DNA of 64,000 nucleotides from an archaeon. Lineage in GTDB: Archaea > Nanobdellota > Nanobdellia > Pacearchaeales > GW2011-AR1. This document shows, one piece after another, positions 1 through 64,000 of the stretch. Position 1 is the first letter of the stretch, and every line of letters starts with the position of its first letter. Position numbers and translations under genes: made by a program. The notes beneath the pieces were generated by a model. The model was given only the letters and a program-made list of their open reading frames with translations. It was not told where the DNA came from and did not search any database. The stretch spans positions 201,903 through 265,902 of the forward strand of contig JAYONY010000001.1 in assembly GCA_038121585.1 (NCBI GenBank), in the 5' to 3' direction.

Positions 1-1725
1 TGTTGCATTTACAACAGTTGTATTTTCTACAGTTACAAAATACGTTATGCTTGTTGCACTATAATTTTGATTACCGGTTGTGAATGCAGTGTAATTATAT
101 TCTCCGACTGGGAGTGTTTGATTAGTCCCGAGTTCTGTCAACACATTACTGCCGTTGCGCTCAACACTGAGTGTTCCGTGTGCGGTGCTTGCTGTTACGT
201 TTAGGGGGGTCCCAACTTCGAGCGTGAGGTTATCTGAAACCCCATTTAGGAGTAATGTTATATCATTTGATGCCTGTAATACTGTTAGGGTGAGATTATC
301 TTGCGCAAAGGTGTAGTTTTGCGTTGCGGTAACGTTCAAAACGATACTATAGTCCCCTGCTCCGAGTGTTACGTTCAAACCAACTTCTGACAGAATGCTC
401 TCATTTTTGCGAATAAGGCTAACTACGCCCTCTCCTGAATCACAACTTTCTGTGACATTTATTGCCGTTCCATATACTATAGTGGTACTTGGAAACACAT
501 TCAGCGTACACGTTGTCTCGTATTGCGTCACATTAAGATAGAAAGTAGTGCTTGCAGCTGTATAATTTTGATTTCCAGCATATGTTGCGGTTATATTGTA
601 GTAATCTACACCGCGAGTTAGGTTCAAACCGTTCTGTGAGGTGATGTCTACCCCATTTTGATAAAGCGTTATGCTTCCCTGCGCTGATTCAGCACTCAGA
701 TTTGTTGCTTGCGGATAACTAACATTTACATTGTCTGCATTGCCATTCAAGAGTAATGCAACAGTACCCTCAGCTTGCGTAATGGTATAACTTTGCATTG
801 CGGTAACATTAACGTTTCCGCTTGAATCATTAGCCCAAAAGTAATACGTGTACTCACCAACCCCTAAGTCTGAAATACTAAATGAGTATGTATCACTAAT
901 ATTTGATAATGAATAATTTACACCGTTAAATTCTATTCCTGTTTGCGAGAGTGCAACATCATCTGTTATTGTTACATTAAACTCATATGTTTGTCCTTGC
1001 ACATATTGTGTTGCATTACTTGGTTGTTGTGTTAGATTTGCAAATGTTGGAAAGGTTGTGTCCCCTCCACCTGCAAGTGCAGTTCCGGAAATTGTTATGT
1101 TATCAAGATTACATCCTTCAGTTCCTAAGTTTACATTACACAAAAATCGTATTGCAAAATTTTCATTGTCAGATGCAATAGAAGGCAATGTATTTGATTC
1201 AATAATGTAGAAATCTTGATCAGGTGTTCCTGTATAATCAAGCACTCGTGTCCATCCGGTACCATTATACCATTCAGCATAATAATAATCCCCAGTATCA
1301 AAATTGTTCGTATCAATACTCCACCAAAAACTAAAACTAATGTCTTCATAACCCGAAGTATTTACTCCCCGTTCAGCTATTGTTTCACTATCAGTATCTC
1401 GTGCAATTAAATGAAATGAATCGATAGGGCCTTCAATAGTTGAGATATTCCATCCAGACGTAAGACCATCAGTTATTGACCACCCAACAGCATCACCATC
1501 TTCAAAGTCTTCAAAGAGGATAACATCAGCAAACACACCTTGCATGAGGAAGAGTGCTATGAAGAATGAAAAGAAAAACATGAGAAACTTCTTTTTATGC
1601 TTGAGTAAGTCTTGCATGTAGAGTTCTATTTTTTTAGAAAGCATGATTGCGTTCGTATCGCAATAGTTTTTGAATTCATCATAGACTTTAGACTCTATGC
1701 TAAGCGTCACCTTCTTCTTTCCCAT
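1..1725 (-). CDS. Surface glycoprotein, partial (C-terminus lies beyond window start): RHH-like N-terminal module, TM/signal segment, MAM/LamG-like domain, repeated Ig-like domains
   Basis: Minus-strand frame is open from ATG 1725 to the window edge. It is absent from the ORF track because it has no stop. Hand translation: MGKKKVTLSIESKVYDEFKNYCDTNAIMLSKKIELYMQDLLKHKKKFLMFFFSFFIALFLMQGVFADVILFEDFEDGDAVGW... About 30 N-x-S/T sequons. TATA-like ATATTTAAAAAAG lies 25-35 nt upstream on the minus strand. Confidence 0.75.
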   Translation of the reverse strand, partial: MGKKKVTLSIESKVYDEFKNYCDTNAIMLSKKIELYMQDLLKHKKKFLMFFFSFFIALFLMQGVFADVILFEDFEDGDAVGWSITDGLTSGWNISTIEGPIDSFHLIARDTDSETIAERGVNTSGYEDISFSFWWSIDTNNFDTGDYYYAEWYNGTGWTRVLDYTGTPDQDFYIIESNTLPSIASDNENFAIRFLCNVNLGTEGCNLDNITISGTALAGGGDTTFPTFANLTQQPSNATQYVQGQTYEFNVTITDDVALSQTGIEFNGVNYSLSNISDTYSFSISDLGVGEYTYYFWANDSSGNVNVTAMQSYTITQAEGTVALLLNGNADNVNVSYPQATNLSAESAQGSITLYQNGVDITSQNGLNLTRGVDYYNITATYAGNQNYTAASTTFYLNVTQYETTCTLNVFPSTTIVYGTAINVTESCDSGEGVVSLIRKNESILSEVGLNVTLGAGDYSIVLNVTATQNYTFAQDNLTLTVLQASNDITLLLNGVSDNLTLEVGTPLNVTASTAHGTLSVERNGSNVLTELGTNQTLPVGEYNYTAFTTGNQNYSATSITYFVTVENTTVVNAT

Positions 1726-1825
1726 TACTCTGCACAACCATCCTTCTTTTTTAAATATTGCTTCTTACATATTAATATGTATATAGAAATACATAGAAGT
1801 ATACTCTATTGTCAAAAAAAATAGT

Positions 1826-2230
1826 TTATACCCCTAGAATAAGTGCTTGCGCTAGTCCTACAAATAACCCTATAAATCCGCCTGCGATAACGACAAAGCG
1901 GAGTTCTCTGTTTGTTGCATCAATGATTAAATGCTCCATTTCTGCATCGTCAAACGCTGCAACACGTTTGGTAACGCCGCCCTTAATGAATTTCATCATT
2001 GCTTCACCCACAATTGGCATATCTTTGAATTTTTCAAGGGACGAGGGCATAACGCGCGGTGCAAGTTCACCGAATCGTGCCGCTATTTTTTTCTTATTCT
2101 TCGGTACAACGCCTTGAATACCTAAAATTTTCTTTCTAGGATGAAACAGCATTTTTACCGCTATCCAATTCGTAAATAATCCAATTAATGCCCCAACAAC
2201 AGGTAACATAATGAATTGTGTGCTCACCAT
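1826..2230 (-). CDS. DUF445-like small membrane protein
   Basis: 134 aa. LIGLFTNWIAVKMLFHPRKK and GVVPKNKKKIAARFGE resemble DUF445 (YheB-like) proteins. Hydrophobic segments at both ends. Confidence 0.5.
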   Translation of the reverse strand: MVSTQFIMLPVVGALIGLFTNWIAVKMLFHPRKKILGIQGVVPKNKKKIAARFGELAPRVMPSSLEKFKDMPIVGEAMMKFIKGGVTKRVAAFDDAEMEHLIIDATNRELRFVVIAGGFIGLFVGLAQALILGV

Positions 2231-2262
2231 TGTCTATCAAGTAAGAATTCCTAGTTAAATGT

Positions 2263-3876
2263 TTACATACCAATAACACGGACGTTATCTACACTACACC
2301 ATTCACTTACTGCACCTGCAGTACATGAGAAGCGAATGCCCACGTTTGGATTATTATCTGCACTTGCAGGTAACGCATAACTTCGCAATACATAGCTACT
2401 ATCTGTGTGTGAACTAATATGTTCGAGTTCGTACCAACCACTGCCATCAGTCCATGATGCAATAAAGTCGTCTGCTGCATCAAGCCCGTTCACTTTACGA
2501 TAATACTCAAGTGTAATACCAGAGTATCCCGTAGTATCAACTGTTGTAGTAAGTACGCTTGCTGGGTCTGTTGTGTCTCGTGGTTTACAATACGCACTTG
2601 CTCCACCAAATGCAGGGTCTGTGGTGCTTGCAAGCCATGGGTCGCCACCGCCTGGTTGTGTTAATGTCCAAGCAGAAAGCCCAACTTCAAAATCATCAAA
2701 GAACAAGTCTGTTGGCCCAACAACTTCGTTAAATTCATCATTGTCAAATGCATCGTCACAGCCAGGGTCAGCTGCATCTACAAGTCCGTCACCGTCATTG
2801 TCGAGTCCATCAGAACAAGCGTATACTACCGGAGCACTACTTTCTGAATTGTCGTTAGCATCATCACAGTCTGGGTCTGCTAAGTCAACCAAACCATCAG
2901 AATCATTGTCTACACCGTCAGCACATTCTGGCACTGGTGGTGGAACATTGTATTCGTCATCATCAGCACTGTTCTCACACCCAGGGTCTGCTAAGTCTAC
3001 AAGCCCGTCACCGTCATTGTCTACTCCATCATCACAGCTGGCAGGTGCTGGGGGCTCGTATCCTGGCGGCATGCTAATTGGATTATTCATGGTCCAGTCA
3101 AGTGCTGTCCATAAGAATGGCCAGTCAGAACCGTCAGGCCCGTCACTGAGTTCTTCACCAAAGTTATTGTTATCACGACTGTCATCTTCTTCAATTTCAG
3201 GGTGGGGACCTACAAGGAGCAATCGTCCAGCACCGTATTCAACACCGATAATGCCTGGTGCCCCGTCAGCGACTGGGTTACCGGGAACGATCCACGTAGC
3301 AAAGGTTTCAACAGTTTGACCACCATACGGTACAAAGTATGGTTCTCCATAATACAGTACGTCTCGTTGCGCTGGTTCGTATTGGTTTGCTTCCAAATTA
3401 AGATTAATATCCATGGTAGTCATCGTGTAGTCTGGCCATGGTGCAATTTCAGGTATTGGACCGATACATTCACCATTAAACATGTCTGAAGGATAATCGA
3501 GATAGTCGCCTTCCCAAATAGTAACGTCACACGCATAGAATGCACCTGCACTCATACCAACGTATGCTCCACCACCAGAAACAAAGTCACGAATGTGTTG
3601 ATCACCCGATGCACGAATTCGTTGATTGTATGTTCCTGCCCATCCACCAGGCATGAACAATCCATCAAAGTGTCCGATGAGTTCTCCTCGGTTAATGTCT
3701 CGGTGATTCACTTCTTCCCAGGTTAAGCCTTTCCATTCTAAGAATGCTTTGAATGATGCAATACTTGGCTCCCATGAACCAGGCCCAGTATAAATTGCAA
3801 AGTCTGCATCCGCAGAAACAAGTGGTACAACAAATAGGGTTGCTATGATACTAAGTACAATCGCACTCTTTTTCAT
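2263..3876 (-). CDS. Secreted protein: GATase1-like (BPL_N-like) domain, three Cys-bracketed DNDGDG calcium-type repeats, C-terminal MAM/LamG-like domain
   Basis: 537 aa. Signal peptide MKKSAIVLSIIATLFVVPLVSADA. GGWAG..GGGAYVGMSAGAFYA..GPHPE motifs. Three repeats of C-x-DG-x-DNDGDGLVD-x-ADP-x-C. C-terminal FFDDFE...DNVRVIG domain. Confidence 0.7.
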   Translation of the reverse strand: MKKSAIVLSIIATLFVVPLVSADADFAIYTGPGSWEPSIASFKAFLEWKGLTWEEVNHRDINRGELIGHFDGLFMPGGWAGTYNQRIRASGDQHIRDFVSGGGAYVGMSAGAFYACDVTIWEGDYLDYPSDMFNGECIGPIPEIAPWPDYTMTTMDINLNLEANQYEPAQRDVLYYGEPYFVPYGGQTVETFATWIVPGNPVADGAPGIIGVEYGAGRLLLVGPHPEIEEDDSRDNNNFGEELSDGPDGSDWPFLWTALDWTMNNPISMPPGYEPPAPASCDDGVDNDGDGLVDLADPGCENSADDDEYNVPPPVPECADGVDNDSDGLVDLADPDCDDANDNSESSAPVVYACSDGLDNDGDGLVDAADPGCDDAFDNDEFNEVVGPTDLFFDDFEVGLSAWTLTQPGGGDPWLASTTDPAFGGASAYCKPRDTTDPASVLTTTVDTTGYSGITLEYYRKVNGLDAADDFIASWTDGSGWYELEHISSHTDSSYVLRSYALPASADNNPNVGIRFSCTAGAVSEWCSVDNVRVIGM

Positions 3877-3956
3877 ACCTCACATTCTAATAACTACTAT
3901 TTAACCTTTGTTGCACAAAACAATAATCATAAAAGGGAATATTCCCTCAGTTTTTC

Positions 3957-4853
3957 ATGGAAGTTACATTTCTTGGAACTGCAAGCCACACTCCGACCGC
4001 AAAGCGGAATCACACCGGCATTCTAGTGGAACTCCCGGGTGAGATGATTTTAGTTGATTGTGGCGAGGGCATGCAGCGCCAGTTTAAAATGGCGAAGAAG
4101 AATGCGTGTAAACTTACGAAACTATGTATTACGCATTGGCATGGTGATCATACGCTCGGTATTCCCGGCCTCATGCAGAGTTTAGCGATGGCAGAGTACT
4201 CGAAAGAATTACATATTTTTGGTCCGCGGGGCACGAAGAAAAAGTTTGCATTACTTGAGCAATTATACGGTCGTTTCAAGATTAACCATGTGTTGCATGA
4301 AATTACCAGTCCTGAGAAAGTAATTGTTGATGAGGACGAGTGGATGATTGAAGCAAGTAGTATGCAACACGGTGTTGCGGCGTACGCGTACGCAATTAGT
4401 AGTAAAGAAAAGCGCCGTATTGACAAGGAAAAACTTGCTAAGTACAAGATTGGTAATTCGCCAAAGCTCAAAGACTTGCAAGCAGGTAAGGATATTGAAA
4501 TTGATGGTACAACGTATACTGCAAAAGACATGACCTACATGCAAGAAGGTAAGAAAGTAGCGATTGTCATGGATACTGCACCGAATCAAGAAGCGATTGA
4601 CATAGCTCAAAATGCTGATGTGCTCGTGATTGAATCAACCTACCATACAAATGAAGAACAATTAGCGCGTGAGCGCGATCATTTAACAACGAAGGATGCA
4701 GCAACCATTGCGAAGAAAGCAAAGGTGAAGCAGATGGCAATAACGCATTTATCACATCGCTACGCTGCACGACCAAAAGAAATTCTGGATGAGGCGCGTA
4801 AAGTGTTTAAGAATACGATGTTACCACGAGACCTTGATAGCCTTACTGTTTAA
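3957..4853 (+). CDS. rnz: Ribonuclease Z (tRNA 3' endonuclease)
   Basis: 298 aa. Metallo-beta-lactamase motif ITHWHGDH. N-terminus FLGTASHTPTAKRNHT is typical of RNase Z. Confidence 0.85.
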   Translation: MEVTFLGTASHTPTAKRNHTGILVELPGEMILVDCGEGMQRQFKMAKKNACKLTKLCITHWHGDHTLGIPGLMQSLAMAEYSKELHIFGPRGTKKKFALLEQLYGRFKINHVLHEITSPEKVIVDEDEWMIEASSMQHGVAAYAYAISSKEKRRIDKEKLAKYKIGNSPKLKDLQAGKDIEIDGTTYTAKDMTYMQEGKKVAIVMDTAPNQEAIDIAQNADVLVIESTYHTNEEQLARERDHLTTKDAATIAKKAKVKQMAITHLSHRYAARPKEILDEARKVFKNTMLPRDLDSLTV

Positions 4854-5326
4854 GCTTCGCGGTAGTTGACAAGTGCCGCAGTGCCGATTGGAATAACACC
4901 TTTGTGCGCGGTGAAGTACCGTGTTCTAGAACCATTTGCCTGCATATCATCAGCAGTACCTATCATGAGATCACCAGGTTGTTCGGATGAGCGAAGTGGG
5001 GGAACAATTGTATCGATTGATACGTCAAACCCTTGCGCGTTAACGAGTGTGGTGAGAAACGGCATGAGTTCGGTGTGGAGTGCGTATCGCATGTCAGGCT
5101 CGCCGTGTTTGTACCCCATGCTACCGTCTTTGTGATGTACCGGTGACCACATATGGTTTTTGTACGTGAATGCAGTGTCTGTTGGATGTGCTGCAAAATA
5201 GTCTGCTACGGGTTTTGGAGCGTGTGAATGATGGATAATGTCCTGACTTTGCACCATAAGTTCATCAAGGTTCGGATGCACGTCCACGTCGAGAATACGT
5301 ACTTGTTTGTGTGATTGCATGCTCAT
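4850..5326 (-). CDS. Hypothetical protein
   Basis: 158 aa ORF. No motif recognised. 4-nt convergent overlap with the rnz stop. Confidence 0.45.
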   Translation of the reverse strand: MSMQSHKQVRILDVDVHPNLDELMVQSQDIIHHSHAPKPVADYFAAHPTDTAFTYKNHMWSPVHHKDGSMGYKHGEPDMRYALHTELMPFLTTLVNAQGFDVSIDTIVPPLRSSEQPGDLMIGTADDMQANGSRTRYFTAHKGVIPIGTAALVNYREA

Positions 5327-5373
5327 CGCTACACGAAATGCATTATAAATTTTGCGTTGCCAATACGGAAAAC

Positions 5374-5625
5374 TTACGCGGTTGAAGCTGGAGAAATATA
5401 GATGATAGTGTCACCACGAACGAACGTGAGTCCGAGTGATTTCTTCACTTCACCGTCTACCATTTCTTTTGTGTTTTCAAGAACGATGTTGATGTGGATG
5501 TCGAATGCTTTGAGCACTCCCACAAAATGTCGGTCGTTCTTTAGCTTGACCATTACTTCCTTACCTTTGGATGCGTTAAGCAAATCCAGTGGTCGTTCAA
5601 TGTTTGCTGCCATGAAGGATTGCAT
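5374..5625 (-). CDS. Sm-like archaeal protein (LSm/SmAP)
   Basis: 83 aa. Sm1/Sm2 pattern: RPLDLLNASKGKEVMVKLKNDRHFVGVLKAFDIHINIVLEN ... VRGDTIIYISP. Confidence 0.85.
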   Translation of the reverse strand: MQSFMAANIERPLDLLNASKGKEVMVKLKNDRHFVGVLKAFDIHINIVLENTKEMVDGEVKKSLGLTFVRGDTIIYISPASTA

Positions 5626-5674
5626 TATGTACAGTATATAAACATTGTGCTGTCGTCGCTGTCAAAAGTACGCA

Positions 5675-6052
5675 CTAATGCTGTAGAGAGGGAGTTTGTG
5701 TAAGTGTTGCTACAAATTCGTCGAGTTGTTCTTTGATTGTGTCGTCATGTGCTCTGATAGGAATGTTGTATGTGCGTGCGAGTTTGATTTCTCCTTGCAT
5801 GCCTGGACTTATGCGATCACCGCAGACGAGTACTTCGTCCATGACGCCACGTTTGAAGTACGCTTCATTAGCTGCAATACCCATTGCGCGTTCGTGTGTT
5901 ATGGTGTCATCTAAATATTGGAGCGATACTAAGTACGGAACACACGGTACGAGTCCTTGCAAGTGCAGTTCTTTACATATCGCCGTTATTTTTTTGATAT
6001 TTCCATGCACATCTCCTGAAACGGGGTGTGCGATGTAGACAAGTTTAGCCAT
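5675..6052 (-). CDS. Nucleoside 2-deoxyribosyltransferase-like (DUF4406-like) protein, tentative
   Basis: The track ORF extends to 6118. The internal ATG at 6052 (MAKLVYIAHPVSGD...) removes the overlap with the divergent gene. Rossmann-like VYIAHP start. Confidence 0.4.
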   Translation of the reverse strand: MAKLVYIAHPVSGDVHGNIKKITAICKELHLQGLVPCVPYLVSLQYLDDTITHERAMGIAANEAYFKRGVMDEVLVCGDRISPGMQGEIKLARTYNIPIRAHDDTIKEQLDEFVATLTQTPSLQH

Positions 6053-6116
6053 TGTGTAAAGCGTAAAACTATATTGATAAATGTTTTGAGCGAACACGTT
6101 TTTATAGCAGTGAATC

Positions 6117-6599
6117 ATGAGTGTAGTAATGGAATATGATACCCAGCGCTACGCGAAAGAAGCACTGCTAGCAGCTGGAGTGCTTGGTGCTGTCATGATC
6201 TTTTTCTTCTATGTCCCTGGCATGCCCTTGCATGAAAACGTGTCTGATAATGAGAAGTTACTTGCAACCAGCGTGTTTATCGGCGCGTTCTTGTGGAATG
6301 TGTTCTTGTACCAAAATCAACTGCATGCTGATGCGTTTAAAGAACAAGTCGGACCATTTTCTAGAATTGCAAATGTCTGGTCAGGACTGCATATAGCCGT
6401 GAATCGATTCGCACTCTTAGCGATTGAAGTCGTGCTCATGCTCACCGGTATTTTGTACTTGTTCGCGTTCACGGACAAATGGTATTTGGGAGCGTTACTC
6501 GTAAGTGTTGGAGCGGCCGGACTGCCCATTACCTGGCACTACTGGCAGCACTACGATAAGTTATTTGTTAAAAAGAAGCTGTCCGGGCGTAATTACTAG
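6117..6599 (+). CDS. Hypothetical multi-pass membrane protein
   Basis: 160 aa with about 4 hydrophobic helices. No family recognised. Confidence 0.5.
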   Translation: MSVVMEYDTQRYAKEALLAAGVLGAVMIFFFYVPGMPLHENVSDNEKLLATSVFIGAFLWNVFLYQNQLHADAFKEQVGPFSRIANVWSGLHIAVNRFALLAIEVVLMLTGILYLFAFTDKWYLGALLVSVGAAGLPITWHYWQHYDKLFVKKKLSGRNY

Positions 6600-6639
6600 A
6601 ATACTAATAGTTAAAAACCGACGATAAAGTACGTTTAGT

Positions 6640-7080
6640 ATGGACTATGACGACGTACAACGCCCCTCGTTTTCTTCTCGATTAGCACGTTCTTGGCAGT
6701 ACGTTACGGGAAAGCCGAAAGAGTCACTTGAAACAGCATTGTATGTTGCAAGTACGGGAGCGTTCGTTGCGTGTGCAGGTATTGGAAGCGGTTTTGCCCC
6801 GTGGTTATTCGCTCCGTTCACGATGATTCGTGCAGGACGACCTTCTGCGCGCCCAACACATGAAAACGGTAACCAATCATTCGATAAAAATATTCGAAAA
6901 GCAGAGATTGGAGTAGGGCTGTTTAGTCTTGCGGCAGGAGCATATGCGCTTGGTGCAGAAACGAATGCTGATGCGCTCGAGGCGTACCGGAGAGGTATTG
7001 AACTCCTCACGTTAGGTGCTGGCCTAACCACTGATGGCATAGCTAACTCGATAGCTGTTTTAGACGAGGATTATGCCTAA
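6640..7080 (+). CDS. Hypothetical membrane protein
   Basis: 146 aa with Gly/Ala-rich hydrophobic segments. TAGTTAAAAACC promoter-like motif about 30 nt upstream. Confidence 0.5.
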   Translation: MDYDDVQRPSFSSRLARSWQYVTGKPKESLETALYVASTGAFVACAGIGSGFAPWLFAPFTMIRAGRPSARPTHENGNQSFDKNIRKAEIGVGLFSLAAGAYALGAETNADALEAYRRGIELLTLGAGLTTDGIANSIAVLDEDYA

Positions 7081-7081
7081 C

Positions 7082-7098
7082 CACAACAGTTAAAAACC
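7082..7098 (+). promoter_or_regulatory. BRE/TATA-like promoter of rps8e
   Basis: CACAACAGTTAAAAACC lies about 25-30 nt upstream of ATG 7118 and matches the window-wide motif. Confidence 0.5.
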
Positions 7099-7117
7099 AA
7101 TTAATTCAGTTCTTAGC

Positions 7118-7486
7118 ATGCGTAAAGGTAAGAAAATTACGGGTGGCCGCTATCATAAGCCACGAAAGAAGAAGTTTTTTGAAAAAACACGTCAGGAACG
7201 AACCGTGTTTGTAGGCGAGACTCGCAAGAAAAAGATTCGTGAACGAGGCGGTAGTGTTCGAACAACACTCGCTCTCGAGAACCATGCGAATGTGAAAACA
7301 GCGAAAGGCGTGAAGCGCGTTGAAATAACGAACGTGCTTGACACACCGCAAAACACGTTTTTAGCACGTCAGAACCGAATTGCAAAGTCAGTCATTATCG
7401 AAACACCACTCGGTAAAGCACGCATTACAAACCGGCCAAGCCGAGAAGGCAGTGTAAATGCTGTTTTGATCGAAGAGAAAGAGTGA
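7118..7486 (+). CDS. rps8e: 30S ribosomal protein S8e
   Basis: 122 aa. GKKITGGRYHKPRKKK ... TPQNTFLARQNRIAKSVIIETPLGKARITNRPSREG is typical of S8e. Confidence 0.85.
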   Translation: MRKGKKITGGRYHKPRKKKFFEKTRQERTVFVGETRKKKIRERGGSVRTTLALENHANVKTAKGVKRVEITNVLDTPQNTFLARQNRIAKSVIIETPLGKARITNRPSREGSVNAVLIEEKE

Positions 7487-7663
7487 TTATTTTCTTCTCG
7501 TTAACAAATTCTTAAATACTTCATAAGCAACTATTTTTTAGAGGTGATCAGTGACGATTACCTCGTTCTGATTACTTCTGCCATAGGGAACTATGCATAT
7601 ACAAGACCTAAAAGAGTTGCTTAAAAGACTAGATGCAAATGCAGTTAGGTTCGACCCTCATAT

Positions 7664-7978
7664 ATGCCTATCAAAAACAAAACACTCCCACAACACTTTT
7701 ATACCGACGATACAAAGTTCAGTTCCATGAGCATTAGAGATTCACTTGGATTAACCCTTGACGGTTTTTTCAGACGGTTTAATTCGTATATGATCACCAG
7801 AGGCCCGTTTACAACTGAAAAAGCACGCACGATAGCTGATGATTATATCGGGCTTCTTGATAATGAAAAAGAACGATCACATGCGCGTGAAGGTGCTAAT
7901 ACCATGTTCTATCACCGCACGGGCAAGGACTTGTACGAGCCGGCAAGCGTGTCTGAATACGATAGAGAAAGCCATTAA
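7664..7978 (+). CDS. Hypothetical protein
   Basis: 104 aa soluble ORF. An alternative 45 aa ORF (7593..7730) overlaps its start, so the start is uncertain. Confidence 0.4.
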   Translation: MPIKNKTLPQHFYTDDTKFSSMSIRDSLGLTLDGFFRRFNSYMITRGPFTTEKARTIADDYIGLLDNEKERSHAREGANTMFYHRTGKDLYEPASVSEYDRESH

Positions 7979-8040
7979 GAGTAACTAGTAAGTAATAACA
8001 AAATAGTAATATTTATATACCTCGTGAAACGCACACATTC

Positions 8041-8292
8041 ATGGCAAATATCCCCTATTCAAAACTGTACGAAGAATTAGAAGAAACACTACATAGCGAA
8101 CGCGACATGTATCTTGAGCGTGTTGGTAACCTCCACCCGCTTACGACAACGCACGATGAGGACAAAAATAGACTTGGTGAAGAATACAATGCTGTCAAAA
8201 GCAATATACAATACTTAAACGAGCGTTTTGCTACGATGAGCGGTGAAGAAATAAGGCGATTCCCAAAAATATTGCTTGAAGACTTGTTCTAA
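8041..8292 (+). CDS. Hypothetical protein
   Basis: 83 aa acidic helical ORF. No family recognised. Confidence 0.4.
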   Translation: MANIPYSKLYEELEETLHSERDMYLERVGNLHPLTTTHDEDKNRLGEEYNAVKSNIQYLNERFATMSGEEIRRFPKILLEDLF

Positions 8293-8322
8293 TCAATAAT
8301 GTTCACGAGAATCCCAGTACCG

Positions 8323-8368
8323 AAAGGTTTATATATCCAAAGATTTAAAAATAGGTATATAAACCTTT
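8323..8368. promoter_or_regulatory. TFB promoter region with a perfect 13-bp inverted repeat of BRE/TATA-like arms
   Basis: AAAGGTTTATATA (8323-8335) and TATATAAACCTTT (8356-8368) flank GATTTAAAAAT. The right arm ends 12 nt before ATG 8381. Confidence 0.55.
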
Positions 8369-8380
8369 GCCCCAAATCCT

Positions 8381-9304
8381 ATGAGTTACGTTAAACGATG
8401 CCCTGAATGTTCAAGCATACATCTTACGTATGACGATCAACTAGGTGAAATCACATGTACTGAGTGTGGCCTCCTTATTGAAGAACAAATGGTTGATACC
8501 GGCCAAGACGTTGGCGGCCAATTCGATAAGGCTGATAAGAAAGGCCGTGGTGGAGCTCCATTATCTATTCAAAAGTTCGACTCAGGACTAACCACGAACG
8601 TTGGTGAAATCTCAGATATTTACAAGTTAGAATCAGGACAAACCCGTAAATTCTTGCGTTTGAAAAAATGGCAAGAGCGAGTATCAACTTCAATTGAACG
8701 AAACTTGCGACTAGCAATGGCTGAACTTCGAAGAGTAGCTTCATTTCTTACATTGCCATCCGTTGTGCGTGATGAAGCAGCACGCGTATATCGATTTGTA
8801 CTCCAACGAGGACTCGTTCGAGGTCGTTCTATGGAATCAGTTATTGCAGCATGTATTTACGCAGCGTGTCGTTCATATAATATTCCACGAACACTTGACG
8901 AAATCGCGTCAGCATCTGACGTACCACGAAAAGAAATTGGCCGAACATACCGATTCATTATTCGAAAGCTCGGTATCAAAGTGAAACCTTCATCACCAAA
9001 AGATTACATTTCACGATTTTCAAGCATTTTGCATCTTTCACCAAAGTCGCAAAACCACGCGTTGACAATCCTAAAGAAAGCTGACATTTCAGAATTAACA
9101 TCTGGCCGTGGACCTGCAGGCATTGCAGCAGCAGCACTCTACGTCTCAGCACTCTTAAATGACGAGAAGAAAACGCAAAGAGAAGTCGCTGACGTAGCAG
9201 GCATTACTGAAGTAACAATTCGTAACCGGTACAAAGAGCTTATCGACCGATTAGGTATTGAAGACAAGCTCAAAATGAAAGAAGCTGATAATAAGCGCAA
9301 GTAA
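8381..9304 (+). CDS. tfb: Transcription initiation factor IIB (TFB)
   Basis: 307 aa. N-terminal Zn ribbon CPECSS..CTECG. Two cyclin-fold repeats (AACIYAACR.., AAAALYVSA..). Confidence 0.95.
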   Translation: MSYVKRCPECSSIHLTYDDQLGEITCTECGLLIEEQMVDTGQDVGGQFDKADKKGRGGAPLSIQKFDSGLTTNVGEISDIYKLESGQTRKFLRLKKWQERVSTSIERNLRLAMAELRRVASFLTLPSVVRDEAARVYRFVLQRGLVRGRSMESVIAACIYAACRSYNIPRTLDEIASASDVPRKEIGRTYRFIIRKLGIKVKPSSPKDYISRFSSILHLSPKSQNHALTILKKADISELTSGRGPAGIAAAALYVSALLNDEKKTQREVADVAGITEVTIRNRYKELIDRLGIEDKLKMKEADNKRK

Positions 9305-9306
9305 GC

Positions 9307-9618
9307 ATGGTCAGACAACGAATTTCTAATGAACTATTAGCAGAGCACTACAAATCCATTGTAGACCAGTATGGCACGCCTACTAAAGACCCATGCATGC
9401 TCGATAGCCGTACTCGACAACAAGAAACAATTGCTGGCCTTACCACAAATTTACAAGAATTCTATGAGAGCAATAAAAGCCTTAAAGGAATGCGCTTGCA
9501 CACCTACCGCATCAGTCCTAAAACACAAGGAATTTTAGAGCTCATACTCAAGCGAGGGGTTGCAGACGCTACGCAAGAACTCGAAAATGCACGAAGAAGC
9601 ACTACTACGTTTGAGTAG
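9307..9618 (+). CDS. Hypothetical helical protein, paralogue A
   Basis: 103 aa. Starts 3 nt after the tfb stop. Homologous to the next ORF (NELLAEHYKSIVDQYG / TQGILELILKRG). Confidence 0.55.
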   Translation: MVRQRISNELLAEHYKSIVDQYGTPTKDPCMLDSRTRQQETIAGLTTNLQEFYESNKSLKGMRLHTYRISPKTQGILELILKRGVADATQELENARRSTTTFE

Positions 9619-9649
9619 CTTTAAAAAGCAAGTATGCAACGTTGAGCTA

Positions 9650-9985
9650 ATGAACCCTACAAATGAAGAATTAGCCAATGACTATGATAAGCTCATCTAT
9701 CAATTTGGGAGTAATTCTAAAAGACCACGAAAAAGTGTTAGAGACGAGCAAAAAAAGATTATTGCAAGTATTGAATACAGTATCAAAGACTACTTTGTAG
9801 ATAATGAGAGTTTAGAAAAAATGCCTGCAGAAGGACTCAGAGAACAAACAAGAGGTATTCTTGAATTACGACTACAAAGAGGATTTGCAGGTGCTAAAGA
9901 TGCACTGTACACTATGCGCGCAGAAGATATTCGATTAGGAACGTATCGGACTGGCAAAGGCACTAAGTCCTTAGGAGATGAATAA
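9650..9985 (+). CDS. Hypothetical helical protein, paralogue B
   Basis: The track ORF starts at 9560 and overlaps paralogue A. ATG 9650 (MNPTNEELANDYDKLIYQFG.. TRGILELRLQRG) aligns with paralogue A. Confidence 0.55.
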   Translation: MNPTNEELANDYDKLIYQFGSNSKRPRKSVRDEQKKIIASIEYSIKDYFVDNESLEKMPAEGLREQTRGILELRLQRGFAGAKDALYTMRAEDIRLGTYRTGKGTKSLGDE

Positions 9986-9987
9986 GC

Positions 9988-10746
9988 ATGCAAAACATTC
10001 TCGTTGTTCATCGTGATAAACCTTCTAAAAAGCAAGAAGAAATATTTGACGATCCAAAACTAACGTTCAAACACCTTTGGAAGAATACCTTAACGAATGA
10101 GTGTACAAAAGGCATGGATGCAGTAATAGCAATTGGCGGGGATGGAACGATAATGTCTGCTTCACACTACCTCAAAAAAATACCTTTGCTCGCGTTAAAC
10201 GATAAACCCCGAAGAAGTATTGGGGCGCATGCAACAGGAACGATTACACAGCTCCCAAAAAAACTAGAAGAACTTGCATCAAACACGTTTAAAACGGAAT
10301 TGCTCGAGCGAATACGCATTAGTATTAATGATGAAAAAGTAGAACCATTAGCGCTCAACGAAGTTTTTTTTGCGAATGAACGGGCGTACTTAGTCTCAAA
10401 TTATCTCCTAAAATATAAGCAGTTTATTGAAAAGCAAAAAAGTTCTGGTGTAATAATTAGCACAGGAACAGGTTCGACAGCGTGGTTTAAGTCATCAGGA
10501 GGAATTCCATTTAGCCCACAATCAAAATTTGTCAAGATGATTATTCGCGAACCGTTTATGGGTCATAAAGAAAGAAAGTACACGTACAAGTTGTTAAAAA
10601 CACAAATTAACGAGGGTGAAACAATGCACATTACTGCGAATACCCCAAGTGTTCTCGCAATAGATTCTATTCGAGAGTTTCACCTTAAAACTGGCGACAC
10701 GATAACTATTGAAATTTCTGAATTTCCACTGAAACGAATAATCTAA
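9988..10746 (+). CDS. nadK: NAD kinase
   Basis: 252 aa. AIGGDGTIMSA, NEVFF and STGTGSTAW motifs. Confidence 0.8.
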   Translation: MQNILVVHRDKPSKKQEEIFDDPKLTFKHLWKNTLTNECTKGMDAVIAIGGDGTIMSASHYLKKIPLLALNDKPRRSIGAHATGTITQLPKKLEELASNTFKTELLERIRISINDEKVEPLALNEVFFANERAYLVSNYLLKYKQFIEKQKSSGVIISTGTGSTAWFKSSGGIPFSPQSKFVKMIIREPFMGHKERKYTYKLLKTQINEGETMHITANTPSVLAIDSIREFHLKTGDTITIEISEFPLKRII

Positions 10747-10785
10747 CACAGCAGTTGTTAAATAGGCCGGAATCCGAATCAGTTA

Positions 10786-11496
10786 ATGAATAAAAAAGAA
10801 TTTACAAAAAGAGTGATTGAATCCCAAAAAGAGCTTACAATAATTACCAAAAGTAAAAAAGAAATTATTGTGAAGGCAAAACGCGGACCTTCAAAGCCCA
10901 CAAAAATCCCTTTAGAAATGAATAACGAACTCGCATTCTTCATTGCAGCAATAATTGGAGATGGCCACTTAAAGAAATCAAAGTATCAAACAGTTTTCGA
11001 GGTACAAGATAAAAAACTTGTTTTGAGAATGCAAGAAATTTGTAAGAAAAATTTCAACAGAATTTTTTCAATTAATGAACGAATAAATAAGGAAAAGAAA
11101 TATTTTGTTTTATACATCGATAGCAAGGCAATTCAAAATTATCTTAATTATGCATTAGAAATTCCAACTGGAAAGAAAAGCCATCTAGTAAAAGTACCTA
11201 ATATAGTTCAGAAGGGTTCAAAATCAATCAAGATATCATTTCTACAAGGAATTTTTGCCACAGAAGGAGGAAATCGAAGGAGAGGATATGGGGTTTCAAC
11301 AGCAAGCAAACAATTGTGGAACGATTTAGTAAAACTATTAGAAGATTTGAAGATCACTGTTAAGACAGATATTTGGACGCACAAAAAGTATAAAAGGGAA
11401 TATTATGGATTAGTATTTAGAAAGGAGTTCCTTTCTAAACTAAGCGGGGATACCGAAGCGGTCAAACGGGATAGGTTTAGGACCTATTGTGCTTAG
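10786..11496 (+). CDS. Free-standing double-motif LAGLIDADG homing endonuclease-like protein
   Basis: 236 aa. Motifs LAFFIAAIIGDGHL and ISFLQGIFATEGG. The last 53 nt, including the stop TAG, lie inside tRNA-Leu. Confidence 0.75.
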   Translation: MNKKEFTKRVIESQKELTIITKSKKEIIVKAKRGPSKPTKIPLEMNNELAFFIAAIIGDGHLKKSKYQTVFEVQDKKLVLRMQEICKKNFNRIFSINERINKEKKYFVLYIDSKAIQNYLNYALEIPTGKKSHLVKVPNIVQKGSKSIKISFLQGIFATEGGNRRRGYGVSTASKQLWNDLVKLLEDLKITVKTDIWTHKKYKREYYGLVFRKEFLSKLSGDTEAVKRDRFRTYCA

Positions 11497-11528
11497 TGCC
11501 TACCTAGGTTCGAATCCTAGTCCCCGCA
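11444..11528 (+). tRNA. tRNA-Leu (anticodon TAG)
   Basis: Hand-folded. Acceptor GCGGGGA/TCCCCGC. Anticodon arm ATAGG-TTTAGGA-CCTAT. Long variable arm. T arm CTAGG-TTCGAAT-CCTAG. Discriminator A. Confidence 0.85.
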
Positions 11529-11745
11529 TATCAGGGCTACAAGCCCTGCTGGACTCTGAATTGTAGACATTGCACGACTTCTGAACATTGGTTGCTGGAT
11601 TCACAAAAACCCGCAGGAGGTTTTTGTTTCGAATATCTCAATAACGTTAGTGCTAAGATTCCCAAAATTACGAAGTAATTTTTAGGACATAGTCCCATTC
11701 TGAACAATTAATTTTTAGAACAGAGTATCAATGTAGTAAGAATTT

Positions 11746-13719
11746 CTAAATCTGGCCGTTAATATCTGTTTTGACGAGATACACCTCTCCCCCGCAAGTA
11801 GTCGTACATTCAACTGCAGTACCCACACCAACGTATTTTCCAGCATCAACAAACCCACCCATAAAAATAGAGTCGTATACTGAACCAGAAGTTGGATGAT
11901 ACTCTTCAACCCATTCAAGTGCTCGTGTTGCACCATCAATTTTCATAATGATTGCTCGTTCAGGAGATGTTGCTTCAGAAAAACCAAATAGAATGAAGTC
12001 CTCACCATCATAATCAAATTCAAGCCCTATATACTCTTCAGGTAGCGAATACGTTTCTGACCACAGAAAATTTCCACTTGCATCCCAGGCAATCAATTCC
12101 AAACCATCAGGGGATTCATCATATCCAAGCACTACAACATCACCATTTACTCCAGGGAGCTGCAGTATATCAAGCGCGAGGAAATCATCTGAATTGTATT
12201 GTACTGACGGTTGTGCAACCCCTGATGCAGCATTGATTCGAATCCAAGCAGGATAATATGCAGACGTGCCTACATCAGAAGTGACACCTGTAACAAGAAT
12301 ATCTCCATTCGAAGCCTCTCGAAGAGAAATAGTGAGATCGTCCTCGCCAGGAGTAATATCATACTCATTTTCCCAATCTATTTGTGGCTGATTAGTTACA
12401 GGATCTACACTTACTTTTTCAACAAAGAAATTTTCATTTGTTACACTACTCATAAAGCCAGTTACTACAATATCACCATTGCTTAAGAGTATAAGATCAT
12501 GAATAGTTTCAAATCCAATAGTGCTACCAACTTGTTGCTCCCATTCAATAATCTGCCCTGTTGAATCAAATTTCAAAATAAGCAATGCATCAGGCGTTTG
12601 AGATTGATCAATTACGGTTGCAACATACCCTCCATCAGACAATTGTGCAACTCCGCCAGAAAAATATCCGACAATAATAGACCCAAATGATACAGCACTT
12701 GAAGGAACAGATTCCCACTCAAACACTCCCGCTCCTGAAAACTTAACAAGCCTAAAGAGCTGTTGTGAACCACGAGTTAATACAACATAGCCCCCGTCAG
12801 CAGTACTAGCAACCGCAAGTCCAAAATCATCTGCAATTGAACCATACGTTGTTTCAAATGTCCCACCAATACATCCTTCATCAAATAACCCATCAGCATC
12901 ATCATCTAGCGAGTTACACATTTCATCCACTCCAGGACTTATTTCAGCAGTTGAGGTAAAGTCAGAATTGTATGTTGGTGCAATCGTAAGTGGTGGCTGT
13001 CCTGAAATAGGGAATAAGTGGAGAAGCAGCGTTATTGCATCTGCAATATTGACAGTGTTATCATTGTTTGTATCTCCTGCGTCAACACATTCTGCTGCAT
13101 ATGCATCAAATGGCGGGACAAAGAGAGTATTGAGGATAAAGATTGCGTCTCCGATATTTCTCGTACCGCTAAGATCTACATCTCCTCGAATAAAGGTTGC
13201 TGCAGGTCCAGTACATACGCTCGCGAGCGTTCCTAACCCTCCGGGCCCGAGTTGAATGCCAGTGTATTCTGTAGGTACTTCATCAATAAGCTGGTTTCGG
13301 CGAATAAGCGAGGATTCTAAGTCTTGCATGAGCTCTAGGAGTGCAACGCCATCGTACACGTCTGTTGTGCCGTCTTGGTTCACGTCTCGTTCATATGCTG
13401 GCAAGTCTGAGATAGTGAGTGAAGCATAGGTTGTATCAACTGCTTGTAGTAAGTATACTGCGTCAGCAACGGTTAACTCACCGTTTCCATCAACATCCCC
13501 TAACACACCCGTTGTCTCACCGCTTATTTTCGGTTCTTCTTTCGTCGTTTCAGGCGTTAATTGCGTTCTTGAATCCTCTTTTGTTGCAGTCGTGCGTTCC
13601 GGCGCGAGTGCCGTGTCAGTGCCAACATTCGTTACTGTTACAACATACCCAATTGCAAGCCCCACGACGGTAATAGCTGCGATTACAACTACGATACCAC
13701 TCATCCCTCTTGTTTCCAT
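11746..13719 (-). CDS. Secreted protein with two dockerin-like modules and beta-propeller-like repeats
   Basis: 657 aa. N-terminus METRGMSGIVVVIAAITVVGLAIG. EF-hand/dockerin repeats DVDGNGELTVADAVYLL, DVNQDGTTDVYDGVALL, GDVDLSGTRNIGDAIFIL, GDTNNDNTVNIADAITLL. Recurring (S/A)DGGYV / SNGDI(V/L)VTG repeats. Confidence 0.7.
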   Translation of the reverse strand: METRGMSGIVVVIAAITVVGLAIGYVVTVTNVGTDTALAPERTTATKEDSRTQLTPETTKEEPKISGETTGVLGDVDGNGELTVADAVYLLQAVDTTYASLTISDLPAYERDVNQDGTTDVYDGVALLELMQDLESSLIRRNQLIDEVPTEYTGIQLGPGGLGTLASVCTGPAATFIRGDVDLSGTRNIGDAIFILNTLFVPPFDAYAAECVDAGDTNNDNTVNIADAITLLLHLFPISGQPPLTIAPTYNSDFTSTAEISPGVDEMCNSLDDDADGLFDEGCIGGTFETTYGSIADDFGLAVASTADGGYVVLTRGSQQLFRLVKFSGAGVFEWESVPSSAVSFGSIIVGYFSGGVAQLSDGGYVATVIDQSQTPDALLILKFDSTGQIIEWEQQVGSTIGFETIHDLILLSNGDIVVTGFMSSVTNENFFVEKVSVDPVTNQPQIDWENEYDITPGEDDLTISLREASNGDILVTGVTSDVGTSAYYPAWIRINAASGVAQPSVQYNSDDFLALDILQLPGVNGDVVVLGYDESPDGLELIAWDASGNFLWSETYSLPEEYIGLEFDYDGEDFILFGFSEATSPERAIIMKIDGATRALEWVEEYHPTSGSVYDSIFMGGFVDAGKYVGVGTAVECTTTCGGEVYLVKTDINGQI

Positions 13720-13751
13720 TGACTGACTATATCAAAGTTACTTTATATTAG

Positions 13752-14051
13752 TTACCGTGATGCTATTACCTGTAATGCCGCTACATCTAAAGAATCAACT
13801 ACGCAATCACCGTTTACGTCTGCTTCGCGATAATTAATGATTGCGCGTTCTCGTGCTAAGTATTGCGTTAGAAGTGTTGCGTCATCTAGCGTTACTTCCC
13901 CGTCTGAATTAATATCTCCATCGCCTTCTGAACAATCGGGAGATAACGCAATTCGTTCTAATCGTGTGGATGTAACATACGTGAATCCCAAAACGAGCAC
14001 TATCCCCAAAATTATAATTGCGATTTTATAGCTAAGATGGAGTTGCTTCAT
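13752..14051 (-). CDS. Small membrane-anchored dockerin-module protein
   Basis: 99 aa. TM IAIIILGIVLVLGF followed by one dockerin pair: GDINSDGEVTLDDATLLTQYL and DVNGDCVVDSLDVAALQ. Confidence 0.65.
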   Translation of the reverse strand: MKQLHLSYKIAIIILGIVLVLGFTYVTSTRLERIALSPDCSEGDGDINSDGEVTLDDATLLTQYLARERAIINYREADVNGDCVVDSLDVAALQVIASR

Positions 14052-14088
14052 GATACTAAGGGTACGACGAGGTTTTTAACAATTGTGA

Positions 14089-17000
14089 CTAATCAGCTTG
14101 TGTCAATTCCCGAGTGTCTGCATTAAAGCGATAGTTCTCTGCAAAGAAATATATGAACCCGTCTTCTTCTGGATGTATAAAATTACTAGGAAATATTTCC
14201 CAATTGGCCTCTTCTCGAATTATTGCCATAGTACCATCATCGCTCCAGAACTTCCAAAAGCCAAGTTCGTACCAGCTAAAGTCTTTTTCAATAGTGACTT
14301 CGTTGGGCCCTTGCTCGATATAATACCCCGTGTATTCCCCATCCTCAAAAATAGCAAGACTAGTACTTACTTCAATCCCATTACCAGTTATACCGTCTGC
14401 ATTTCCTTCTGAAGGTGCATTGTCTGATGAATCTTCTGACGTACTGCTTGACTCAGACGTTACCGCTACCGCTCCAAGGGATTTTGCGTGGAATCGGTCT
14501 GTTATAACTGCGTACACATCACCGATAAGGAGGTTGCGTGCTGCTACATGTTCTTGTAAGATAACCCCTCCAAGCCTGAGCTGTATGGTGTCGAGGATCA
14601 CTTCATAATCGGCGAGTGAAAATGTTTCGGGAGTGCGTATAGCATACAAGTCTGAGCGGAGTTCATCGATTTGTCCGTACACAATGTTTGGATCTACTGC
14701 TGCGGCTCGCTTATCAAGTTCTGATCGCTGTATTGCCTGGAGTTCGCTGAGTGTTTGGTTTTTGAGCCCTTCAGTTATTTTTTGGTTTGAACTCAGCGCG
14801 TCATCAACACTACGCTTGTCAAGCCAGCAGGTTACGGTATCATCACCACAATACCCTACATCAACATAACGCGTTGGGTCTGTTGCACTACCCGGATTTA
14901 CGTTTGAACAGATACGCACTATTCCTTGTTCGAAGACTTGCGGATTCACAAGTTCTTCTACTGCTTGTTGCGGATTAAGCGTGAGCGGTACATTAGTTGG
15001 TTGTAAGGTTGGCCCTGAGATACATTCTTGTTCTGACGTAATATCTGCATTCGTGAGTTCTTCAGCTACGAATGCATCACGCAGTTGCTCGATTGCAAAA
15101 CTAGTAGTTACTTGTTCGAACCCACATTCTTCGACCCCATTTATACTCACGCATAATTGCTGGTAACCTGATGGTAGGGTAAGGTCTCTGCTTTCAGTTG
15201 CGAATTCTCCGCGTGGAATAAATCCTGATGCCACACTTGCCGTTGGGTTAATACCAAACGTTCCTCCTTGTGGCGGATCTTTCAAGTACACTTGATAGTT
15301 TACCCCTTGATCATCTCCAGCAAAGATGTGATAGAATACTTTGTAGCGTGATGTTGGAGGAGGTATTGCATCTGAAAACGGTGAACTACTAAAGTAGGCA
15401 TGGAATTGATGCGGACTGTCTGGCTCTATGAGTGCTTGGAAGTCTGCTCCGATAGGGAAACTTCCGGAGATAAACCCTTGGCAGAGCGGTGAGCCTGCCT
15501 CTTCTATTGAGCGAACATTATAGGCTGAGATTGCATTGACGGCATATTCTTGCGTGAAGAAATCAACTGAGTTTTCAACATTTTGAATTACTGCACTGCC
15601 AGTAGCATATTCTCCGCCACCTCGTGCACCGCTAAATCCTGAAAAGAGCCGTGGCACTACGATTTCTGCAAGTGATATTGCTGGTTCCCAAAAGAGCTTA
15701 CACGTATTTACAGAAGTGATTTCATCACAAATACCTGTGAGTTGTCCAGTATCAATACTTTCTTGTAAACACGCTCGGTGTGACTCAAGGATTGAAGTGT
15801 ATCCCTGAATTCCTGCGTGAATACCGCTTAAACATACGGGGACGTACACTCCTTCGTTAATATTTGGCAAGCATAAGAGTGCTCCTCCAACAATCCCTGT
15901 TCGTACGACGTCTGCTACTTGATAATTACCTCCAAAGTCACATCGTGATGGCGGGCAGATGACAGGATCACATGCGTTGAAGAGGAGTTGGCACTCGCCT
16001 GGACTCATAAATTCCTGACATGCTGTTTTACTCACAGCATTTGCTGGTGTTCCACGCCTGAGTTGTTCATCAAAAATTGAGATGAATTCGTTACCGTACT
16101 GTTGTGCTGCTTCGATAAGTGCTGATTTTGCATCATGAATGATTTGTGATGATTTTGTCGCACTTAAGCCAAAAACTTGCCCATTATCTGAAATACCTAC
16201 ATCAACTCGTTGACAAGGGTCTTCATCACCGATAAGCCCGTTTGGCCCCACGTTACAAATCTTAAATGATCGAGGCTCTCCTGCTTCTGTATAACTCGCA
16301 ATATTACTTCCTACCCCGATAATAGGTTCGACTTTTACATAATACCCTCGTTGAAAGTCGAAAGGTACAAGTGCAGGTAACCCTTCATACGGTGCTGACT
16401 CAAAATATTTCACTTCTCGGCTACTTGCTTTTATAGGGTACTGGTACGTGTCGGAGGGAACATCCTGAAATCCAGAAATACCAAAATCATTAATGAATTC
16501 CTGTACGTTTTGTGATTGACTGCCAGTAGGTGCAAAACTTTCTGTTAGTACAATATCTCCGTTTTCTGCCCGTTCATAATAATAGATTTCTTGCGCTTGA
16601 AGCACTCCGTCTGCTCGTGTTCCGAGTACTGCAAAACTTTCTGGCACGCTACCATCTCCGAGTGCTCTCCCGGATACGAAGATGATACCATCACTGCTAC
16701 CGCTGTACGGTGCATTAGTTCCTGAATAGACGATAGTGTCTCCGTTTGCGATTTGCCCACTTGACCCAATAGCATATACTTTACCGATTGCTGGCATTGC
16801 ATTACGAGCTGTTGCCCCGATAGATGCAACTTGGAGTGGTCCAATGCCTTCTGAAGCCCCTCGTGCTTGTTCGAGCTCTTCAAATATTGATTGTCGTTCT
16901 TCTACTTTTGTTTGTACTTCTGAGAATAAGGCTTGTGATCGTGCAGTGTAGGTGCTCCCTTGCCCTTGCATACACAGCTCCATGTCCATTGCGCGCAGAT

Positions 17001-19419
17001 CAGCATAACTAAAGGCTGATAAGTCCAAATTTCCAAGGTTATTGATAAACTCATTACCTCCAGCACCTCCATACGTGTTTATGAGTACGGTTCGATAGGC
17101 TGCTTTCGCATCTTCCACATTTACTCGAGTGTTTAGAAATTCATTAGTGGTGATTTCCCCGCTTGCTTCGACTGAGCTTATTCGATCATTAACTGCTTCA
17201 ATACATCCTTGCCGTGCGTTGACTTCATTTTCTATAGCGCCAGAGTTTGCATTCAAACAAGAAGTTACGGTGTTGTATTCTCCTTGATTAACGAGTTCTT
17301 GACATTGTTGACTCCATCCGTCAGTTCCTTGCATGGTTTGTTGTCGAGCAAGTGCTTCTCCACTGAGCCCTGCTAGCAAGTTTTTCAAAGTGAGAACACC
17401 CATAGTTGCAAAACAAGCTGCTTTGTATCCTGTTACAATGTTACCAAGATTTTCTTCAACGCTTTGCCATTGGTCGAGTGTTTCGTCTAAGTTAGCGATT
17501 CGTTCTGCTGCTCGTGCAGGGTTGAGTTGAATGTCTCGTTGTTCAATACCTATACCTACTGAAAATTCAACTTCTGTGCTGAGACTGCCTGATGAAGTTT
17601 CAATATGGAGTTTTGCGATTTCACTGAAATCAACGTCTCGTAAATGAAGTGCTGAGCCACAGAGTGTTGGAGGATTTGCCTGATTCGCAGTGAGTGTTCG
17701 TTCAGTTTTCGTCCCGTCAGCACACGTTGTTCGAACACTCACACGTGTTTCAGATACTATACGAGTAACCTCAAGGAGCCCATTAGTTGTTTGCTCACCG
17801 TCATCTTCTGCTACTTCTACGCGTAGTGCCCCCCAATCAAAAACTCCTTTCGACCGCTCTTCAGGTACGCTAATACTTGTTAATTGGAGTATCTGATACT
17901 CATTATCTAGAAAGACACTTTGAGCTGCATCTGCCAGATTTATCTTATTGAGCCGTGCTATTTCGAGTAAATAATGAGCGGTATCTGGATGAGTTGGGTA
18001 AAGCTCTGCATGAAGTTCCATGAGTTCTACTTGCGTGCTTTGTTTTGCGAGTATTTGTGCTAAGAGTATCGCATTCGCAAGCCCTTGTTGTCCGAACGGA
18101 TCATCTTCTGACGTTCTGCGCTCATTAGTGTAGTCTTCTGCCAAGTCAGTGTATTGTTGTTTGGTTAGTGAAAAGTAGGTCTCTACATTTTCTTCTTTAT
18201 TACTATAATCTGCTTCAAAGAGAGATTGTTGATTATTCACATATATTTCATTGAGAAGCACAGGCAGTTGTAAAGTTCCCTTTTCAATTACTGCCACATT
18301 ACCCGTTATGCCAAGGATTTCCCACCCGTCATCTTGCCCATTATCATCTGTCACGAGCGTGACAGTATCTCCGATTTCAAGTGGTGTAACTCCGAGTGTG
18401 AGTTCAAGTTGCTTAGCACCACATTGTACTTCTGCAGTCCCACCCCGAGTTCCTAGAGCGTTTATAGTTGTGACGCGACACTTATTATTCAAAAACCTGC
18501 TTCCTTCTGTGAGTTGGTATACGTCATCGTTAACACGAATTGTGGCGAGTTTATCTGCTCGTTGCAATCCATCGTATACTACACTCATCCTTCCTCTACA
18601 ATACTGTCCTGGAACATAAATAGGGGTTGAGAGTTGTCCTCGATTTACCGATCGTGTTGCGACAGGATTATTATTCTGATCAAAGATTGTCACGCTTGCC
18701 TGATTTGCATCTGCACTGTTTAGCTTGAGCGCGTAATCCCCTTGCCAAAAACTACTTTGGTATTTGTTGTTAAAGAAGTCATCTTCGTCCTGTACGCTAA
18801 GTAAAAATTCTGCCCGTCCAACACCAAAAGTGTTTGCTGCCTGATAGTCTATCTGGCCAGTGAGTGATAATTCTAAAACTTCAGGAGAGAGTGCTTCATT
18901 AGGTTGCCGCTTGAGTACGACTACTACATATCCGATATTGTCAATGTACGGGCTTCCGGTGAGTTGTGTTGTTGAGCGAATTGCTGCTCGTGCTGGTTGA
19001 AACCCAATACTCCGCACTTCTGGCGGGAGGTCTCCTGTGAATCGAATATTTTTTACTTGTTGAATGTCTATGAGTGGGTTAAGTTTGAGTCCGTCTACCT
19101 TACAAAATACTGGCACGTCTTGTTCTGCTAAGAGTGAGCTTGAAACTACTGCCGGTTCACACCCGAGCGGAGAAAGTTGTAAGAGAAGGTCTGTTCGTGC
19201 TTCACATTGGTCGGCATCACCAAGCGTTGGCCAATAGACTGATGCATCAGCACCATATACTGATGAGGCACTTGCAAATGACCCGGTACTCACGATGCGT
19301 GCGGTACCTGTCCGACTACCTGTTCCGTACCCAAAAGATGTTTGTGTTGTTGAGACTTGTGCATACACACTTCCTAGGAGCATGCACGCTAAGAGTGCTA
19401 CTACAAATAATCGTTTCAT
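14089..19419 (-). CDS. Giant secreted protein (1776 aa), unknown family
   Basis: Uninterrupted 5.3 kb ORF. Sec-type signal MKRLFVVALLACMLLGSVYAQ. ATG overlaps the upstream stop (ATGA at 19416-19419). Cys-rich segment around residues 1130-1260 (CQEFMSPGECQLLFNACDPVICPPSRCDF..). Confidence 0.8.
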   Translation of the reverse strand: MKRLFVVALLACMLLGSVYAQVSTTQTSFGYGTGSRTGTARIVSTGSFASASSVYGADASVYWPTLGDADQCEARTDLLLQLSPLGCEPAVVSSSLLAEQDVPVFCKVDGLKLNPLIDIQQVKNIRFTGDLPPEVRSIGFQPARAAIRSTTQLTGSPYIDNIGYVVVVLKRQPNEALSPEVLELSLTGQIDYQAANTFGVGRAEFLLSVQDEDDFFNNKYQSSFWQGDYALKLNSADANQASVTIFDQNNNPVATRSVNRGQLSTPIYVPGQYCRGRMSVVYDGLQRADKLATIRVNDDVYQLTEGSRFLNNKCRVTTINALGTRGGTAEVQCGAKQLELTLGVTPLEIGDTVTLVTDDNGQDDGWEILGITGNVAVIEKGTLQLPVLLNEIYVNNQQSLFEADYSNKEENVETYFSLTKQQYTDLAEDYTNERRTSEDDPFGQQGLANAILLAQILAKQSTQVELMELHAELYPTHPDTAHYLLEIARLNKINLADAAQSVFLDNEYQILQLTSISVPEERSKGVFDWGALRVEVAEDDGEQTTNGLLEVTRIVSETRVSVRTTCADGTKTERTLTANQANPPTLCGSALHLRDVDFSEIAKLHIETSSGSLSTEVEFSVGIGIEQRDIQLNPARAAERIANLDETLDQWQSVEENLGNIVTGYKAACFATMGVLTLKNLLAGLSGEALARQQTMQGTDGWSQQCQELVNQGEYNTVTSCLNANSGAIENEVNARQGCIEAVNDRISSVEASGEITTNEFLNTRVNVEDAKAAYRTVLINTYGGAGGNEFINNLGNLDLSAFSYADLRAMDMELCMQGQGSTYTARSQALFSEVQTKVEERQSIFEELEQARGASEGIGPLQVASIGATARNAMPAIGKVYAIGSSGQIANGDTIVYSGTNAPYSGSSDGIIFVSGRALGDGSVPESFAVLGTRADGVLQAQEIYYYERAENGDIVLTESFAPTGSQSQNVQEFINDFGISGFQDVPSDTYQYPIKASSREVKYFESAPYEGLPALVPFDFQRGYYVKVEPIIGVGSNIASYTEAGEPRSFKICNVGPNGLIGDEDPCQRVDVGISDNGQVFGLSATKSSQIIHDAKSALIEAAQQYGNEFISIFDEQLRRGTPANAVSKTACQEFMSPGECQLLFNACDPVICPPSRCDFGGNYQVADVVRTGIVGGALLCLPNINEGVYVPVCLSGIHAGIQGYTSILESHRACLQESIDTGQLTGICDEITSVNTCKLFWEPAISLAEIVVPRLFSGFSGARGGGEYATGSAVIQNVENSVDFFTQEYAVNAISAYNVRSIEEAGSPLCQGFISGSFPIGADFQALIEPDSPHQFHAYFSSSPFSDAIPPPTSRYKVFYHIFAGDDQGVNYQVYLKDPPQGGTFGINPTASVASGFIPRGEFATESRDLTLPSGYQQLCVSINGVEECGFEQVTTSFAIEQLRDAFVAEELTNADITSEQECISGPTLQPTNVPLTLNPQQAVEELVNPQVFEQGIVRICSNVNPGSATDPTRYVDVGYCGDDTVTCWLDKRSVDDALSSNQKITEGLKNQTLSELQAIQRSELDKRAAAVDPNIVYGQIDELRSDLYAIRTPETFSLADYEVILDTIQLRLGGVILQEHVAARNLLIGDVYAVITDRFHAKSLGAVAVTSESSSTSEDSSDNAPSEGNADGITGNGIEVSTSLAIFEDGEYTGYYIEQGPNEVTIEKDFSWYELGFWKFWSDDGTMAIIREEANWEIFPSNFIHPEEDGFIYFFAENYRFNADTRELTQAD

Positions 19420-21287
19420 GAGAAACTCACCTCCACAACTCCCCCTTCAAGTGCAGCATAGTTTTGTTGTAATTGTTCTAAACTGTTTGGCGTTGGGAGA
19501 CCTTCAACATCTAAAACAACAGTTCCTTGTGCAAGATCAGTTGCTAGTATAAAGGTTATTGTACTACCACCGCCTTTAAGCGCGTATTCAACGTCAGTTG
19601 CTGGAATTTCTACATTGAAACATTCTTCTTCTGTTGCCCCAAAGACTCCTGCTATCCCTCCTGCTGCGACATCAGTACAGTAGCGATGTTGTGTTGCTGG
19701 AATAGTTATTCCTGACGCTGCATACACAAATACTGAAACATCATATTCCCCTTCATGAAGCGTTACACTTTCTAGTTCAGGAAGTGATGCGGTAACAACG
19801 TTTCTACCATCATCAAAACTAATCACTGCCGAACCGCTTAAGGACTGCCCATCAACAAGGACGGATACATCAACAGGATATTCTTTGCGTAAAATAATAT
19901 CTACTTCTCCGGGTTCGTTAGATGAGTATTGGAGGGCGGTTTCCGCAAATCCTTCTGCTGATACGACGAGTTCACCATTAATACATTGTGGAATTCCTCC
20001 GGAGTATACTGCTTCGCTACCCACTAGCTCCGTTGACCCGAGCGTGCATCGACTATCAAAGCAGGAGTAGGTTACAAGTGCACCCTCCACGGGAGCGAGT
20101 TGCTGATCATACACTCGAGCAGTTAGTTCCCCATTATAAAACTGGCACGCATCTACTTCTGGATTATCGAGTAAGCTTTGAATTTCAGCCTCTCGAGGAA
20201 CATTATTGTCAAGTATAACTGCGAGAGGGAACTGGAAGATTTCAGTCCCGCGAGTTACTTGGACCATAACAGGGAATCGTACATCCCACACAAAGTGATA
20301 CGGTACATAACAAAAGCCCATGATACCCATGCCTGATTGTGTCCCTACAGGGTCTGCTATCATTATTTCATTCGTTGCAGGCGTTACTTCAGTAATGCTT
20401 GGCCACCTTGGAGAGTAGAGCACTTGCACACTCGCATCTGTTAGCGTGTACCCAAGATCCACTATGAAATAATCGTCTTCTACATCATCAAGAATATACG
20501 CATTACCAGCTATTTTTATTGCTCCAAAGTTTGTTGCGAGTGCTTCATGCAGTTTAGTCACTTCATCTCGTGTTTGCCATATTTCAGGACTACACGATAC
20601 GGAAACACCATCAACAGGTACATGATTGCGCAGAGTATCAACAGCATACGATTCTAAAAATGCAGTTTCAAGTTCTTCTTCATGAATATCCCGTGCTATT
20701 TCATAGAGTGCACCTAGAGAACTTTCAACTGTTACTTCATGCCGTGTTTTGCGAGCGCTTCGCCCTTCTCGTTGAGTTACGAGTGCTCCGTTAACGACTA
20801 TATCAACTGCTTCATCATGTATTGCTGCACTGACTGATGGGCTAGCAGGTAATGAAATATAGAAGTCATTAAAGTAAAACGGGGTAAACTCACATTCTTG
20901 GATTCGTTGCGCTACGTACTCTTCTAAATGTTGTTCCATTTCGCTTTTTGTAGGCGCTTGTTCTACAAAGAAATTATTTCCTGTAACATATGACCAATAC
21001 GGTACTGGCGTCCCCATAAAGTTGAGGTGCGAGGAGAACGGGGCAAATTCACTACCTGGTACGTAGTCGCCCAATTCTATGCGTCCTCCTTGCACTCCCA
21101 TCACCTCTATTCCCTCTTCTGTTGCTGTTTGTATACAGCCTAAATATGATGTGTAAATTGGTGCAAATTCAGGGTCTATTGTTGTCTCAAAGAGCGATTC
21201 ACGAAACGCGTAGACGACTAGAATACTTCCTACAATTACGAGTGCGAGGATAATAAATCCTGTAGCAAGCCCTCGTTTAGCTACCAC
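19416..21287 (-). CDS. Membrane-anchored/secreted 623 aa protein, unknown family
   Basis: GTG start at 21287. N-terminus (M)VAKRGLATGFIILALVIVGSILVVYAF is class III signal-like. Translationally coupled to the giant gene. Confidence 0.75.
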   Translation of the reverse strand: MVAKRGLATGFIILALVIVGSILVVYAFRESLFETTIDPEFAPIYTSYLGCIQTATEEGIEVMGVQGGRIELGDYVPGSEFAPFSSHLNFMGTPVPYWSYVTGNNFFVEQAPTKSEMEQHLEEYVAQRIQECEFTPFYFNDFYISLPASPSVSAAIHDEAVDIVVNGALVTQREGRSARKTRHEVTVESSLGALYEIARDIHEEELETAFLESYAVDTLRNHVPVDGVSVSCSPEIWQTRDEVTKLHEALATNFGAIKIAGNAYILDDVEDDYFIVDLGYTLTDASVQVLYSPRWPSITEVTPATNEIMIADPVGTQSGMGIMGFCYVPYHFVWDVRFPVMVQVTRGTEIFQFPLAVILDNNVPREAEIQSLLDNPEVDACQFYNGELTARVYDQQLAPVEGALVTYSCFDSRCTLGSTELVGSEAVYSGGIPQCINGELVVSAEGFAETALQYSSNEPGEVDIILRKEYPVDVSVLVDGQSLSGSAVISFDDGRNVVTASLPELESVTLHEGEYDVSVFVYAASGITIPATQHRYCTDVAAGGIAGVFGATEEECFNVEIPATDVEYALKGGGSTITFILATDLAQGTVVLDVEGLPTPNSLEQLQQNYAALEGGVVEVSFS

Positions 21288-21417
21288 GTTTCTTTGACCC
21301 CTTTTTGATTTTTTCTTGGATTAATTTGATAAGTTCCGTATTGATATCCTTGTCAATTACTTGTTTAAACTGTTCCCACATGGCTTCGTCTTCGATTAAT
21401 AGTAAGTACTTCTTCAT
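21277..21417 (-). CDS. Small ribbon-helix-helix-like protein (46 aa), first gene of the giant-protein operon
   Basis: Not in the track (<60 aa). MKKYLLLIEDEAMWEQFKQVIDKDINTELIKLIQEKIKKGSKKRGS has a beta-alpha-alpha pattern. The stop overlaps the GTG start of the next gene by 11 nt. Confidence 0.5.
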   Translation of the reverse strand: MKKYLLLIEDEAMWEQFKQVIDKDINTELIKLIQEKIKKGSKKRGS

Positions 21418-21467
21418 GAATGCCCCAATTCCTTGCATCTCTTACGCATGTTCCCTATTTAAAGTTT

Positions 21468-21522
21468 CTTAGTAATTTAGTAAATTAATAACATACTTAC
21501 TAAGTAACTTACTAAGTAAATT
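21468..21522. promoter_or_regulatory. Operator-like repeats in a divergent intergenic region
   Basis: CTTAGTAA (21468-21475) is the inverted copy of TTACTAAG, which sits inside the tandem 12-mers ACTTACTAAGTA x2 (21495-21518). AGTAAATT occurs twice. Confidence 0.45.
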
Positions 21523-21564
21523 GATGCACAGGTTTAAAAACTAAAAATATGCAAACAAAATCCG

Positions 21565-21969
21565 ATGACCAATCAAAAACCATTAGCAGAAATGATTCAC
21601 TTACCTGTGCTGAGCACTGCATCACTAGGGGCTAAAATCTATGAACTATCGCAAGAAGTGAGAACACTAGAGAAAAAGCTTGATTTAGAAGAAACGAACC
21701 CGCAAGGAATAATGCGTGGAATCTTAAGTGAAATAACACGTGACAGACACCGATTTGGAAAAGGAAAATTACCACATACTGCAATGAGTGGAAGATATGA
21801 CTTTTCTGCTAGAGTACTTGCACAATACGGTACAGCATTAGACACGACACCCTCATTTTTAGAAGAAGAACGTGCAAAACCGCTACAATACGGCATTCAA
21901 GGAGAATCCTATTATACCAATACCGCATTTAAACGATTACAAAATCATCGAGATACGTTTTCCACATAA
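21565..21969 (+). CDS. Hypothetical protein
   Basis: 134 aa. CAGGTTTAAAAAC promoter motif about 25-30 nt upstream. No family recognised. Confidence 0.45.
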   Translation: MTNQKPLAEMIHLPVLSTASLGAKIYELSQEVRTLEKKLDLEETNPQGIMRGILSEITRDRHRFGKGKLPHTAMSGRYDFSARVLAQYGTALDTTPSFLEEERAKPLQYGIQGESYYTNTAFKRLQNHRDTFST

Positions 21970-21998
21970 GTAGTTTTCTAGAAACGTTCGATTCGAAG

Positions 21999-22011
21999 TG
22001 GCCCCGCGCAG
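21999..22011 (-). repeat. Distal copy of the tRNA-Val 3' end (CTGCGCGGGGCCA)
   Basis: Exact 13-mer tggccccgcgcag on the plus strand. Degenerate T-loop-like extension. Flanked by hairpins AAACATTC/GAATGTTT and TGCTC/GAGCA. Confidence 0.8.
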
Positions 22012-22069
22012 TTGAAAACATTCACTAACTAGAATGTTTGATGCTCGAGGGAGCACGAATGTCAATGAG

Positions 22070-22082
22070 TGGCCCCGCGCAG
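22070..22082 (-). repeat. Proximal copy of the tRNA-Val 3' end (CTGCGCGGGGCCA)
   Basis: Exact 13-mer located 70 nt from the genuine tRNA 3' end. Adjacent hairpin AACTTTA/TAAAGTT. Confidence 0.8.
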
Positions 22083-22139
22083 TCGAGAACTTTATGTTAA
22101 ATTAAAGTTAGAGACCAGCTGGGACAGAGGCATAGCCGA

Positions 22140-22210
22140 TGGCCCCGCGCAGAATCGAACTGCGGACTCCTCCACGTCAAGGAGATGGTTTACCACTAGC
22201 CTACGGGGCC
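22140..22210 (-). tRNA. tRNA-Val (anticodon GAC)
   Basis: Hand-folded on the minus strand. Acceptor GGCCCCG/CGGGGCC. Anticodon loop TTGACGT. T arm CGCAG-TTCGATT-CTGCG. One mismatch in the D stem. Confidence 0.8.
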
Positions 22211-22385
22211 TTTCTGCTTGCCGAAGATTGTAAGCCCACAGCACAAGCGAGGAGCTTACAGGCAAGAGCAAGTCAGAAATGACTTTTTCTTCTTACCCAT
22301 CAGCACGAGTGAGTCAAAGATAGCAGTGTACTATCAACACTCAACCCATCAATACTCGCTATAAAAAGCTTTACTCCTAAAACTA

Positions 22386-22400
22386 CTATCTTTTTAAAGC
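22386..22400 (+). promoter_or_regulatory. Archaeal-type BRE/TATA promoter of the sigma-70-like gene
   Basis: CTATCTTTTTAAAGC is centred about 29 nt upstream of ATG 22423. Same motif class as the housekeeping genes in this window. Confidence 0.5.
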
Positions 22401-22422
22401 CCTAAACGCTCAAATTATAAAC

Positions 22423-23295
22423 ATGCGACAACGAAACGAGGACATGGACCCCCTGTACAAGAAAGAACTCGAACAATTTACTTCTTATTTATCATTTGAG
22501 GAAGAATCTAAACGCGGTAAAATACTTCGTGATGAAACCCTCCCCGTCAACGTTCGTAAAAAGGCTGGTGCTGAACTTGTAGAAGCCAATTTACGCTTGG
22601 TACCTTTTATTGCGAGACGATATGAAAATCGAGGAGTTGCAAAAGACGATTTAATTGGGGAAGGAAATGAAGGACTAGTATATGCAACTACGAAATACGA
22701 TGGGAGGACAAAATTTGGTACGTACGCTGGCCGTTGGGTTAAACAACGCATAGGCCGTGCAATCATTGAAGGGACTGGCCCAATCCATATTCCTGAAACA
22801 ACCCTCCTCCTAGCTAAAAAATTTACCGAAGAAGATATCAAAAAACCAATTGAAGTGCTTGCAAAAGAGTATGATGTAAAACCGGGGAGAATAGCATGTG
22901 CTCTTGATGCATACGCCGTTTTACAAAGAAAAACTCATTCACTAACACGCCAAGATACTGATGGATCCAAAGGCTACAACGCTGATTTTGAAATCCCTTC
23001 TAGAGAAATTGATACGCTTGATGAATCAATTGAGAGTAAGCGATTACTCAAAAAATTGCCTAAGCGAGAAAGAAAAGTGATTGAAATGTATTATGGATTT
23101 ACACCTATGCCCCCTGTTCAAAGAAGACCTCACAGAAGAAACTGTAAAACAGGTCAATTACTCGAAGAACATTCTGTTCGGCGTGAAAAAGCAACCCTTG
23201 AAAATATTGGAAAAAAAGTAGGAATTAGCAGAGAATGGGTCCGTAGAATCACTATTGATGTACCACCAACCCTTCTAGAGTCGCTTAACGAATAA
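22423..23295 (+). CDS. Bacterial-type sigma-70 family factor homologue
   Basis: 290 aa. Region 2: [59 protein letters not shown]..IHIP (compare RpoD [58 protein letters not shown]..IRIP). Region 4: [30 protein letters not shown]. Confidence 0.85.
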   Translation: [290 protein letters not shown]

Positions 23296-23342
23296 TGTCC
23301 GAACGCTTTTAAACTCCTAATTCGTATAATACGTAGCAAAAA

Positions 23343-23636
23343 ATGGTGGTACAAAAAGGGCTTGGCTATATTTTAGCAATTATTGGATTAGCACTGGTTG
23401 TGGTATGGGCGTTTGAGGAAATTCGCACCCCTCTCAATGAATTTATTCCTGAAAGTATTCCTGAGATGGCCTATTTAATTGGAGGAGTTGTGCTTGTAGG
23501 CCTCAGTGTGTTTCTAATGCGTGGTACGAGCGGCAAAACGAAGCACGTTCATGAAGTCCCAATCTATCAAGGCCAGCATATTGTAGGCTATAGACGCCAC
23601 GGTAAAGCAAGTCATCGCAAACAAAAGCACCGATAA
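23343..23636 (+). CDS. Small two-TM membrane protein with a basic C-terminal tail
   Basis: 97 aa. TM segments GYILAIIGLALVVVWAF and YLIGGVVLVGLSVFLM. Tail ends HGKASHRKQKHR. Confidence 0.5.
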   Translation: MVVQKGLGYILAIIGLALVVVWAFEEIRTPLNEFIPESIPEMAYLIGGVVLVGLSVFLMRGTSGKTKHVHEVPIYQGQHIVGYRRHGKASHRKQKHR

Positions 23637-23725
23637 AGCAAGAAAAAACGCTTTTTGACCTCTTTCGCACCTAACGTAAAGCTTTTAAACACTCATTCTC
23701 ACGCTTTAGAACTACGAACGTCGAC

Positions 23726-23756
23726 CCACGTTTGACTTTCACTGGCAAAGTCGTGG
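23726..23756 (+). promoter_or_regulatory. Hairpin in the 5' leader of the L44e-S3Ae operon
   Basis: CCAC-GTTT-GACTTT-CACTGGC-AAAGTC-GTGG. It lies between the promoter-like AGCTTTTAAACAC (about 23680) and ATG 23798. Confidence 0.3.
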
Positions 23757-23797
23757 TTAGTTCTGATTCATACGAATCTATCGCCAGCCGGAAACTA

Positions 23798-24127
23798 ATG
23801 AAACTCCCAGAAAAAACTAACAGATACTGCCCGTATTGTCGGGAAAAAACTGAACAGAAGTTAAGTGTAGCGAAGCAAAAATCTCGTTCATCAGCTCACC
23901 CAATGAGTCGATGGTCTACTTCACGAGTTATTGCTCGAGGCCTTAAGTCAGGTACAGGTTCCAAAGGTCGTTTTTCTAAACCACCAATTAAGAAGTGGAA
24001 ACGAAAGTCTAAATCTACAAAGCGAATGACAATCATGTACACCTGTAAAGTATGTAATAAAGCCAAAGGGATTAAAAAGGGTATTCGCACATCACGATTA
24101 ACTATAGGAGATAAAGTAGCGAAGTAA
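23798..24127 (+). CDS. rpl44e: 50S ribosomal protein L44e
   Basis: MKLPEKTNRYCPYCREKTEQK...GKGRFSKPP...YTCKVCNKA has the zinc-ribbon pattern of L44e. The track ORF starts at an upstream TTG (23732). Confidence 0.8.
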   Translation: MKLPEKTNRYCPYCREKTEQKLSVAKQKSRSSAHPMSRWSTSRVIARGLKSGTGSKGRFSKPPIKKWKRKSKSTKRMTIMYTCKVCNKAKGIKKGIRTSRLTIGDKVAK

Positions 24128-24128
24128 C

Positions 24129-24764
24129 ATGGCAAGCAAACAAATGAAACATAAGCCAAAGCCGAAGAAAAAGCGAGTTGGTAAAAAGAAGTTTTTTGAT
24201 GCAACAATCCCCATGACAACTGCGAAAGTTAGTTTGTACGGATATGCAGCAGAAGATTTTGAAGGCCGATTTGTTAAGCTTGACTTAAGCAAGAGCATGC
24301 GTGGTAAGAACGTAGAACTACGTGCTAAACTAGCCCTTAATGAGAAGAAATTAGTTGGCCAGCTACATGGTTTACGACTAATTCCAACCTATATTAAGCG
24401 AGTTATGCGCCGAGGAACTGATTATGTTGAAGATTCATTTGAAGTTATTGGTAAAGAACACGTATTTCGTATCAAACCATTCCTAATTACCCGTAAGCGA
24501 GTTTCACGAGCAGTACGTAACGCCCTACGAACAACTGCGAAGAAACATCTTGAAAGTAAAGTTGTAATTATGAAAACTGAAGAATTATTCTCAAATATCA
24601 TGACTAACAAGTTCCAAAAAGACTTGAGTATGAAACTCAAAAAGATTTATCCATTAGCATTATGTGAAATTCGTGTACTAGAAGTACTTCGTCCTGCTCC
24701 TGAAAAGAAGGAAAAAAAGGCTGAGACCAAAGAGTCAAAGACAGACGCTGAAACGAAAGAGTAA
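24129..24764 (+). CDS. rps3ae: 30S ribosomal protein S3Ae (S1e)
   Basis: 211 aa. KKKFFDATIPM..GRFVKLDLS.. and C-terminal KKIYPLALCEIRVLEVL are typical of S3Ae. Confidence 0.8.
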   Translation: MASKQMKHKPKPKKKRVGKKKFFDATIPMTTAKVSLYGYAAEDFEGRFVKLDLSKSMRGKNVELRAKLALNEKKLVGQLHGLRLIPTYIKRVMRRGTDYVEDSFEVIGKEHVFRIKPFLITRKRVSRAVRNALRTTAKKHLESKVVIMKTEELFSNIMTNKFQKDLSMKLKKIYPLALCEIRVLEVLRPAPEKKEKKAETKESKTDAETKE

Positions 24765-24791
24765 CTGCGTTCACCATTCTTTTCATCCACT

Positions 24792-24863
24792 GCCTCCATA
24801 GCTCAGTGGCAGAGCATTAGTTTTGTAAACTAAGGGTCGGGGGTTCGAATCCCTCTGGGGGCT
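24792..24863 (+). tRNA. tRNA-Thr (anticodon TGT)
   Basis: Hand-folded. Acceptor GCCTCCA/TGGGGGC. D arm GCTC-AGTGGCA-GAGC. Anticodon arm TTAGT-TTTGTAA-ACTAA. T arm GGGGG-TTCGAAT-CCCTC. Confidence 0.9.
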
Positions 24864-24939
24864 CTCATCTTTATGATGCGGGAGCATCATAGAGAAACCA
24901 GAGGTACTAAAATTTCTAATTTTTCAACCTCTGGGGGCT
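24864..24939 (+). repeat. tRNA-sized trailer module 1, ending in a copy of the tRNA-Thr 3' end
   Basis: 76 nt. Hairpin ATGATGC-GGGA-GCATCAT. Stem CCAGAGGT/ACCTCTGG encloses hairpin AAAATT-TCT-AATTTT. Ends CCTCTGGGGGCT, identical to 24852-24863. Confidence 0.7.
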
Positions 24940-25013
24940 TGTTCTATAGTGTTGCGTAGGCAACACTCAGCAACCTGAGGTACACGACGTTAGTCGTTCA
25001 ACCTCTGGGAGCT
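24940..25013 (+). repeat. tRNA-sized trailer module 2, ending in a near-copy of the tRNA-Thr 3' end
   Basis: 74 nt. Hairpin AGTGTTGC-GTAG-GCAACACT. Stem CCTGAGGT/ACCTCTGG (one mismatch) encloses hairpin CGAC-GTTA-GTCG. Ends CCTCTGGGAGCT. Confidence 0.7.
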
Positions 25014-25014
25014 C

Positions 25015-25020
25015 TTTTTT
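25015..25020 (+). terminator. T6 run after the second trailer module
   Basis: TTTTTT immediately follows module 2. No comparable T-run follows the tRNA itself or module 1. Confidence 0.45.
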
Positions 25021-25092
25021 ATGATGCAAGAATAGCACGTGATAAAAATACTAAAAAGATGAATATATAAACAATCTTTAGCTTTTGAGTGT

Positions 25093-25992
25093 ATGGAAGG
25101 AGAAAGTGCTAAGTCCCCGACTGAACTCATGCATGATTCTGAACGTGAAGAGATAATACGTTTTTTGCAAGATAATATTGGATGGGTGAATTATTATGTC
25201 TTAGTGCTTATTGGAGAATTTGATAAGGTTCGTGCTAGAAAACCTACTCAGGGAGTTACAATTCAAGGTGAGCCTTTGAAAGTACGACGTAGGGATACGG
25301 GCGAGGAGGAAGTGTTTGGGTATATTGACCTAACCTCTTCTATGACACTTACCCCTGTTGCCCAGTCTGAATTTCCACAGTTTAAGAAGTGGAGCCTTTC
25401 TGAGAGTGAGGGCGAGGCATGGATGATTTTCAATTATGAAGTGTTTCCCCGAATTAGCATTCCTGACCAAACAATTCAATTAGTGAATCAATACAAGCAA
25501 TATGGCCTTTCGGGTGATGGGTGTTCTTGGATTGTCATTACTAAAACCCCGAATATGCAAAAACCGTTCAAAGATCATGACATTACCCTTATTGAATTTG
25601 AAACACTGCAAAAGGCTATTGCTGAAATGAAGAAAAAAACCGATGAAAACCTCAAAAAACAACGGGAAAAATCACAAAACACGTCTGAAACTCCAATAAA
25701 GAAACAAGGTTCTAAACATTCCCAGATAACTAATCCTGGAGGAAAAAAGGCAAGTAAGAAATTAGCTCAGGCAGTACAAAAAGTGACTAAGAAAAAAGCC
25801 TCTAAAAAAACAAGTGTGAAAAAACAGAAGAGCCCTGCAAGTAAAAAGATAGTGCAAAAAGGTACAAAAGAAAAAACACCTGCTAAGAAGACTACTCTCA
25901 AAAAGAAAAGTGAAATGGCAAAAGCAAAAAAGAAAGAAAACACTGCTGATTCGCTCAAAGCGTGGGCCCTAAAGCTAACAAGTAAAAAATAA
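25093..25992 (+). CDS. Hypothetical protein with a histone H1-like Lys-rich C-terminal tail
   Basis: 299 aa. Globular N-terminal 190 aa, then KKASKKLAQAVQKVTKKKASKKTSVKKQKSPASKK.. low-complexity tail. Confidence 0.55.
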   Translation: MEGESAKSPTELMHDSEREEIIRFLQDNIGWVNYYVLVLIGEFDKVRARKPTQGVTIQGEPLKVRRRDTGEEEVFGYIDLTSSMTLTPVAQSEFPQFKKWSLSESEGEAWMIFNYEVFPRISIPDQTIQLVNQYKQYGLSGDGCSWIVITKTPNMQKPFKDHDITLIEFETLQKAIAEMKKKTDENLKKQREKSQNTSETPIKKQGSKHSQITNPGGKKASKKLAQAVQKVTKKKASKKTSVKKQKSPASKKIVQKGTKEKTPAKKTTLKKKSEMAKAKKKENTADSLKAWALKLTSKK

Positions 25993-25996
25993 GGTT

Positions 25997-26263
25997 TTAA
26001 TTACTAAACAAATCGCCTATACCGTCAAAGAGGTTTTGTGCAGGATCAATTAATAATATTGCTGCGATTGCGATTGCTACAAAACCGAACAGTTTCTCAT
26101 TTATCTTGAGTAGCTTTAAACCGTTAATTATTACATACACGCCACCTGCAACGATGAGGAGTGTACTGATTATATTTTCAGGGCCAAGCCCCCCTACAAA
26201 TCTATCGATAAATATCATGCCAAGAATTGACATTATTATTCGCTCACCAATATTTAGTACCAT
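25997..26263 (-). CDS. Small membrane protein
   Basis: 88 aa with three hydrophobic helices. No family recognised. Confidence 0.45.
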   Translation of the reverse strand: MVLNIGERIIMSILGMIFIDRFVGGLGPENIISTLLIVAGGVYVIINGLKLLKINEKLFGFVAIAIAAILLIDPAQNLFDGIGDLFSN

Positions 26264-26339
26264 GCGTGCCTCTTTAGTATATTTAGATTACACGTACAGA
26301 GTATTTAAAGATTAAGTAAAAATAAAAAATAAGAGGCTA

Positions 26340-26456
26340 TTAACAGAATGGACAGTCTTCGTCGCCGTTACACACTTTTGGTTTCGACTTCTTGCTGGCC
26401 TTCTTAGTTGCCTTTTTCTTTTCAGTTTTTTTTGCTGCTTTCTTTTTAGCTGGCAT
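26340..26456 (-). CDS. Lys-rich micro-protein (38 aa) with a C-terminal C-x5-C-x2-C
   Basis: Not in the track. Hand translation MPAKKKAAKKTEKKKATKKASKKSKPKVCNGDEDCPFC. Coding status is uncertain. Confidence 0.3.
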   Translation of the reverse strand: MPAKKKAAKKTEKKKATKKASKKSKPKVCNGDEDCPFC

Positions 26457-26528
26457 TATAGGTACCCTCCTTTTAGAGTAGTATTGCCTATAATGCAATA
26501 TATAAAAATCTTTTCAATACTGAAAAAA

Positions 26529-27095
26529 TTATCCTTTTTCATCAACGTGCCGAGCCTTACCATCAGCAACGAGAATGTCTGCGACTGAGCGATCGATATT
26601 TGCAACAGCACCTTTTGTGAACGGTCCAATGGCATTACCTTGCATATCAACAAATTCAGTTACATCTTCCTCAAGCATAATTAGAGCCGTTGTTGCAGTA
26701 GGCGCTCCCGTATCACCACGTAACTGTTCCTGTAATGATTTATCTCCAGTCTCAAGTGCAGCAACGAGTTTTTCAAACAATTCCTTCTCATACGTGAGCA
26801 TATCTGCAAAATCTTTTTTCATTATCCCCGTTTCTGCTGCTACAAAGACGAGTTCAAGAATTTTTTTCTTTCGTCGTAAAATTAAATCACGAAAAAGCGT
26901 CATCGCATTTTCATATTGTTTTTTCTCGCGCAGAAGGTCATCCGCAAACATATCCCCTTCCATCAATGCAAACTGTTTACGTTTTGTTTCTACATAATCT
27001 ACATATTCTTCAATAAAGTTCTTAGGTAAATTTTGCAATCGTTCCCCAAATTTTTCTTTACGTAAATATTCATAGAGCTCTTCATACGTTATCAT
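26529..27095 (-). CDS. GINS subunit (Gins51/Gins15-like)
   Basis: 188 aa. N-terminus YEELYEYLRKEKFGERLQNLPKNFIEEYVDYV and C-terminal B-domain FVDMQGNAIGPFTKGAVANIDRSVADILVADGKA match the archaeal Gins51 pattern. Confidence 0.55.
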   Translation of the reverse strand: MITYEELYEYLRKEKFGERLQNLPKNFIEEYVDYVETKRKQFALMEGDMFADDLLREKKQYENAMTLFRDLILRRKKKILELVFVAAETGIMKKDFADMLTYEKELFEKLVAALETGDKSLQEQLRGDTGAPTATTALIMLEEDVTEFVDMQGNAIGPFTKGAVANIDRSVADILVADGKARHVDEKG

Positions 27096-27143
27096 GGCAC
27101 TGATAGCAAGGATGCCCTATTTAAGAATTCATGTGCGCTGTAG

Positions 27144-28409
27144 CTATTGCTTTGTACGCCGTGCGAAAAGGGTTTTTTCAAGCACTTCACGGCCAAGATA
27201 TTTTGTACCGGTCAGGCCTTCTGCCTCAGTATAGCGACGATTCCCTTCCCGCACCCGTTCTCCATCATAAAAGAGTACAGGAACAGGGTCCGCAGTATGA
27301 GTTTTTTTCTTACAAGATGTTGTATGATCAGGAGTGATAACTACACGGGCCTTGTGCTTTTGTGCTAGCTTGAGAATACTACTAAAGAGCCTTCTATCAA
27401 GCAACTCAAGCATTGCTACCTTTTCATGCGGTTTATTATCATGCCCCGGCAAGTCAGTTTCTTTAATATGGATAAAGAAATAATCGTATTTATGCTCATT
27501 TTTCCTAAGCGCTGCAACACTTTTTTTGATTGCTTTCTTAAGACCAGCATGCAAATGCGCATACACATCAGTACCTTTAAGCGGAGGATAGTCAAATGAG
27601 CGAACATCCATTTTTGCAGCTTTTGCAATACCAATCTCAAGAGGACTGTAGACTACGCCTAACCACTTACCTTTAAGTTTACGATAAGGAGGTAGTGCAG
27701 TGCCAGCACCACGACACATAAGAAAATTAGCTGAAAAAAGACCTTTGCGAGCTCGGACCTTGTTTAAATGGTGTTCGTCAAGCACAGCATGACTTTCACG
27801 TACAAATGTGTTAACGAGATTAGCGGCTAGATGTGAATCTTCTTCTTCATCCAACGGTTTTGCAAACCGTACTTTTTCTCGCGCATTTAGTACGACCTTC
27901 CCACCCTCATAGGCTGGATCAACATCTGAAATATTATTAGAAAACCCTCCCCGAATAACAAGCACTCCCCGATGCCCCATGGTAGGTACAAATTCATACG
28001 GAAAGGGTAGTGTGACACGTGATTGTACTGCTTGCGCAAGTTGTTTTGCTTCTTTAGTGGTGAGTGTTCGTCCAGCGCGCCTATCAAGAACAGTATTCGT
28101 TTCTAAATCTTCAACAGTTGCGAAATTCGTCCGAAAAGCTAAATCACCCCGTGTTAGATTCACTCCTGCCCCCAGTGCTTCAAGTGTTCCACGCGCTACT
28201 TTCGTTGGATCATACCCTAAAAGTGATAGAATAGCTGTTGATGATTCAGGTGCAACACCTTCTTTAACAGTATAGCAATAATCAACACGCCCGCCTGATG
28301 CGAGCTTATCTAAATGAGGAGTCTCTGCAGCTTCCAAAGGCGTTTTACCGTTCAAAACCTTTGAAGGCTCATCGGCCGCACCGTCAATAACCACAAATAT
28401 ACCCTTCAT
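27144..28409 (-). CDS. apgM: Cofactor-independent phosphoglycerate mutase, archaeal type
   Basis: 421 aa. MKGIFVVIDGAADEP..GKTPLEAAETPHLDKLA, HIKETDLPGHD and VITPDHTT motifs. Confidence 0.85.
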   Translation of the reverse strand: MKGIFVVIDGAADEPSKVLNGKTPLEAAETPHLDKLASGGRVDYCYTVKEGVAPESSTAILSLLGYDPTKVARGTLEALGAGVNLTRGDLAFRTNFATVEDLETNTVLDRRAGRTLTTKEAKQLAQAVQSRVTLPFPYEFVPTMGHRGVLVIRGGFSNNISDVDPAYEGGKVVLNAREKVRFAKPLDEEEDSHLAANLVNTFVRESHAVLDEHHLNKVRARKGLFSANFLMCRGAGTALPPYRKLKGKWLGVVYSPLEIGIAKAAKMDVRSFDYPPLKGTDVYAHLHAGLKKAIKKSVAALRKNEHKYDYFFIHIKETDLPGHDNKPHEKVAMLELLDRRLFSSILKLAQKHKARVVITPDHTTSCKKKTHTADPVPVLFYDGERVREGNRRYTEAEGLTGTKYLGREVLEKTLFARRTKQ

Positions 28410-28531
28410 TTTTTAACACCTAACACGTTGTACTACATAATATCAGAGGTTAGTAATAAACTTTCTAGTGCCAAGAGTCATTAATACTTTACAGGGACAA
28501 AACCTATAAACACCCTTTAGCTCGTTCCACC

Positions 28532-30058
28532 ATGTTCAAAGCACTCAAATCAAAGCTGAAGTCATGGATGGGCAATGATGCTGAAAAGGAAGAACAGGTT
28601 GAAGAGACACAAGAGGAAGTAGTTGAAACTCCGAAAGAAGACACAGTAAAAAAGGATTCTAAGAAAGATAAAAAACAAGACGCTCCTAAGAAAGCCACTA
28701 AAAAAACTGCAACAAAGAAAGAAGAATCAGCTAAAGAAAAAGCCCTTGCTAAGGACTCTGCTCAGAGCACCCCACAAGCGCAATCCCAAAAAACAGAGAG
28801 TTCTGAGGCAAAAGAACTACCTACTGAAGAAGAGCTCAAAAAAGAAGTGGACAAAATTGAAAAAGAAGTGCCACAAAAGTTTGCGCTTGGAAAGCTCAAG
28901 GCAGAACCTGATGTAAAAGCGATTAAGCAAGAAGGTACAAAAGAAGAACCTGCTCAAGAGATGAAAAAGAAAGGTTTTCTCAAGCGTATGTTCTCTAGTG
29001 ACAAAAAAGAGAAAGACTCTGAAACACTAGCAGAAACAATTAATGAAATAGAGCAAGTAGCAGAAAATACGGTAGAAAGCCTCAAAGAAGAAGAAACTCA
29101 AGCTGAAGAGAGTGAGGAAAAAAGTACAGAAAAGAGCCCTGCTCAGAGTGCCCCTGAAGCAAAGAATTCTGGGGCAAAGAAAGGGTTTTTCGCAAAATTA
29201 TCAAGCGGCGTTAAGGGTGAAACAACAATAACGCACGAACACATTGACGAAATGTTTGAAGATTTGGAAATGATTCTTTTAGAAAACAATGTTGCGCTTG
29301 AAGTTGTTGATAAGATTAAGGAAACATTAACCGAAGAACTTGTTGGTCAAGAAATGAAAAAGAATGTGATTGAGCAAAAAGTCATTGAGGGATTACGAAC
29401 AGCTATTGAAGATGTGCTCATCGAACCCCCTGACCTTGTAAAAGCAATTAAAGAACACGACGGAGTCTACACTATTATTTTCTTTGGCATTAATGGATCT
29501 GGTAAAACAACGAGCATTGCAAAACTTGCGCATAAACTCAAGTCTGAAGGTATCGATTGTGTGCTCGCTGCATGTGACACGTTTCGTGCGGCAGCAATTC
29601 AACAACTCGAAACGCACGCTACCAACCTTAACATTCCAATTATCAAACACGATTATGAATCTGACCCGACAGCAGTAGCATTTGATGCGAAAAAATATGC
29701 TGAAAAGCATAAGAAGCAATGCTTGCTTATTGACACAGCAGGTAGAATGTACACGAAAGATAATCTGATTAAACAAATGGAAAAAATGATGCGTGTGATT
29801 AGTCCTGAACTTAAGATTTTCGTGGGTGAATCAATTACTGGTAACGATGGCGTTACGCAAGCGAAAACGTTTAACGAAGCTGTTGGTATTGACGGCGTAA
29901 TTCTCTCTAAAGCTGATGTTGATGAAAAAGCAGGGACAATACTCTCTATCTCCTATGTTACGGGCAAACCGATTTACTATCTTGGTATCGGGCAAGAATA
30001 CAAAGACCTCCAACCATTTTCTAAGGAGACAGTACTCAAAAACGTGGGGCTTGCCTAA
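28532..30058 (+). CDS. ftsY: Signal recognition particle receptor FtsY
   Basis: 508 aa. Long Lys/Glu-rich N-terminal region, then an NG domain with GINGSGKTT, DTAGR and SKADVD motifs. Confidence 0.9.
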   Translation: MFKALKSKLKSWMGNDAEKEEQVEETQEEVVETPKEDTVKKDSKKDKKQDAPKKATKKTATKKEESAKEKALAKDSAQSTPQAQSQKTESSEAKELPTEEELKKEVDKIEKEVPQKFALGKLKAEPDVKAIKQEGTKEEPAQEMKKKGFLKRMFSSDKKEKDSETLAETINEIEQVAENTVESLKEEETQAEESEEKSTEKSPAQSAPEAKNSGAKKGFFAKLSSGVKGETTITHEHIDEMFEDLEMILLENNVALEVVDKIKETLTEELVGQEMKKNVIEQKVIEGLRTAIEDVLIEPPDLVKAIKEHDGVYTIIFFGINGSGKTTSIAKLAHKLKSEGIDCVLAACDTFRAAAIQQLETHATNLNIPIIKHDYESDPTAVAFDAKKYAEKHKKQCLLIDTAGRMYTKDNLIKQMEKMMRVISPELKIFVGESITGNDGVTQAKTFNEAVGIDGVILSKADVDEKAGTILSISYVTGKPIYYLGIGQEYKDLQPFSKETVLKNVGLA

Positions 30059-30096
30059 ACAATACCTTCTTAAACTCTTATTTTGTCGAAACTTTA

Positions 30097-30738
30097 TTGG
30101 TAGTATCAAAAAGACCCATAAAAGACAGATACTTAGAAGCACTATGTGAAAGTGTAGAGCATGCAACTCCCGATTGGGAACGAATAGATAAACAATTGAC
30201 AATACGCTATAACCTTCCGCCTGAATCTAGAGATAACCTTGGACATGTAAAAGGTAGAGCTGCAGAGTGCATTACATACAATGCATTTGAAGCAGTCAGA
30301 GAAAAATACCCTGACAGAATCCGCATTGGAATTGAACAATCAAAAGAAGTAAACCCAGAAAGGCTTGCAGTTCCCGATAAGCTTGGAAGTGTGAAAGTTT
30401 ACAACACTGCAGAAAAATGCGTCATTAATGAAATTGACATGGTAACACGAACACTTCACCCAACCGTTTGGGAGATTAAATCGGGAACATTTAGAAATAA
30501 AAGAGGAAAGACCCGAGATGGGATAAAACAAAAAAGTGTGAATATGCGCTCAGCTCCTATCAAAGCTTACTTTGAAACACATGGTGTTCGCTCTGCGACA
30601 ATACTACCAAAGGATATGATTGATCCTCAAAAATACGAGACGCAACTAGAATTCATTTCACGAGGAGGATTACTTGTCCCGTTCTACACCACTCACGAAC
30701 AATACGAACAAGAAGTACGAGAAAATCTTATGTCTTAA
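30097..30738 (+). CDS. Hypothetical protein with a possible PD-(D/E)xK nuclease motif
   Basis: 213 aa, non-ATG start. GRAAE ... NEIDMV ... WEIKSG spacing resembles the E..D..ExK restriction-endonuclease-like fold. Tentative. Confidence 0.4.
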   Translation: MVVSKRPIKDRYLEALCESVEHATPDWERIDKQLTIRYNLPPESRDNLGHVKGRAAECITYNAFEAVREKYPDRIRIGIEQSKEVNPERLAVPDKLGSVKVYNTAEKCVINEIDMVTRTLHPTVWEIKSGTFRNKRGKTRDGIKQKSVNMRSAPIKAYFETHGVRSATILPKDMIDPQKYETQLEFISRGGLLVPFYTTHEQYEQEVRENLMS

Positions 30739-31955
30739 CAAGCAGGATTGCTCGCGTGCGTCCAGTCAGTCCAACCCATATTCTTACCTGACTGTGCCCC
30801 TTCAACGGCAGGGTAGTCCGTACAATAATAGTAATTCGTTATCCACGGTTGCCATTCGTCATCACCCTCTGCAGGATAGTTGGTACCATCATCAAATTCT
30901 GTGCGGTGTGGCCAGTCAACTGCTCGCAAGATTGCTTGGTCGCCCCATTCCCATACATCTTCATACCCATTACGAGAGAGAATGACTGCGGTCATGTGCA
31001 CGCCTTGCAGAGCTTCCCAAACATAATTCTCCTTGGGCGGTGGCCACTCAAAGCAATTACATCGCCGCATATCATCAGGCAAGACACCGTCAAGATCCCA
31101 TCCTTCTTCACTCGTACATTCTGCAGGATTTACCCCTACGGGATTGTCCATATCACACTGCCAGTCAAGATCACCATAACTAAATTCAGCATAGTAATCC
31201 GTTTCCCCAAGCCATCCTCGAAAGACATCTGCGGTTATCTGGAGTTCTTCAGCATCACCAAGGTAAACGGCTATTGCTGCGCGTGATGCTCCAGCATGCG
31301 TTCCCCAATTATTAGGCCTGTCCTCATGCGTTGATACGAGCGTGCGCCCTTTCAAGGTTTTAGTAAGTAAGTCACTTAATTTTTCTGAGAATGCAGCGTG
31401 TAATTCAGGATTTTCTTCTGCTAGATTGATACTATCTGCTGCAATTACGTATGCCCCAAGTTCTCGTCCAAGCGCAAGTGTTTCACCACCATTCTCCGTT
31501 GCATCATATGTTATTGTTTCTAGCGCCTGCATTACATCTTCAAGATATGTTACTTCGCCAGTTTTTGCGTATACGAGTGCTTTTGCAAGGAAATGCACGT
31601 TTGTATTATCATTTTGATTCGATAAATCCGGACTTGATGTCCCTTCCTCTGCTGCAGCTAACAGATTTTCCCATGCAGCACCTTCTTCAGGCAACGCATC
31701 AATTTCTGCTTGTGAAATCCATACTGTGTCACCCACAGGAGCTGGAGGAGTAGGTGTTGGGTCTTCTTCAGGGTCTGGCGTTGGCTCCGGCGTTGGGTCT
31801 GGTTCAGGGTCGGGTGTTGGATCAGGATCAGGTGTAGGGTCAGGCGTTGGATCAGGCGTAGGAGTAGGAGTTGGGTCTGGTGTTGGCTCAGGCTCATCAC
31901 CCCCACCACTAATTGCAAAGTAAGCGCTCGCTCCCCCTACAAGCAGCACAACCAC
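30735..31955 (-). CDS. Secreted protein with a Pro/Thr/Asp-rich linker and a possible polysaccharide-lyase-like domain
   Basis: 406 aa. Start uncertain (GTG). PEPTPDPTPTPTPDPTPDPTPDPDPTPDPEPDPTPEPTPDP linker. DRPNNWGTHAGASRAAIAVYLGD is weakly alginate-lyase-like. Confidence 0.55.
   Translation of the reverse strand: MVVLLVGGASAYFAISGGGDEPEPTPDPTPTPTPDPTPDPTPDPDPTPDPEPDPTPEPTPDPEEDPTPTPPAPVGDTVWISQAEIDALPEEGAAWENLLAAAEEGTSSPDLSNQNDNTNVHFLAKALVYAKTGEVTYLEDVMQALETITYDATENGGETLALGRELGAYVIAADSINLAEENPELHAAFSEKLSDLLTKTLKGRTLVSTHEDRPNNWGTHAGASRAAIAVYLGDAEELQITADVFRGWLGETDYYAEFSYGDLDWQCDMDNPVGVNPAECTSEEGWDLDGVLPDDMRRCNCFEWPPPKENYVWEALQGVHMTAVILSRNGYEDVWEWGDQAILRAVDWPHRTEFDDGTNYPAEGDDEWQPWITNYYYCTDYPAVEGAQSGKNMGWTDWTHASNPAC
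31730..31900 (-). repeat. Low-complexity tandem repeat encoding the PT/PD linker
   Basis: Reiterated GGTGTTGG/GGATCAGG units on the plus strand. They encode (P-[TDE])n on the minus strand. Confidence 0.8.
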
Positions 31956-32114
31956 TATAATCGTAATCGTTGTTGCGGGCTCAATGCCTCACCTATCTAG
32001 CCTCTTTTTCATAATGATAAAATAGCAAATGCGATATATAATCGTTTCGTCAAAGCTAGAATATATTGTTTTAGACTCAATTATACTTTTATAGTCGATA
32101 AAATACATGATTTT

Positions 32115-32705
32115 ATGAGAAAACAACATGCACTTACACGAGCCCCGCAATGGTCTCCTTTTCTACTCCGTATTGCGCTTGGAACAGTCTTTATTGTACA
32201 TGGAGCCCAGAAATTATTTGGCATGTTTGGGGGCCCTGGACTTGATGGTTTCGGAGGATTCTTAGGGAGTTTAGGCGTTCCGATGGCTTCTGCAATTGCT
32301 ATTCTTGTAGGACTTATTGAGTTTGGAGGAGGAGTGTTTGTACTGCTTGGTCTTGGAACCCGTATTTTTGCTGGACTTATTACAATGGTCATGTTTAATG
32401 CTATTATCTTTGTACATGCGAAAAATGGCTTTCTAGCAAGTAATGGAGGTATTGAATTCGTACTAACACTTGCACTTGCAAGCCTTACCCTTCTACTTAT
32501 AGGCCCAGGAACGTTTTCAATAGATCGACTATTCACACGTTCTAGAATGCGAGAACGCCCTCGTGAAAGAGAGATTATTGTGCTTGAAGAGGAAGACCTG
32601 CGTGATACGAACGCTTCTATCCCACTCAAAAAAGATGATTCGCAGAAGAAAAAGCCTTTTTCTTCCAAAAAGACCTCTAAACCAGTGAAAAAGAAAGCGA
32701 ACTAG
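32115..32705 (+). CDS. DoxX family membrane protein
   Basis: 196 aa. LLRIALGTVFIVHGAQKLFGMFGGPGLDGFGGFL is typical of DoxX. Charged C-terminal tail. Confidence 0.75.
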   Translation: MRKQHALTRAPQWSPFLLRIALGTVFIVHGAQKLFGMFGGPGLDGFGGFLGSLGVPMASAIAILVGLIEFGGGVFVLLGLGTRIFAGLITMVMFNAIIFVHAKNGFLASNGGIEFVLTLALASLTLLLIGPGTFSIDRLFTRSRMRERPREREIIVLEEEDLRDTNASIPLKKDDSQKKKPFSSKKTSKPVKKKAN

Positions 32706-32711
32706 GAGCAT

Positions 32712-32729
32712 GCAAACCCTTTAATAACC
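32712..32729 (+). promoter_or_regulatory. BRE/TATA-like promoter of srp54
   Basis: GCAAACCCTTTAATAACC lies about 25-30 nt upstream of ATG 32749. Confidence 0.5.
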
Positions 32730-32748
32730 GTTTTCTCCTCGTGTATGC

Positions 32749-34107
32749 ATGCTAGATAAACTTTCAAGTGCTATTCGAAAAGCGACTGATAAAGTAGCGA
32801 ATGCTATCTTTCTTGACAAAAAAGTTGTTGATAGTATTGTTAAAGAATTGCAACGAGCGTTAATTGAAGCTGATGTTAATATTCAACTGGTGTTAGAACT
32901 ATCTCAAAAAATTAAGCGTGCTGCGTTAGACGAAAAAATTAAGGGTATTGAGAAAAAAGAGCACATTATCAAACTGCTCCATGATGAATTAATTACAATT
33001 TTAGGTGAGAGGCGTGAAATTGAACTTGGTAAACGCAATGCTATTATGATGCTTGGTCTCTATGGTGCCGGTAAAACAACAACGATTTCAAAACTTGCAT
33101 TATATTATGCTAAGCGAGGTAACAAAGTTTGTGCCGTTGGTCTTGACGTCCACCGACCGGCTGCTGCAACACAACTTAAACAACTCATGGATAAGCAAGG
33201 CCTTACTGCATTTATTGAACCTGAAGAAAAAGACCCAGTAAAAATTTGGAATACCCATAAGAAAGAAATTGAAAAACACAATGTTATCCTTGTTGACACT
33301 GCTGGTCGTGACGCATTAGATGATGAGCTCGTCAAAGAAATCGAGAATATTGCGAGTGCAGTGCAACCCACTGAGACATTCCTTGTTATTCCAGCCGATA
33401 TCGGACAGACAGCTAAAAAACAAGCACAGACATTTAAGGAAGCAGTTGATATCACCGGCGTTATCATTACTCGAATGGACTCTACCGCTAAAGCTGGCGG
33501 TGCCCTTACCGCATGCCATGAAGCACAAGTTCCAGTAGTCTTTATTGGTACTGGTGAAAAACCACATGACCTAGAACATTTCAATCCTGAACGGTTCTTA
33601 TCTCGTATGCTTGGCATGGGCGACCTTGAATCGCTCATGGAAAAAATCCAGGCAGTGACTGATGAGAAAAAACTCAAGAAAGCACAGAAAAATCTTGAAG
33701 AAGGAAAACTTACATTACGTGACGTACAACAACAACTTGAAGCCATGGAATCTGTTGGTTCAATGGATAAGATTATGGGCATGATCCCAGGTATGGGTAA
33801 AGCTAAGATTTCTGAAGAACAAATGGCACAACAACAAGAAAAAATGAAGCGATACAAAAATGCGATTAGTTCTATGACGCAAGAAGAGATTGAACATCCA
33901 GAAGTATTAGAAAAACAAACTGGTCGTTTACGTAGAATTGCTGATGGGTCAGGCACTTCAACAACAGATATTCGAACACTGCTAAAACAATACAAAATGC
34001 TCAAAGAATTAGCTAAGAGTCAATCAGCAATGGCAGAAGGGAAACTTGATCAACGAACACTCCAAAAGCTCGCCCGTAAAATGGGCAAACGAAGTATGAA
34101 ATTCTAA
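32749..34107 (+). CDS. srp54: Signal recognition particle protein SRP54
   Basis: 452 aa. GLYGAGKTT, DTAGR and TRMD motifs. Met-rich M domain (MGMIPGMGK). Confidence 0.95.
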   Translation: MLDKLSSAIRKATDKVANAIFLDKKVVDSIVKELQRALIEADVNIQLVLELSQKIKRAALDEKIKGIEKKEHIIKLLHDELITILGERREIELGKRNAIMMLGLYGAGKTTTISKLALYYAKRGNKVCAVGLDVHRPAAATQLKQLMDKQGLTAFIEPEEKDPVKIWNTHKKEIEKHNVILVDTAGRDALDDELVKEIENIASAVQPTETFLVIPADIGQTAKKQAQTFKEAVDITGVIITRMDSTAKAGGALTACHEAQVPVVFIGTGEKPHDLEHFNPERFLSRMLGMGDLESLMEKIQAVTDEKKLKKAQKNLEEGKLTLRDVQQQLEAMESVGSMDKIMGMIPGMGKAKISEEQMAQQQEKMKRYKNAISSMTQEEIEHPEVLEKQTGRLRRIADGSGTSTTDIRTLLKQYKMLKELAKSQSAMAEGKLDQRTLQKLARKMGKRSMKF

Positions 34108-34496
34108 CCAGGAAGATAATTGCCAATATCAAAATCCCAAATATTAAGCACTTCTCCAAAATACCCAAGTACAATATACAAAAAGAACCAATACGCAAAG
34201 GCAGCCACTATCAAAACGATAAGCGCGGTGTTAATAATACGTTTGCGCTGTCGCTTTGCTTCATCAAGTGTGCAAATACCTTTTTTTCTGAAGTAAATAA
34301 TAAGGCTTCCCGTAAGTAACAGCAGACCAAGTAATCGAAACGCCCAGGCATACCCATAATATAATGTATCTGCGAGTGATGCTGCAAATGCTACGCCTGA
34401 GAGCCCGAACAACACTAAGACGAGAGGTGTTAAACAACACAAGCTCGCAAACACGACAGGCAAGCCAGTGACTTTGAGAATATCTTTCCAATGCAT
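34104..34496 (-). CDS. Membrane protein with a CC motif in its first TM segment
   Basis: 130 aa. LPVVFASLCCLTPLVLVLFG is MerT-like. Function unknown. 4-nt convergent overlap with the srp54 stop. Confidence 0.5.
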   Translation of the reverse strand: MHWKDILKVTGLPVVFASLCCLTPLVLVLFGLSGVAFAASLADTLYYGYAWAFRLLGLLLLTGSLIIYFRKKGICTLDEAKRQRKRIINTALIVLIVAAFAYWFFLYIVLGYFGEVLNIWDFDIGNYLPG

Positions 34497-34510
34497 ACTA
34501 TGCTAACGAA

Positions 34511-34527
34511 GAAAACGTTTAAATTAC
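34511..34527 (+). promoter_or_regulatory. BRE/TATA-like promoter of bud32
   Basis: GAAAACGTTTAAATTAC lies about 25-30 nt upstream of ATG 34547. This supports that start over GTG 34532. Confidence 0.5.
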
Positions 34528-34546
34528 TGTCGTGTTCGGTGTTATC

Positions 34547-35155
34547 ATGCTAAGCAATATTATTGGGCAAGGTGCAGAGGCAGTTCTCACAAAAAATAAT
34601 TCGACCGTTGTGAAAGACCGTGTTGCAAAAGGGTATCGTCTCCCGCAGCTTGATGAATCAATTCGAAAATTACGAACACGACATGAAGGAAAAATTCTTG
34701 AGCGAGCAGCAAAACTAATTCCTGTTCCAAAACTAATTACGAGTGATGAACGAGAAAAAAAGATAACAATGGAATATATAGCAGGAAAAAAACTATCAGA
34801 GCATCTTGAAACATTAAAGAATTACAAAACAATTTGCAAACAAATAGGAAAATCAATTGCAAAACTCCATGATGCAGATATTATTCACGGTGACCTCACA
34901 ACCAGCAACATGATTCTCAAAGATAAAACAGTGTACTTCATTGATTTCGGCCTAGCTTTTCATTCCCCACGTGCAGAAGCAAAAGCGGTTGATTTGCACC
35001 TTATTAAGCAAGCACTTGAAGCAAAACATCCAACAATTTTCGAGCAAGCAGCGAAAGCTGTAATGCAAGGCTATGAAACATCTAAAAATTATAAATCAGT
35101 TATGACACGCCTCGCGAAAGTTGAGAAGCGCGGCAGATACAAAGCACAGTATTAA
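34547..35155 (+). CDS. bud32: Bud32/PRPK kinase (KEOPS complex subunit)
   Basis: IIGQGAEAVL, RHEGKILERA, IIHGDLTTSNMIL and FIDFGLA motifs. Confidence 0.8.
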   Translation: MLSNIIGQGAEAVLTKNNSTVVKDRVAKGYRLPQLDESIRKLRTRHEGKILERAAKLIPVPKLITSDEREKKITMEYIAGKKLSEHLETLKNYKTICKQIGKSIAKLHDADIIHGDLTTSNMILKDKTVYFIDFGLAFHSPRAEAKAVDLHLIKQALEAKHPTIFEQAAKAVMQGYETSKNYKSVMTRLAKVEKRGRYKAQY

Positions 35156-35769
35156 CCAAACAATCTCAGTAACCCTTCTGGCTTATCAACAAAATAATCT
35201 GGATGTGCGTTGCGCAAATGTGCGTGTGTGTGATAGCCCCACGTTACTGCGACCGTTTTTGTTCCAGCGGCTCGTCCATCAATAATATCATGATTGGTGT
35301 CTCCAATGTAATAATAGTGATTGTGACCGAACACTTTTTTCACATTATGTATTTTTTTCACTTTGCTCAAACTTGTTTCTGAACCAAGAACGCTTTTAAT
35401 GCCTCGTATTTTATGACGGGCTAACACGTCTTCAACTACATCCGCTACGTTTGAAGTTATAACGACCACATCATGTTCCTTAGTTAATTGTAGAAGCACG
35501 TGTTTCATGCCAGGAACAAGTTTTGCGTGTTTGTCTTGTAATTTCAAACCCTTATGATAATCATGATACATGAACGGTAATTTCCAAAATGAAACTCCTA
35601 AGTGTTTGAATACGTATTGTGCGGATTTATCAAATAAGTGCGTAAATTCATCTTTGTCTTTAAATGTCCGACACCCGTACTTTGTACATAATTGATTGTA
35701 AAGGTTGTGCGCGTCATTGAGCGAGTCAACAATCACCCCATCATAATCAAATAATAACACCTGCTTCAT
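35152..35769 (-). CDS. HAD-superfamily hydrolase
   Basis: Start moved to ATG 35769 (MKQVLLFDYDGVIVDS, motif I DxDG). This ATG overlaps the upstream stop (TAATG). VITSN and GDTNHD motifs. Confidence 0.7.
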   Translation of the reverse strand: MKQVLLFDYDGVIVDSLNDAHNLYNQLCTKYGCRTFKDKDEFTHLFDKSAQYVFKHLGVSFWKLPFMYHDYHKGLKLQDKHAKLVPGMKHVLLQLTKEHDVVVITSNVADVVEDVLARHKIRGIKSVLGSETSLSKVKKIHNVKKVFGHNHYYYIGDTNHDIIDGRAAGTKTVAVTWGYHTHAHLRNAHPDYFVDKPEGLLRLFG

Positions 35770-36524
35770 TACTTCTTTGTAGTGCGTGGTGCTTTTAGAG
35801 TTTTGCGCATGCGCAGGTGTAATGTTACGATTGGGACAATCATACATGCTATACCGACTAAGAAAATGCCCCACATGAAGTGTGTTGGGACGTACACATT
35901 TACAACATCAAGAAATGCTTGATCTTCTGCGAGTGCGAAATAATCTTTGAGATACCCGCCTTGAATGAGTATTTTACCATAATCGTAAATGAAGGTATAC
36001 AATACAATACAAGATGCTGCGAGGAACCACGTCCATTCTTTCCAGTTCATTTTTGGATCTTCACCTTTGTCAACCCAGTAGATAATAACCCCTGCTAGAC
36101 CAAGCATACCAAGTGCATAGATGACGGGGGCAATAACCGGTCCGACCCACGGCCATGGAATTAAAAATAAGATGTCCCATGTCAGAAGTGATGCTGGCCA
36201 ATCAAGCATATACTTGAGTGACAGATAATAGAAGATATCCCAGACTGCAAACCCTACGAGAAAGAACGCGAATCGTTCATAGTGCGTTCGTCCGGCAGCA
36301 ATGCCAACCCCGAGTAACATGACAATCGTCCAGAATTCTCGTATCCATTCAACACTTAAGAGCTCTGGGTCTACAAATCCTTGTAATGGAAATTCAAATC
36401 CTCCACCGTAGAAAATAACACGCAAATACTTGACTATCGCAGCTTCAACAAATCCAAACCCAATACCAAACAAAGTTACTCCAACAATTAGATACCACGT
36501 CTTTTTCTGCATGAAAGCACACAA
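35769..36524 (-). CDS. Multi-pass membrane protein, unknown family
   Basis: 251 aa with about 7 hydrophobic helices. Translationally coupled to the HAD gene. Confidence 0.55.
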   Translation of the reverse strand: MCAFMQKKTWYLIVGVTLFGIGFGFVEAAIVKYLRVIFYGGGFEFPLQGFVDPELLSVEWIREFWTIVMLLGVGIAAGRTHYERFAFFLVGFAVWDIFYYLSLKYMLDWPASLLTWDILFLIPWPWVGPVIAPVIYALGMLGLAGVIIYWVDKGEDPKMNWKEWTWFLAASCIVLYTFIYDYGKILIQGGYLKDYFALAEDQAFLDVVNVYVPTHFMWGIFLVGIACMIVPIVTLHLRMRKTLKAPRTTKK

Positions 36525-36542
36525 CTCCCGTAGTATAAAAAA

Positions 36543-36791
36543 CTAATCATACACGTTTTTTCTATGACCAATTCTTAATACAATGAGTTTGTTGTTTGAC
36601 ACTACAACATCGATTACTGCGCGGTAGTTGTGTATTCTGAGCCGCCACAATTTCTGTCCTGATAAGCGCTTCAAATAGCGATAGGGATTTTCTCGTATTG
36701 AATAGAGTTTCCTCAAAATCAGAGTTGCATCTTTTTTAGGTACTTTTTTCAAATACTTCTTTGCAATATCAGTTAATTCAATAGAGAACAT
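36543..36791 (-). CDS. relE: RelE/ParE-family toxin
   Basis: 82 aa. KRLSGQKLWRLRIHNYRAVIDVVVSNNKLIVLRIGHRKNVY is the classic RelE/ParE C-terminal pattern. Confidence 0.75.
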   Translation of the reverse strand: MFSIELTDIAKKYLKKVPKKDATLILRKLYSIRENPYRYLKRLSGQKLWRLRIHNYRAVIDVVVSNNKLIVLRIGHRKNVYD

Positions 36792-36792
36792 C

Positions 36793-37029
36793 TTACATGA
36801 GAGAGATGCCGAGCTCCTCCGCTACCGATTCGATAGAGTGAACTTTTCCTTTTCGAACATTATCGAGCCCTTCCTGTATTTCTTTAATTTCTGCATCACT
36901 CAAGACTTCTTCATCCACGTTATCAAGCAAGTTATTCAAAACATCATCGTACGATTGCCGAGAAAAAGCCCGTAGCGCTTTAAGCCGTGCTAACGTCTCA
37001 ACATTAATTTGTATCGTTGTTTTCTGCAT
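36793..37029 (-). CDS. RHH-type antitoxin
   Basis: 78 aa. N-terminal beta-alpha-alpha TTIQINVETLARLKALRAFSRQSYDDVLNNLLD. Its stop lies 1 nt before the toxin start. Confidence 0.6.
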   Translation of the reverse strand: MQKTTIQINVETLARLKALRAFSRQSYDDVLNNLLDNVDEEVLSDAEIKEIQEGLDNVRKGKVHSIESVAEELGISLM

Positions 37030-37225
37030 ATTATATAGTCCCTATAACAGCTATATAAGCATTACGATAGTAAAAAAAATGCAAGAAAATCGGAGTACAT
37101 AATCTACCCCCTCCTTAAGCAGTTAGACTTCTGAGGAGAATTTAGAAATAAACTATCAGGTGATTATTTACTCAAATAGCCCTGACAATCGGAGATTGCT
37201 GCACTATCAGTGCACCTCTAATAGT

Positions 37226-37330
37226 GCCCTGCCAGGATTGGTCGAACTTCGAAGAAGTTTGAGCCCCAGAGAATCATAGATTCTCTGAGCGTTCGAATCC
37301 TGCATTAGCAGGGCTGTGAACGAAAGTGAG
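37226..37330 (-). repeat. Trailer module downstream of tRNA-Gln, ending in a copy of its 3' end
   Basis: The minus strand starts AGCCCTG (same as the tRNA 5' end). It carries hairpins CCTGC-TAAT-GCAGG, CAGAGAAT/ATTCTCTG and AACTTC/GAAGTT. It ends AATCCTGGCAGGGC (14-mer 37226-37239 is identical to 37333-37346). Confidence 0.65.
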
Positions 37331-37403
37331 TAGCCCTGCCAGGATTCGAACCTGGGTCTGCGGGCCCAAAACCCGCCATACTTGACCACTATACTACAGG
37401 GCT
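37331..37403 (-). tRNA. tRNA-Gln (anticodon TTG)
   Basis: Hand-folded on the minus strand. Acceptor AGCCCTG/CAGGGCT. Anticodon arm GCGGG-TTTTGGG-CCCGC. T arm CCAGG-TTCGAAT-CCTGG. Confidence 0.85.
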
Positions 37404-37551
37404 GTATTGTTTCTATGCGAGAGAACACATTTTAAATGTTTTCCTCGACATAATATCAAAGAATGTTTCGTCCCGTGAAAAAGACTAAAGAAAGTTAATA
37501 AACTAAAATGCATTATGTAGAATTCCATAGTAAAGGAGGTGCTTATACCTC

Positions 37552-37650
37552 ATGGAAAAAACAAAAAAGACTTCCGCATCTAGTAAGAAGAAAGCTCCTG
37601 CAACTAGAAAGAAGGAAGCAATGAAATCACCCTCTAAAAAGAAGAGATAG
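37552..37650 (+). CDS. Lys-rich micro-protein (32 aa)
   Basis: Not in the track. MEKTKKTSASSKKKAPATRKKEAMKSPSKKKR. Strong SD-like AAAGGAGGTG sits 8-17 nt upstream of the ATG. Confidence 0.3.
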   Translation: MEKTKKTSASSKKKAPATRKKEAMKSPSKKKR

Positions 37651-37700
37651 CTTGACTGCATAAAGCAGCATATTTTTGTATTTATTATGTTACTATTTTT

Positions 37701-37717
37701 CTACCGCAACCTTTAAA
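37701..37717 (+). promoter_or_regulatory. Promoter with the exact motif CTACCGCAACCTTTAAA
   Basis: The same 17-mer occurs at 49853-49869. The 14-mer CCGCAACCTTTAAA also occurs at 38161. It lies about 28 nt upstream of ATG 37745. Confidence 0.55.
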
Positions 37718-37744
37718 TCATGCTAATAATGCGTGTTACTCCCG

Positions 37745-38155
37745 ATGATTACGAAACTACGACAATCAGTCCTGCTCCGCAGAGAACTTTCTGAGGAAGA
37801 ATTAGCGAAGGCTAAAGAGGGCGCTACGATAGAATCAGGGGATGCGAGTTACAAAATTATTCGTGAATACGGTATGCAGGGTGACAATCCAACATATACC
37901 CGTAGAGAATTAGCTCGTAGTACAACGCAAGGCCTCTCAAACCCTGATGATCTCTACACAGGCCTTCGTAACAGGGTGACTGATATGTTCACATTCACCC
38001 CTGATGGCAAGCTTGAGGAACGAGTGACGTTGTGCGGGAATAGTTGTGAGAGCCACACGCATAGGATGAGCATTACACATTTTAATCCTCCCGGCGCACT
38101 TGTAGGCAAGAGTGCTAAAACAACAAAATACAGGCACTATCCAATGTATGACTAG
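37745..38155 (+). CDS. Hypothetical protein
   Basis: The track starts at GTG 37733. ATG 37745 fits the promoter spacing. 136 aa, no family recognised. Confidence 0.45.
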   Translation: MITKLRQSVLLRRELSEEELAKAKEGATIESGDASYKIIREYGMQGDNPTYTRRELARSTTQGLSNPDDLYTGLRNRVTDMFTFTPDGKLEERVTLCGNSCESHTHRMSITHFNPPGALVGKSAKTTKYRHYPMYD

Positions 38156-38160
38156 GGTAA

Positions 38161-38174
38161 CCGCAACCTTTAAA
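38161..38174 (+). promoter_or_regulatory. Promoter CCGCAACCTTTAAA of rps15
   Basis: Exact 14-mer about 30 nt upstream of ATG 38204. Confidence 0.55.
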
Positions 38175-38203
38175 ACAGTCTATTTCGAGGAACAAACGTA
38201 AAA

Positions 38204-38545
38204 ATGGCAGACAAACCAGAAGAAAAAAAAGCACAAAAACTCAAACCGACAGAGGTTGAAGCTAAAGTAGTGGAACTTGCGAAAAGCGGCACCCCTCCTG
38301 AAAAGATAGGCCTTATTCTACGAGACCAATTTGGAGTGGCAAAGGTTCGAGCGTTCGGTAAAAAAATAAGTCAGATTCTCAAGGAAAACGACTTGTATGT
38401 TGATAGCGAACACGCTAACATTGCTAAAAAAGTTGATACGCTCAAAGGACACTTTGAAAATAACAAGCATGATTACTCTGCTAAACGCTCTCTTATGACA
38501 TATACTGCTCAGCTACACAAACTGAATCGTAAAGTAGCTGCTTAA
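38204..38545 (+). CDS. rps15: 30S ribosomal protein S15 (S13e)
   Basis: 113 aa. IGLILRDQFGVAKVRAFGKKISQIL ... HDYSAKRSLMTYTAQLHKLNR matches archaeal S15. Confidence 0.85.
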   Translation: MADKPEEKKAQKLKPTEVEAKVVELAKSGTPPEKIGLILRDQFGVAKVRAFGKKISQILKENDLYVDSEHANIAKKVDTLKGHFENNKHDYSAKRSLMTYTAQLHKLNRKVAA

Positions 38546-38568
38546 AAATTTCCTTTTGAGGTGACCTG

Positions 38569-39897
38569 GTGATTGATACAAGTATTAACGCGTGCGTTTC
38601 ATATGTGCAACAACTTCCCAGTTCGACCCCCATTACGGTAACAAGTCATAACGACACTGATGGCATTACTGCCGCCGCCATTATGACGCGTGCCTTATCG
38701 CGTGAAAATAAAAGTTTCTCACTCAATATTGTAAAATCATTAACCAAGGAATATGTTGAGTCATTACCTGAAAACCATGTTTTGATATTTACCGATCTTG
38801 CTTCTAACTCGCTAGCATACCTAGCTCAAAAAAAGAATGAAGTCGTTATCATTGATCATCACGAAATAACACAAGACATTCCAGAAAATGTACGAATGAT
38901 AAATCCAGTGCAGTTTAATGAAGAAAACATGTGTAGTGCAGGATTGTGTTATCGAGTAGCTAAAAAACTCAGTGAACAAAACACTGATCTTGCAACACTA
39001 GCAGTTATTGGCATGGTTGGCGATATGCATGAGACGCATGCCCATAAAGAATATCAAAAAATTCTTAGTGATGCAGAGGTCCATATTAAAAAAGGACTAT
39101 TACTCTATCCTGCTACGCGACCGTTAGATAGGGTTCTTGAAAGCTCACATAGTTTATTCATTCCAGGTGTGACAGGCTCCATTAAAGGAACGCTTGAATT
39201 ACTAAGAGAAACGGGTATTGAAAAGACTCCGCGAGGATACAAATCACTTGCTGAATTAACCCCTGAGGAGATGGAGCGATTAACTACTTCGATTATGCTT
39301 AAACAAATCGGTAATGAAGTTGATCCGAATAGAATGGTTGGTAACATGTACTTAATCAAATTCTTTAATCATATGGAAGACGCGCGTGAAATGTCTGCGT
39401 TAATTAATGCGTGTTCAAGAATGGACCAACCAGAAATTTCACTAGGTTTTTGTTTAGGTAATAAAACACTGCGCAAAGAAGCTACGCGTGTCTACACAAA
39501 GTACCGTAAAACGATTTCTTCAGCGCTAGGCGATATTGAATCTATGGAGAAAATTGCGGGGAACAAATACACAATTATTAATGCGAAAGATACAATTAAA
39601 GACACGATTGTTGGGACAGTGACTTCTATCATGTCTTTTTCACCAGTATATGAAGAAGGGACAATTTTAGTTACAATGGCATATACACCTGAGGATACTA
39701 TCAAAGTTTCAGCTAGAATTGCCGGCCGTAATGGCCGTAATGTCCGCGAAATCCTTGAAAAAGCAGTGTCTGATTTAGACAATGTGCAAATTGGCGGCCA
39801 CCCGCAAGCGGCAGGATGCCTACTTGAGAAACCCCATGAAGAGGCATTCATCACGAGTCTGAAAAGGGCGTTAGATATTGAATTAATCAAGGTATAA
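38569..39897 (+). CDS. DHH-family phosphoesterase, RecJ/Cdc45-like (GAN-like)
   Basis: 442 aa, GTG start. HNDTDGITAAA, FTDLAS and IIDHH motifs. C-terminal GGHPQAAG (DHHA1). Confidence 0.7.
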   Translation: MIDTSINACVSYVQQLPSSTPITVTSHNDTDGITAAAIMTRALSRENKSFSLNIVKSLTKEYVESLPENHVLIFTDLASNSLAYLAQKKNEVVIIDHHEITQDIPENVRMINPVQFNEENMCSAGLCYRVAKKLSEQNTDLATLAVIGMVGDMHETHAHKEYQKILSDAEVHIKKGLLLYPATRPLDRVLESSHSLFIPGVTGSIKGTLELLRETGIEKTPRGYKSLAELTPEEMERLTTSIMLKQIGNEVDPNRMVGNMYLIKFFNHMEDAREMSALINACSRMDQPEISLGFCLGNKTLRKEATRVYTKYRKTISSALGDIESMEKIAGNKYTIINAKDTIKDTIVGTVTSIMSFSPVYEEGTILVTMAYTPEDTIKVSARIAGRNGRNVREILEKAVSDLDNVQIGGHPQAAGCLLEKPHEEAFITSLKRALDIELIKV

Positions 39898-39952
39898 ATC
39901 CTAAAATTCCACTATAGGTAACCTTAAATGCCCTGTTTTCAATGGTTTTTTC

Positions 39953-40144
39953 ATGCCTAAGACCAATTTTATCAAGATTACGTGTCCGCGGTGTAGTAAA
40001 GATCAGATTACGTTTAGCAAGGCTTCTAGCTGGGTTAAGTGTGCTGAGTGTAATAAGTTACTCATAAAACCTAAAGGCGGAAAAGCTAAGGTTAACGCCC
40101 CTATTCGAGAAGTTATCAGAAAACCACTTGATGAAAACCCTTAA
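39953..40144 (+). CDS. rps27e: 30S ribosomal protein S27e
   Basis: 63 aa. Zinc ribbon CPRCSKDQ..CAECNKLL. Confidence 0.9.
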   Translation: MPKTNFIKITCPRCSKDQITFSKASSWVKCAECNKLLIKPKGGKAKVNAPIREVIRKPLDENP

Positions 40145-40170
40145 ATAACGTATTCTCGCGTTTTACTACA

Positions 40171-40890
40171 ATGGCAGAAGATACCACATTACACGAAGAT
40201 GATATTGTATTATGTACTGTTAAGCGTATTGAGGGAGCAACAGTATTTCTAGATATTGAAGGTCATGGTGAGGGAAGCATGATGCTCTCAGAAGTTGCTG
40301 CTGGTCGAATTCGTAATTTACGTGAATATGTTGTTCCTAACAAAGTAATTGTCTGTAAAGTATTACGCATTCAAGGTAACAATGTACAATTAAGTTTGCG
40401 ACGAGTTACGGGCGGTGAACGTGATGAAGTTATGGAACGCTATAAAAAAGCGCGTGTTCTTTCAAATATGTTAAAACCTGTTCTTAAGGATAAAACGAAA
40501 GCTACTCTTGCAAAAATTAAAGAAAAATATGAATTAGCTGATTTTCTTGATGATGCTCGTGAAAATCCTGAACTACTCAAGCCATTTGTAAGCAGTCCTG
40601 AATTTGAAAAATTAGAACCTTTTTTTGCTGATAAAAAAGAGCGAGATAAAACAGTACATGAGACAATTACGGTTACGTGTGATGAGCCAAACGGGGTTAT
40701 TGCAATGCAAGAAACGTTGCGTGTTGCAGGTGATGAAGCTGAAATTCACTATAAAGGATCATCAAAGTTTTCTATTGCTACGAAAGCTAAAGATTTCAGA
40801 GCAGCTAACGCAATAATGCACGCAGTAATTGAGAAAATTAAGGATGCTGCTAAAAAGCATAAAGTGCACGTTGAGCATAAGAGTAAATAA
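40171..40890 (+). CDS. eif2a: Translation initiation factor aIF2 alpha subunit
   Basis: 239 aa. N-terminal S1 domain DDIVLCTVKRIEGATVFLDIEGHGEGSMMLSEVAAGRIRNLREYV. Conserved S27e-aIF2a-Nop10 gene order. Confidence 0.85.
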   Translation: MAEDTTLHEDDIVLCTVKRIEGATVFLDIEGHGEGSMMLSEVAAGRIRNLREYVVPNKVIVCKVLRIQGNNVQLSLRRVTGGERDEVMERYKKARVLSNMLKPVLKDKTKATLAKIKEKYELADFLDDARENPELLKPFVSSPEFEKLEPFFADKKERDKTVHETITVTCDEPNGVIAMQETLRVAGDEAEIHYKGSSKFSIATKAKDFRAANAIMHAVIEKIKDAAKKHKVHVEHKSK

Positions 40891-40899
40891 TAATAATAA

Positions 40900-41040
40900 A
40901 TGAAACTCAAATTTTATCTTAATGAAAAAGGCGAAAAAGTCTACACCCTGAAAAATTCTAAACAAACCAAGGACGCACATTACAAGTTCAAATCAGCTCC
41001 AGTATTTACACGAAAGAAGACGCCTACAAAATCAAAATAG
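40900..41040 (+). CDS. nop10: H/ACA RNP protein Nop10 (Cys-less form)
   Basis: Not in the track (46 aa). MKLKFYLNEKGEKVYTLKNSKQTKDAHYKFKSAPVFTRKKTPTKSK. Sits in the expected position after aIF2-alpha. Has the YTL core but lacks the Zn-ribbon cysteines. Confidence 0.6.
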   Translation: MKLKFYLNEKGEKVYTLKNSKQTKDAHYKFKSAPVFTRKKTPTKSK

Positions 41041-41619
41041 CGTCTTCTGCGTTATTTCTTTCTTGACTATTTCCATATCTGCTTCCCACTGAGGTAATAA
41101 CCCGCGATTGTAAATGATTGCTGCTGGATGAAAGAGCGGTATGAGTTTGAATGTTTGTCCGTGCATGGTTATCATGCGCGGTTTGCCGTGCACTGCTGTA
41201 ATGCCTGGTTGTGATTTCATTGCGTCAACCTCTCCGTTAGCTAAGAAGAATTTTGTTGCATAATTTCCGAGTGAACATACAACTTTTGGTTTGATATCTT
41301 TGATTTGTTTCAACAACCAGGGCGTGTGCGCTCGTATCTCTTCTGGCAAGGGATCACGATTTTCTGGCGGTCGACATTTCAATATATTAGCGATATACAC
41401 ATCATCTAAACTCAATCCTACGTTAGCAAGCATTTTGTCTAGATTCTTTCCAGCCGCTCCAACAAAAGGAAGCCCTTCAATATCCTCCCGTGCTCCCGGC
41501 GCCTCGCCCACGAATAAGATATTTGCATGTTCATTACCTTTCCCAACAACAATATTTGTGCACTGCTTGAAAATCTCGGTTTGTTTTACGAGTTCTACGA
41601 CATCTTCCATTATTCTCAA
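41032..41619 (-). CDS. udg: Uracil-DNA glycosylase, family 4
   Basis: 195 aa. GEAPGAREDIEGLPFVGAAGKNLDKML and HPAA motifs. Confidence 0.85.
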   Translation of the reverse strand: MRIMEDVVELVKQTEIFKQCTNIVVGKGNEHANILFVGEAPGAREDIEGLPFVGAAGKNLDKMLANVGLSLDDVYIANILKCRPPENRDPLPEEIRAHTPWLLKQIKDIKPKVVCSLGNYATKFFLANGEVDAMKSQPGITAVHGKPRMITMHGQTFKLIPLFHPAAIIYNRGLLPQWEADMEIVKKEITQKTLF

Positions 41620-41662
41620 ACGTGTGAAGATTTTTTAAAGATACAGATAGTCACGTAAGTAG

Positions 41663-42706
41663 ATGAAAAGAGTAATGCAGAATGTTAAAAATCTAGAGCA
41701 TTATTTCTTTAATGTCGTTATTATTTGGTGTGCGATTATTTTCTTTCGTACAAATACATTTTATAGTAGGTTTCTTCGTAGCGATACACAATCAATTCTC
41801 CTTGTTATTGCTATTGCCTATTCCATTCTAGGACTAGCTTATTACCTATACATTCCCCCTTCTAAAAACACGCAAAGTAAGGGTTCGCTTATTGCTCGTG
41901 CGATTAGTCGCACAAGCCATGATAGCGCAAAATATCTTGCATTTCTATTTTCTAAAAAGAAACATCCACTGCCAAAGATTTCTAAACAGGAAAAAACAGC
42001 GTTTCTGTTTATTGCTGTTAAAGTGTTTTTCTTACCGTTAATGCTTAACTTCTTTCTAAATAACTATTTTGCAATTAAGAATAGCATTGTGAATAATGCT
42101 GCTAATATCCATTCCCTATTTACAATTGCAGGTTTTAACGGTTCCTTATTTCCATTACTGCTCTCTGCTATTTTCTTGTTTGATACTGCCTGGTTTGCGT
42201 TTGGGTACTTGTTTGAATCAAAACGTTTGAAGAATACAGTGCGTTCTGTTGAACCAACCGTACTTGGTTGGGTTGCCGCACTTATTTGTTACCCCCCGTT
42301 TAATGGCATGCTCACAGGCTACGTTAATTGGTATGCGAATGATTATATTATTTTTTTCAATGATGGTTTCACATTTGTGATGAGAATATGCATTCTACTG
42401 CTTCTAGGAATTTATCTTTCCGCAACGTTTGCGCTCGGTGCGAAATGCTCAAATCTTACAAATCGAGGTATTGTGTCTCGCGGACCGTACAAGTATGTTC
42501 GCCACCCCGCATACATTGCTAAAAATACTGCGTGGTGGTTAACACTCATTCCTATTTTCTCATGGGCTGCAGTTCTAAGCATGAGTGTTTGGTCAACTAT
42601 TTACCATGTACGTGCGGTTACTGAAGAACGTCATTTGAGCAACGACCCAGACTACAGGGAATACAAGAAGAAAGTGAAGTATCGCTATATTCCATTTGTC
42701 TACTAG
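41663..42706 (+). CDS. Membrane methyltransferase, ICMT/PEMT-like
   Basis: 347 aa, multi-pass. C-terminal RGPYKYVRHPAYIAKNTAWW..EERHL is typical of the isoprenylcysteine carboxyl / phospholipid methyltransferase family. Confidence 0.6.
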   Translation: MKRVMQNVKNLEHYFFNVVIIWCAIIFFRTNTFYSRFLRSDTQSILLVIAIAYSILGLAYYLYIPPSKNTQSKGSLIARAISRTSHDSAKYLAFLFSKKKHPLPKISKQEKTAFLFIAVKVFFLPLMLNFFLNNYFAIKNSIVNNAANIHSLFTIAGFNGSLFPLLLSAIFLFDTAWFAFGYLFESKRLKNTVRSVEPTVLGWVAALICYPPFNGMLTGYVNWYANDYIIFFNDGFTFVMRICILLLLGIYLSATFALGAKCSNLTNRGIVSRGPYKYVRHPAYIAKNTAWWLTLIPIFSWAAVLSMSVWSTIYHVRAVTEERHLSNDPDYREYKKKVKYRYIPFVY

Positions 42707-42742
42707 CACAATGTTTAAAAAACAAGAACTACAAGTCCTTCC

Positions 42743-43243
42743 ATGAATAAAGAACGAACACTGGTTCTCGTTAAACCTGATGGGGTAAAGCGTAATTTAA
42801 TTGGTAAAATCATTTCCCGTTTTGAAGATGCAGGTCTTAAAATTATTGGCATGAAAATGCTCTGGGCAGATGATGAAAAGTCAGGGACGCATTACAAGCA
42901 AGATATTGCGGATAAATATGGTGAAGAAATCCGTAATCGATTACTCAAATACATTAAGTCAGGCCCAATTATTGCTATGGTACTTGAAGGTGTTGATGCT
43001 ATTAAGAACGTGCGAAAGATTGTTGGAGCAACGTATCCGAGTGAATCAGCTCCTGGAACGATTCGTGGTGATTTCGCCCATATTTCAAAAGACTATGCGA
43101 ATGCATTAAATCTTGATGTTAAAAACTTAATTCACGCGTCTGGTGACAAGGAAGATGCAGCACATGAAGTGCCTATTTGGTTTACTGATGAAGAGCTGCA
43201 CTCCTACAAAACAGTGCATGACATCATGTGTTTTGATGAGTAA
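42743..43243 (+). CDS. ndk: Nucleoside diphosphate kinase
   Basis: 166 aa. ERTLVLVKPDGVKRNLIG, GATYP..PGTIRGDF and NLIHASG motifs. Confidence 0.9.
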   Translation: MNKERTLVLVKPDGVKRNLIGKIISRFEDAGLKIIGMKMLWADDEKSGTHYKQDIADKYGEEIRNRLLKYIKSGPIIAMVLEGVDAIKNVRKIVGATYPSESAPGTIRGDFAHISKDYANALNLDVKNLIHASGDKEDAAHEVPIWFTDEELHSYKTVHDIMCFDE

Positions 43244-43289
43244 AGCACAATAATTCTTATAAGCAATACCAGCTTACAGTCATTATCCG

Positions 43290-43781
43290 ATGACTATGAA
43301 GCGAATCAACAGGGGTGGTGAGAGTAACAAAAAGAAATATTTAGCCCATTGTCCCGAGTGGGGCTATGCATCTCGAAGAGTTGAAGAACAAATTGGTGCT
43401 AGCGGTCTAGAAGCCATTCCAGAGTTTAAGTTTAGCCCTGATTCTAAAAAAGGATATCGTGAACGAATAAATTATTTAGGAGAAGCGTGGAAAGAAAAAT
43501 CTTCACAAATCGAAGACATTATTAATGCGGTGTATCATGATGAACCAGAATTTACGTTTGATCATAAACCAAGCACTATGCGAGGATTTTACGAACGATT
43601 AGGCGCTTTATCACATCATGCGCGTAGTACAAGGATTCGTTCGAGCGGAAGAATTCAAAAGTTAGAAAAAGATTTGAGTCGGGCAATTACAAAAATCAAG
43701 GACATAAACGATAATATTTACGGGAAAAATATTGAAACTGAAGACTTTGACACTAAGTACGACCCTGACGAAGAAGACTAA
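43290..43781 (+). CDS. Hypothetical protein
   Basis: 163 aa charged soluble ORF. No family recognised. Confidence 0.45.
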   Translation: MTMKRINRGGESNKKKYLAHCPEWGYASRRVEEQIGASGLEAIPEFKFSPDSKKGYRERINYLGEAWKEKSSQIEDIINAVYHDEPEFTFDHKPSTMRGFYERLGALSHHARSTRIRSSGRIQKLEKDLSRAITKIKDINDNIYGKNIETEDFDTKYDPDEED

Positions 43782-43812
43782 CTCTTAAAAACCCACTATT
43801 GCTAGATTTCAC

Positions 43813-43884
43813 GTTCCCGTAGTTTAGTGGATAGAATACAACCTTGCGGAGGTTGGGACCGGAGTTCGATTCTCCGCGGGAACG
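43813..43884 (+). tRNA. tRNA-Arg (anticodon GCG)
   Basis: Hand-folded. Acceptor GTTCCCG/CGGGAAC. Anticodon arm CAACC-TTGCGGA-GGTTG. T arm CGGAG-TTCGATT-CTCCG. Confidence 0.85.
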
Positions 43885-43890
43885 TTGTAC

Positions 43891-44478
43891 CTATACAAGT
43901 TCCCCTTCTATCAGAATAAAACTATTTTGTTCTGCTAAACAATTTACATATTTTACAAATGATAGCGTATCTTCGTTTGTTTGCACAAAGCATAATCCGT
44001 TATGATCCGGCACAATTATTTGTGCATCACCTTCTTGCGGAAATACGAGTTGCCCACCCCATGCAGGATTCCATTCTACGATTGAAGTATCAAATAAAAA
44101 ATAATAGAATCGTGCTGTTCCAGTATGTGTTTGTTGCTCTGCATCGTGCAAAAGGGTATAATCGCCATGTGCAAATCTTCGAACACTCAATTTTCCTAAT
44201 TTGACATCGTTCCCAATGACTCCAGAGGCATATTTTGTGAATGCAGATGTTGAAAAGACATCTTGTATGACATTTGTAGTGCATTTGCCATATGAGTAGC
44301 GGTCTGGAATGCATTGTTTTTCCCATTCCGCCCCTTTCAGACTCTTTTCAAGTAAAAACAGAGTATCTTGTTCTAAAAACGTAGGTAGCCATAGAATACC
44401 TGCATTGCAAAAATGAGAACATTGTACAGTAACTGATTCGTTGACACTATAGTCTTTGTTAATATTCAATGTACCCAC
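43891..44478 (-). CDS. 2OG-Fe(II) oxygenase-like protein (divergent paralogue)
   Basis: 195 aa. YTLLHDAEQ (HxD-like) .. GGQLVF resembles the upstream gene. 13-nt overlap with it. Confidence 0.45.
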   Translation of the reverse strand: MGTLNINKDYSVNESVTVQCSHFCNAGILWLPTFLEQDTLFLLEKSLKGAEWEKQCIPDRYSYGKCTTNVIQDVFSTSAFTKYASGVIGNDVKLGKLSVRRFAHGDYTLLHDAEQQTHTGTARFYYFLFDTSIVEWNPAWGGQLVFPQEGDAQIIVPDHNGLCFVQTNEDTLSFVKYVNCLAEQNSFILIEGELV

Positions 44479-45089
44479 CCCCCGCCCGCATACCGTTCTT
44501 TAGTAGACTTGAGCACTTCAGCAACCCTATGAAAGCTTTTTGTACTTACTGCAAACAAAAGGAGGGTTCCAAAGCGAGGGGGGTAGGCCATTGCGACTTC
44601 ACCGGGCTGCCCATCGCCTCGAGTTTCGTGTAATTGGAATGCTCCGCCATCGTTCTGTTCAAAATCATCTCCTAAATACAATAAATACGCAATTTTTCGA
44701 TCTGCAATGCGGTCATCATGACACAATAAATAATCTGTTTGCTGATACAAACTACCAAATACATCTACTGCACCTGCCTTTACTCCAATGCCCGTTATTG
44801 CCGTAACGAATTGTGCAAAGTCTTGTGATGCGAGCACAGCGTAATAATCTTTGAGTGCTCCTGACCGAACACCAACTAAATCAGATGTTTGTGCGAATGA
44901 GAATAAGTCAGCTTCTTTAGTTTCAAACGACATCTGTTTCAAACTATCAGCAAGTACTTTCGCACGATCGGTTTTTAGAAATTCAGGAATAACGACATGT
45001 TCAAATGGTTCCCCACTGCGAAATGCATGTAACAATTGCGTTTGCTTGTGTTCGTCAAGTACAGTATTATTTACAAAATCTCGAAACAT
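44466..45089 (-). CDS. 2OG-Fe(II) oxygenase (prolyl hydroxylase/Tpa1-Ofd1-like)
   Basis: 207 aa. LLCHDDRIADRKIAYLLYL (HxD), DGGAFQL and SFHRV motifs. Confidence 0.65.
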   Translation of the reverse strand: MFRDFVNNTVLDEHKQTQLLHAFRSGEPFEHVVIPEFLKTDRAKVLADSLKQMSFETKEADLFSFAQTSDLVGVRSGALKDYYAVLASQDFAQFVTAITGIGVKAGAVDVFGSLYQQTDYLLCHDDRIADRKIAYLLYLGDDFEQNDGGAFQLHETRGDGQPGEVAMAYPPRFGTLLLFAVSTKSFHRVAEVLKSTKERYAGGGWVH

Positions 45090-45121
45090 GAAACTAGAAG
45101 AAGTAAGTAATTAGTTAAGTC

Positions 45122-46135
45122 TTACGTATCACGCACTCCGCCTTCTTGTAGTGCGAAGATTGCTTCGTTGTCAGGTAAGTTTGGACTATCAATTAATTTT
45201 GCAACTCGACTTCCTGCCTTTCCTCGTCGCAAATACATTCGATAGGTGCTTGCATGTCCAACAATATTTCCACCAATAGCTGTTGTCGGGTCCCCAAACA
45301 TCATTGCAGGGTTTGCCATGACTTGATTTGTTACATAGACTGCGATATTATGTTGCTCTGCAAGTTTCATTAAGTCATGTAAGTAGCGATTGAGTTTCTG
45401 TTGCCGATCTGCTAACTGCCCTCGACCTGAAAATTCTGCTCGAAAATGTGCTGTTAATGAATCAACGATTAGCAATTTGATTGGTTCACCATCCTTAACG
45501 AGTTCTCCGACTTTATCTAAGAGCAATATTTGATGGTCTGAGTTAAACGCACGAGCAATTAAGATATTTTTCAAGACTTTTTCAGGATTTGCACCGATTG
45601 AATCTGCAATTTGCCGAATTCTATCTGGCCGAAACGTTCCTTCAGTATCAATATACACTGCTTTTCCATTTGCCCCTCCAGCGTTTTTAGGTAATTGTAC
45701 ATTAACAGCCAAGGTAAGTGCTAACTGAGTCTTTCCCGAACCAAATGCACCGTATGCTTCAGTGATTGCACGTGATTCAATACCCTTACCACCAAGCAAG
45801 TCATTCAAAGAAGTACTGCCGGTTGTAATATACAATACATCAGATCGACGTTTTGCAAATTCAGCCCCATCAGTGAACCCGAGTTTCATCATGGTTCGAG
45901 CTGCCTGAATTGCTTTGCGCGCAACCGCAGTCCCTACACCTGCGAGTTCAGATAATGCTGATGGGCTCATAACTGCAAGACCCATGAGATCATACACGCC
46001 AGCTGCTTCAAGCTTTGATGCTATGCCTGGACCAATACCTGGAATATCAGTTAATGTAGGTTCTGCTTCTTCAGTTTTTTCTGCATCTGCTTTGGAAGTA
46101 GATTCAGCTGCCTTCACCTTAGTAGTTGCTGCCAT
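45122..46135 (-). CDS. radA: DNA repair and recombination protein RadA
   Basis: 337 aa. HhH N-domain [15 protein letters not shown]. Walker [10 protein letters not shown]. Walker B LLIVDS. Confidence 0.95.
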
Positions 46136-46236
46136 GATTATTTCGTATTGGTGGCGCTATATAAAGTTTGTAGTTATGCGACGGTTATATTCGACGGTTT
46201 GAAATACTTACAACAATAAAACTGTTTCTTACAATT

Positions 46237-46689
46237 TCATATAAAGAATAACCGAAGCACTGCTAAAATTCCTAAGATTATAAACACGAAGAACACGAGT
46301 TGCTCCGTCGTTCCACCAGTGCGTACTTTTCCTTTAGCTTGTTCTTGCAATGGCCAAAAGGGTTTGATACCGTCAATCGTCCATGCGTCAGCGAGTAAAT
46401 GTAAGCTGTACCCTAGAAAAAACGGAAATGCAATTACAGGTATAAAATACGCAAAAATGAGGGATAGCGCAATACAGACCGTTAAGCTATGAAGTGCTCC
46501 GCGATGCTTAAAGAATAATTGTATGGGGCGAAAGATAGCGCGCTTGCCCATGGTTGAAAATCCGCTATCAATATCAGGTAGCATGCTCGCAATAAGCACG
46601 ACTGGAATAAACACGAGCTTGTTTTCTACGTATGGTAGAAAAAAGAACATGGCAAACACTCCGATAGCAATATGTGTCCTTCCCTGCAT
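46237..46689 (-). CDS. Membrane-bound metal-dependent hydrolase (YdjM/DUF457-like)
   Basis: 150 aa. GRTHIAIG, DIDS, HRGALHS and LHLLADAWT motifs. Confidence 0.65.
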   Translation of the reverse strand: MQGRTHIAIGVFAMFFFLPYVENKLVFIPVVLIASMLPDIDSGFSTMGKRAIFRPIQLFFKHRGALHSLTVCIALSLIFAYFIPVIAFPFFLGYSLHLLADAWTIDGIKPFWPLQEQAKGKVRTGGTTEQLVFFVFIILGILAVLRLFFI

Positions 46690-46720
46690 ACTAAACTATC
46701 AAGTTTGTGAGATATAAAGA

Positions 46721-47317
46721 TTATGCCCTAACGTCTTTTACGTATAAGACACTACCTGAAGCTTCGGCCTCTGGATGCGCTTTCCATTCAGGATTGTACG
46801 TTTCAACATTTTGTCTAAAACCATGATGCTCCCAAAAACGAGCTTCTCGTTCACTCGCAGGTCGGCCCATTGCATGAAGGGTTACAAGATGATCTGTCTG
46901 CGGATCTGCTTTCGCTCGTGCAGCAACATACTCGATTAGTTGGCCTGATAGTCCTCGTGAGCGGTGCGGTTGTGCAACGGCAACCCCGGTAACATACAGC
47001 ACATCACCTTCTAATTTAACCCACCCATTACGCGGATCATGGTCTGCTTGCGGCATTTCTTTGCCAAGGTCAAGATATTCTATACGTTCAAGCCCTGCAA
47101 ATCCTGCGATGCGATCATCAAGTGTTGTAGCAACAACAATAGACGTTGGATCAGCAGTATGGAGTGCTCGGTAATGACGATACCCTTCCTCCTGCCAGGT
47201 TGTATCACTCAATCCTTGCACGGGAGCAACGTCACGCACTCGTGCGTCATGAAGGCGGTAGGTCGTTGAAGTGGAAGAATCAGAATCTGCGAGCGAAATA
47301 TGTGTTTCACCCTTCAT
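46721..47317 (-). CDS. GNAT family N-acetyltransferase
   Basis: 198 aa. VAVAQPHRSRGLSGQLIEYV acetyl-CoA-binding motif. Confidence 0.65.
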   Translation of the reverse strand: MKGETHISLADSDSSTSTTYRLHDARVRDVAPVQGLSDTTWQEEGYRHYRALHTADPTSIVVATTLDDRIAGFAGLERIEYLDLGKEMPQADHDPRNGWVKLEGDVLYVTGVAVAQPHRSRGLSGQLIEYVAARAKADPQTDHLVTLHAMGRPASEREARFWEHHGFRQNVETYNPEWKAHPEAEASGSVLYVKDVRA

Positions 47318-48204
47318 TGCTTAGCCTCTAGTTCTGCTAAGAGTGCTGTAACGTCAACTTCTTCAACACCGTTCACCGTCATTTCAATACGATTAAAGAA
47401 TGTGTTCATCCTAAAGTTTCCTTTGAACACTTTTTCCTCACCGATAAGATCTGCTTTTTTCTTTCCGAATTGTTCAACATCAAAAATTTCTTCATCTGTT
47501 AAGCCAAGTTTGTTGATTTGTTCCCCAAATGCAACAGCACGCATGGTATCAGTCCCATCATCTAACACAAAATTAAGGAGTGCGCGTTTATCACCTGTTT
47601 TTTTATCATTGAAGTATTTTGGATCAAACGTTTGGACAATGACTGCTCGAGTAGCTATTTGCGCTCCTGCTTGTGCTTCAGCAAGTGTTCCTGCAGAGAC
47701 TGTTTCAGTCGTTTTCACTTCACCCTCAACTGCCTCCTTACTTTGACCAATATCTGAGAAACTTGACAAGTGTAATTCGTTATTACGTACTGATGCATTA
47801 GCTATTTGTACCACATCACCGACCTTAAGTTTTTCATTTTCTATAAGGGCAATATGATTCACGTCCCATAATACTACTCGTACATTAGCAGTTGCATCAC
47901 CAAGTTGCAAACTACCAATTTTTCCTTCGCGATCATTTTTCTTATACTCTCGAACAGGCAAAATTTCAGTCACCTTACCAACCACATTCGCTTTGCGCAT
48001 CCCATGTACAAGTTCAGATAATTTCAACCGTTCCTGTTCAAAACTAATGCCCAGTTCTGCAGCAACGATTTGTGCAGCCCCTTCTTTTGAGATAAGACCC
48101 GATAATTTAGCTCGTTTTGCCTCTACTTTGCGAATGACCTCTTCTTCGGCGATGTCAGCTGCTCGCGCAACTCGAGCAACTAAACTCTCATAATTATTCC
48201 CCAT
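47314..48204 (-). CDS. rpa: Replication protein A-like single-stranded DNA-binding protein (OB folds)
   Basis: Start moved to ATG 48204 (MGNNYESLVARVARAADI..). This removes the overlap with the divergent gene and sits about 30 nt from a CTTTTAAAG motif on the minus strand. OB-fold repeats. Confidence 0.7.
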   Translation of the reverse strand: MGNNYESLVARVARAADIAEEEVIRKVEAKRAKLSGLISKEGAAQIVAAELGISFEQERLKLSELVHGMRKANVVGKVTEILPVREYKKNDREGKIGSLQLGDATANVRVVLWDVNHIALIENEKLKVGDVVQIANASVRNNELHLSSFSDIGQSKEAVEGEVKTTETVSAGTLAEAQAGAQIATRAVIVQTFDPKYFNDKKTGDKRALLNFVLDDGTDTMRAVAFGEQINKLGLTDEEIFDVEQFGKKKADLIGEEKVFKGNFRMNTFFNRIEMTVNGVEEVDVTALLAELEAKQ

Positions 48205-48287
48205 GTCCAAGTGGAGTCTCGCCTGCTTTAAAAGAATTGTTGTCGTGCCGATATCGACTAAACGATTATAAACTAAAATGACCCTTA

Positions 48288-49790
48288 TTGAGTATGAAAA
48301 GAGGGGCAATTCATCTCGCATTACTTGTTATCGTGCTTGTCGGAGCAGGCATTACCTTACAAACTGTTGGTAGAGCACAAGGAGTGACCCCTCCGCCAGC
48401 TTGGATTTCACTTGATAATATCCGAGTGCTAATAAGCATTGAGCCCCACAGTGTTGACGGAAATAATAACGGGGTTGTTGATAGATGCGAAACAATGACA
48501 TATGATCCTGCAAGTGTATCAGGCCCATATGTATTGGGTGCTAGCAGTCCAAGCCACAGTATTAGCGAGGTAAGCGTTACTGCTGAAGAATTTATACCTG
48601 TTGATGATAATGAAAATGGATTTTTCGATGTGGGAGAAATCATTGATCAAGGCCAAGGAGTTGATCAAGGTGGCCAGATAATTCAAGGTAACTGGTTCCA
48701 TACATTTCTTGATATTGCTGGTGGATTAACAGGTACTGATGCAGTTAACACCCATGTAGATGATTTAGGATGGCCTGATCGATGTGATTGTATTTTAGAA
48801 GAACGCGATACTGATCCACGTAATTGTGGCGATTGTGGAATTGTTTGCCCGTTCTGGGCCCCTATTTGCGACGGCGGAGAATGTCGTGAGGCTGCTCCAG
48901 CAGAACCCGTACCCCAAGACAACGGCCCTGTATGTGGTGATCAAATTATTGAGGGTGCGGAAGTGTGTGACCCCCCAGGCCGTGGATGGGCTGGGCCCGG
49001 AGGAGACTCTAATGGGTGTCCGCCAAATCAAGTTTGTGCTGATGATTGCTCCTCTTGTGGAAATACAATCCTCTTATGTGGCGATGGAGTTGTCACGTTC
49101 CCTGAAGAATGTGAAGGACCTGGCCGTGTTGCGGGAGGAGTAAATAGATTTGGTGAATCATACCCTAATTTAAACGCATATGGAGATACGTGCCCTTTCG
49201 CTGCTTGTGGCAATGATTGTCGATGCCTACTATTACCCCCAGGAGGGTATTACGACCCTACAGGAAATCCCGGACCTGGAAATGATTGGATACCACCGCC
49301 ACAACCAGGCGTTCCATGGCCTGACCCTCCAGGGTCGCCAGGTCAGCCAGCAGGAGAGGCTGAATGTGGAGATGGTGCCTGGTCATGGGGCGAACAATGT
49401 GACCCATCAGCACAACCACCTGGAGACAATGGACATTGCGCATACTATCAAGAATGTACCCAGGATTGTGTTTGTTCAAACAGATTCCCTGCATATGAGC
49501 AAGCAGCCATTGATCCAACATTCGGAACATACCCTCCAGCACCAGCAGGTAGCAACTTAGAAGGAGAATACCTAACAGGCAACATTCCTAACTACGGATG
49601 GAACTGGCCTTCTCCTATAGAGCCCCCAATAGCCACTCCAGAATGCGGAGATGGTTTCTGGAAAACTGGAACGCCTGAAGAATGCGACGCATCAGCACCC
49701 GGAGGAACAGTGCCTTGTGGAGACGGCAATGCTTGTTTAGCAGATTGTACTTGTGAGGGAGGAGTTATCATCGGACCGCCAGGCGGATAA
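48288..49790 (+). CDS. Secreted Cys-rich protein with four CGDG..(E)ECD repeats
   Basis: 500 aa. N-terminus MSMKRGAIHLALLVIVLVGAGI. Repeats VCGDQIIEGAEVCDPPG, LCGDGVVTFPEECEGPG, ECGDGAWSWGEQCDPS and ECGDGFWKTGTPEECDAS resemble the Myxococcus-type cysteine-rich repeat. Confidence 0.7.
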   Translation: MSMKRGAIHLALLVIVLVGAGITLQTVGRAQGVTPPPAWISLDNIRVLISIEPHSVDGNNNGVVDRCETMTYDPASVSGPYVLGASSPSHSISEVSVTAEEFIPVDDNENGFFDVGEIIDQGQGVDQGGQIIQGNWFHTFLDIAGGLTGTDAVNTHVDDLGWPDRCDCILEERDTDPRNCGDCGIVCPFWAPICDGGECREAAPAEPVPQDNGPVCGDQIIEGAEVCDPPGRGWAGPGGDSNGCPPNQVCADDCSSCGNTILLCGDGVVTFPEECEGPGRVAGGVNRFGESYPNLNAYGDTCPFAACGNDCRCLLLPPGGYYDPTGNPGPGNDWIPPPQPGVPWPDPPGSPGQPAGEAECGDGAWSWGEQCDPSAQPPGDNGHCAYYQECTQDCVCSNRFPAYEQAAIDPTFGTYPPAPAGSNLEGEYLTGNIPNYGWNWPSPIEPPIATPECGDGFWKTGTPEECDASAPGGTVPCGDGNACLADCTCEGGVIIGPPGG

Positions 49791-49870
49791 CTACCACAGC
49801 CTTTAAACCTAAAGTGAGACGATAATCGAACGAAGGTCTAAAGGTTGCAACACTACCGCAACCTTTAAAA
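49791..49870. promoter_or_regulatory. Three copies (two direct, one inverted) of the promoter motif in one intergenic region
   Basis: CTACCACAGCCTTTAAACC (49791-49809). Inverted TCTAAAGGTTGCAACAC (49838-49854). CTACCGCAACCTTTAAAAC (49853-49871). ATG of ef1b is at 49896. Confidence 0.55.
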
Positions 49871-49895
49871 CTACCCTATAACTAACCAATCTACG

Positions 49896-50171
49896 ATGGG
49901 AGCTACAGCAGCAGTCATTCTTAAAATCATGCCGGACGCACCGGACGCTGATTTAGAAGCGATTAAGAAAAAAGCGAAGGAAGTACTTGAGAGTGAAGGC
50001 GCTCAAAACATTAGTTTTGAAGAAGAGCCTGTTGCGTTCGGTCTGAAAGCGATTATGATGAAGATGGCGTGGCCTGAGGAAAAATCAACGGATATTATTG
50101 AAGAAAAAGCTGCTGGAGTAGATAATGTTTCTTCAGCACAAATCGCTGATTATCGCCGAGCGTTTGGATAA
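49896..50171 (+). CDS. ef1b: Elongation factor 1-beta (aEF-1beta)
   Basis: 91 aa. VILKIMPDAPDADLEAIKKK ... EEEPVAFGLKAI ... pattern of aEF-1beta. Confidence 0.85.
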   Translation: MGATAAVILKIMPDAPDADLEAIKKKAKEVLESEGAQNISFEEEPVAFGLKAIMMKMAWPEEKSTDIIEEKAAGVDNVSSAQIADYRRAFG

Positions 50172-50181
50172 AGAGCACTAA

Positions 50182-50637
50182 TTATCCGACTAAACCTTTT
50201 CTTTTTGCACGTTCTTTTCGAGCTTCTTCTGCTGCTTCATTCATTGCTGCTGTTCGACGTTCCATTTCTGCAGGATCTAGATTTGCTGTTTCAATATCAT
50301 CAGGAACAACTCGTTTTGTAGTGTATGCTTTTCTTCCACTACTACGCGCAGGTATAGCACGTGCTTGACCGAACTCGCCTCGTATGCTTTCTAAGTGGGT
50401 GTAAATATCATTCATGCTAGGGTCGCGTTTTCGAGTTACACATTCATCAAATCGATCTATGAGCGCACCGTACGCTTGACGTTGTGATTCGAGAGGTAAA
50501 TCATCGAAGCGATCGACTATTTCACTGATCATTGGCTCTCGTTGTGCTTTGGGAAAATCAATAAAGTGCTTGGAGAAATACGTGCGAATCTGTCGTTCGT
50601 AATGAGCGCCTGATGACATACCAGTATAGGAAATCAA
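50182..50637 (-). CDS. Hypothetical protein
   Basis: 151 aa charged soluble ORF. No family recognised. Confidence 0.45.
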   Translation of the reverse strand: MISYTGMSSGAHYERQIRTYFSKHFIDFPKAQREPMISEIVDRFDDLPLESQRQAYGALIDRFDECVTRKRDPSMNDIYTHLESIRGEFGQARAIPARSSGRKAYTTKRVVPDDIETANLDPAEMERRTAAMNEAAEEARKERAKRKGLVG

Positions 50638-50700
50638 TCATATTTAAGATTACTGTCAGAGTACCGATAACCCCTTAAACTCGTGTGTGTTTACGTATAC

Positions 50701-51309
50701 ATGACACTTACTGATGAACAAATTGCTGAGGCTAAGAAACAATTGTCTGAGCAAATAGCACACTTGCCTGATGATCAAAAAGCTCAGGCACAGCAACAGA
50801 TTGATAGTATGAGCCCTGAGGCGATTGAAAAGATGGTTGCAGAGCAAGCGCAGGGAAATTCCCAACAAGTGTTTCGATTAATTGTACAAGGTAAAATCCC
50901 TGCGAAGGTAATTGCAGATATTGATGATGCGATTGCAGTGCTTTCTACTAAATCAATTTCTAAAGGGCACTCAGTGATAATTCCTAAAACTGCAGTTACT
51001 AAGTCTTCTGATATGCCAGCGAGTGTGTTTGAACTTGCGAAAGTGATTTCTGCGAAAGTAATTGAGGTGTTGCAAGCGCATGGTTCTGAGATTCAAACAC
51101 AATTTGCATTTGGTGAATTAGTAGTGCATGTTATTCCAGTATTTGATAAGCCAGTTTCTATTAATTCTCAACCGACTGATGCTGATGAGAAGGAGCTTGA
51201 GGAATTAGCTAAGAAGCTGTTTATTCCTGCTGCTAAAAAAGAACCTGACATAATTACCCAGCCTGAGAAGGATGAGACAGTGTTCAAATTACGTCGTAAA
51301 GTTCCTTAG
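50701..51309 (+). CDS. HIT-like protein with a degenerate histidine triad and a helical N-terminal extension
   Basis: Start at ATG 50701. GHSVIIPK and GELVVHVIPVF align to the HIT GHxLVIPK / HxHxHxIP motifs, but only one His of the triad is retained. Confidence 0.5.
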   Translation: MTLTDEQIAEAKKQLSEQIAHLPDDQKAQAQQQIDSMSPEAIEKMVAEQAQGNSQQVFRLIVQGKIPAKVIADIDDAIAVLSTKSISKGHSVIIPKTAVTKSSDMPASVFELAKVISAKVIEVLQAHGSEIQTQFAFGELVVHVIPVFDKPVSINSQPTDADEKELEELAKKLFIPAAKKEPDIITQPEKDETVFKLRRKVP

Positions 51310-52145
51310 AAGAGTGCGAAACGACCAAAAGAATACCACGACCAGATAAGTACGAATAAACTAATGAGGAATGTTGGGGTGAAGGGGATTCCTCGTTTTA
51401 TCCATACGTTCTTTTTGTGTTTGAGCAAGAATAAAATTTCTTTTTTTGTGAGCCCATGAACGCTTGGTTCAATCGTTGTTTTCCCCACTGTTACTGCTCG
51501 GTCAAGCCAGTCTCCTTCTGTTAGCTTTGTAGGTGCTACGCGCACGATCATTATTCCTCGTTCGAGCGCGCGAGCATACATGACAAGGAGTGGGAGTAAG
51601 CTAAAGAGCACTACCCAAAAACCATAGGGAAAGAGAGGTGCTCCTGATGCGAGTACAATTTCGAGTCCGAGTCCGACGAAGAACATTGCAATAAATAATT
51701 TGCGAAATGCACTCCATTCTTTCTTGAATGCGTTAGTAAATCCTTTTGTGTTGCGTGCGACGAGCACCCCACTATATACAAGAGTGTAGAGAATGCCTGC
51801 AACAAAAAAGACGAGGAGGAATGTCAGAGTGATTGTTATGAGGCTGGTTATACTCGTGAAAGGGAGCACTCCCCCGTACCCCATAAGGAGTTTTGCGTCT
51901 CCTCCCGCAAATACTCGTCCGTAATAGAAGAGGTATGCAAGTCCTACAAAAACTCCGACTCCAAGCACCCCGTACCAAAAGAAGTAAGGCACCTCATAGA
52001 CGAGTGCATAAAATCCTCGATAGGCAAGTGTGAATGCGATTAACGTGAAATTAAGCCAGTTAGCGACTTCTGTTGTGCGCATATCCTGCACTACCGCAAA
52101 AAAAGTCCAGATGGCAGCAAGTCCAAATAAAAAATAGTATTCCAC
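51306..52145 (-). CDS. A24-family prepilin/preflagellin peptidase (FlaK/PibD/EppA-like)
   Basis: 279 aa, multi-pass. FAVVQDMRTTEVANW and FAGGDAKLLMGYGGVLPF match the two catalytic Asp motifs of archaeal A24 peptidases. Confidence 0.75.
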   Translation of the reverse strand: MEYYFLFGLAAIWTFFAVVQDMRTTEVANWLNFTLIAFTLAYRGFYALVYEVPYFFWYGVLGVGVFVGLAYLFYYGRVFAGGDAKLLMGYGGVLPFTSITSLITITLTFLLVFFVAGILYTLVYSGVLVARNTKGFTNAFKKEWSAFRKLFIAMFFVGLGLEIVLASGAPLFPYGFWVVLFSLLPLLVMYARALERGIMIVRVAPTKLTEGDWLDRAVTVGKTTIEPSVHGLTKKEILFLLKHKKNVWIKRGIPFTPTFLISLFVLIWSWYSFGRFALF

Positions 52146-52211
52146 AAGTAAGCCCTCTTCTTAAGGAGTACCTAACCGAATCTTTATTAACTTTCCTGCG
52201 CAAAAAAGGGT

Positions 52212-53189
52212 ATGAAAAAAGAGGAATTAAGTAGATATTTGTATGTTGCAATCATTGCAGCACTTATTTTTCTCTCGTATCTTATCATTAAACCGTATGC
52301 AATTCCTATTATTTCAGCATTTATTCTTGCGTATTTAAGCAAACCTTTGTATGAACGATTAGCGCGTGGCATGCCTCGTAGTATTGCAGCGTTAGGAACG
52401 ATTGCGTTTGTGATTGTTATCACCTTAGTCCCTATTGCAAGTATTGTTGGCGGACTTATTAATCAGGCTACGAGCACGATTAAATCTTCAACAATGCAAG
52501 AATATGTTGATAATCTTGAAAATGTTGGCCTTGTACAACTTTTGAATTTAGATATTGAAGGATTACTTGATCAGGGACTTTCTAATTTTATTGAAATACT
52601 AACGAATGTTACAACGCACATCCCTTCGATTTTCATCGCGTTCTTCATTACGCTGTTTGGTATGTACTACTTACTTATTGATTGGGAGCGCGTTACCAAA
52701 GGACTTACTGTGTACTTGCCAGTTCGCAATAAGTCTCGTTTAGCGTCTGAAATTGCGCAAGTAAGCCGTAGTTTAGTGTATGGTACCCTTCTCATAGCTC
52801 TTATTGAGTTCGTACTGGGCATTATTGGGTTCTATCTTGCTGGTGTGAAGTACTTCTTACTACTACCCGCGCTCATTGCTATCTTTGCGTTCGTTCCAGG
52901 CCTTGGACCTATGGCTGTGTGGATTCCTACAGCAATTATTCTAGTTGCACAACAGAATTGGCCAGGAGCATTGATTATTACCGTTACAGGATTTATCTTA
53001 ACAATTTTTGTGGATAATATTCTCCGTATTAGAATCACGGGCAAGGCAGCGAGTACCCACCCACTTGTAATGCTCGTAGGTATTTTCGGTGGTATCACAC
53101 TCTTTGGAGCATTTGGATTTATTATTGGTCCTTTGCTACTCAGCTACACGATGAAAATAGTGCAAGAAGTAGCTGAAGAAATGAGATAA
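52212..53189 (+). CDS. AI-2E family transporter (PerM/UPF0118)
   Basis: 325 aa, about 8 TM segments. The FVPGLGPMAVWIP.. pattern is typical of the family. Confidence 0.7.
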   Translation: MKKEELSRYLYVAIIAALIFLSYLIIKPYAIPIISAFILAYLSKPLYERLARGMPRSIAALGTIAFVIVITLVPIASIVGGLINQATSTIKSSTMQEYVDNLENVGLVQLLNLDIEGLLDQGLSNFIEILTNVTTHIPSIFIAFFITLFGMYYLLIDWERVTKGLTVYLPVRNKSRLASEIAQVSRSLVYGTLLIALIEFVLGIIGFYLAGVKYFLLLPALIAIFAFVPGLGPMAVWIPTAIILVAQQNWPGALIITVTGFILTIFVDNILRIRITGKAASTHPLVMLVGIFGGITLFGAFGFIIGPLLLSYTMKIVQEVAEEMR

Positions 53190-53266
53190 TGCTAAAATAC
53201 TTTGTCTTAAGAATGCTCTGAGCAGGGCACCTTTGAACATTTAGGCACTGGGTACTTTGAGCAGAG

Positions 53267-53491
53267 CTACTTCTTCTTTTTCTTTGCCCCAGAACGTTTT
53301 TGTTTAGGGGTACTCCGAGCGGAGTTAGATTTCTTCTTACCTTTATTCTTAGGAGTGTGTTCCTTACCTTTAGAAGTAGTGTCCACTACGGTTGTTGCGC
53401 GGAACTTACCTCCTCGCTTATACTTGTTATGTTTGCTTTTCTTACGCTTATCATTTTTTGATTTGCGCTTTTCAGGATAGGCATAGTCCAT
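53267..53491 (-). CDS. Highly basic Lys-rich small protein
   Basis: 74 aa, about 40 percent Lys/Arg (KRKSKNDKRKKSKHNKYKRGGK...). No family recognised. Confidence 0.4.
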   Translation of the reverse strand: MDYAYPEKRKSKNDKRKKSKHNKYKRGGKFRATTVVDTTSKGKEHTPKNKGKKKSNSARSTPKQKRSGAKKKKK

Positions 53492-53521
53492 GTTGAAATA
53501 GGGAAAATAGAGTATTTAGGA

Positions 53522-54076
53522 TTATTGCAGGATGAATGCTCGTGCAAACGAGATTTCTTTTGCATCTGCAGTAAGGGTAAATCGCCCGTCACCAGTATCG
53601 TAGTACACGATGAGGACTGCTCGCTTACCTTTTTGATTACCCCCAAGTTCTATTTGAACAGGCCCACCTTTGCCTTGAATCAAGCCTGTTTTACCAATTA
53701 TACCGCCGGGAGTGCCATCAGTTGCAAGGAGATGCACAACAATAAAGCCAGGTTGTGAAAGGTCGTAAGAGTCAATCGTGAGTGCTCCATCAGTTATTGC
53801 TGAGCTTCGCATGGTTACTGCAAGATTTGACGTTTCAGGAGTCGGTTGAGATGTTGAAGTATGAGAAGAAGTGTCTCGTGAAGCAACAGTAAGCAAGAGC
53901 ATATAAAGAATTGCTACAACAACACATGCTCCGAGCACCATGAGAAGTTTGCGATCATGTGCCTGTTGTGTTGCTAAAACCTTACGTTTCACAGGAGAAC
54001 GTTTGGCACGAACAGGCGTTTTTTTCCGAGGAGCAGAAGTTTTTTTTGAGCGAGTAACTTTCTTTTTTACTGCCAT
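53522..54076 (-). CDS. Type II membrane protein with a basic N-terminus and a beta-rich ectodomain
   Basis: 184 aa. KKKVTRSKKTSAPRKKTPVRAKR, then TM LLMVLGACVVVAILYMLLLTV, then ectodomain GFIVVHLLATDGTPGGIIGKTGL. Confidence 0.5.
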   Translation of the reverse strand: MAVKKKVTRSKKTSAPRKKTPVRAKRSPVKRKVLATQQAHDRKLLMVLGACVVVAILYMLLLTVASRDTSSHTSTSQPTPETSNLAVTMRSSAITDGALTIDSYDLSQPGFIVVHLLATDGTPGGIIGKTGLIQGKGGPVQIELGGNQKGKRAVLIVYYDTGDGRFTLTADAKEISFARAFILQ

Positions 54077-54080
54077 CTAC

Positions 54081-54422
54081 CTAACAAGTGATTGTTGAAC
54101 AAGAATCTAAGCCAACATTCTTCGTCTGAAGACCCCCACAAGTATAGTTTGTTCCGCTAGCCAATCCAGTACCCGTTATGTCATCACCAAACGTGATATT
54201 TCTCTGGAGATTACAGTACGCAGTCCGGTCACCAGAAGCACAAGCTAATTGACATTTACGTACTTCTTCAGCAATATTAGAATCATTACTTGGAATAAAG
54301 TCAAAGAAGTTGCCCCATCCAACGGAGAATCCGTAAATGAGCGATACGAGAACAACAAGTGCGAGAATTACTACGACAATTGCTTGTACACTTAATCCCT
54401 GCCCTCTTTTTTCAGTTATCAT
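54081..54422 (-). CDS. Pilin-like protein (class III signal-like N-terminus, KRGQ)
   Basis: 113 aa. MITEKRGQGLSVQAIVVVILALVVLVSLIYGF. Cys-containing C-terminal domain. Confidence 0.65.
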   Translation of the reverse strand: MITEKRGQGLSVQAIVVVILALVVLVSLIYGFSVGWGNFFDFIPSNDSNIAEEVRKCQLACASGDRTAYCNLQRNITFGDDITGTGLASGTNYTCGGLQTKNVGLDSCSTITC

Positions 54423-54466
54423 TATCCCTTATAGAGCGTTCCTAGATTTATAAAGGTTATGCGTTC

Positions 54467-54778
54467 TTACCTTCTACGATAATGGTTTGGAAAAAATCGC
54501 CGTGCGAAAAACCGGAAGAATATTCCAACTATAGCTATGAATAGGAATACAGCTAAGAGTTGAAATCCAACATTCAAGGTAAAGAGATATCTAAACGTAA
54601 TAAGCGTTACAACGAGGGTTACAACCATTGCAATTTTTCTGTTGCGATAAAAAAGCGGTACTCGAGTTAAAGTCGTAAAAGTAAGAATAAAGACTAATAA
54701 ACAGATTGCGATTATGACTGCATCAGGATTACGATACAAGTCTGCTATGGAAGCACCTACTTGGTAAAAAATAATCAT
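54467..54778 (-). CDS. Small multi-pass membrane protein in the pilin-like cluster
   Basis: 103 aa with 3 hydrophobic helices. 4-nt overlap with the upstream gene. No [KR]G motif. Confidence 0.5.
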   Translation of the reverse strand: MIIFYQVGASIADLYRNPDAVIIAICLLVFILTFTTLTRVPLFYRNRKIAMVVTLVVTLITFRYLFTLNVGFQLLAVFLFIAIVGIFFRFFARRFFPNHYRRR

Positions 54779-55464
54779 TTCTTAAATGCCTCCTCTACAT
54801 GCGCTAGTCCTTTTTCTAATCCTTCCACGCGAATGTGGAATATGTCTCGTTCCATTTTTTCTTTGAGTTTTGCAGCTGCTTCCGAGTGCTTTGCAAGTAT
54901 ACACGCATTCCAATACAAGAATCTTCGTATAAAGATTATTGCTGCTGCCCAAAGCACGATAAAGAGTATGAATGCAATCCAACCCCACCAGCCATCACGG
55001 AAGAAGATGAGTTTAAACAAGAGTTCTGCGAGCATGGCAAAAACCCCTAAGTGTGCTGATATTACGACCATCACAAGCGCTATCCCAAATGAAGGTAATG
55101 CTCCAAGGGTTGACATGTCAGCTAAAACTCTCCCAAAAACAAAGAAGAAGAAAATCCAGATAAGGACAACAAAGAACAGCGTGAGCGATAGAGAATACGG
55201 CTGGCCAAAGAGTACGACAAATACAGGACTCAAAAACGTAAAGAATGCATTAATTGCTTGCACGGCTTTGTTACGTGCTAAGATTTCACGCCATTTATCA
55301 CCGAGAAAATCCCATCGTTGTTCTTCAAGCGACTCGCGTATTGTTTCCGTAGCATTATTAAGTTGTTCAACATTGTCGCCAATGTCACCCGGAATGCCTG
55401 ACTGTCCAAGCACAAAAGGAAGTATCAATACTACAATAAAGAATATTCCTACACCTCGTCGCAT
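54775..55464 (-). CDS. Multi-pass membrane protein with a pilin-like N-terminus (paralogue group)
   Basis: 229 aa. MRRGVGIFFIVVLILPFVLG, an ectodomain, 3-4 TM segments, and a charged C-terminal tail. Confidence 0.55.
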   Translation of the reverse strand: MRRGVGIFFIVVLILPFVLGQSGIPGDIGDNVEQLNNATETIRESLEEQRWDFLGDKWREILARNKAVQAINAFFTFLSPVFVVLFGQPYSLSLTLFFVVLIWIFFFFVFGRVLADMSTLGALPSFGIALVMVVISAHLGVFAMLAELLFKLIFFRDGWWGWIAFILFIVLWAAAIIFIRRFLYWNACILAKHSEAAAKLKEKMERDIFHIRVEGLEKGLAHVEEAFKK

Positions 55465-55494
55465 AGTTGCATATCAAAAACTGAATTTATATAG

Positions 55495-55923
55495 TTATTT
55501 GCCAGCGAGTGCATCACCAACAGTTTCTATTCCCTTAATTGCTCCAGCAACTTTCTTGCCGCCTGCTTCTGAGGCAATCGCTGTTTGATCAGCTTTCATG
55601 AATGCTCGTCGACGCATAATCCATTGCCCAAGTCCCTTAACACCCCAGTTAACCGCAAAGAATGCGACAAATGCTGCGAGCATGCCCGCAAAAGCAGCTA
55701 AAGAACCGAGCCAAACAAACAGGCTTGTGAATACAACAAGGATGTACACAGTCACTTTCAAGTTAGCAGCGATTATAGCTACAGCAAATGAAACACCAAA
55801 TGAAGTCCACCCATCAAACGTTGAGAACGAACGCAAAATACTCGTAAACGTCATAAGTATCAAAAAGAAAATTCCTATGAGAATAACTTGAGCAATAAGA
55901 TCATTTGTTCCCAGTTCAAACAA
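55495..55923 (-). CDS. Multi-pass membrane protein, paralogue of 56250..56888
   Basis: 142 aa. The C-terminal 100 aa align with the 212 aa paralogue (AAFVAFFAVNWGVKGLGQW.. AGGKK..). Confidence 0.55.
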   Translation of the reverse strand: MFELGTNDLIAQVILIGIFFLILMTFTSILRSFSTFDGWTSFGVSFAVAIIAANLKVTVYILVVFTSLFVWLGSLAAFAGMLAAFVAFFAVNWGVKGLGQWIMRRRAFMKADQTAIASEAGGKKVAGAIKGIETVGDALAGK

Positions 55924-55950
55924 ATACTTAGGTACATTAACAAAAACATA

Positions 55951-56136
55951 TTACAACAAAGAAAAACGAGAATCTTCACTAAACGGCTGGGTTGTCATCG
56001 TGAAATCAGGCTTAAAATACGTGACTAAAAAGATAAAGCCGCCAATAACCAGGAGCAACGCAACTATCGCAAGAATAGCAGTACCAATAGATTTAACATC
56101 CTCTTCAGTATGACTCTCACCTCGTTTATTCATCAT
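55951..56136 (-). CDS. Small pilin-like protein
   Basis: 61 aa. MMNKRGESHTEEDVKSIGTAILAIVALLLVIGGFIFLV. Confidence 0.5.
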   Translation of the reverse strand: MMNKRGESHTEEDVKSIGTAILAIVALLLVIGGFIFLVTYFKPDFTMTTQPFSEDSRFSLL

Positions 56137-56249
56137 GCAGGAAAGAGTACTCGGCGATATAAAAACATTACTGCTCTAAATTTCAAACAAGAATTAAAAA
56201 ATAGAAAAAAATAAAAAAATAAAAAATAAGGTTTTAAAAATAACAAAAA

Positions 56250-56888
56250 TTACGCTTTTTCGAGTCCTTCGCCGGCTTCATTCAGGCCTTCTACCGAACC
56301 CTTCGTCTTTTTACCACCAGCTTTACGCTTAGCAGCTATAAGGTCTGCTTCACGCATTGTTCGTCGTTCTTCAAGCCAAGGACTGAGAGATTTGACCCCC
56401 CAGTTAACTGCAAAGAATGCGACAAACGCTGCGAACATTCCGATGAACACTGCAGCAGATCCCGCAAACACAAACAGGCCTACACTCAAAGCAATCATTG
56501 TTACAATACCATTAAGGTTTGCAGCAATGATACCAAGCAAGATGGCGACAATCAACGAAACAGGTCTTGAGAATGTTCCAAAGGTCCATAGCACGTCAAA
56601 AAACGTGACAGTAATTAGTAACCAAACCGCAACAACCACTATCTGTGCACTCATAGGACTAACACCTATATTTGCAAGAAAGGCAGGTACATCACCGAAG
56701 ATATACCCGAGCCAACTAAATGCTGGGTTGTCGGAAAATGCTTCTGTAGCAGTATCTACGCCATCAGAAACGTTTGAAAACCAACCGCTTTGGACAAGGA
56801 ACCATCCAAGACTAAATAGTCCGAAGATAACTACAAGTACAATAACTGTAGCTGTAGTTTTGTTCAATTTGCCTCTTTTATTTATCAT
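56250..56888 (-). CDS. Multi-pass membrane protein with a pilin-like N-terminus
   Basis: 212 aa. MINKRGKLNKTTATVIVLVVIFGLFSLGWF. Four further TM segments. C-terminal AAKRKAGGKKTKGSVEGLNEAGEGLEKA. Confidence 0.6.
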   Translation of the reverse strand: MINKRGKLNKTTATVIVLVVIFGLFSLGWFLVQSGWFSNVSDGVDTATEAFSDNPAFSWLGYIFGDVPAFLANIGVSPMSAQIVVVAVWLLITVTFFDVLWTFGTFSRPVSLIVAILLGIIAANLNGIVTMIALSVGLFVFAGSAAVFIGMFAAFVAFFAVNWGVKSLSPWLEERRTMREADLIAAKRKAGGKKTKGSVEGLNEAGEGLEKA

Positions 56889-56962
56889 GACCCAAGTTAC
56901 GCGTTATACTATTTAAATATTTCTTTAATGTAACACGTGCTACCGAGGGATACATGTAGCAA

Positions 56963-57421
56963 TTATAGTGAAACACGCGCCTGAAAAATCCGTTCTTGCG
57001 ATGCAACATGCGCTCCGACACGCGTTGTAACGTCTACAGGGTCAATAGTTACTAAATACCCGTCCCCTGAAGAGGTTACTTCGTACTGACCATTAGCAAC
57101 ACGTGTAAAGAACTGCGAGTCTGAAATGCCTTGGTCTCGTTCTGCTACGATTCGCTCAAATGCTTCTTCAAATGCAGCGATAAAATCATCAGCTCCTGTT
57201 GCATTTTGAAGGGCGTAATCAGCTGAGGTTTGAAGTACTGCGGCCAAGTATTCTTGCTCAAATTGGTGTTGTGAAGCAAATTGGTCAAATGCTTCTTGTT
57301 CTACTACGAGTGATCCTTGAAATGAAACCATTGCAAACAGCATTGCTACTGCGAGCGCGAGCGCTACTATAAAGAAAAGTGCAAACATGAGTTCTTGCCC
57401 TCGTTTGTTCATGTCGGACAC
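56963..57421 (-). CDS. Pilin-like protein (KRGQ)
   Basis: 152 aa. MSDMNKRGQELMFALFFIVALALAVAMLFAMV. Confidence 0.65.
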   Translation of the reverse strand: MSDMNKRGQELMFALFFIVALALAVAMLFAMVSFQGSLVVEQEAFDQFASQHQFEQEYLAAVLQTSADYALQNATGADDFIAAFEEAFERIVAERDQGISDSQFFTRVANGQYEVTSSGDGYLVTIDPVDVTTRVGAHVASQERIFQARVSL

Positions 57422-58059
57422 ACCCCATAATAATAGTAAATGTACGCGTTCTTCTCAGGTACGTGCAATGACCGTACAGGTAATTCCCGACCGATAGTTT
57501 GTAATTGTGATGAACTCAATTGCTCAGCAACCCCTTCTTGTAATCGGTACGCATGATACAAAGGGATATGTCCTGATTGCACACTTTGGTTCGGAGCACC
57601 ACTAAGCCGGTGCATTTCACTTGCAAAGTCTGTACCAGGGCCGATACCAATAGTGAATGCTGTGCAAATTGGCTCCTTACCATTATACGATGCCGCGAGT
57701 GCTTCTTGCAATGCTCGTTGCCCATCTTCCATAAACAAGGCTATCTCGTCAATCTTTGATTCATCCATCATAGAAAATCCTGCGCGAAACGCTTGATCAT
57801 AATCCAAACTTTCTATTCCAAACTCTACAAAAGTATACAGCGCCCCTTGAATGGCAAATGGCATGAATAATATTCGTTGCCCACTCCCGAACGAAAACTC
57901 ATTGCGATACCCTTCAGCCTTAATCAAATCAGAGGGTTTGTCTACAAACACTCCGGTAATAATTAAAAACAAGGTCATGAGTACGAGCACTAAGAGATAC
58001 GTTGGCATTGCAGAGATGTATGAACCAACAACCCCTCGTTTAGTGTTAAAAGTCAGCAT
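57409..58059 (-). CDS. Pilin-like protein
   Basis: 216 aa. MLTFNTKRGVVGSYISAMPTYLLVLVLMTLFLIITG. Overlaps both neighbours by 13-14 nt. Confidence 0.6.
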   Translation of the reverse strand: MLTFNTKRGVVGSYISAMPTYLLVLVLMTLFLIITGVFVDKPSDLIKAEGYRNEFSFGSGQRILFMPFAIQGALYTFVEFGIESLDYDQAFRAGFSMMDESKIDEIALFMEDGQRALQEALAASYNGKEPICTAFTIGIGPGTDFASEMHRLSGAPNQSVQSGHIPLYHAYRLQEGVAEQLSSSQLQTIGRELPVRSLHVPEKNAYIYYYYGVCPT

Positions 58060-58501
58060 ATACTTTTCGCGGCGGGTTATTTGTTGCTACAAATAATCGG
58101 TACGTTTCCCCTCCTTTTACAAACGATCCCGTAGCACAGCTCGGTGCGGTCGGATTATCAAAATAACATTGGGTTTCATAATCTCGTTTTCCCCAAAAAG
58201 CTTCGGTTTCCCCGACTTTATCTATTAAAATAAGATAATTTCCAAGCGCTTCCTCATGAATAGCGCATTGTTCAAACATAACTTCCTTAAATGATTGCGA
58301 AACGATGTCCTGGTTTACCGTGAGTAAACAGTGATACACTTGTGAGTATAACGCATCACTCTCAACTTGTTTTGCACTATACCCCCCTGCTAGAAACAAA
58401 AACTTCGCTCCGACTATCGGACCGAGCACAGTAATCGTAAATAAGAGGAGCATTGGGAGTGAAAACGTATTCCGACCGATTGCTTGTCCGCGCCGATTCA
58501 T
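58046..58501 (-). CDS. Pilin-like protein (RRGQ)
   Basis: 151 aa. MNRRGQAIGRNTFSLPMLLLFTITVLGPIVGA. Confidence 0.6.
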   Translation of the reverse strand: MNRRGQAIGRNTFSLPMLLLFTITVLGPIVGAKFLFLAGGYSAKQVESDALYSQVYHCLLTVNQDIVSQSFKEVMFEQCAIHEEALGNYLILIDKVGETEAFWGKRDYETQCYFDNPTAPSCATGSFVKGGETYRLFVATNNPPRKVYADF

Positions 58502-58923
58502 GTTACTTGTCGCTCCAGAGTTTCCTCAATTTCGAAACAGTACCGGTTCGTTGTTTCCCCACCTGAAGGAAAGACGATGCGACCTTCAACTACATTCACA
58601 TCATTAAAAAATGAAGCGACCGTCCCACTCCCACTATTCATTGTTACGCGTACTTGATTCGCTACATTATCAATCCGTATTATTTGATTTACAGGTATCC
58701 CATTCGTAATTGCAATTTCTGAACCGCGAGTTACATCAAGGCAAATTGATGCGCCAGGATGTGCATAATTTATGGCCCGTGCTAGTTCTTGCGAATACAT
58801 TGCTTCATACACCCCGCCTGCATTGCGCAAGTCCGCAATATACACACTGCCAATCGCAAGAATAGCTAGCACTAGCAAAATGTATACTACGTTTCCTTTA
58901 ACAACATCATATGGACTACTCAT
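58498..58923 (-). CDS. Pilin-like protein (VKG variant)
   Basis: 141 aa. MSSPYDVVKGNVVYILLVLAILAIGSVYI. Confidence 0.55.
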   Translation of the reverse strand: MSSPYDVVKGNVVYILLVLAILAIGSVYIADLRNAGGVYEAMYSQELARAINYAHPGASICLDVTRGSEIAITNGIPVNQIIRIDNVANQVRVTMNSGSGTVASFFNDVNVVEGRIVFPSGGETTNRYCFEIEETLERQVT

Positions 58924-58925
58924 AG

Positions 58926-59573
58926 TTATTCAACGTCACACGGACCCATTTGACCAGTAACCCTTCCCGAAGTAAATCTGAGATTGGTACATAACTCTGG
59001 AAAAGTAGGATCATACAACGCTATTGAATCATCCCCTTTTGTAATCGCAAGTTCAAAGAGGGCATCTTTAAGCACAATTTCACCCATTGCACCATATTCA
59101 TAAAGATCATGCTCTTGTAACGTCCCAACTATTCGTGTATAAGAAAGAATTGGGCCAAGCTCGAGAGTAGCAACATCAAAGGACCTACATATCCCTTCAT
59201 TCTGGCACGTTGACGCTCCCTTGCACACACAAATACAACTATCAAAAAAACATTTATCTGGCTTACTTCCAACACCTACCCATGCAGAAACGGCAGAATC
59301 TACCCCGGATTGTTGGTTAAGACTCCATCCGTAAAGAGCCCAACCTTCCAGTCCACGAAAGGCAAATGTATTAGATTGCCCTTCTTCAAGAGTATTGATT
59401 TTTCCTTCCAGACTATCCATTAGCTTAATCGCATTGCGCGCTTCATTCGTCACAAACACATCATACAATTTTACTCCTGCAAAAACGAGGATGAGCATTG
59501 CTACAACTGCAATAATAATACCAAGTGTTTCATTTAAGAGCATTCCTTCCCCTCGTTTTACAAAGACTCCCAT
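58926..59573 (-). CDS. Pilin-like protein, Cys-rich ectodomain
   Basis: 215 aa. MGVFVKRGEGMLLNETLGIIIAVVAMLILVFAGV. CFFDSCICVCKGASTCQNEGIC segment. Confidence 0.6.
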   Translation of the reverse strand: MGVFVKRGEGMLLNETLGIIIAVVAMLILVFAGVKLYDVFVTNEARNAIKLMDSLEGKINTLEEGQSNTFAFRGLEGWALYGWSLNQQSGVDSAVSAWVGVGSKPDKCFFDSCICVCKGASTCQNEGICRSFDVATLELGPILSYTRIVGTLQEHDLYEYGAMGEIVLKDALFELAITKGDDSIALYDPTFPELCTNLRFTSGRVTGQMGPCDVE

Positions 59574-60611
59574 CTATAAGTTCCCCTGAATGCCTCCACC
59601 GCAAAGTGCATTCACATTTGATACAGTATACGGTACTGCTTGCACGGTTGAACATCCTGCTTTCGCTTCTTCTGTTGCAGTACTCGTAAACCCACCGCAA
59701 TACCCTGCAGCAGCGGATTGACCAAGATATGCATTGTGCGTTGCATACACTGCCCCTCCTCCAACTACAAGCACCGCTCCCGTTAACGCGTATGGGTTAG
59801 AAACAATTGCACCTGCAACTTTAGCGCTACCAGGGAGCATGAATGCAGTGCCCCCTACTGCTGCAACCCCCAACCCATAATTTTGTAATGCAGTACTATA
59901 ATCAACTGACTTAATTTGATTAAATACAAATGCAACTTGACGCGCAGTTCCACGATACGACAAGTCCCCATCAAGCTTATCTCCAGAATAATTTTGTAAG
60001 GTAACACCTGGATAATTTTGAAATTGCCGATCAGTAAATAATTCAAGATAAGTTAATGATGACTCAGGAGGTTTTGTAGTTGCAAGGTACGCATCAAACG
60101 CAGGACCAATTTCAGCATCAAGCGTTTCATTAACACTCCTGCCTAAAGCAACTCGTGAGCAAATAACACAGGTTGGTGCTTCTAACGAACTAATGCCAAA
60201 ACTAGTGTAGGCTTTACCAAAAATATCTAGTTTTCCTTCACCCATCATCTTCCAACAATCAAACATTTTTTTCGCTGATTCTTCAACGATGGTTTGTCGT
60301 TGTTCTGCAAGACTCCCAGTTAATCGAATAACTTGCACATCTTCCTCGCCAGCAAATTGTGGGCAATCATCACGATCCCCCGTTGGTGTCAAGCAGATTT
60401 TTTCTACGGTGCACTGCAACGGTATTGCTTGTTGCGCAGCATCTGCTACGGTTGCGCGCGTAATGATTGATGCTTCACATAAGTCTCGTTCTGTCTGCCC
60501 TTGATCATCAAATACATCAATAACAAAGAAGAGTAATACTGCAAATCCTGCTAAGGCCAAGATAATAGTGGTGACCATGGTCATAACGCTTGCAATCCCC
60601 TTTTTTGACAT
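59574..60611 (-). CDS. Large pilin-like protein (345 aa)
   Basis: Start moved from 60725 to ATG 60611 (MSKKGIASVMTMVTTIILALAGFAVLLFFVI). TTATAAAG promoter-like element about 25 nt upstream. Gly/Ala-rich C-terminus. Confidence 0.6.
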   Translation of the reverse strand: MSKKGIASVMTMVTTIILALAGFAVLLFFVIDVFDDQGQTERDLCEASIITRATVADAAQQAIPLQCTVEKICLTPTGDRDDCPQFAGEEDVQVIRLTGSLAEQRQTIVEESAKKMFDCWKMMGEGKLDIFGKAYTSFGISSLEAPTCVICSRVALGRSVNETLDAEIGPAFDAYLATTKPPESSLTYLELFTDRQFQNYPGVTLQNYSGDKLDGDLSYRGTARQVAFVFNQIKSVDYSTALQNYGLGVAAVGGTAFMLPGSAKVAGAIVSNPYALTGAVLVVGGGAVYATHNAYLGQSAAAGYCGGFTSTATEEAKAGCSTVQAVPYTVSNVNALCGGGIQGNL

Positions 60612-60658
60612 GCTCACTAATCTGCTTAAATCTTTATAAGTAAATCGCTGAATAATGA

Positions 60659-60769
60659 TCACACCAAAAGCCGTCGTAAAAGAAACGTTACGGCAAAAAG
60701 AGCTGCAACAAGAAGTATACTCCATAACACCGCACTGAGCGTGCCTTCAATTACCCCTCGTTTTTTCAT
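60659..60769 (-). CDS. Minimal pilin-like micro-protein (36 aa)
   Basis: Not in the track. MKKRGVIEGTLSAVLWSILLVAALFAVTFLLRRLLV. Its ATG overlaps the stop of the 515 aa gene (ATGA at 60766-60769). Confidence 0.5.
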   Translation of the reverse strand: MKKRGVIEGTLSAVLWSILLVAALFAVTFLLRRLLV

Positions 60770-62313
60770 GGCAATACCTCTGACATATCGCTTAATAAAT
60801 GCCCGTTTAGAGTTTCAAAATGAGAGATAAGAGATTCAAAGTGAGCCTGATATTCTACAGGAACATCTGATTCAGGGTTGAACTGTATAACCCCGTTAGC
60901 AAGCGCTCCCGCAACACCTCGAACTTCTAAATAATTATACCCTCCAACAGTTCCCTCAAAAGTCCCCCATTGTAAGAATGAAACTCCTGCCACAGGTGCA
61001 CCCACTATCTGAATAGGCAAGTATTCTCCCTGATAAGCTAGCCGTGAGGCAGTAACGCTTTCAGAAGAATACTCTGATCCAAGATTAAGATACGTATATC
61101 CCTCTAAAGGGTTTGGTGGACTAAATGCTTTGTTATATTCTAAGAGGATTGCTTCCCTAACGGGAATATACCCTTCAAACCCTGTAATTTTTCCAATAGA
61201 GTTTACAGGCAGAGAGACTTCATTTGAAACTGAATCAACAGTATTAGGGTGAATGATAATAGTCGCTGAGAGCCCTGTATACCCTTTCGTCATCATTCCA
61301 TTAAATGCTTTAAGGATTGAGGTAAGGCCAGCATACATATTTCGCCAAGAACTTGCAACTTCAGCCTCTAATGCTTCATTCGTTAACAGAGGTCGTTTCA
61401 ACACTTGACTTACAGGGACATTTTCATTATTCGAAGCAGGGCCTGAATAATACCATCCTTGCTCCCCATCAACAATAGTCCAACGAATACCTGTTAGCAC
61501 ACCATCACTGTCAAAATACCGTAAGCGTATCATCGCATCATTTACCCAGTTACTACGATCACGAATTTCAGGAGCACAGTTTTGATACGGCTCAGGATTA
61601 GTTGCAAGTTTATCTAAATCAACAAACAAGAACTTTCCTTGTTTTTCTACCGAAAACGGTTGCGCTGGATTGAGTAATCGAATATATTTTTCACAAGGAT
61701 GACCCTTAAGTATTTGGTCGCGCCATGCTATAAGTTCATCTTTGATTGAAGCGAGATCTGTAAGGGCAGCGTTTATTTGATCCTCACTACCAGCACTGCG
61801 CGCGGAAGCTGAATCATCAAAACGATTATCAGTTACACGCAACCATAAGTTGAGAGGGGTAAACGGCTCCCAAACATACGGCGGTTTAACAGAATATACT
61901 ATGCGCAGATGAGAAAGATAGCTAGTACCTACAGAGTTATCAATAAACGAAACTTCAGCCCCTTTGAGCCCATCAGTGTAAAAAAGATTACTCCCGTTTC
62001 GCTCACCAGTCCAAAACGCATGAAATGCTTCTTTGGTTGCGGGCATGGGCACGGTTGAACCAAGTAATTCAAATGTTTCTTCACGCAGTATCCAATCTCG
62101 TCCATCGTACGCGTACACTTCCCCATCTTCTAAATTAAACCCTACAATACGCACCCCTTCAATATCGAGTTGTTCGTTTCGTTCAAATCCAGGTATGATG
62201 TCTGCAAGCGTATCGGCCCGCATAATGATGAGTGCTGCAGCCACGAGCACTACAAGACCAAGAATTATTAAAATAATATAATTTAGTGAGAGGAGCATAC
62301 CGCGTGATTTCAT
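60766..62313 (-). CDS. Large pilin-like protein (515 aa)
   Basis: MKSRGMLLSLNYIILIILGLVVLVAAALII. ATGA overlap with the upstream 50 aa gene. No family recognised for the mature part. Confidence 0.65.
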   Translation of the reverse strand: MKSRGMLLSLNYIILIILGLVVLVAAALIIMRADTLADIIPGFERNEQLDIEGVRIVGFNLEDGEVYAYDGRDWILREETFELLGSTVPMPATKEAFHAFWTGERNGSNLFYTDGLKGAEVSFIDNSVGTSYLSHLRIVYSVKPPYVWEPFTPLNLWLRVTDNRFDDSASARSAGSEDQINAALTDLASIKDELIAWRDQILKGHPCEKYIRLLNPAQPFSVEKQGKFLFVDLDKLATNPEPYQNCAPEIRDRSNWVNDAMIRLRYFDSDGVLTGIRWTIVDGEQGWYYSGPASNNENVPVSQVLKRPLLTNEALEAEVASSWRNMYAGLTSILKAFNGMMTKGYTGLSATIIIHPNTVDSVSNEVSLPVNSIGKITGFEGYIPVREAILLEYNKAFSPPNPLEGYTYLNLGSEYSSESVTASRLAYQGEYLPIQIVGAPVAGVSFLQWGTFEGTVGGYNYLEVRGVAGALANGVIQFNPESDVPVEYQAHFESLISHFETLNGHLLSDMSEVLP

Positions 62314-62462
62314 CTACCAAACCGTAGCTTATCAAGTAAAAACTCAATAGCGTTACTCCCCTTATCACTGAGCGACATGGTAAGTATCAGCCCGAATGCA
62401 AGTACGAGCACCCCAATAATTATCCAAATGAGTGCTGAAACTGCAATTCCTCGTTTTCCCAT
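62310..62462 (-). CDS. Minimal pilin-like protein (50 aa), first gene of the cluster
   Basis: The track ORF extends to 62603. Internal ATG 62462 (MGKRGIAVSALIWIIIGVLVLAFGLILTM..) sits 26 nt from a TATA element and avoids overlap with the divergent gene. Confidence 0.55.
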   Translation of the reverse strand: MGKRGIAVSALIWIIIGVLVLAFGLILTMSLSDKGSNAIEFLLDKLRFGR

Positions 62463-62484
62463 ACAGTGCTCAGTTGTTCCAGAA

Positions 62485-62500
62485 TTATAAATGTTTATAA
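62485..62500. promoter_or_regulatory. Back-to-back TATA boxes of a divergent promoter
   Basis: In TTATAAATGTTTATAA, each strand reads TTTATAA. The left box is centred 26 nt from ATG 62462 (minus strand). The right box faces the platform gene. Confidence 0.5.
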
Positions 62501-62544
62501 CGCACAACCACGTCTTCTTCCCATGATAAAGAGTGTGAGAGACT

Positions 62545-64000
62545 GTGGCCTCTAGAGACGATATTCTCAAGAAGTACGGTGCGAGAATTGAGTCGCAATT
62601 CAAAAACGGTGGACAGCAAGGTACCCCTGCGAGCTACTCTGCTGAGTACGAACAATTTGTGAATGAGGATATTCCCGAAACGTCACGGTATGCGAGGTGG
62701 GCGAATACATTAGGTAATCTTATCAAGATTAATGTGTCTGAGAAGGACAGGGTTAAATTACAAAAGCATCTTTCTGCTGGCCACATTAATGTGACGCCGT
62801 CCCAAGCAGTGACTCTTGCGCTTGTAGCTTTTCTTGTTACATTTTTTGGCACTGCATTAATTACAGTGGCGTTTTACCTCATTAATGAATCTATTCAATT
62901 CCTATTCATGTTTCTAGGATTTATGGCGAGCGTGTTTGTATTTTATTACACCTACTCAATGCCTGCGCGTTTAGCTAAGATGTGGCGACTTAAAGCTTCT
63001 TCACAGATGGTTCCTGCAATCCTCTATATTGTGGTGTACATGAAACACACGTCTAATCTTGAGCGTGCGATTGGATTTGCTGCTGACCATCTTGACGCTC
63101 CGCTCGGGATGGATTTCAAGCGAATTTTTTACGAGGTCCAAGTTGGTAAGTACGCTTCAATTAAAGAATCACTTGATAAATATTTAGAATCCTGGCAAGA
63201 TGACGCTCCTGAGTTTGTTGAAGCTATGCACTTAATTGAGTCTTCCTTGCTTGAACCGTCTGGTCCGAGAAGAATTCAAACACTTGAGAAATCACTCCAG
63301 GTTAGTCTTGATGGGGTCTATGAAAAAATGCTTGAATTCTCTCGTAGTATTCGATCTCCCTTAACGAACTTGTACATGTTAGGCATTATTCTCCCTACAT
63401 TAGGTCTTGCCTTACTCCCGCTCGCTTCTACATTACTCAATGGCGCTCTTGCGTGGTATCATGTGTTTGTTATTTTCAATTTGCTCATTCCGTTCATTGT
63501 GTTTTACATGACGTCTGAGGTATTACTCAAGCGCCCAGGGGGGCATGGTGAAAGTGAAGCGATAGAACAAAATCCTGACTATTGGCGTTTTACATCTAAG
63601 ACCCCCTGGATTATGGCAACAATTATTGCCTTGCCATTTATCATTATTGGCACCTTGCCGTTCCTCCTCCAAATAGAGTTTGTTACACAAACGTTAGGGT
63701 TGCAAAGTGATTATACATTTGCGGAAATTGGATTAACACAGTTTGCTCCTGAAACGCAAATTTTTAATTTTAGAGAAGTTTCTGCTAACAAAACGGTTGG
63801 TCCGTTCGGACCGATTGCAGTACTACTGAGTTTATTCATTCCGTTAGGTGTCGGTCTCTTTTTCACCGTTGCGTACTCGCAGAAAACGAAGGTACTTATC
63901 AAAAGTAGGAATCAGACTAAGACGTTAGAGCAAGAATTTGCAAATTCCCTGTTCCAATTAGGGAGCAGGTTAGGTGATGGAACGCCTGCTGAAGCTGCTT
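62545..64000 (+). CDS. FlaJ/TadC-type (T2SS-F family) polytopic platform protein, partial
   Basis: The frame is open from 62539 to the window end and is absent from the track. GTG 62545 is the first candidate start, so the start is uncertain. Hand translation: ..SQMVPAILYIVVYMKHTSNLERAIGFAADHLDAPLGMDFKRIFYEVQVGKYASIKESL.. and ..LEQEFANSLFQLGSRLGDGTPAEAA, two T2SS-F-like repeats separated by TM helices. Confidence 0.7.
   Translation, partial: MASRDDILKKYGARIESQFKNGGQQGTPASYSAEYEQFVNEDIPETSRYARWANTLGNLIKINVSEKDRVKLQKHLSAGHINVTPSQAVTLALVAFLVTFFGTALITVAFYLINESIQFLFMFLGFMASVFVFYYTYSMPARLAKMWRLKASSQMVPAILYIVVYMKHTSNLERAIGFAADHLDAPLGMDFKRIFYEVQVGKYASIKESLDKYLESWQDDAPEFVEAMHLIESSLLEPSGPRRIQTLEKSLQVSLDGVYEKMLEFSRSIRSPLTNLYMLGIILPTLGLALLPLASTLLNGALAWYHVFVIFNLLIPFIVFYMTSEVLLKRPGGHGESEAIEQNPDYWRFTSKTPWIMATIIALPFIIIGTLPFLLQIEFVTQTLGLQSDYTFAEIGLTQFAPETQIFNFREVSANKTVGPFGPIAVLLSLFIPLGVGLFFTVAYSQKTKVLIKSRNQTKTLEQEFANSLFQLGSRLGDGTPAEAA

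Follow-up and report, generated by a model that had tools for sequence, protein, structure and literature searches.

The stretch of DNA analysed here, 64,000 nt long and referred to below as the window, belongs to a DPANN-type archaeon whose genome amounts to 0.97 Mb in five contigs and is 82% complete; the nearest relatives of its proteins that bear a name are labelled Nanoarchaeota/Pacearchaeota. The window carries a gene for tRNA-Thr(UGU) that starts 27 nt after the end of the gene for ribosomal protein S3Ae, and directly behind the tRNA gene stand two short units, here called cassettes, each of which closes with a copy of the tRNA's own last 12 nt (Table 1). ARAGORN and Rfam agree on the tRNA gene and its anticodon (TGT), with the 3' boundary at 24863/4. 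The last 12 nt, which we call the tail, comprise the 3' strand of the T stem (positions 62-65), the 3' strand of the acceptor stem, and the discriminator. The corresponding 12-mer (CCTCTGGGRGCT) was found at the tail and at both tail copies, where chance would supply about 0.16 matches in the window. Between these end repeats each unit holds 62-64 nt of hairpin sequence and no open reading frame. Just 3' of the cassettes, at 25093-25992 on the plus strand, is a gene whose product, 299 aa long, has a lysine-rich tail and matches nothing in Pfam.

The initial annotation of this locus described two modules of 76 and 74 nt behind tRNA-Thr with a copy of the tRNA end at the close of each, and every hairpin that it named (A1, A2, C1, C2, and both long-range stems) was located. 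In cassette 1 the long-range stem joins CCAGAGGT (24898-24905), here called the anti-tail, to ACCTCTGG (24927-24934); the equivalent stem is present in cassette 2 as well, where it contains a T.T mismatch. Hairpin C of cassette 1 is bordered by an AC/TCA junction that is conserved across genera. Besides this mismatch, two details of the earlier description had to be corrected. The T6 run at 25015-25020 was thought to be the sole T run, but a T5 run lies inside cassette 1, and a T5 run can terminate archaeal transcription too. In addition, a third, truncated unit begins after cassette 2; because CTTTTTTATGATGC repeats the start of cassette 1, the array amounts to about 2.2 units. Both cassettes are much more stably folded than shuffled sequences, cassette 1 at -32.0 kcal/mol (z -6.6) and cassette 2 at -32.2 kcal/mol (z -4.8), and the antisense strands fold nearly as well (-26.7 and -31.3 kcal/mol). 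The two units are mutually only 63-68% alike, and thus are not the product of a recent tandem duplication.

Table 1. Positions of tRNA genes, cassettes, and cassette parts. Positions without a prefix are those of the window.
Feature	Position	Strand	Basis or remark
tRNA-Thr(UGU) gene, without encoded CCA	24792-24863	+	ARAGORN; Rfam RF00005, 70.8 bits
Tail, last 12 nt of tRNA-Thr, CCTCTGGGGGCT	24852-24863	+	
Cassette 1, 76 nt, type Ia	24864-24939	+	model R1, 65.8 bits
Hairpin A, cassette 1	24868-24879 / 24884-24895	+	12-bp stem, one mismatch, GGGA loop; inverted repeat and fold
Anti-tail 1, CCAGAGGT	24898-24905	+	inverted repeat; covariation
Hairpin C, cassette 1, AAAATT-TCT-AATTTT	24909-24923	+	fold
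T5 run within cassette 1	24920-24924	+	possible partial archaeal terminator
Tail copy 1	24928-24939	+	exact 12-nt repeat of tRNA-Thr end
Cassette 2, 74 nt, type Ia	24940-25013	+	model R1, 56.9 bits
Hairpin A, cassette 2	24948-24955 / 24960-24967	+	inverted repeat; fold
Anti-tail 2, CCTGAGGT	24974-24981	+	pairs with 25001-25008; one T.T mismatch
Hairpin C, cassette 2	24985-24996	+	fold
Tail copy 2, CCTCTGGGAGCT	25002-25013	+	one change relative to tRNA-Thr tail
Truncated third unit, start CTTTTTTATGATGC	25014-25027	+	direct repeat of cassette 1 start; includes T6 run 25015-25020
tRNA-Val(GAC)	22140-22210	-	followed by two 70-71-nt cassettes, 22070-22139 and 21999-22069
tRNA-Gln(UUG)	37330-37403	-	about 154 nt of cassette sequence behind it (region 37176-37403)
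Mirror-image cassettes	C1:22331-22420, C2:305044-305153, C2:317927-317994		tRNA-Trp, tRNA-Lys(CUU), tRNA-Ser(GCU)
Second family of about 70 nt	C1:350895-350963, C1:104970-105037, C2:323172-323240, C3:44924-44993, five more; L474:920-990		

The arrangement is not peculiar to tRNA-Thr and belongs to a genome-wide set of several cassette families. A census of every tRNA that ARAGORN predicts in the whole genome, introns allowed, found one or two copies of the tRNA's own 3' end behind 21 of the 43 genes, in 28 units of 66-154 nt. Random control sites had such a copy (at most one mismatch, at most 250 nt downstream) in 16 of 2000 cases (0.8%), and no copy was found at any of the 43 tRNAs when a 5' or internal tRNA word replaced the 3' end. 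The length of the tail copy varies with the cassette, being 12 nt for the Thr type and as much as 25 nt for others. Elsewhere in the window, both cassettes behind tRNA-Val(GAC) end in CTGCGCGGGGCCA and carry an anti-tail, and the cassette sequence behind tRNA-Gln(UUG) contains a 14-nt copy of the tRNA end together with a second, more decayed copy. Decayed cassette copies exist in the genome. T runs lie between tRNA and cassette at Arg(UCG) and Val(UAC), and their positions relative to the cassettes are inconsistent among loci. Mirror-image cassettes exist as well: the first 13-25 nt of tRNA-Trp, tRNA-Lys(CUU), and tRNA-Ser(GCU) are copied 66-110 nt upstream, with hairpins and a partial inverted copy between the 5'-end copies and the genes.

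The cassettes fall into several structurally distinct families whose only common feature is the tail copy. Type Ia (70-76 nt) includes both Thr(UGU) units, two units at Thr(CGU), and those at Thr(GGU), Lys(UUU), Ala(GGC), Gln(CUG), and Pro(GGG); its layout is hairpin A, anti-tail, GGYAC, hairpin C, UCARCC, and tail, and it is precisely positions 62-73 of the tRNA that are copied. Other types, 90-113 nt long, copy up to 25 nt with the T loop included, and their anti-tail is located at the 5' start in some and is absent in others. The right ends of all families are T-loop-like (TTCAACC, GTTGAACCAATCC, GGAGTTC, and GTGGACC). Cassettes of the Thr type are 50-69% alike, and this type therefore shows no trace of recent jumps. 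Such cassettes have no match in Rfam and no description of them was found in the literature searched, in agreement with the earlier impression that the family is undescribed.

The covariation-like pattern that the initial annotation saw in two modules proved to be genuine covariation on a common architecture once nine type Ia units from seven different tRNAs were aligned. In the anti-tail:tail helix 88.9% of the cells are paired, compared with 68% in shuffles, and none of 500 shuffles reaches the observed values. Both sides have changed in 9 of the 11 pairs, the signal is lost on sliding the partner, and a bubble of 2-3 nt recurs at tail positions 8-10. Counted from the alignment, the helix has eight G.U cells and no A.C cells, which hints at a strand-specific constraint; the equivalent count from minimum-energy folds is biased by the folding algorithm and was left out. 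Taken as whole sequences, cassettes fold equally well in sense and antisense overall, and type Ia units mostly fold better in sense.

The relation between cassette bodies and cassette ends is clearest where related bodies occur behind different tRNAs. The cassettes of tRNA-Ser(CGA) and tRNA-Lys(CUU) are identical at 58 of 69 positions (84%), with a central stretch of about 93% identity as judged by eye, and each of them opens with a fragment, in inverted orientation, of the T arm of the tRNA that it follows and terminates in 22-25 nt of that tRNA. Similarly, the Lys(UUU) unit and a Thr(CGU) unit have hairpin C in common (22 of 24 positions) and differ in tail and anti-tail. One body family thus stands behind different tRNAs, and its end copies, both direct and inverted, are those of the target and hence target-specific. 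Target-matched ends are difficult to square with an element whose att site is fixed, and they point to a target that was duplicated or templated at insertion.

The distribution of type Ia among relatives was followed with a covariance model, R1, built from the nine units. In the source genome R1 finds nine sites, all abutting tRNA tails; these are its nine building units, and it finds no further sites elsewhere in that genome. It matches 7 of 121 genera of the same family, with one or two copies each as against nine in the source genome. Among 400 good genomes of the phylum there were four weak matches, none near a tRNA, which are probably false. Loose motif scans of viral, genome, and metagenome collections returned mostly chance matches; filtering these with R1 left none in 80 viral loci and two more type Ia units on metagenome contigs. 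Both of the latter follow tRNAs that bear introns, and one of these tRNAs is a tRNA-Thr(UGU). At the tRNA-Thr loci of other related genera, end copies occur at 2 of 15, one of these being a 5'-end copy. A genome of another genus, G016, has end copies at 12 or more of the 16 tRNA loci examined; most of its units form a separate AT-rich family, 148-167 nt long, in which no anti-tail is clear, and mirror-image versions with tRNA 5'-end copies are found there too. Such bursts in some genomes and absence in most is the pattern of mobile families. Judged by the initial annotation's own criterion for refutation, the patchiness of the family among relatives argues against a conserved processing device, and its interpretation of the two modules is in sum partly supported. 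At the level of strains, no filled and empty sites were seen; three independent Logan assemblies are identical, and the S3Ae protein of the nearest relative is only 71% identical to that of the source genome.

One locus points the other way. An intron-bearing tRNA-Glu(CUC) is followed by one type Ia unit with the same tail copy in four genera, and the downstream flank appears similar by eye in two of the four. Hairpins A and C of these units differ in sequence and are kept as hairpins, with an AC/UCA junction that is conserved. That genomes so small keep the unit, with compensatory changes, suggests some selection on the fold, and that selection could serve either the host or the element's own propagation.

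Taken together, the cassettes look like an undescribed kind of miniature insertion element and not like something that tRNA production requires. We give a probability of about one half to the reading that they are non-autonomous insertion elements aimed at the T loop and 3' end of tRNA genes. Small (about 60-150 bp), non-coding, and strongly palindromic cassettes would be inserted as DNA at this place, and each insertion would leave the tRNA intact and would place, beyond the cassette, a second copy of the tRNA sequence that lies 3' of the insertion point. With successive insertions cassettes would stack while older ones decay, as in the array behind tRNA-Thr, and one family could land behind many different tRNAs because its right end resembles the universally conserved T loop. 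The anti-tail, paired with the spare tail, may form a folded mimic of the tRNA-end duplex that is used for insertion, in the manner of CTX phage or integron attC sites; alternatively it may be kept, or re-templated through quasi-palindrome correction, because it would sequester the spare tail from the true acceptor stem when transcription reads through. The enzyme would be a tyrosine recombinase like that of the integrase islands at tRNA-Asp, which is the only candidate seen.

Insertion is favoured by the scale of the phenomenon, the existence of families, the target-matched ends, the mirror-image versions, the patchiness, and the decay of copies, and further by T runs that precede cassettes, the lack of an overall strand bias in folding, the 12-nt core and short anti-tail shared with the tRNA-Asp islands, and the presence of RNase Z. 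Several points count against it: no enzyme is tied to the cassettes, neither a filled/empty polymorphism nor a free or viral copy was found in the collections searched, the divergence within the Thr type speaks for no recent jump, and the making of an inverted, target-matched copy has no explanation. In addition, the retention behind tRNA-Glu(CUC) and the excess of G.U over A.C cells hint at selection on a transcript.

We put forward more tentatively, as a possibility that we hold to be rather less than even, that the cassettes constitute a new class of self-retargeting non-autonomous mobile elements of ultra-small archaea, the ends of which are templated on each target tRNA. Such an element would find its target by the conserved T loop or by the tRNA-like fold of tRNA genes, would bear one direct and one inverted copy of the end of the tRNA at which it resides, and so could colonise any tRNA gene and leave it unbroken. 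The mechanism might be fold-back and template switching or a structure-specific cut-and-fill reaction, and is one that has not yet been described.

A parallel to an anti-tail used for insertion is found among folded single-strand recombination sites, such as the attP(+) hairpin of CTX phage that mimics dif and the attC sites of integrons. The geometry of type Ia would fit such a site: an imperfect hairpin with a central bubble (tail positions 8-10) would rebuild a duplex identical to the chromosomal target, and the type Ia layout agrees exactly with the expected integrated form, namely target, body, inverted arm, loop, and target. Unlike these, the arms of the cassette stem are much shorter than a Xer or IntI site, and some families have no anti-tail; we know of no recombinase activity on folded hairpins at tRNA ends. 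Cassettes also resemble MITEs and REPINs in being small, non-coding, hairpin-forming, multi-copy, and patchy among genomes, but they differ in having neither fixed terminal inverted repeats nor a target duplication of fixed length (12-25 nt), in a target that is strictly a tRNA end, in ends that match the target, and in that no transposase partner was found.

Insertion competes foremost with the proposal that the cassettes are trailer RNAs that function for the host, which we regard as doubtful. They would be co-transcribed with the tRNA and would form a minihelix with a stem of about 12 bp, its 3' strand being the tRNA tail, that mimics the acceptor/T arm. The minihelix might have a part in 3' processing, in termination, or in protection; alternatively, RNase Z, the CCA-adding enzyme, or a nuclease directed at tRNAs might use it as a substrate or be decoyed by it. 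The strong anti-tail:tail covariation, the eight G.U cells set against no A.C cell, the better sense folding of most type Ia units, and the tRNA-Glu(CUC) cassette, kept in four genera of very small genomes with hairpins A and C rebuilt around a conserved AC/UCA junction, speak for such a role. There is also a precedent in Escherichia coli, where the trailer repeats of tyrT-tyrV are co-transcribed and processed and are the source of rtT RNA and tpr. We confirmed the layout of that locus, in which 178-bp tandem repeats each end in the last 19 nt of tRNA-Tyr; as in the present case, tandem units stand directly behind a tRNA and close with a copy of its 3' end. The E. coli repeats, however, are confined to one locus and are 95% identical, whereas the cassettes occupy 21 loci, are 50-69% alike in the Thr type, have an anti-tail helix, and show no match to the RtT family in Rfam. 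A host function is moreover difficult to align with cassettes that are missing from half of the tRNAs in this genome and from most related genomes, that come in several unrelated architectures, some with no anti-tail, and that exist in 5'-end versions and as decayed copies. T runs stand before or within some cassettes, and no overall strand bias is seen in folding. RNase Z is encoded in the same window, at 3960-4847, and no replacement route of tRNA 3' processing is therefore needed.

It is improbable that the cassettes are passive scars, in which the attL and attR arms remain after the interior of an integrase-borne island or virus at the tRNA 3' end has been deleted, as the initial annotation had also considered. 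Direct repeats of tRNA 3' ends are left by tyrosine-integrase elements, and non-autonomous att-flanked elements (CIMEs) accrete in tandem (PMC5704250). The cassettes share with such elements an insert bounded by a copy of the tRNA 3' end, regeneration of the tRNA, and arrays at a single tRNA, and the tRNA 3' part is identical on both sides of the insert, as in att repeats. Real islands exist in the source genome, which encodes a XerA-like recombinase and three larger integrases; the three integrases sit in a tandem array of islands at tRNA-Asp, away from the cassettes, and the islands repeat exactly the last 12 nt of that tRNA. The tRNA-Asp 12-mer has four distal copies (C2:122893-161474), and the 5-7 nt directly before each one are complementary to part of it. 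The first island has ends that are inverted repeats of each other over 15 nt (GGGCGTTGAAATTTC / GAAAAATTTCAACGCCC). Identity blocks of cassettes sometimes extend a few bases beyond the tRNA end, as att sites do, and in a small sample extra integrases tend to occur in cassette-rich genomes and not in cassette-poor ones. Scars nevertheless fit poorly. Random deletions would not yield size classes of 70-76, 90-113, and 148-167 nt, nor internal motifs conserved across tRNAs and genera, nor the 84%-identical body that stands behind two different tRNAs with different end copies. Each of 21 tRNAs in a 1-Mb genome would need the independent gain of an island and its equally shaped loss. Cassettes measure only 60-150 bp, contain no genes, and occur at half of all tRNAs, unlike integrase elements and CIMEs; unlike island remnants, they have no integrase or cargo between their repeats; and unlike elements with a fixed att site, near-identical bodies carry target-matched ends and many include an inverted copy of the target. 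To our knowledge, a double-stranded DNA circle as small as a cassette is not a plausible substrate for an integrase.

Equally improbable is an origin in local replication errors, with slippage or template switching at the T-arm palindrome (of the tandem-inversion-duplication type) and no mobile element. Such errors would account for the direct-inverted-direct order of tail, anti-tail, and tail and for the 2.2-unit tandem layout behind tRNA-Thr, and the T-loop sequence TTCGAA is itself palindromic. The cassette bodies, however, do not resemble the remainder of their tRNA (p = 0.8 for each of the Thr units), related bodies are common to different tRNAs and genera and occur at unlinked tRNAs, and the two Thr units have diverged from each other.

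The remaining candidates were rejected. Cassettes resemble archaeal BHB introns in adding structured sequence in or beside tRNA genes, but a strict hBHBh' scan, which looks for two 3-nt bulges with a 4-bp helix between them and recovers anticodon-loop introns, found nothing at the cassettes or at tRNA-Thr(UGU). Decayed whole-tRNA copies were discounted, as local alignment against shuffles gave p = 0.8 and 0.78 for the Thr units, with no similarity of unit bodies to their tRNA in either orientation. Loss of RNase Z, which might force another mode of 3' processing, is contradicted by the gene in the window. No HUH (Y1) transposase of the IS200/IS605 type was found as a mover, and retro-insertion was dismissed with no reverse transcriptase in either of two cassette-rich genomes, the source genome and G016. 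MITEs proper are excluded by ends that are not inverted repeats of each other, by a duplication of 12-25 nt, and by the same lack of a Y1 transposase and a reverse transcriptase. An anti-tail acting as primer-binding site for mature tRNA was set aside as well, since by eye it matches the genomic trailer and not CCA. As to known RNA families, Rfam gave only tRNA matches, both at gathering score in the window and around eight cassette loci at E<=1.

Should the cassettes be insertion elements, as we favour, they represent a way to colonise the most conserved genes of a cell without harm and suggest a way of fitting the ends of an element to each new target; they would then bear on tRNA genes as hot spots of mobile DNA and on the acquisition of introns and fragments by archaeal tRNAs. 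If they are functional, they would form an unrecognised layer of tRNA transcript handling in minimal-genome organisms. Under either reading they pose a practical issue for annotation: in some DPANN genomes, repeats and fragments of tRNA ends follow about half of the tRNA genes.

Some further features of this genome were observed beside the cassettes. A second family of about 70 nt (Table 1) has an invariant core, GTCC-CA...GAGGAAC, and two covarying stems, with double changes in 11 of 18 pairs. Its members begin 0-1 nt after a tRNA tail or tail copy, have no Rfam match, and in one case form the start of a 98-nt intron in tRNA-Thr(CGU); judged by appearance, the internal loops may be K-turns. 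At least ten tRNA genes, for example those at C2:14917-15086, C1:39270-39451, and C2:259623-259781, carry unusually long introns (46-107 nt) at position 37/38, most of them with textbook BHB motifs. Finally, the window encodes a 290-aa protein (22423-23295, plus strand) that exceeds the Pfam cut-offs for sigma-70 region 2 (44.9 bits) and for region 4 (35.5 bits), an unexpected match in an archaeal genome.

Follow-up and report, generated by a model that had tools for sequence, protein, structure and literature searches.

A probable type IV filament substrate operon in a Pacearchaeales genome, conserved among DPANN archaea

Known type IV filament systems

Hamm et al. (2024, Nat Commun, PMC11291902) reported conserved type IV pilus (CpaF/TadC) loci in the cluster-2 DPANN archaea, naming Pacearchaeota, Woesearchaeota and Nanoarchaeota. 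The locus described here lies in a 64,000-nucleotide stretch of DNA (the window) and resembles those loci in its overlapping lineages, in its CpaF-like ATPase and TadC-like platform, and in the coiled-coil protein genes that adjoin the ATPase. Given this 2024 report, the apparatus belongs to a class of machine already known from DPANN archaea. A preliminary description had called it uncharacterised, which holds experimentally, although DPANN pilus loci had already been noticed in the article. In the text consulted, that paper covers the core genes and coiled-coil proteins, gives filament genes ('FlaF and PilA') for one locus only, and does not describe a 9–13-gene class III operon, mini-pilins or the motif of the present locus; the likeness is one of lineage and gene content.

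The Epd pilus of Methanococcus maripaludis and the archaeal type IV filament (TFF) 'system 1' offer a second comparison. The bacterial Tad/Flp pilus derives from system 1, which has been reported in some DPANN. Like these, the present locus is a large one-unit cluster encoding many pilins; the Epd locus, an 11-gene unit, also contradicts the earlier statement that pilins are few in the archaeal pilus loci characterised so far. Further parallels with Epd are a major pilin that has no globular domain (a role that g01 may fill here), a dedicated A24 peptidase and Gln at +1 in part of the substrates, and the ATPase scores slightly closer to TadA and CpaF than to FlaI. By contrast, system 1 has two platform genes and the present locus a single one for a protein of 722 aa, Glu or Asp at +1 is as common as Gln, the pilin families match no named model, and the ATPase is 761 aa long.

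The archaellum (FlaB/FlaF/FlaG/FlaH/FlaI/FlaJ/FlaK) shares a homologous FlaI ATPase, FlaJ platform and FlaK peptidase, as well as class III signal peptides, and the three core genes are often annotated 'FlaIJK' in DPANN genome papers. However, no archaellin, FlaF/FlaG or FlaH (KaiC-like) match occurs in the cluster or its annotated flanks. The Sulfolobus bindosome likewise carries large non-pilin proteins with class III-type leaders, reliant on a TFF-type ATPase and platform, but the present locus lacks substrate-binding domains and BasE scores far below TadA and FlaI.

Organisation of the cluster

The region at 54081–62462 on the minus strand is probably the substrate ('pilin') operon of a TFF machine conserved throughout Pacearchaeota/Woesearchaeota-type DPANN archaea (Table 1). 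Its open reading frames were reproduced at their original positions, all on the minus strand. Neighbouring genes overlap by ATGA at five junctions and by 14 nt at another, in a tightly coupled operon with products of 36–515 aa. The preliminary description counted 15 minus-strand genes, 13 of them with the leader motif. Strand and motif number stand, whereas the gene count falls to 14, with g13 (54467–54778) as the sole product without the motif. The 61-aa (55951–56136) and 142-aa (55495–55923) frames are in the same reading frame, and in the sister contig L001 both are part of one uninterrupted gene of 213 aa, a paralogue of the 212-aa gene at 56250–56888; they are therefore one gene, g11. Thus the 55495–55923 product, formerly listed with that of 54467–54778 as motif-free, is the remainder of a motif-bearing protein. 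L001 is 99.9% identical to the window, differing at 9 of 13,235 nt. Seven of these differences are crowded into 55895–55958, all A/T in the window and C/G in L001, and one of these creates the TAA that splits g11 and is missing from L001. For the frame at 59574–60725 the preferred start is the internal ATG at 60611 (MSKKG), where homologues begin, as had been assumed.

A scan for M-x(0-8)-[KR][KR]G with a hydrophobic 15-mer behind it covered every ATG start of the window (677). Thirteen matched, twelve of them inside 54081–62462 on the minus strand and the other at 48294–49790, a concentration far beyond chance. Two of the twelve are alternative starts of one gene, leaving 11 genes with the strict motif. 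The other two leaders are variants, VVKG in g06, whose VKG form had been noted, and KSRG in 60766–62313; the latter (MKSRG) departs from the [KR][KR]G pattern originally given for it. Gln at +1, which had been likened to EppA-type KRGQ pilins, is present in 3 of the 13 proteins and 20% of orthologues, where Glu (20%) and Asp (14%) are about as common.

Some features count against a filament reading. Many leaders are separated from the hydrophobic core by a polar stretch of 5–17 residues, an unusual arrangement for a canonical class III signal. Hydropathy confirms the multi-pass members proposed earlier (g10, g11, g12 and g13), three of which are among the 13 motif products. No cluster protein matches a pilin or archaellin model in Pfam or NCBIfam. 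The leaderless orthologues of g05 and g06, the lack of a PDB match for g04 and the platform's sub-threshold T2SSF score, all described below, weigh on the same side.

Table 1. Features of the locus in window coordinates; a slash marks the predicted cut behind the leader.
Feature	Position	Strand	Remarks
g01, 50-aa mini-pilin candidate (MGKRG/IAVSAL...LRFGR)	62310..62462	-	operon's first gene, divergent from platform gene
g02, 515-aa class III-like protein (MKSRG...)	60766..62313	-	hypervariable large member
g03, 36-aa mini-protein (MKKRG/VIEGTLSAVLW...)	60659..60769	-	leader plus single hydrophobic helix; annotated gene in related locus L002
g04, 345-aa 10-cysteine class III-like protein	59574..60611	-	best-conserved cluster member
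g05, 215-aa class III-like protein (MGVFVKRG/EG...), 8 Cys	58926..59573	-	orthologues in 44 loci, 28 with [KR]G leader
g06, 141-aa pilin-like protein, degenerate leader (MSSPYDVVKG)	58498..58923	-	orthologues in 49 loci
g07, 151-aa class III-like protein (MNRRG/Q...)	58046..58501	-	orthologue comparison
g08, 216-aa class III-like protein (MLTFNTKRG/V...)	57409..58059	-	orthologue in related locus L004
g09, 149-aa class III-like protein (MNKRG/QELMFALFF...)	56963..57412	-	orthologue and hhalign comparisons
g10, 212-aa multi-pass membrane protein, class III-like leader (MINKRG...)	56250..56888	-	hydropathy; accessory block
g11, 213-aa g10 paralogue (MMNKRG...)	55495..56136	-	TAA at 55951-55953 in this assembly; intact in L001
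g12, 229-aa multi-pass membrane protein (MRRGVG...)	54775..55464	-	hydropathy; accessory block
g13, 103-aa three-helix membrane protein without motif	54467..54778	-	hydropathy; accessory block
g14, 113-aa 6-Cys class III-like protein (MITEKRG/QGLSVQAIVVV...)	54081..54422	-	motif kept in 5/5 orthologous matches
Platform protein, FlaJ/TadB-TadC-like	62545..64000	+	runs past window end
A24 prepilin/preflagellin-type aspartyl peptidase, 279 aa	51306..52145	-	Pfam Peptidase_A24 E 3.4e-10, above cut-off
74-aa extremely basic small protein	53267..53491	-	between pilin cluster and peptidase
Divergent intergenic region, AT-rich palindrome TTATAAATGTTTATAA	62463..62544	.	read from sequence

Conservation of leaders and gene order

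The locus is conserved in hundreds of related species, and the same motif and order of genes are seen again in 41 relatives at species level, which average 6.2 strict-motif frames per locus on the cluster strand versus 0.12 on the opposite strand. The orthologue logo reads M-N-[KR]-[KR]-G, then E/Q/D at +1, with a hydrophobic core at about +6 to +25. Loss of [KR]G in orthologues, named at the outset as evidence that would tell against the filament idea, is not what is seen: [KR][KR]G is kept across dozens of species. When orthologues were sought through their mature domains only, [KR]G was retained in 56 of 62 relatives of g04. Among the exceptions, several members of the g04 and g07 families carry Ala at -1 (NRKA, NKKA and NKRA in some g07 orthologues), a tolerated alternative at class III cleavage sites. 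The leader is missing from 16/44 g05 and 23/49 g06 orthologues; the 26 g06 loci that have it typically show the canonical MN[KR][KR]G.

The families resemble one another mainly in their N-terminal 35–55 residues (hhalign 88–90%), as with g05 and g04 (90%) and g07 and g09 (88% over about 50 residues). Since type IV pilins likewise have this module as their main common part, the families behave in a pilin-like manner. Gene order and lengths are colinear across species over a nine-gene core comprising a Flp/EpdE-like mini-pilin of ~50 aa, a large hypervariable protein, a mini-protein of ~37 aa, a ~345-aa protein with 10 cysteines and five smaller members. The four-gene block g10–g13, membrane proteins of accessory character, is found elsewhere in only one of 83 related loci (L036); within it g10 and g11 are paralogues (E 2e-45), g10 likewise recurring only there. 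The 'mega-cluster' first described thus owes part of its size to this block, the lineage-conserved core being about nine genes.

A ~51-aa orthologue of g01 occupies the equivalent position in 46 related species, with the consensus M-x-KRG-x-x-W-[DE]-x-L-x-PWII...KG..A...KN..RFG. It has the architecture of Flp/EpdE-type pilins (leader, one hydrophobic helix, short tail), also without a globular domain, and may be the major subunit. For g02, a word-indexed search across 5.8 billion proteins recovered no homologue but g02 itself; its positional orthologues range from 167 to 537 aa with only the N-terminal ~70–100 aa in common, and it is a candidate adhesin or tip protein. At the g03 position, before the ~345-aa gene, about half of related loci have motif frames of 35–46 aa. 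At E<=1e-3 the g04 family has 2917 representatives, none of them named; G5 is at least 90% conserved, 10 cysteines are invariant and the mean column identity is 29%. The invariant cysteines argue for extracellular domains. In the AF2 model of g04 (pLDDT 78) an N-terminal helix of about 50 residues (6–54) precedes an alpha/beta domain, with neither a fold nor a sequence match in the PDB.

Assembly machinery

The complete platform protein has 722 aa, ending at window-equivalent 64713, about 9 hydrophobic segments and more than 2600 relatives at 57–69% identity, some labelled 'TadB' by JGI. Its AF2 model (pLDDT 78) matches the cytoplasmic domain of EpsF/OutF (prob 0.98–0.99, TM 0.64–0.75). Of the 'T2SS-F-like repeats' initially proposed, the T2SS-F likeness survives as this one fold match and a sub-threshold Pfam T2SSF match (18.2 bits, where the cut-off is 25.2, and over residues 170–292 only); hhalign of the N against the C half showed no internal repeat, and no second T2SSF domain was detected.

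Absence of a secretion ATPase near the platform, another suggested ground for doubt, is equally contradicted, as an ATPase of the GspE/FlaI/TadA type, 761 aa long, is encoded about 2.5 kb beyond the end of the window. It matches Pfam T2SSE, PDB entries for afGspE (2e-26), CpaF (3e-25) and FlaI (3e-15), and the NCBIfam models TadA (2.7e-38) and FlaI (8e-35), with the bindosome BasE model far lower; its N-terminal ~290 residues have no assignment. Of 58 related loci, 53 have the ATPase in the flank. An M1 aminopeptidase gene separates platform and ATPase here, which counts against a filament reading. The A24 peptidase, uncited in the preliminary description, lies 2 kb from the cluster. It has both catalytic-type Asp motifs (D21 and AGGD83AK) and matches FlaK weakly. 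Its position is syntenic in 42 of 56 related loci, where it shares the strand of the pilin cluster and lies at the distal end.

A type IV filament machine and its alternatives

All four TFF core parts (ATPase, platform, A24 peptidase and motif-bearing substrates) are present and syntenic, supporting assignment of the locus to the type IV filament type; the original reading of a filament-like apparatus gains support from the ATPase beyond the window and the motif kept in orthologues. The 13 products would enter the membrane with the short basic leader on the cytoplasmic side, and the peptidase would cut behind the Gly of M-N-[KR]-[KR]-G, and in relatives sometimes behind an Ala. By homology, platform and ATPase would then extract the processed subunits and polymerise them via the N-terminal hydrophobic helices they share. 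Mature g01, of about 45 residues and without a globular domain like Flp/EpdE, would be the likeliest bulk subunit, g03–g09 and g14 may be minor or initiating pilins, and hypervariable g02 an exposed adhesin. The rare accessory insertion g10–g13 encodes multi-pass membrane proteins, which cannot be filament subunits. An adhesive pilus of the Tad/Epd kind is the most plausible product. The source organism does belong to the DPANN archaea; for such a cell, use of the pilus in host or partner contact is a reasonable guess and no more.

The class III-type leader might instead mark a general A24-dependent route for diverse surface proteins, bindosome-like, yielding a short cell-associated pseudopilus or envelope structure. 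Class III-like leaders elsewhere in the window fit this: a 623-aa VAKRG/L protein (19416–21287) coupled to a 1776-aa secreted giant, a 657-aa METRG/M protein with a dockerin-like segment (11746–13719) and a 498-aa MKRG/A protein (48294–49790). So do cluster members of up to 515 aa, some multi-pass, and a 2026 TFF preprint describes substrate-binding proteins with class III signals as widespread in archaea. Yet the conserved core consists of small proteins (36–216 aa) and two mini-proteins that barely exceed a pilin helix, no cluster member showed a substrate-binding-protein or enzyme domain, and the ATPase scores TadA and FlaI above BasE, making surface display unlikely. A Com- or T2SS-like pseudopilus, importing DNA or nucleotides or exporting proteins in a biosynthesis-poor cell, is improbable. 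Com and T2SS operons have the same layout of one small major subunit, several minor pilins, ATPase, platform and peptidase, and papers on ultra-small prokaryotes tie pilin-like genes to DNA uptake (PMC9938205), but specific support is lacking: the annotated neighbourhoods of L001 and L003–L005 contain no ComEC, ComEA or DprA-like domain and no secretin.

Improbable, too, is a last reading, in which the cluster encodes unrelated membrane or secreted proteins beside pilus core genes, their N-termini being plain Sec signals or signal anchors that stay uncleaved and the basic-Gly pattern reflecting only the positive-inside rule. The missing pilin family matches, the polar spacers in several members and the leaderless orthologues are in keeping with it, and g12 (MRRGVGIFFIVVLILPFVLG/QSG) resembles a Sec signal; its N-terminus could equally be one. 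Against this stand the limitation of -1 to G or A and of -2/-3 to K or R across families of 29% mean identity, the 50-fold strand- and location-specific enrichment of the motif beside the platform in 41 species, the co-located A24 peptidase and the homologous N-terminal module common to the families.

Flanking features

The palindrome TTATAAATGTTTATAA may represent back-to-back archaeal TATA boxes with a promoter role. The 74-aa basic protein, which has no family match, has a same-strand homologue in 46 of 83 related loci; whether it is part of the pilus system is uncertain. Proteins of 102 and 304 aa adjoining the ATPase show weak coiled-coil-family matches and are conserved in 57–61 of the 83 loci.

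Composition of the gene cluster

The minus-strand gene cluster beside the divergent platform gene is, on the sequence evidence, well supported as the putative substrate operon of a type IV filament (TFF) machine. Four TFF core parts are present and syntenic, the N-terminal motif is conserved, and an N-terminal module is shared among the products. The genes, numbered from platform-proximal g01 to distal g14, reproduce those of the preliminary description in an ORF listing over 52000-64000. Their junctions comprise five ATGA overlaps and one 14-nt overlap, the remaining gaps being short, and the base composition is unremarkable (40-43% GC).

All 677 ATG starts in the window with at least 35 codons were scanned for the strict motif ^M.{0,8}[KR][KR]G, followed after at most 40 residues by a 15-mer of mean Kyte-Doolittle value >=2. 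Thirteen matches were obtained, 12 of them in the cluster, where a single gene accounts for two through alternative starts, and one outside it. The starts of g02 (MKSRG) and g06 (MSSPYDVVKG) are variants departing from the strict pattern, so the 13 products which by sequence carry class III signal features, namely a basic leader, a [KR]-[GA] site and a hydrophobic helix of ~20 residues, divide into 11 strict and two loose cases. The concentration of the motif in the cluster is genuine and very far from random. In several members a polar spacer parts the Gly from the hydrophobic core, which is atypical, and in Pfam and NCBIfam scans none of the cluster proteins matched a curated model for pilins, archaellins or class III signals at E<=0.1-1.

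The initial count of 15 genes, two of them without the motif, stands in part. A 39-kb Logan contig found by exact-protein look-up, L001, overlaps the final 13.2 kb of the window and extends further, with 9 mismatches over 13,235 positions. Seven of the nine are packed into a 64-nt stretch, each with A/T in the window and C/G in L001, and one mismatch creates a TAA dividing a 61-aa ORF from a 142-aa ORF. In L001 both ORFs belong to a single 213-aa gene, g11, a paralogue of the 212-aa g10 (E 2e-45), and the cluster therefore has 14 genes. The split of g11 is confined to this assembly, and g13 is the sole gene without the motif. The mismatch cluster has the look of a local error of sequencing or assembly, or of a recent pseudogenisation. 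An alternative genetic code or stop recoding was rejected, as L001 has a sense codon in place of the TAA and the differences form a local transversion cluster. A diversity-generating retroelement is not favoured either, since the changes occur on both strands and one yields a stop.

Positions of the features discussed, in window coordinates unless a contig is named
Feature	Position	Strand	Product or remark
g01	62310-62462	-	core position 1; ~50 aa
g02		-	core position 2; 167-537 aa, highly divergent
g03		-	core position 3; ~36-46 aa
g04		-	core position 4; ~340-360 aa
Core genes after g04			~200, ~145, ~155, ~190, ~150 aa
g13	54467-54778	-	
g14	54081-54422	-	often last; ~110-200 aa
Mismatch cluster	55895-55958		
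Palindrome	62486-62501		TTATAAATGTTTATAA; AT-rich
Platform gene	62545 onward	+	runs past window end
M1-family aminopeptidase	L001 5047-7569 (window-equivalent about 64745-67267); L003 12908-15418		~840 aa
Secretion ATPase	L001 2765-5050		761 aa; outside window
ATPase neighbours	L001 1-2037 (beyond window end); L003 17970-20880		coiled-coil-like and membrane proteins
Basic protein	53267-53491	-	74 aa, extremely basic (K/R-rich)
AI-2E family transporter (E 2e-48) and DUF7282 membrane protein	52212-54076	+ (transporter)	
A24 peptidase	51306-52145	-	279 aa
PD40/beta-propeller protein	L003 7046-8788		580 aa
Strict-motif match outside cluster	48294-49790	+	498 aa; MKRG/AIHLALLVIVLVGAG (slash, predicted cleavage point)
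Second surface-protein cluster	11746-21287	-	

Platform, ATPase and peptidase

The platform protein is complete in L001, where it has 722 residues. More than 2600 relatives at 57-69% identity are found in MAGs of Pacearchaeota, Woesearchaeota and Nanoarchaeota; JGI gives a few of them the name 'Flp pilus assembly protein TadB', and one has a precomputed PF00482 match. The Pfam T2SSF model scores 18.2 bits against a cut-off of 25.2 (E 0.0026) over a single domain at residues 170-292, and it matches five of 31 platform homologues, with a best E of 1.9e-5. The AF2 model (pLDDT 78.4, pTM 0.75) is all-helical with ~9 hydrophobic segments. In a Foldseek search its sole high-probability matches were to EpsF and OutF, the T2SS protein F, in their cytoplasmic domains (prob 0.98-0.99, TM 0.64-0.75, rmsd 2.8-4.7 Å), with E-values above 1 owing to the length of the query; PilC, as a chain of the T4aP machine model, was matched with prob 0.69. 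A profile of platform homologues gave no match among PDB sequences. The T2SS-F-like repeats first ascribed to this gene were not recovered, alignment of the N half with the C half by hhalign detecting no repeat. Topology and gene context fit the FlaJ/TadC/GspF type, and from its sequence and predicted model the protein is regarded as a divergent FlaJ/TadBC-type platform that falls short of formal Pfam T2SSF membership.

The secretion ATPase looked for near the platform lies beyond the window end in L001, where ~2.5 kb separate it from the end of the platform gene. It carries a Pfam T2SSE domain and belongs to the GspE/FlaI/TadA (T2SSE) family; its best PDB matches are Archaeoglobus GspE (2e-26), CpaF (3e-25) and FlaI (3e-15). 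The best NCBIfam matches are a TadA-family model (2.7e-38) and FlaI (8e-35), all far under the equivalog cut-offs, and the N-terminal ~290 residues are unassigned. Adjoining the ATPase are a 102-aa coiled-coil-like protein, a protein of ~300 aa whose C-half is coiled-coil-like, and paralogous membrane proteins of ~165-190 aa, two to three in number. The neighbour genes are conserved in 49-61 of 83 related loci, the 102-aa and 304-aa ones in 57-61, and these two show weak matches to coiled-coil families. The ATPase-flanking genes may be further machine parts, or may correspond to those called 'CCP' by Hamm et al. 2024. No phmmer link was found between g10/g11 and the three paralogous membrane proteins beside the ATPase. 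In this genome and its closest relative, L003, an M1-family aminopeptidase is inserted between platform and ATPase; it is not found there in the other related loci.

The peptidase scores 40.7 bits against the Pfam Peptidase_A24 cut-off of 26.5. Class III signal peptidases are A24 aspartyl proteases that use a pair of catalytic Asp, of which the second stands in GxGD; the sequence here accordingly shows D21 and an AGGD83AK motif. The transporter and DUF7282 genes part the cluster from the peptidase in this genome, and none of the 83 related loci has a homologue of the DUF7282 protein. The small basic protein, also encoded between cluster and peptidase, has a same-strand homologue in 46 of the 83. 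At the other end of the cluster, g01 and the platform gene diverge from an 82-nt intergenic region; the palindrome in it may represent two archaeal TATA boxes set back to back.

Conservation across DPANN archaea

Scanning of the GTDB species representatives with the platform profile identified at least 576 genomes with a relative, and all 80 loci kept were from DPANN MAGs. In the 41 loci with long flanks, strict-motif ORFs on the strand divergent from the platform averaged 6.2 (range 0-9), against 0.12 on the opposite strand and 0.8 on the downstream side, the latter excess being due to four loci with a rearranged cluster. The ATPase was present in 53 of 58 loci having sufficient downstream sequence, and an A24 peptidase stood at the distal end of the cluster, on the cluster strand, in 42 of 56. 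Alignment of 255 N-termini at the Gly gave M-N(46%)-K/R-K/R-G, with E (20%), Q (20%) or D (14%) at +1 and a hydrophobic core at ~+6 to +25.

Retention of the motif in orthologues, on which the initial reading depended, was borne out. To avoid circularity, mature domains alone (residues 41 to the end) were used as queries and the sequence upstream of each match was then examined. The [KR]G site was kept in 56 of 62 g04 orthologues, and in an alignment of the g04 family (52 sequences, 29% mean column identity) G5 was at least 90% conserved. Several exceptions in the g04 and g07 families carry Ala at -1 (KKKA/D, NKRA/S, NRKA/A), an alternative tolerated at this position of class III signals. Leader retention was lower for g05 (28/44), g06 (26/49), g07 (13/18), g09 (8/9) and g14 (5/5).

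Organisation of the operon

All-against-all phmmer comparison of four loci, together with gene-length order in 38 loci, revealed a conserved core that is colinear across loci. The gene in the g01 position beside the platform encodes a 47-57-aa protein in 46 related species, with the consensus M-x-KRG-x-x-W-[DE]-x-L-x-P-W-I-I ... K-G ... A ... K-N ... R-F-G and an architecture of leader, one hydrophobic helix and a ~20-residue tail. An acidic residue follows the Gly by 2-6 positions in 38 of 47 g01 sequences and is absent from the window copy. Neither g01 (50 aa) nor g03 (36 aa) has a C-terminal globular domain. For g02 (515 aa), a word-indexed search returned no homologue but itself.

The best-conserved member is g04, whose family numbers 2917 representatives at E<=1e-3 in a 50%-identity library, all unnamed, and has ten invariant cysteines. 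Its AF2 model (pLDDT 78.3) contains an N-terminal helix at residues 6-54 and then an alpha/beta domain, together with a hydrophobic, Gly/Ala-rich segment of low confidence at 250-300. Neither Foldseek with this model nor a profile search found a match in the PDB, so that a pilin fold is not confirmable by similarity. In profile-profile comparisons the families are alike mainly over their first 35-55 residues (g04-g05 90%, g07-g09 88%), with weaker full-length signals for g05-g07 (68%) and g06-g09 (73%). At the level of profiles, this shared N-terminal module is the pattern expected of type IV pilins.

The multi-pass membrane proteins g10-g13 occur in just one of the 83 related loci, L036, there on the other strand. 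They are an accessory insertion inflating the 'mega-cluster', and the exceptional size attributed to it was overstated. The PD40/beta-propeller protein of L003, which has a lipoprotein-like N-terminus and is inserted in the pilin operon, is another case of lineage-specific cargo in the cluster.

Proposed machine and alternative explanations

From these features we infer leader cleavage, filament formation, roles for individual genes and a function. Precursors would be inserted in the membrane and then cut after the Gly by the A24 enzyme, whereupon the ATPase-driven platform would polymerise the subunits via their N-terminal helices. The likely bulk subunit would be g01, with g03-g09 and g14 as putative minor pilins and g02 as a candidate exposed, fast-evolving adhesin. 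In its most specific form the proposal envisages a Tad/Epd-like filament that Pacearchaeota build of the ~45-residue g01, capped by a conserved complex of ~8 minor pilins, with its hypervariable member g02, for which no homologue is detectable beyond this genome, setting partner or host specificity and the same A24 peptidase processing the multi-pass g10-g12. This full combination is considered rather improbable. If true, processing of g10-g12 would extend class III signal peptidases to a kind of substrate that has not been described for them.

Several observations count against a filament: the products belong to no named pilin family, polar spacers are present, the leader is lost in some orthologues, and the motif stands on three multi-pass proteins. 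Rival explanations are a bindosome-like surface display of the products, which draws some support from other class III-like N-termini on large proteins of the window; a competence or secretion pseudopilus; and N-termini that are plain signal anchors. An archaellum was rejected, since archaellin (FlaB), FlaF, FlaG and the KaiC-like FlaH were not found by Pfam/NCBIfam in the cluster or annotated flanks of this locus. The simplest reading is the substrate operon of a TFF machine, and a host-contact function for this putative pilus locus is a guess.

Relationship to described systems

'FlaIJK' or 'type IV pili' are a routine entry in papers on DPANN genomes. Hamm et al. 2024 (PMC11291902) reports type IV pilus loci with a CpaF-like ATPase and a TadC-like platform with adjacent coiled-coil genes across Pacearchaeota and related lineages (cluster-2 DPANN). 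Such an ATPase and platform are found here, and as the ATPase is flanked by the conserved, weakly coiled-coil-like 102-aa and 304-aa proteins, the locus is probably one of those described there. To present the locus type as unknown, as in the preliminary description, was therefore an overstatement. According to a 2026 preprint that classifies archaeal TFF systems, system 1 (Epd-like), present in some DPANN, has many pilins, a major pilin devoid of a globular domain and two platform genes. The present locus shares the many pilins and has a candidate mini-pilin without a globular domain, but it has a single 722-aa platform gene, as do all related loci inspected. The architecture of g01 matches that of Flp and of the Epd major pilin, which lacks a globular domain.

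The locus genes other than the ATPase and peptidase are labelled 'hypothetical', which probably explains statements such as that of one groundwater study, in which type IV pilus components are 'missing in DPANN genomes'; the locus illustrates how annotation pipelines would overlook them. The specific proposal, if true, would give a lineage said there to lack pili a concrete, testable host-contact organelle.

Abundant and ultra-small, the uncultivated archaea of the Pacearchaeota and Woesearchaeota are presumed to live in dependence on other cells. The value of the present analysis lies in defining an unannotated pilin operon and its cleavage motif for this very large uncultivated lineage, rather than in a new kind of machine. 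The operon definition supplies targets for proteomics, cryo-ET and structure prediction, namely M-N-[KR]-[KR]-G, the conserved 50-aa mini-pilin, the 10-cysteine core protein and the hypervariable large member, and would improve automatic annotation of thousands of dark-matter genes.

Further surface proteins in the window

The sole strict-motif match outside the cluster has a Cys-rich C-terminus and no Pfam match. The second surface-protein cluster contains a 623-aa protein with a GTG start (VAKRG/LATGFIILALV). Its gene is joined by an ATGA overlap to that of a 1776-aa protein, which is without a Pfam match and carries a signal of the usual Sec type. A dockerin-domain protein of 99 aa (E 5.5e-11) belongs to this cluster as well, as does one of 657 aa which starts METRG/MSGIVVV and shows a weak dockerin match. 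The proteins of this second cluster may be additional class III-type substrates or adhesins.
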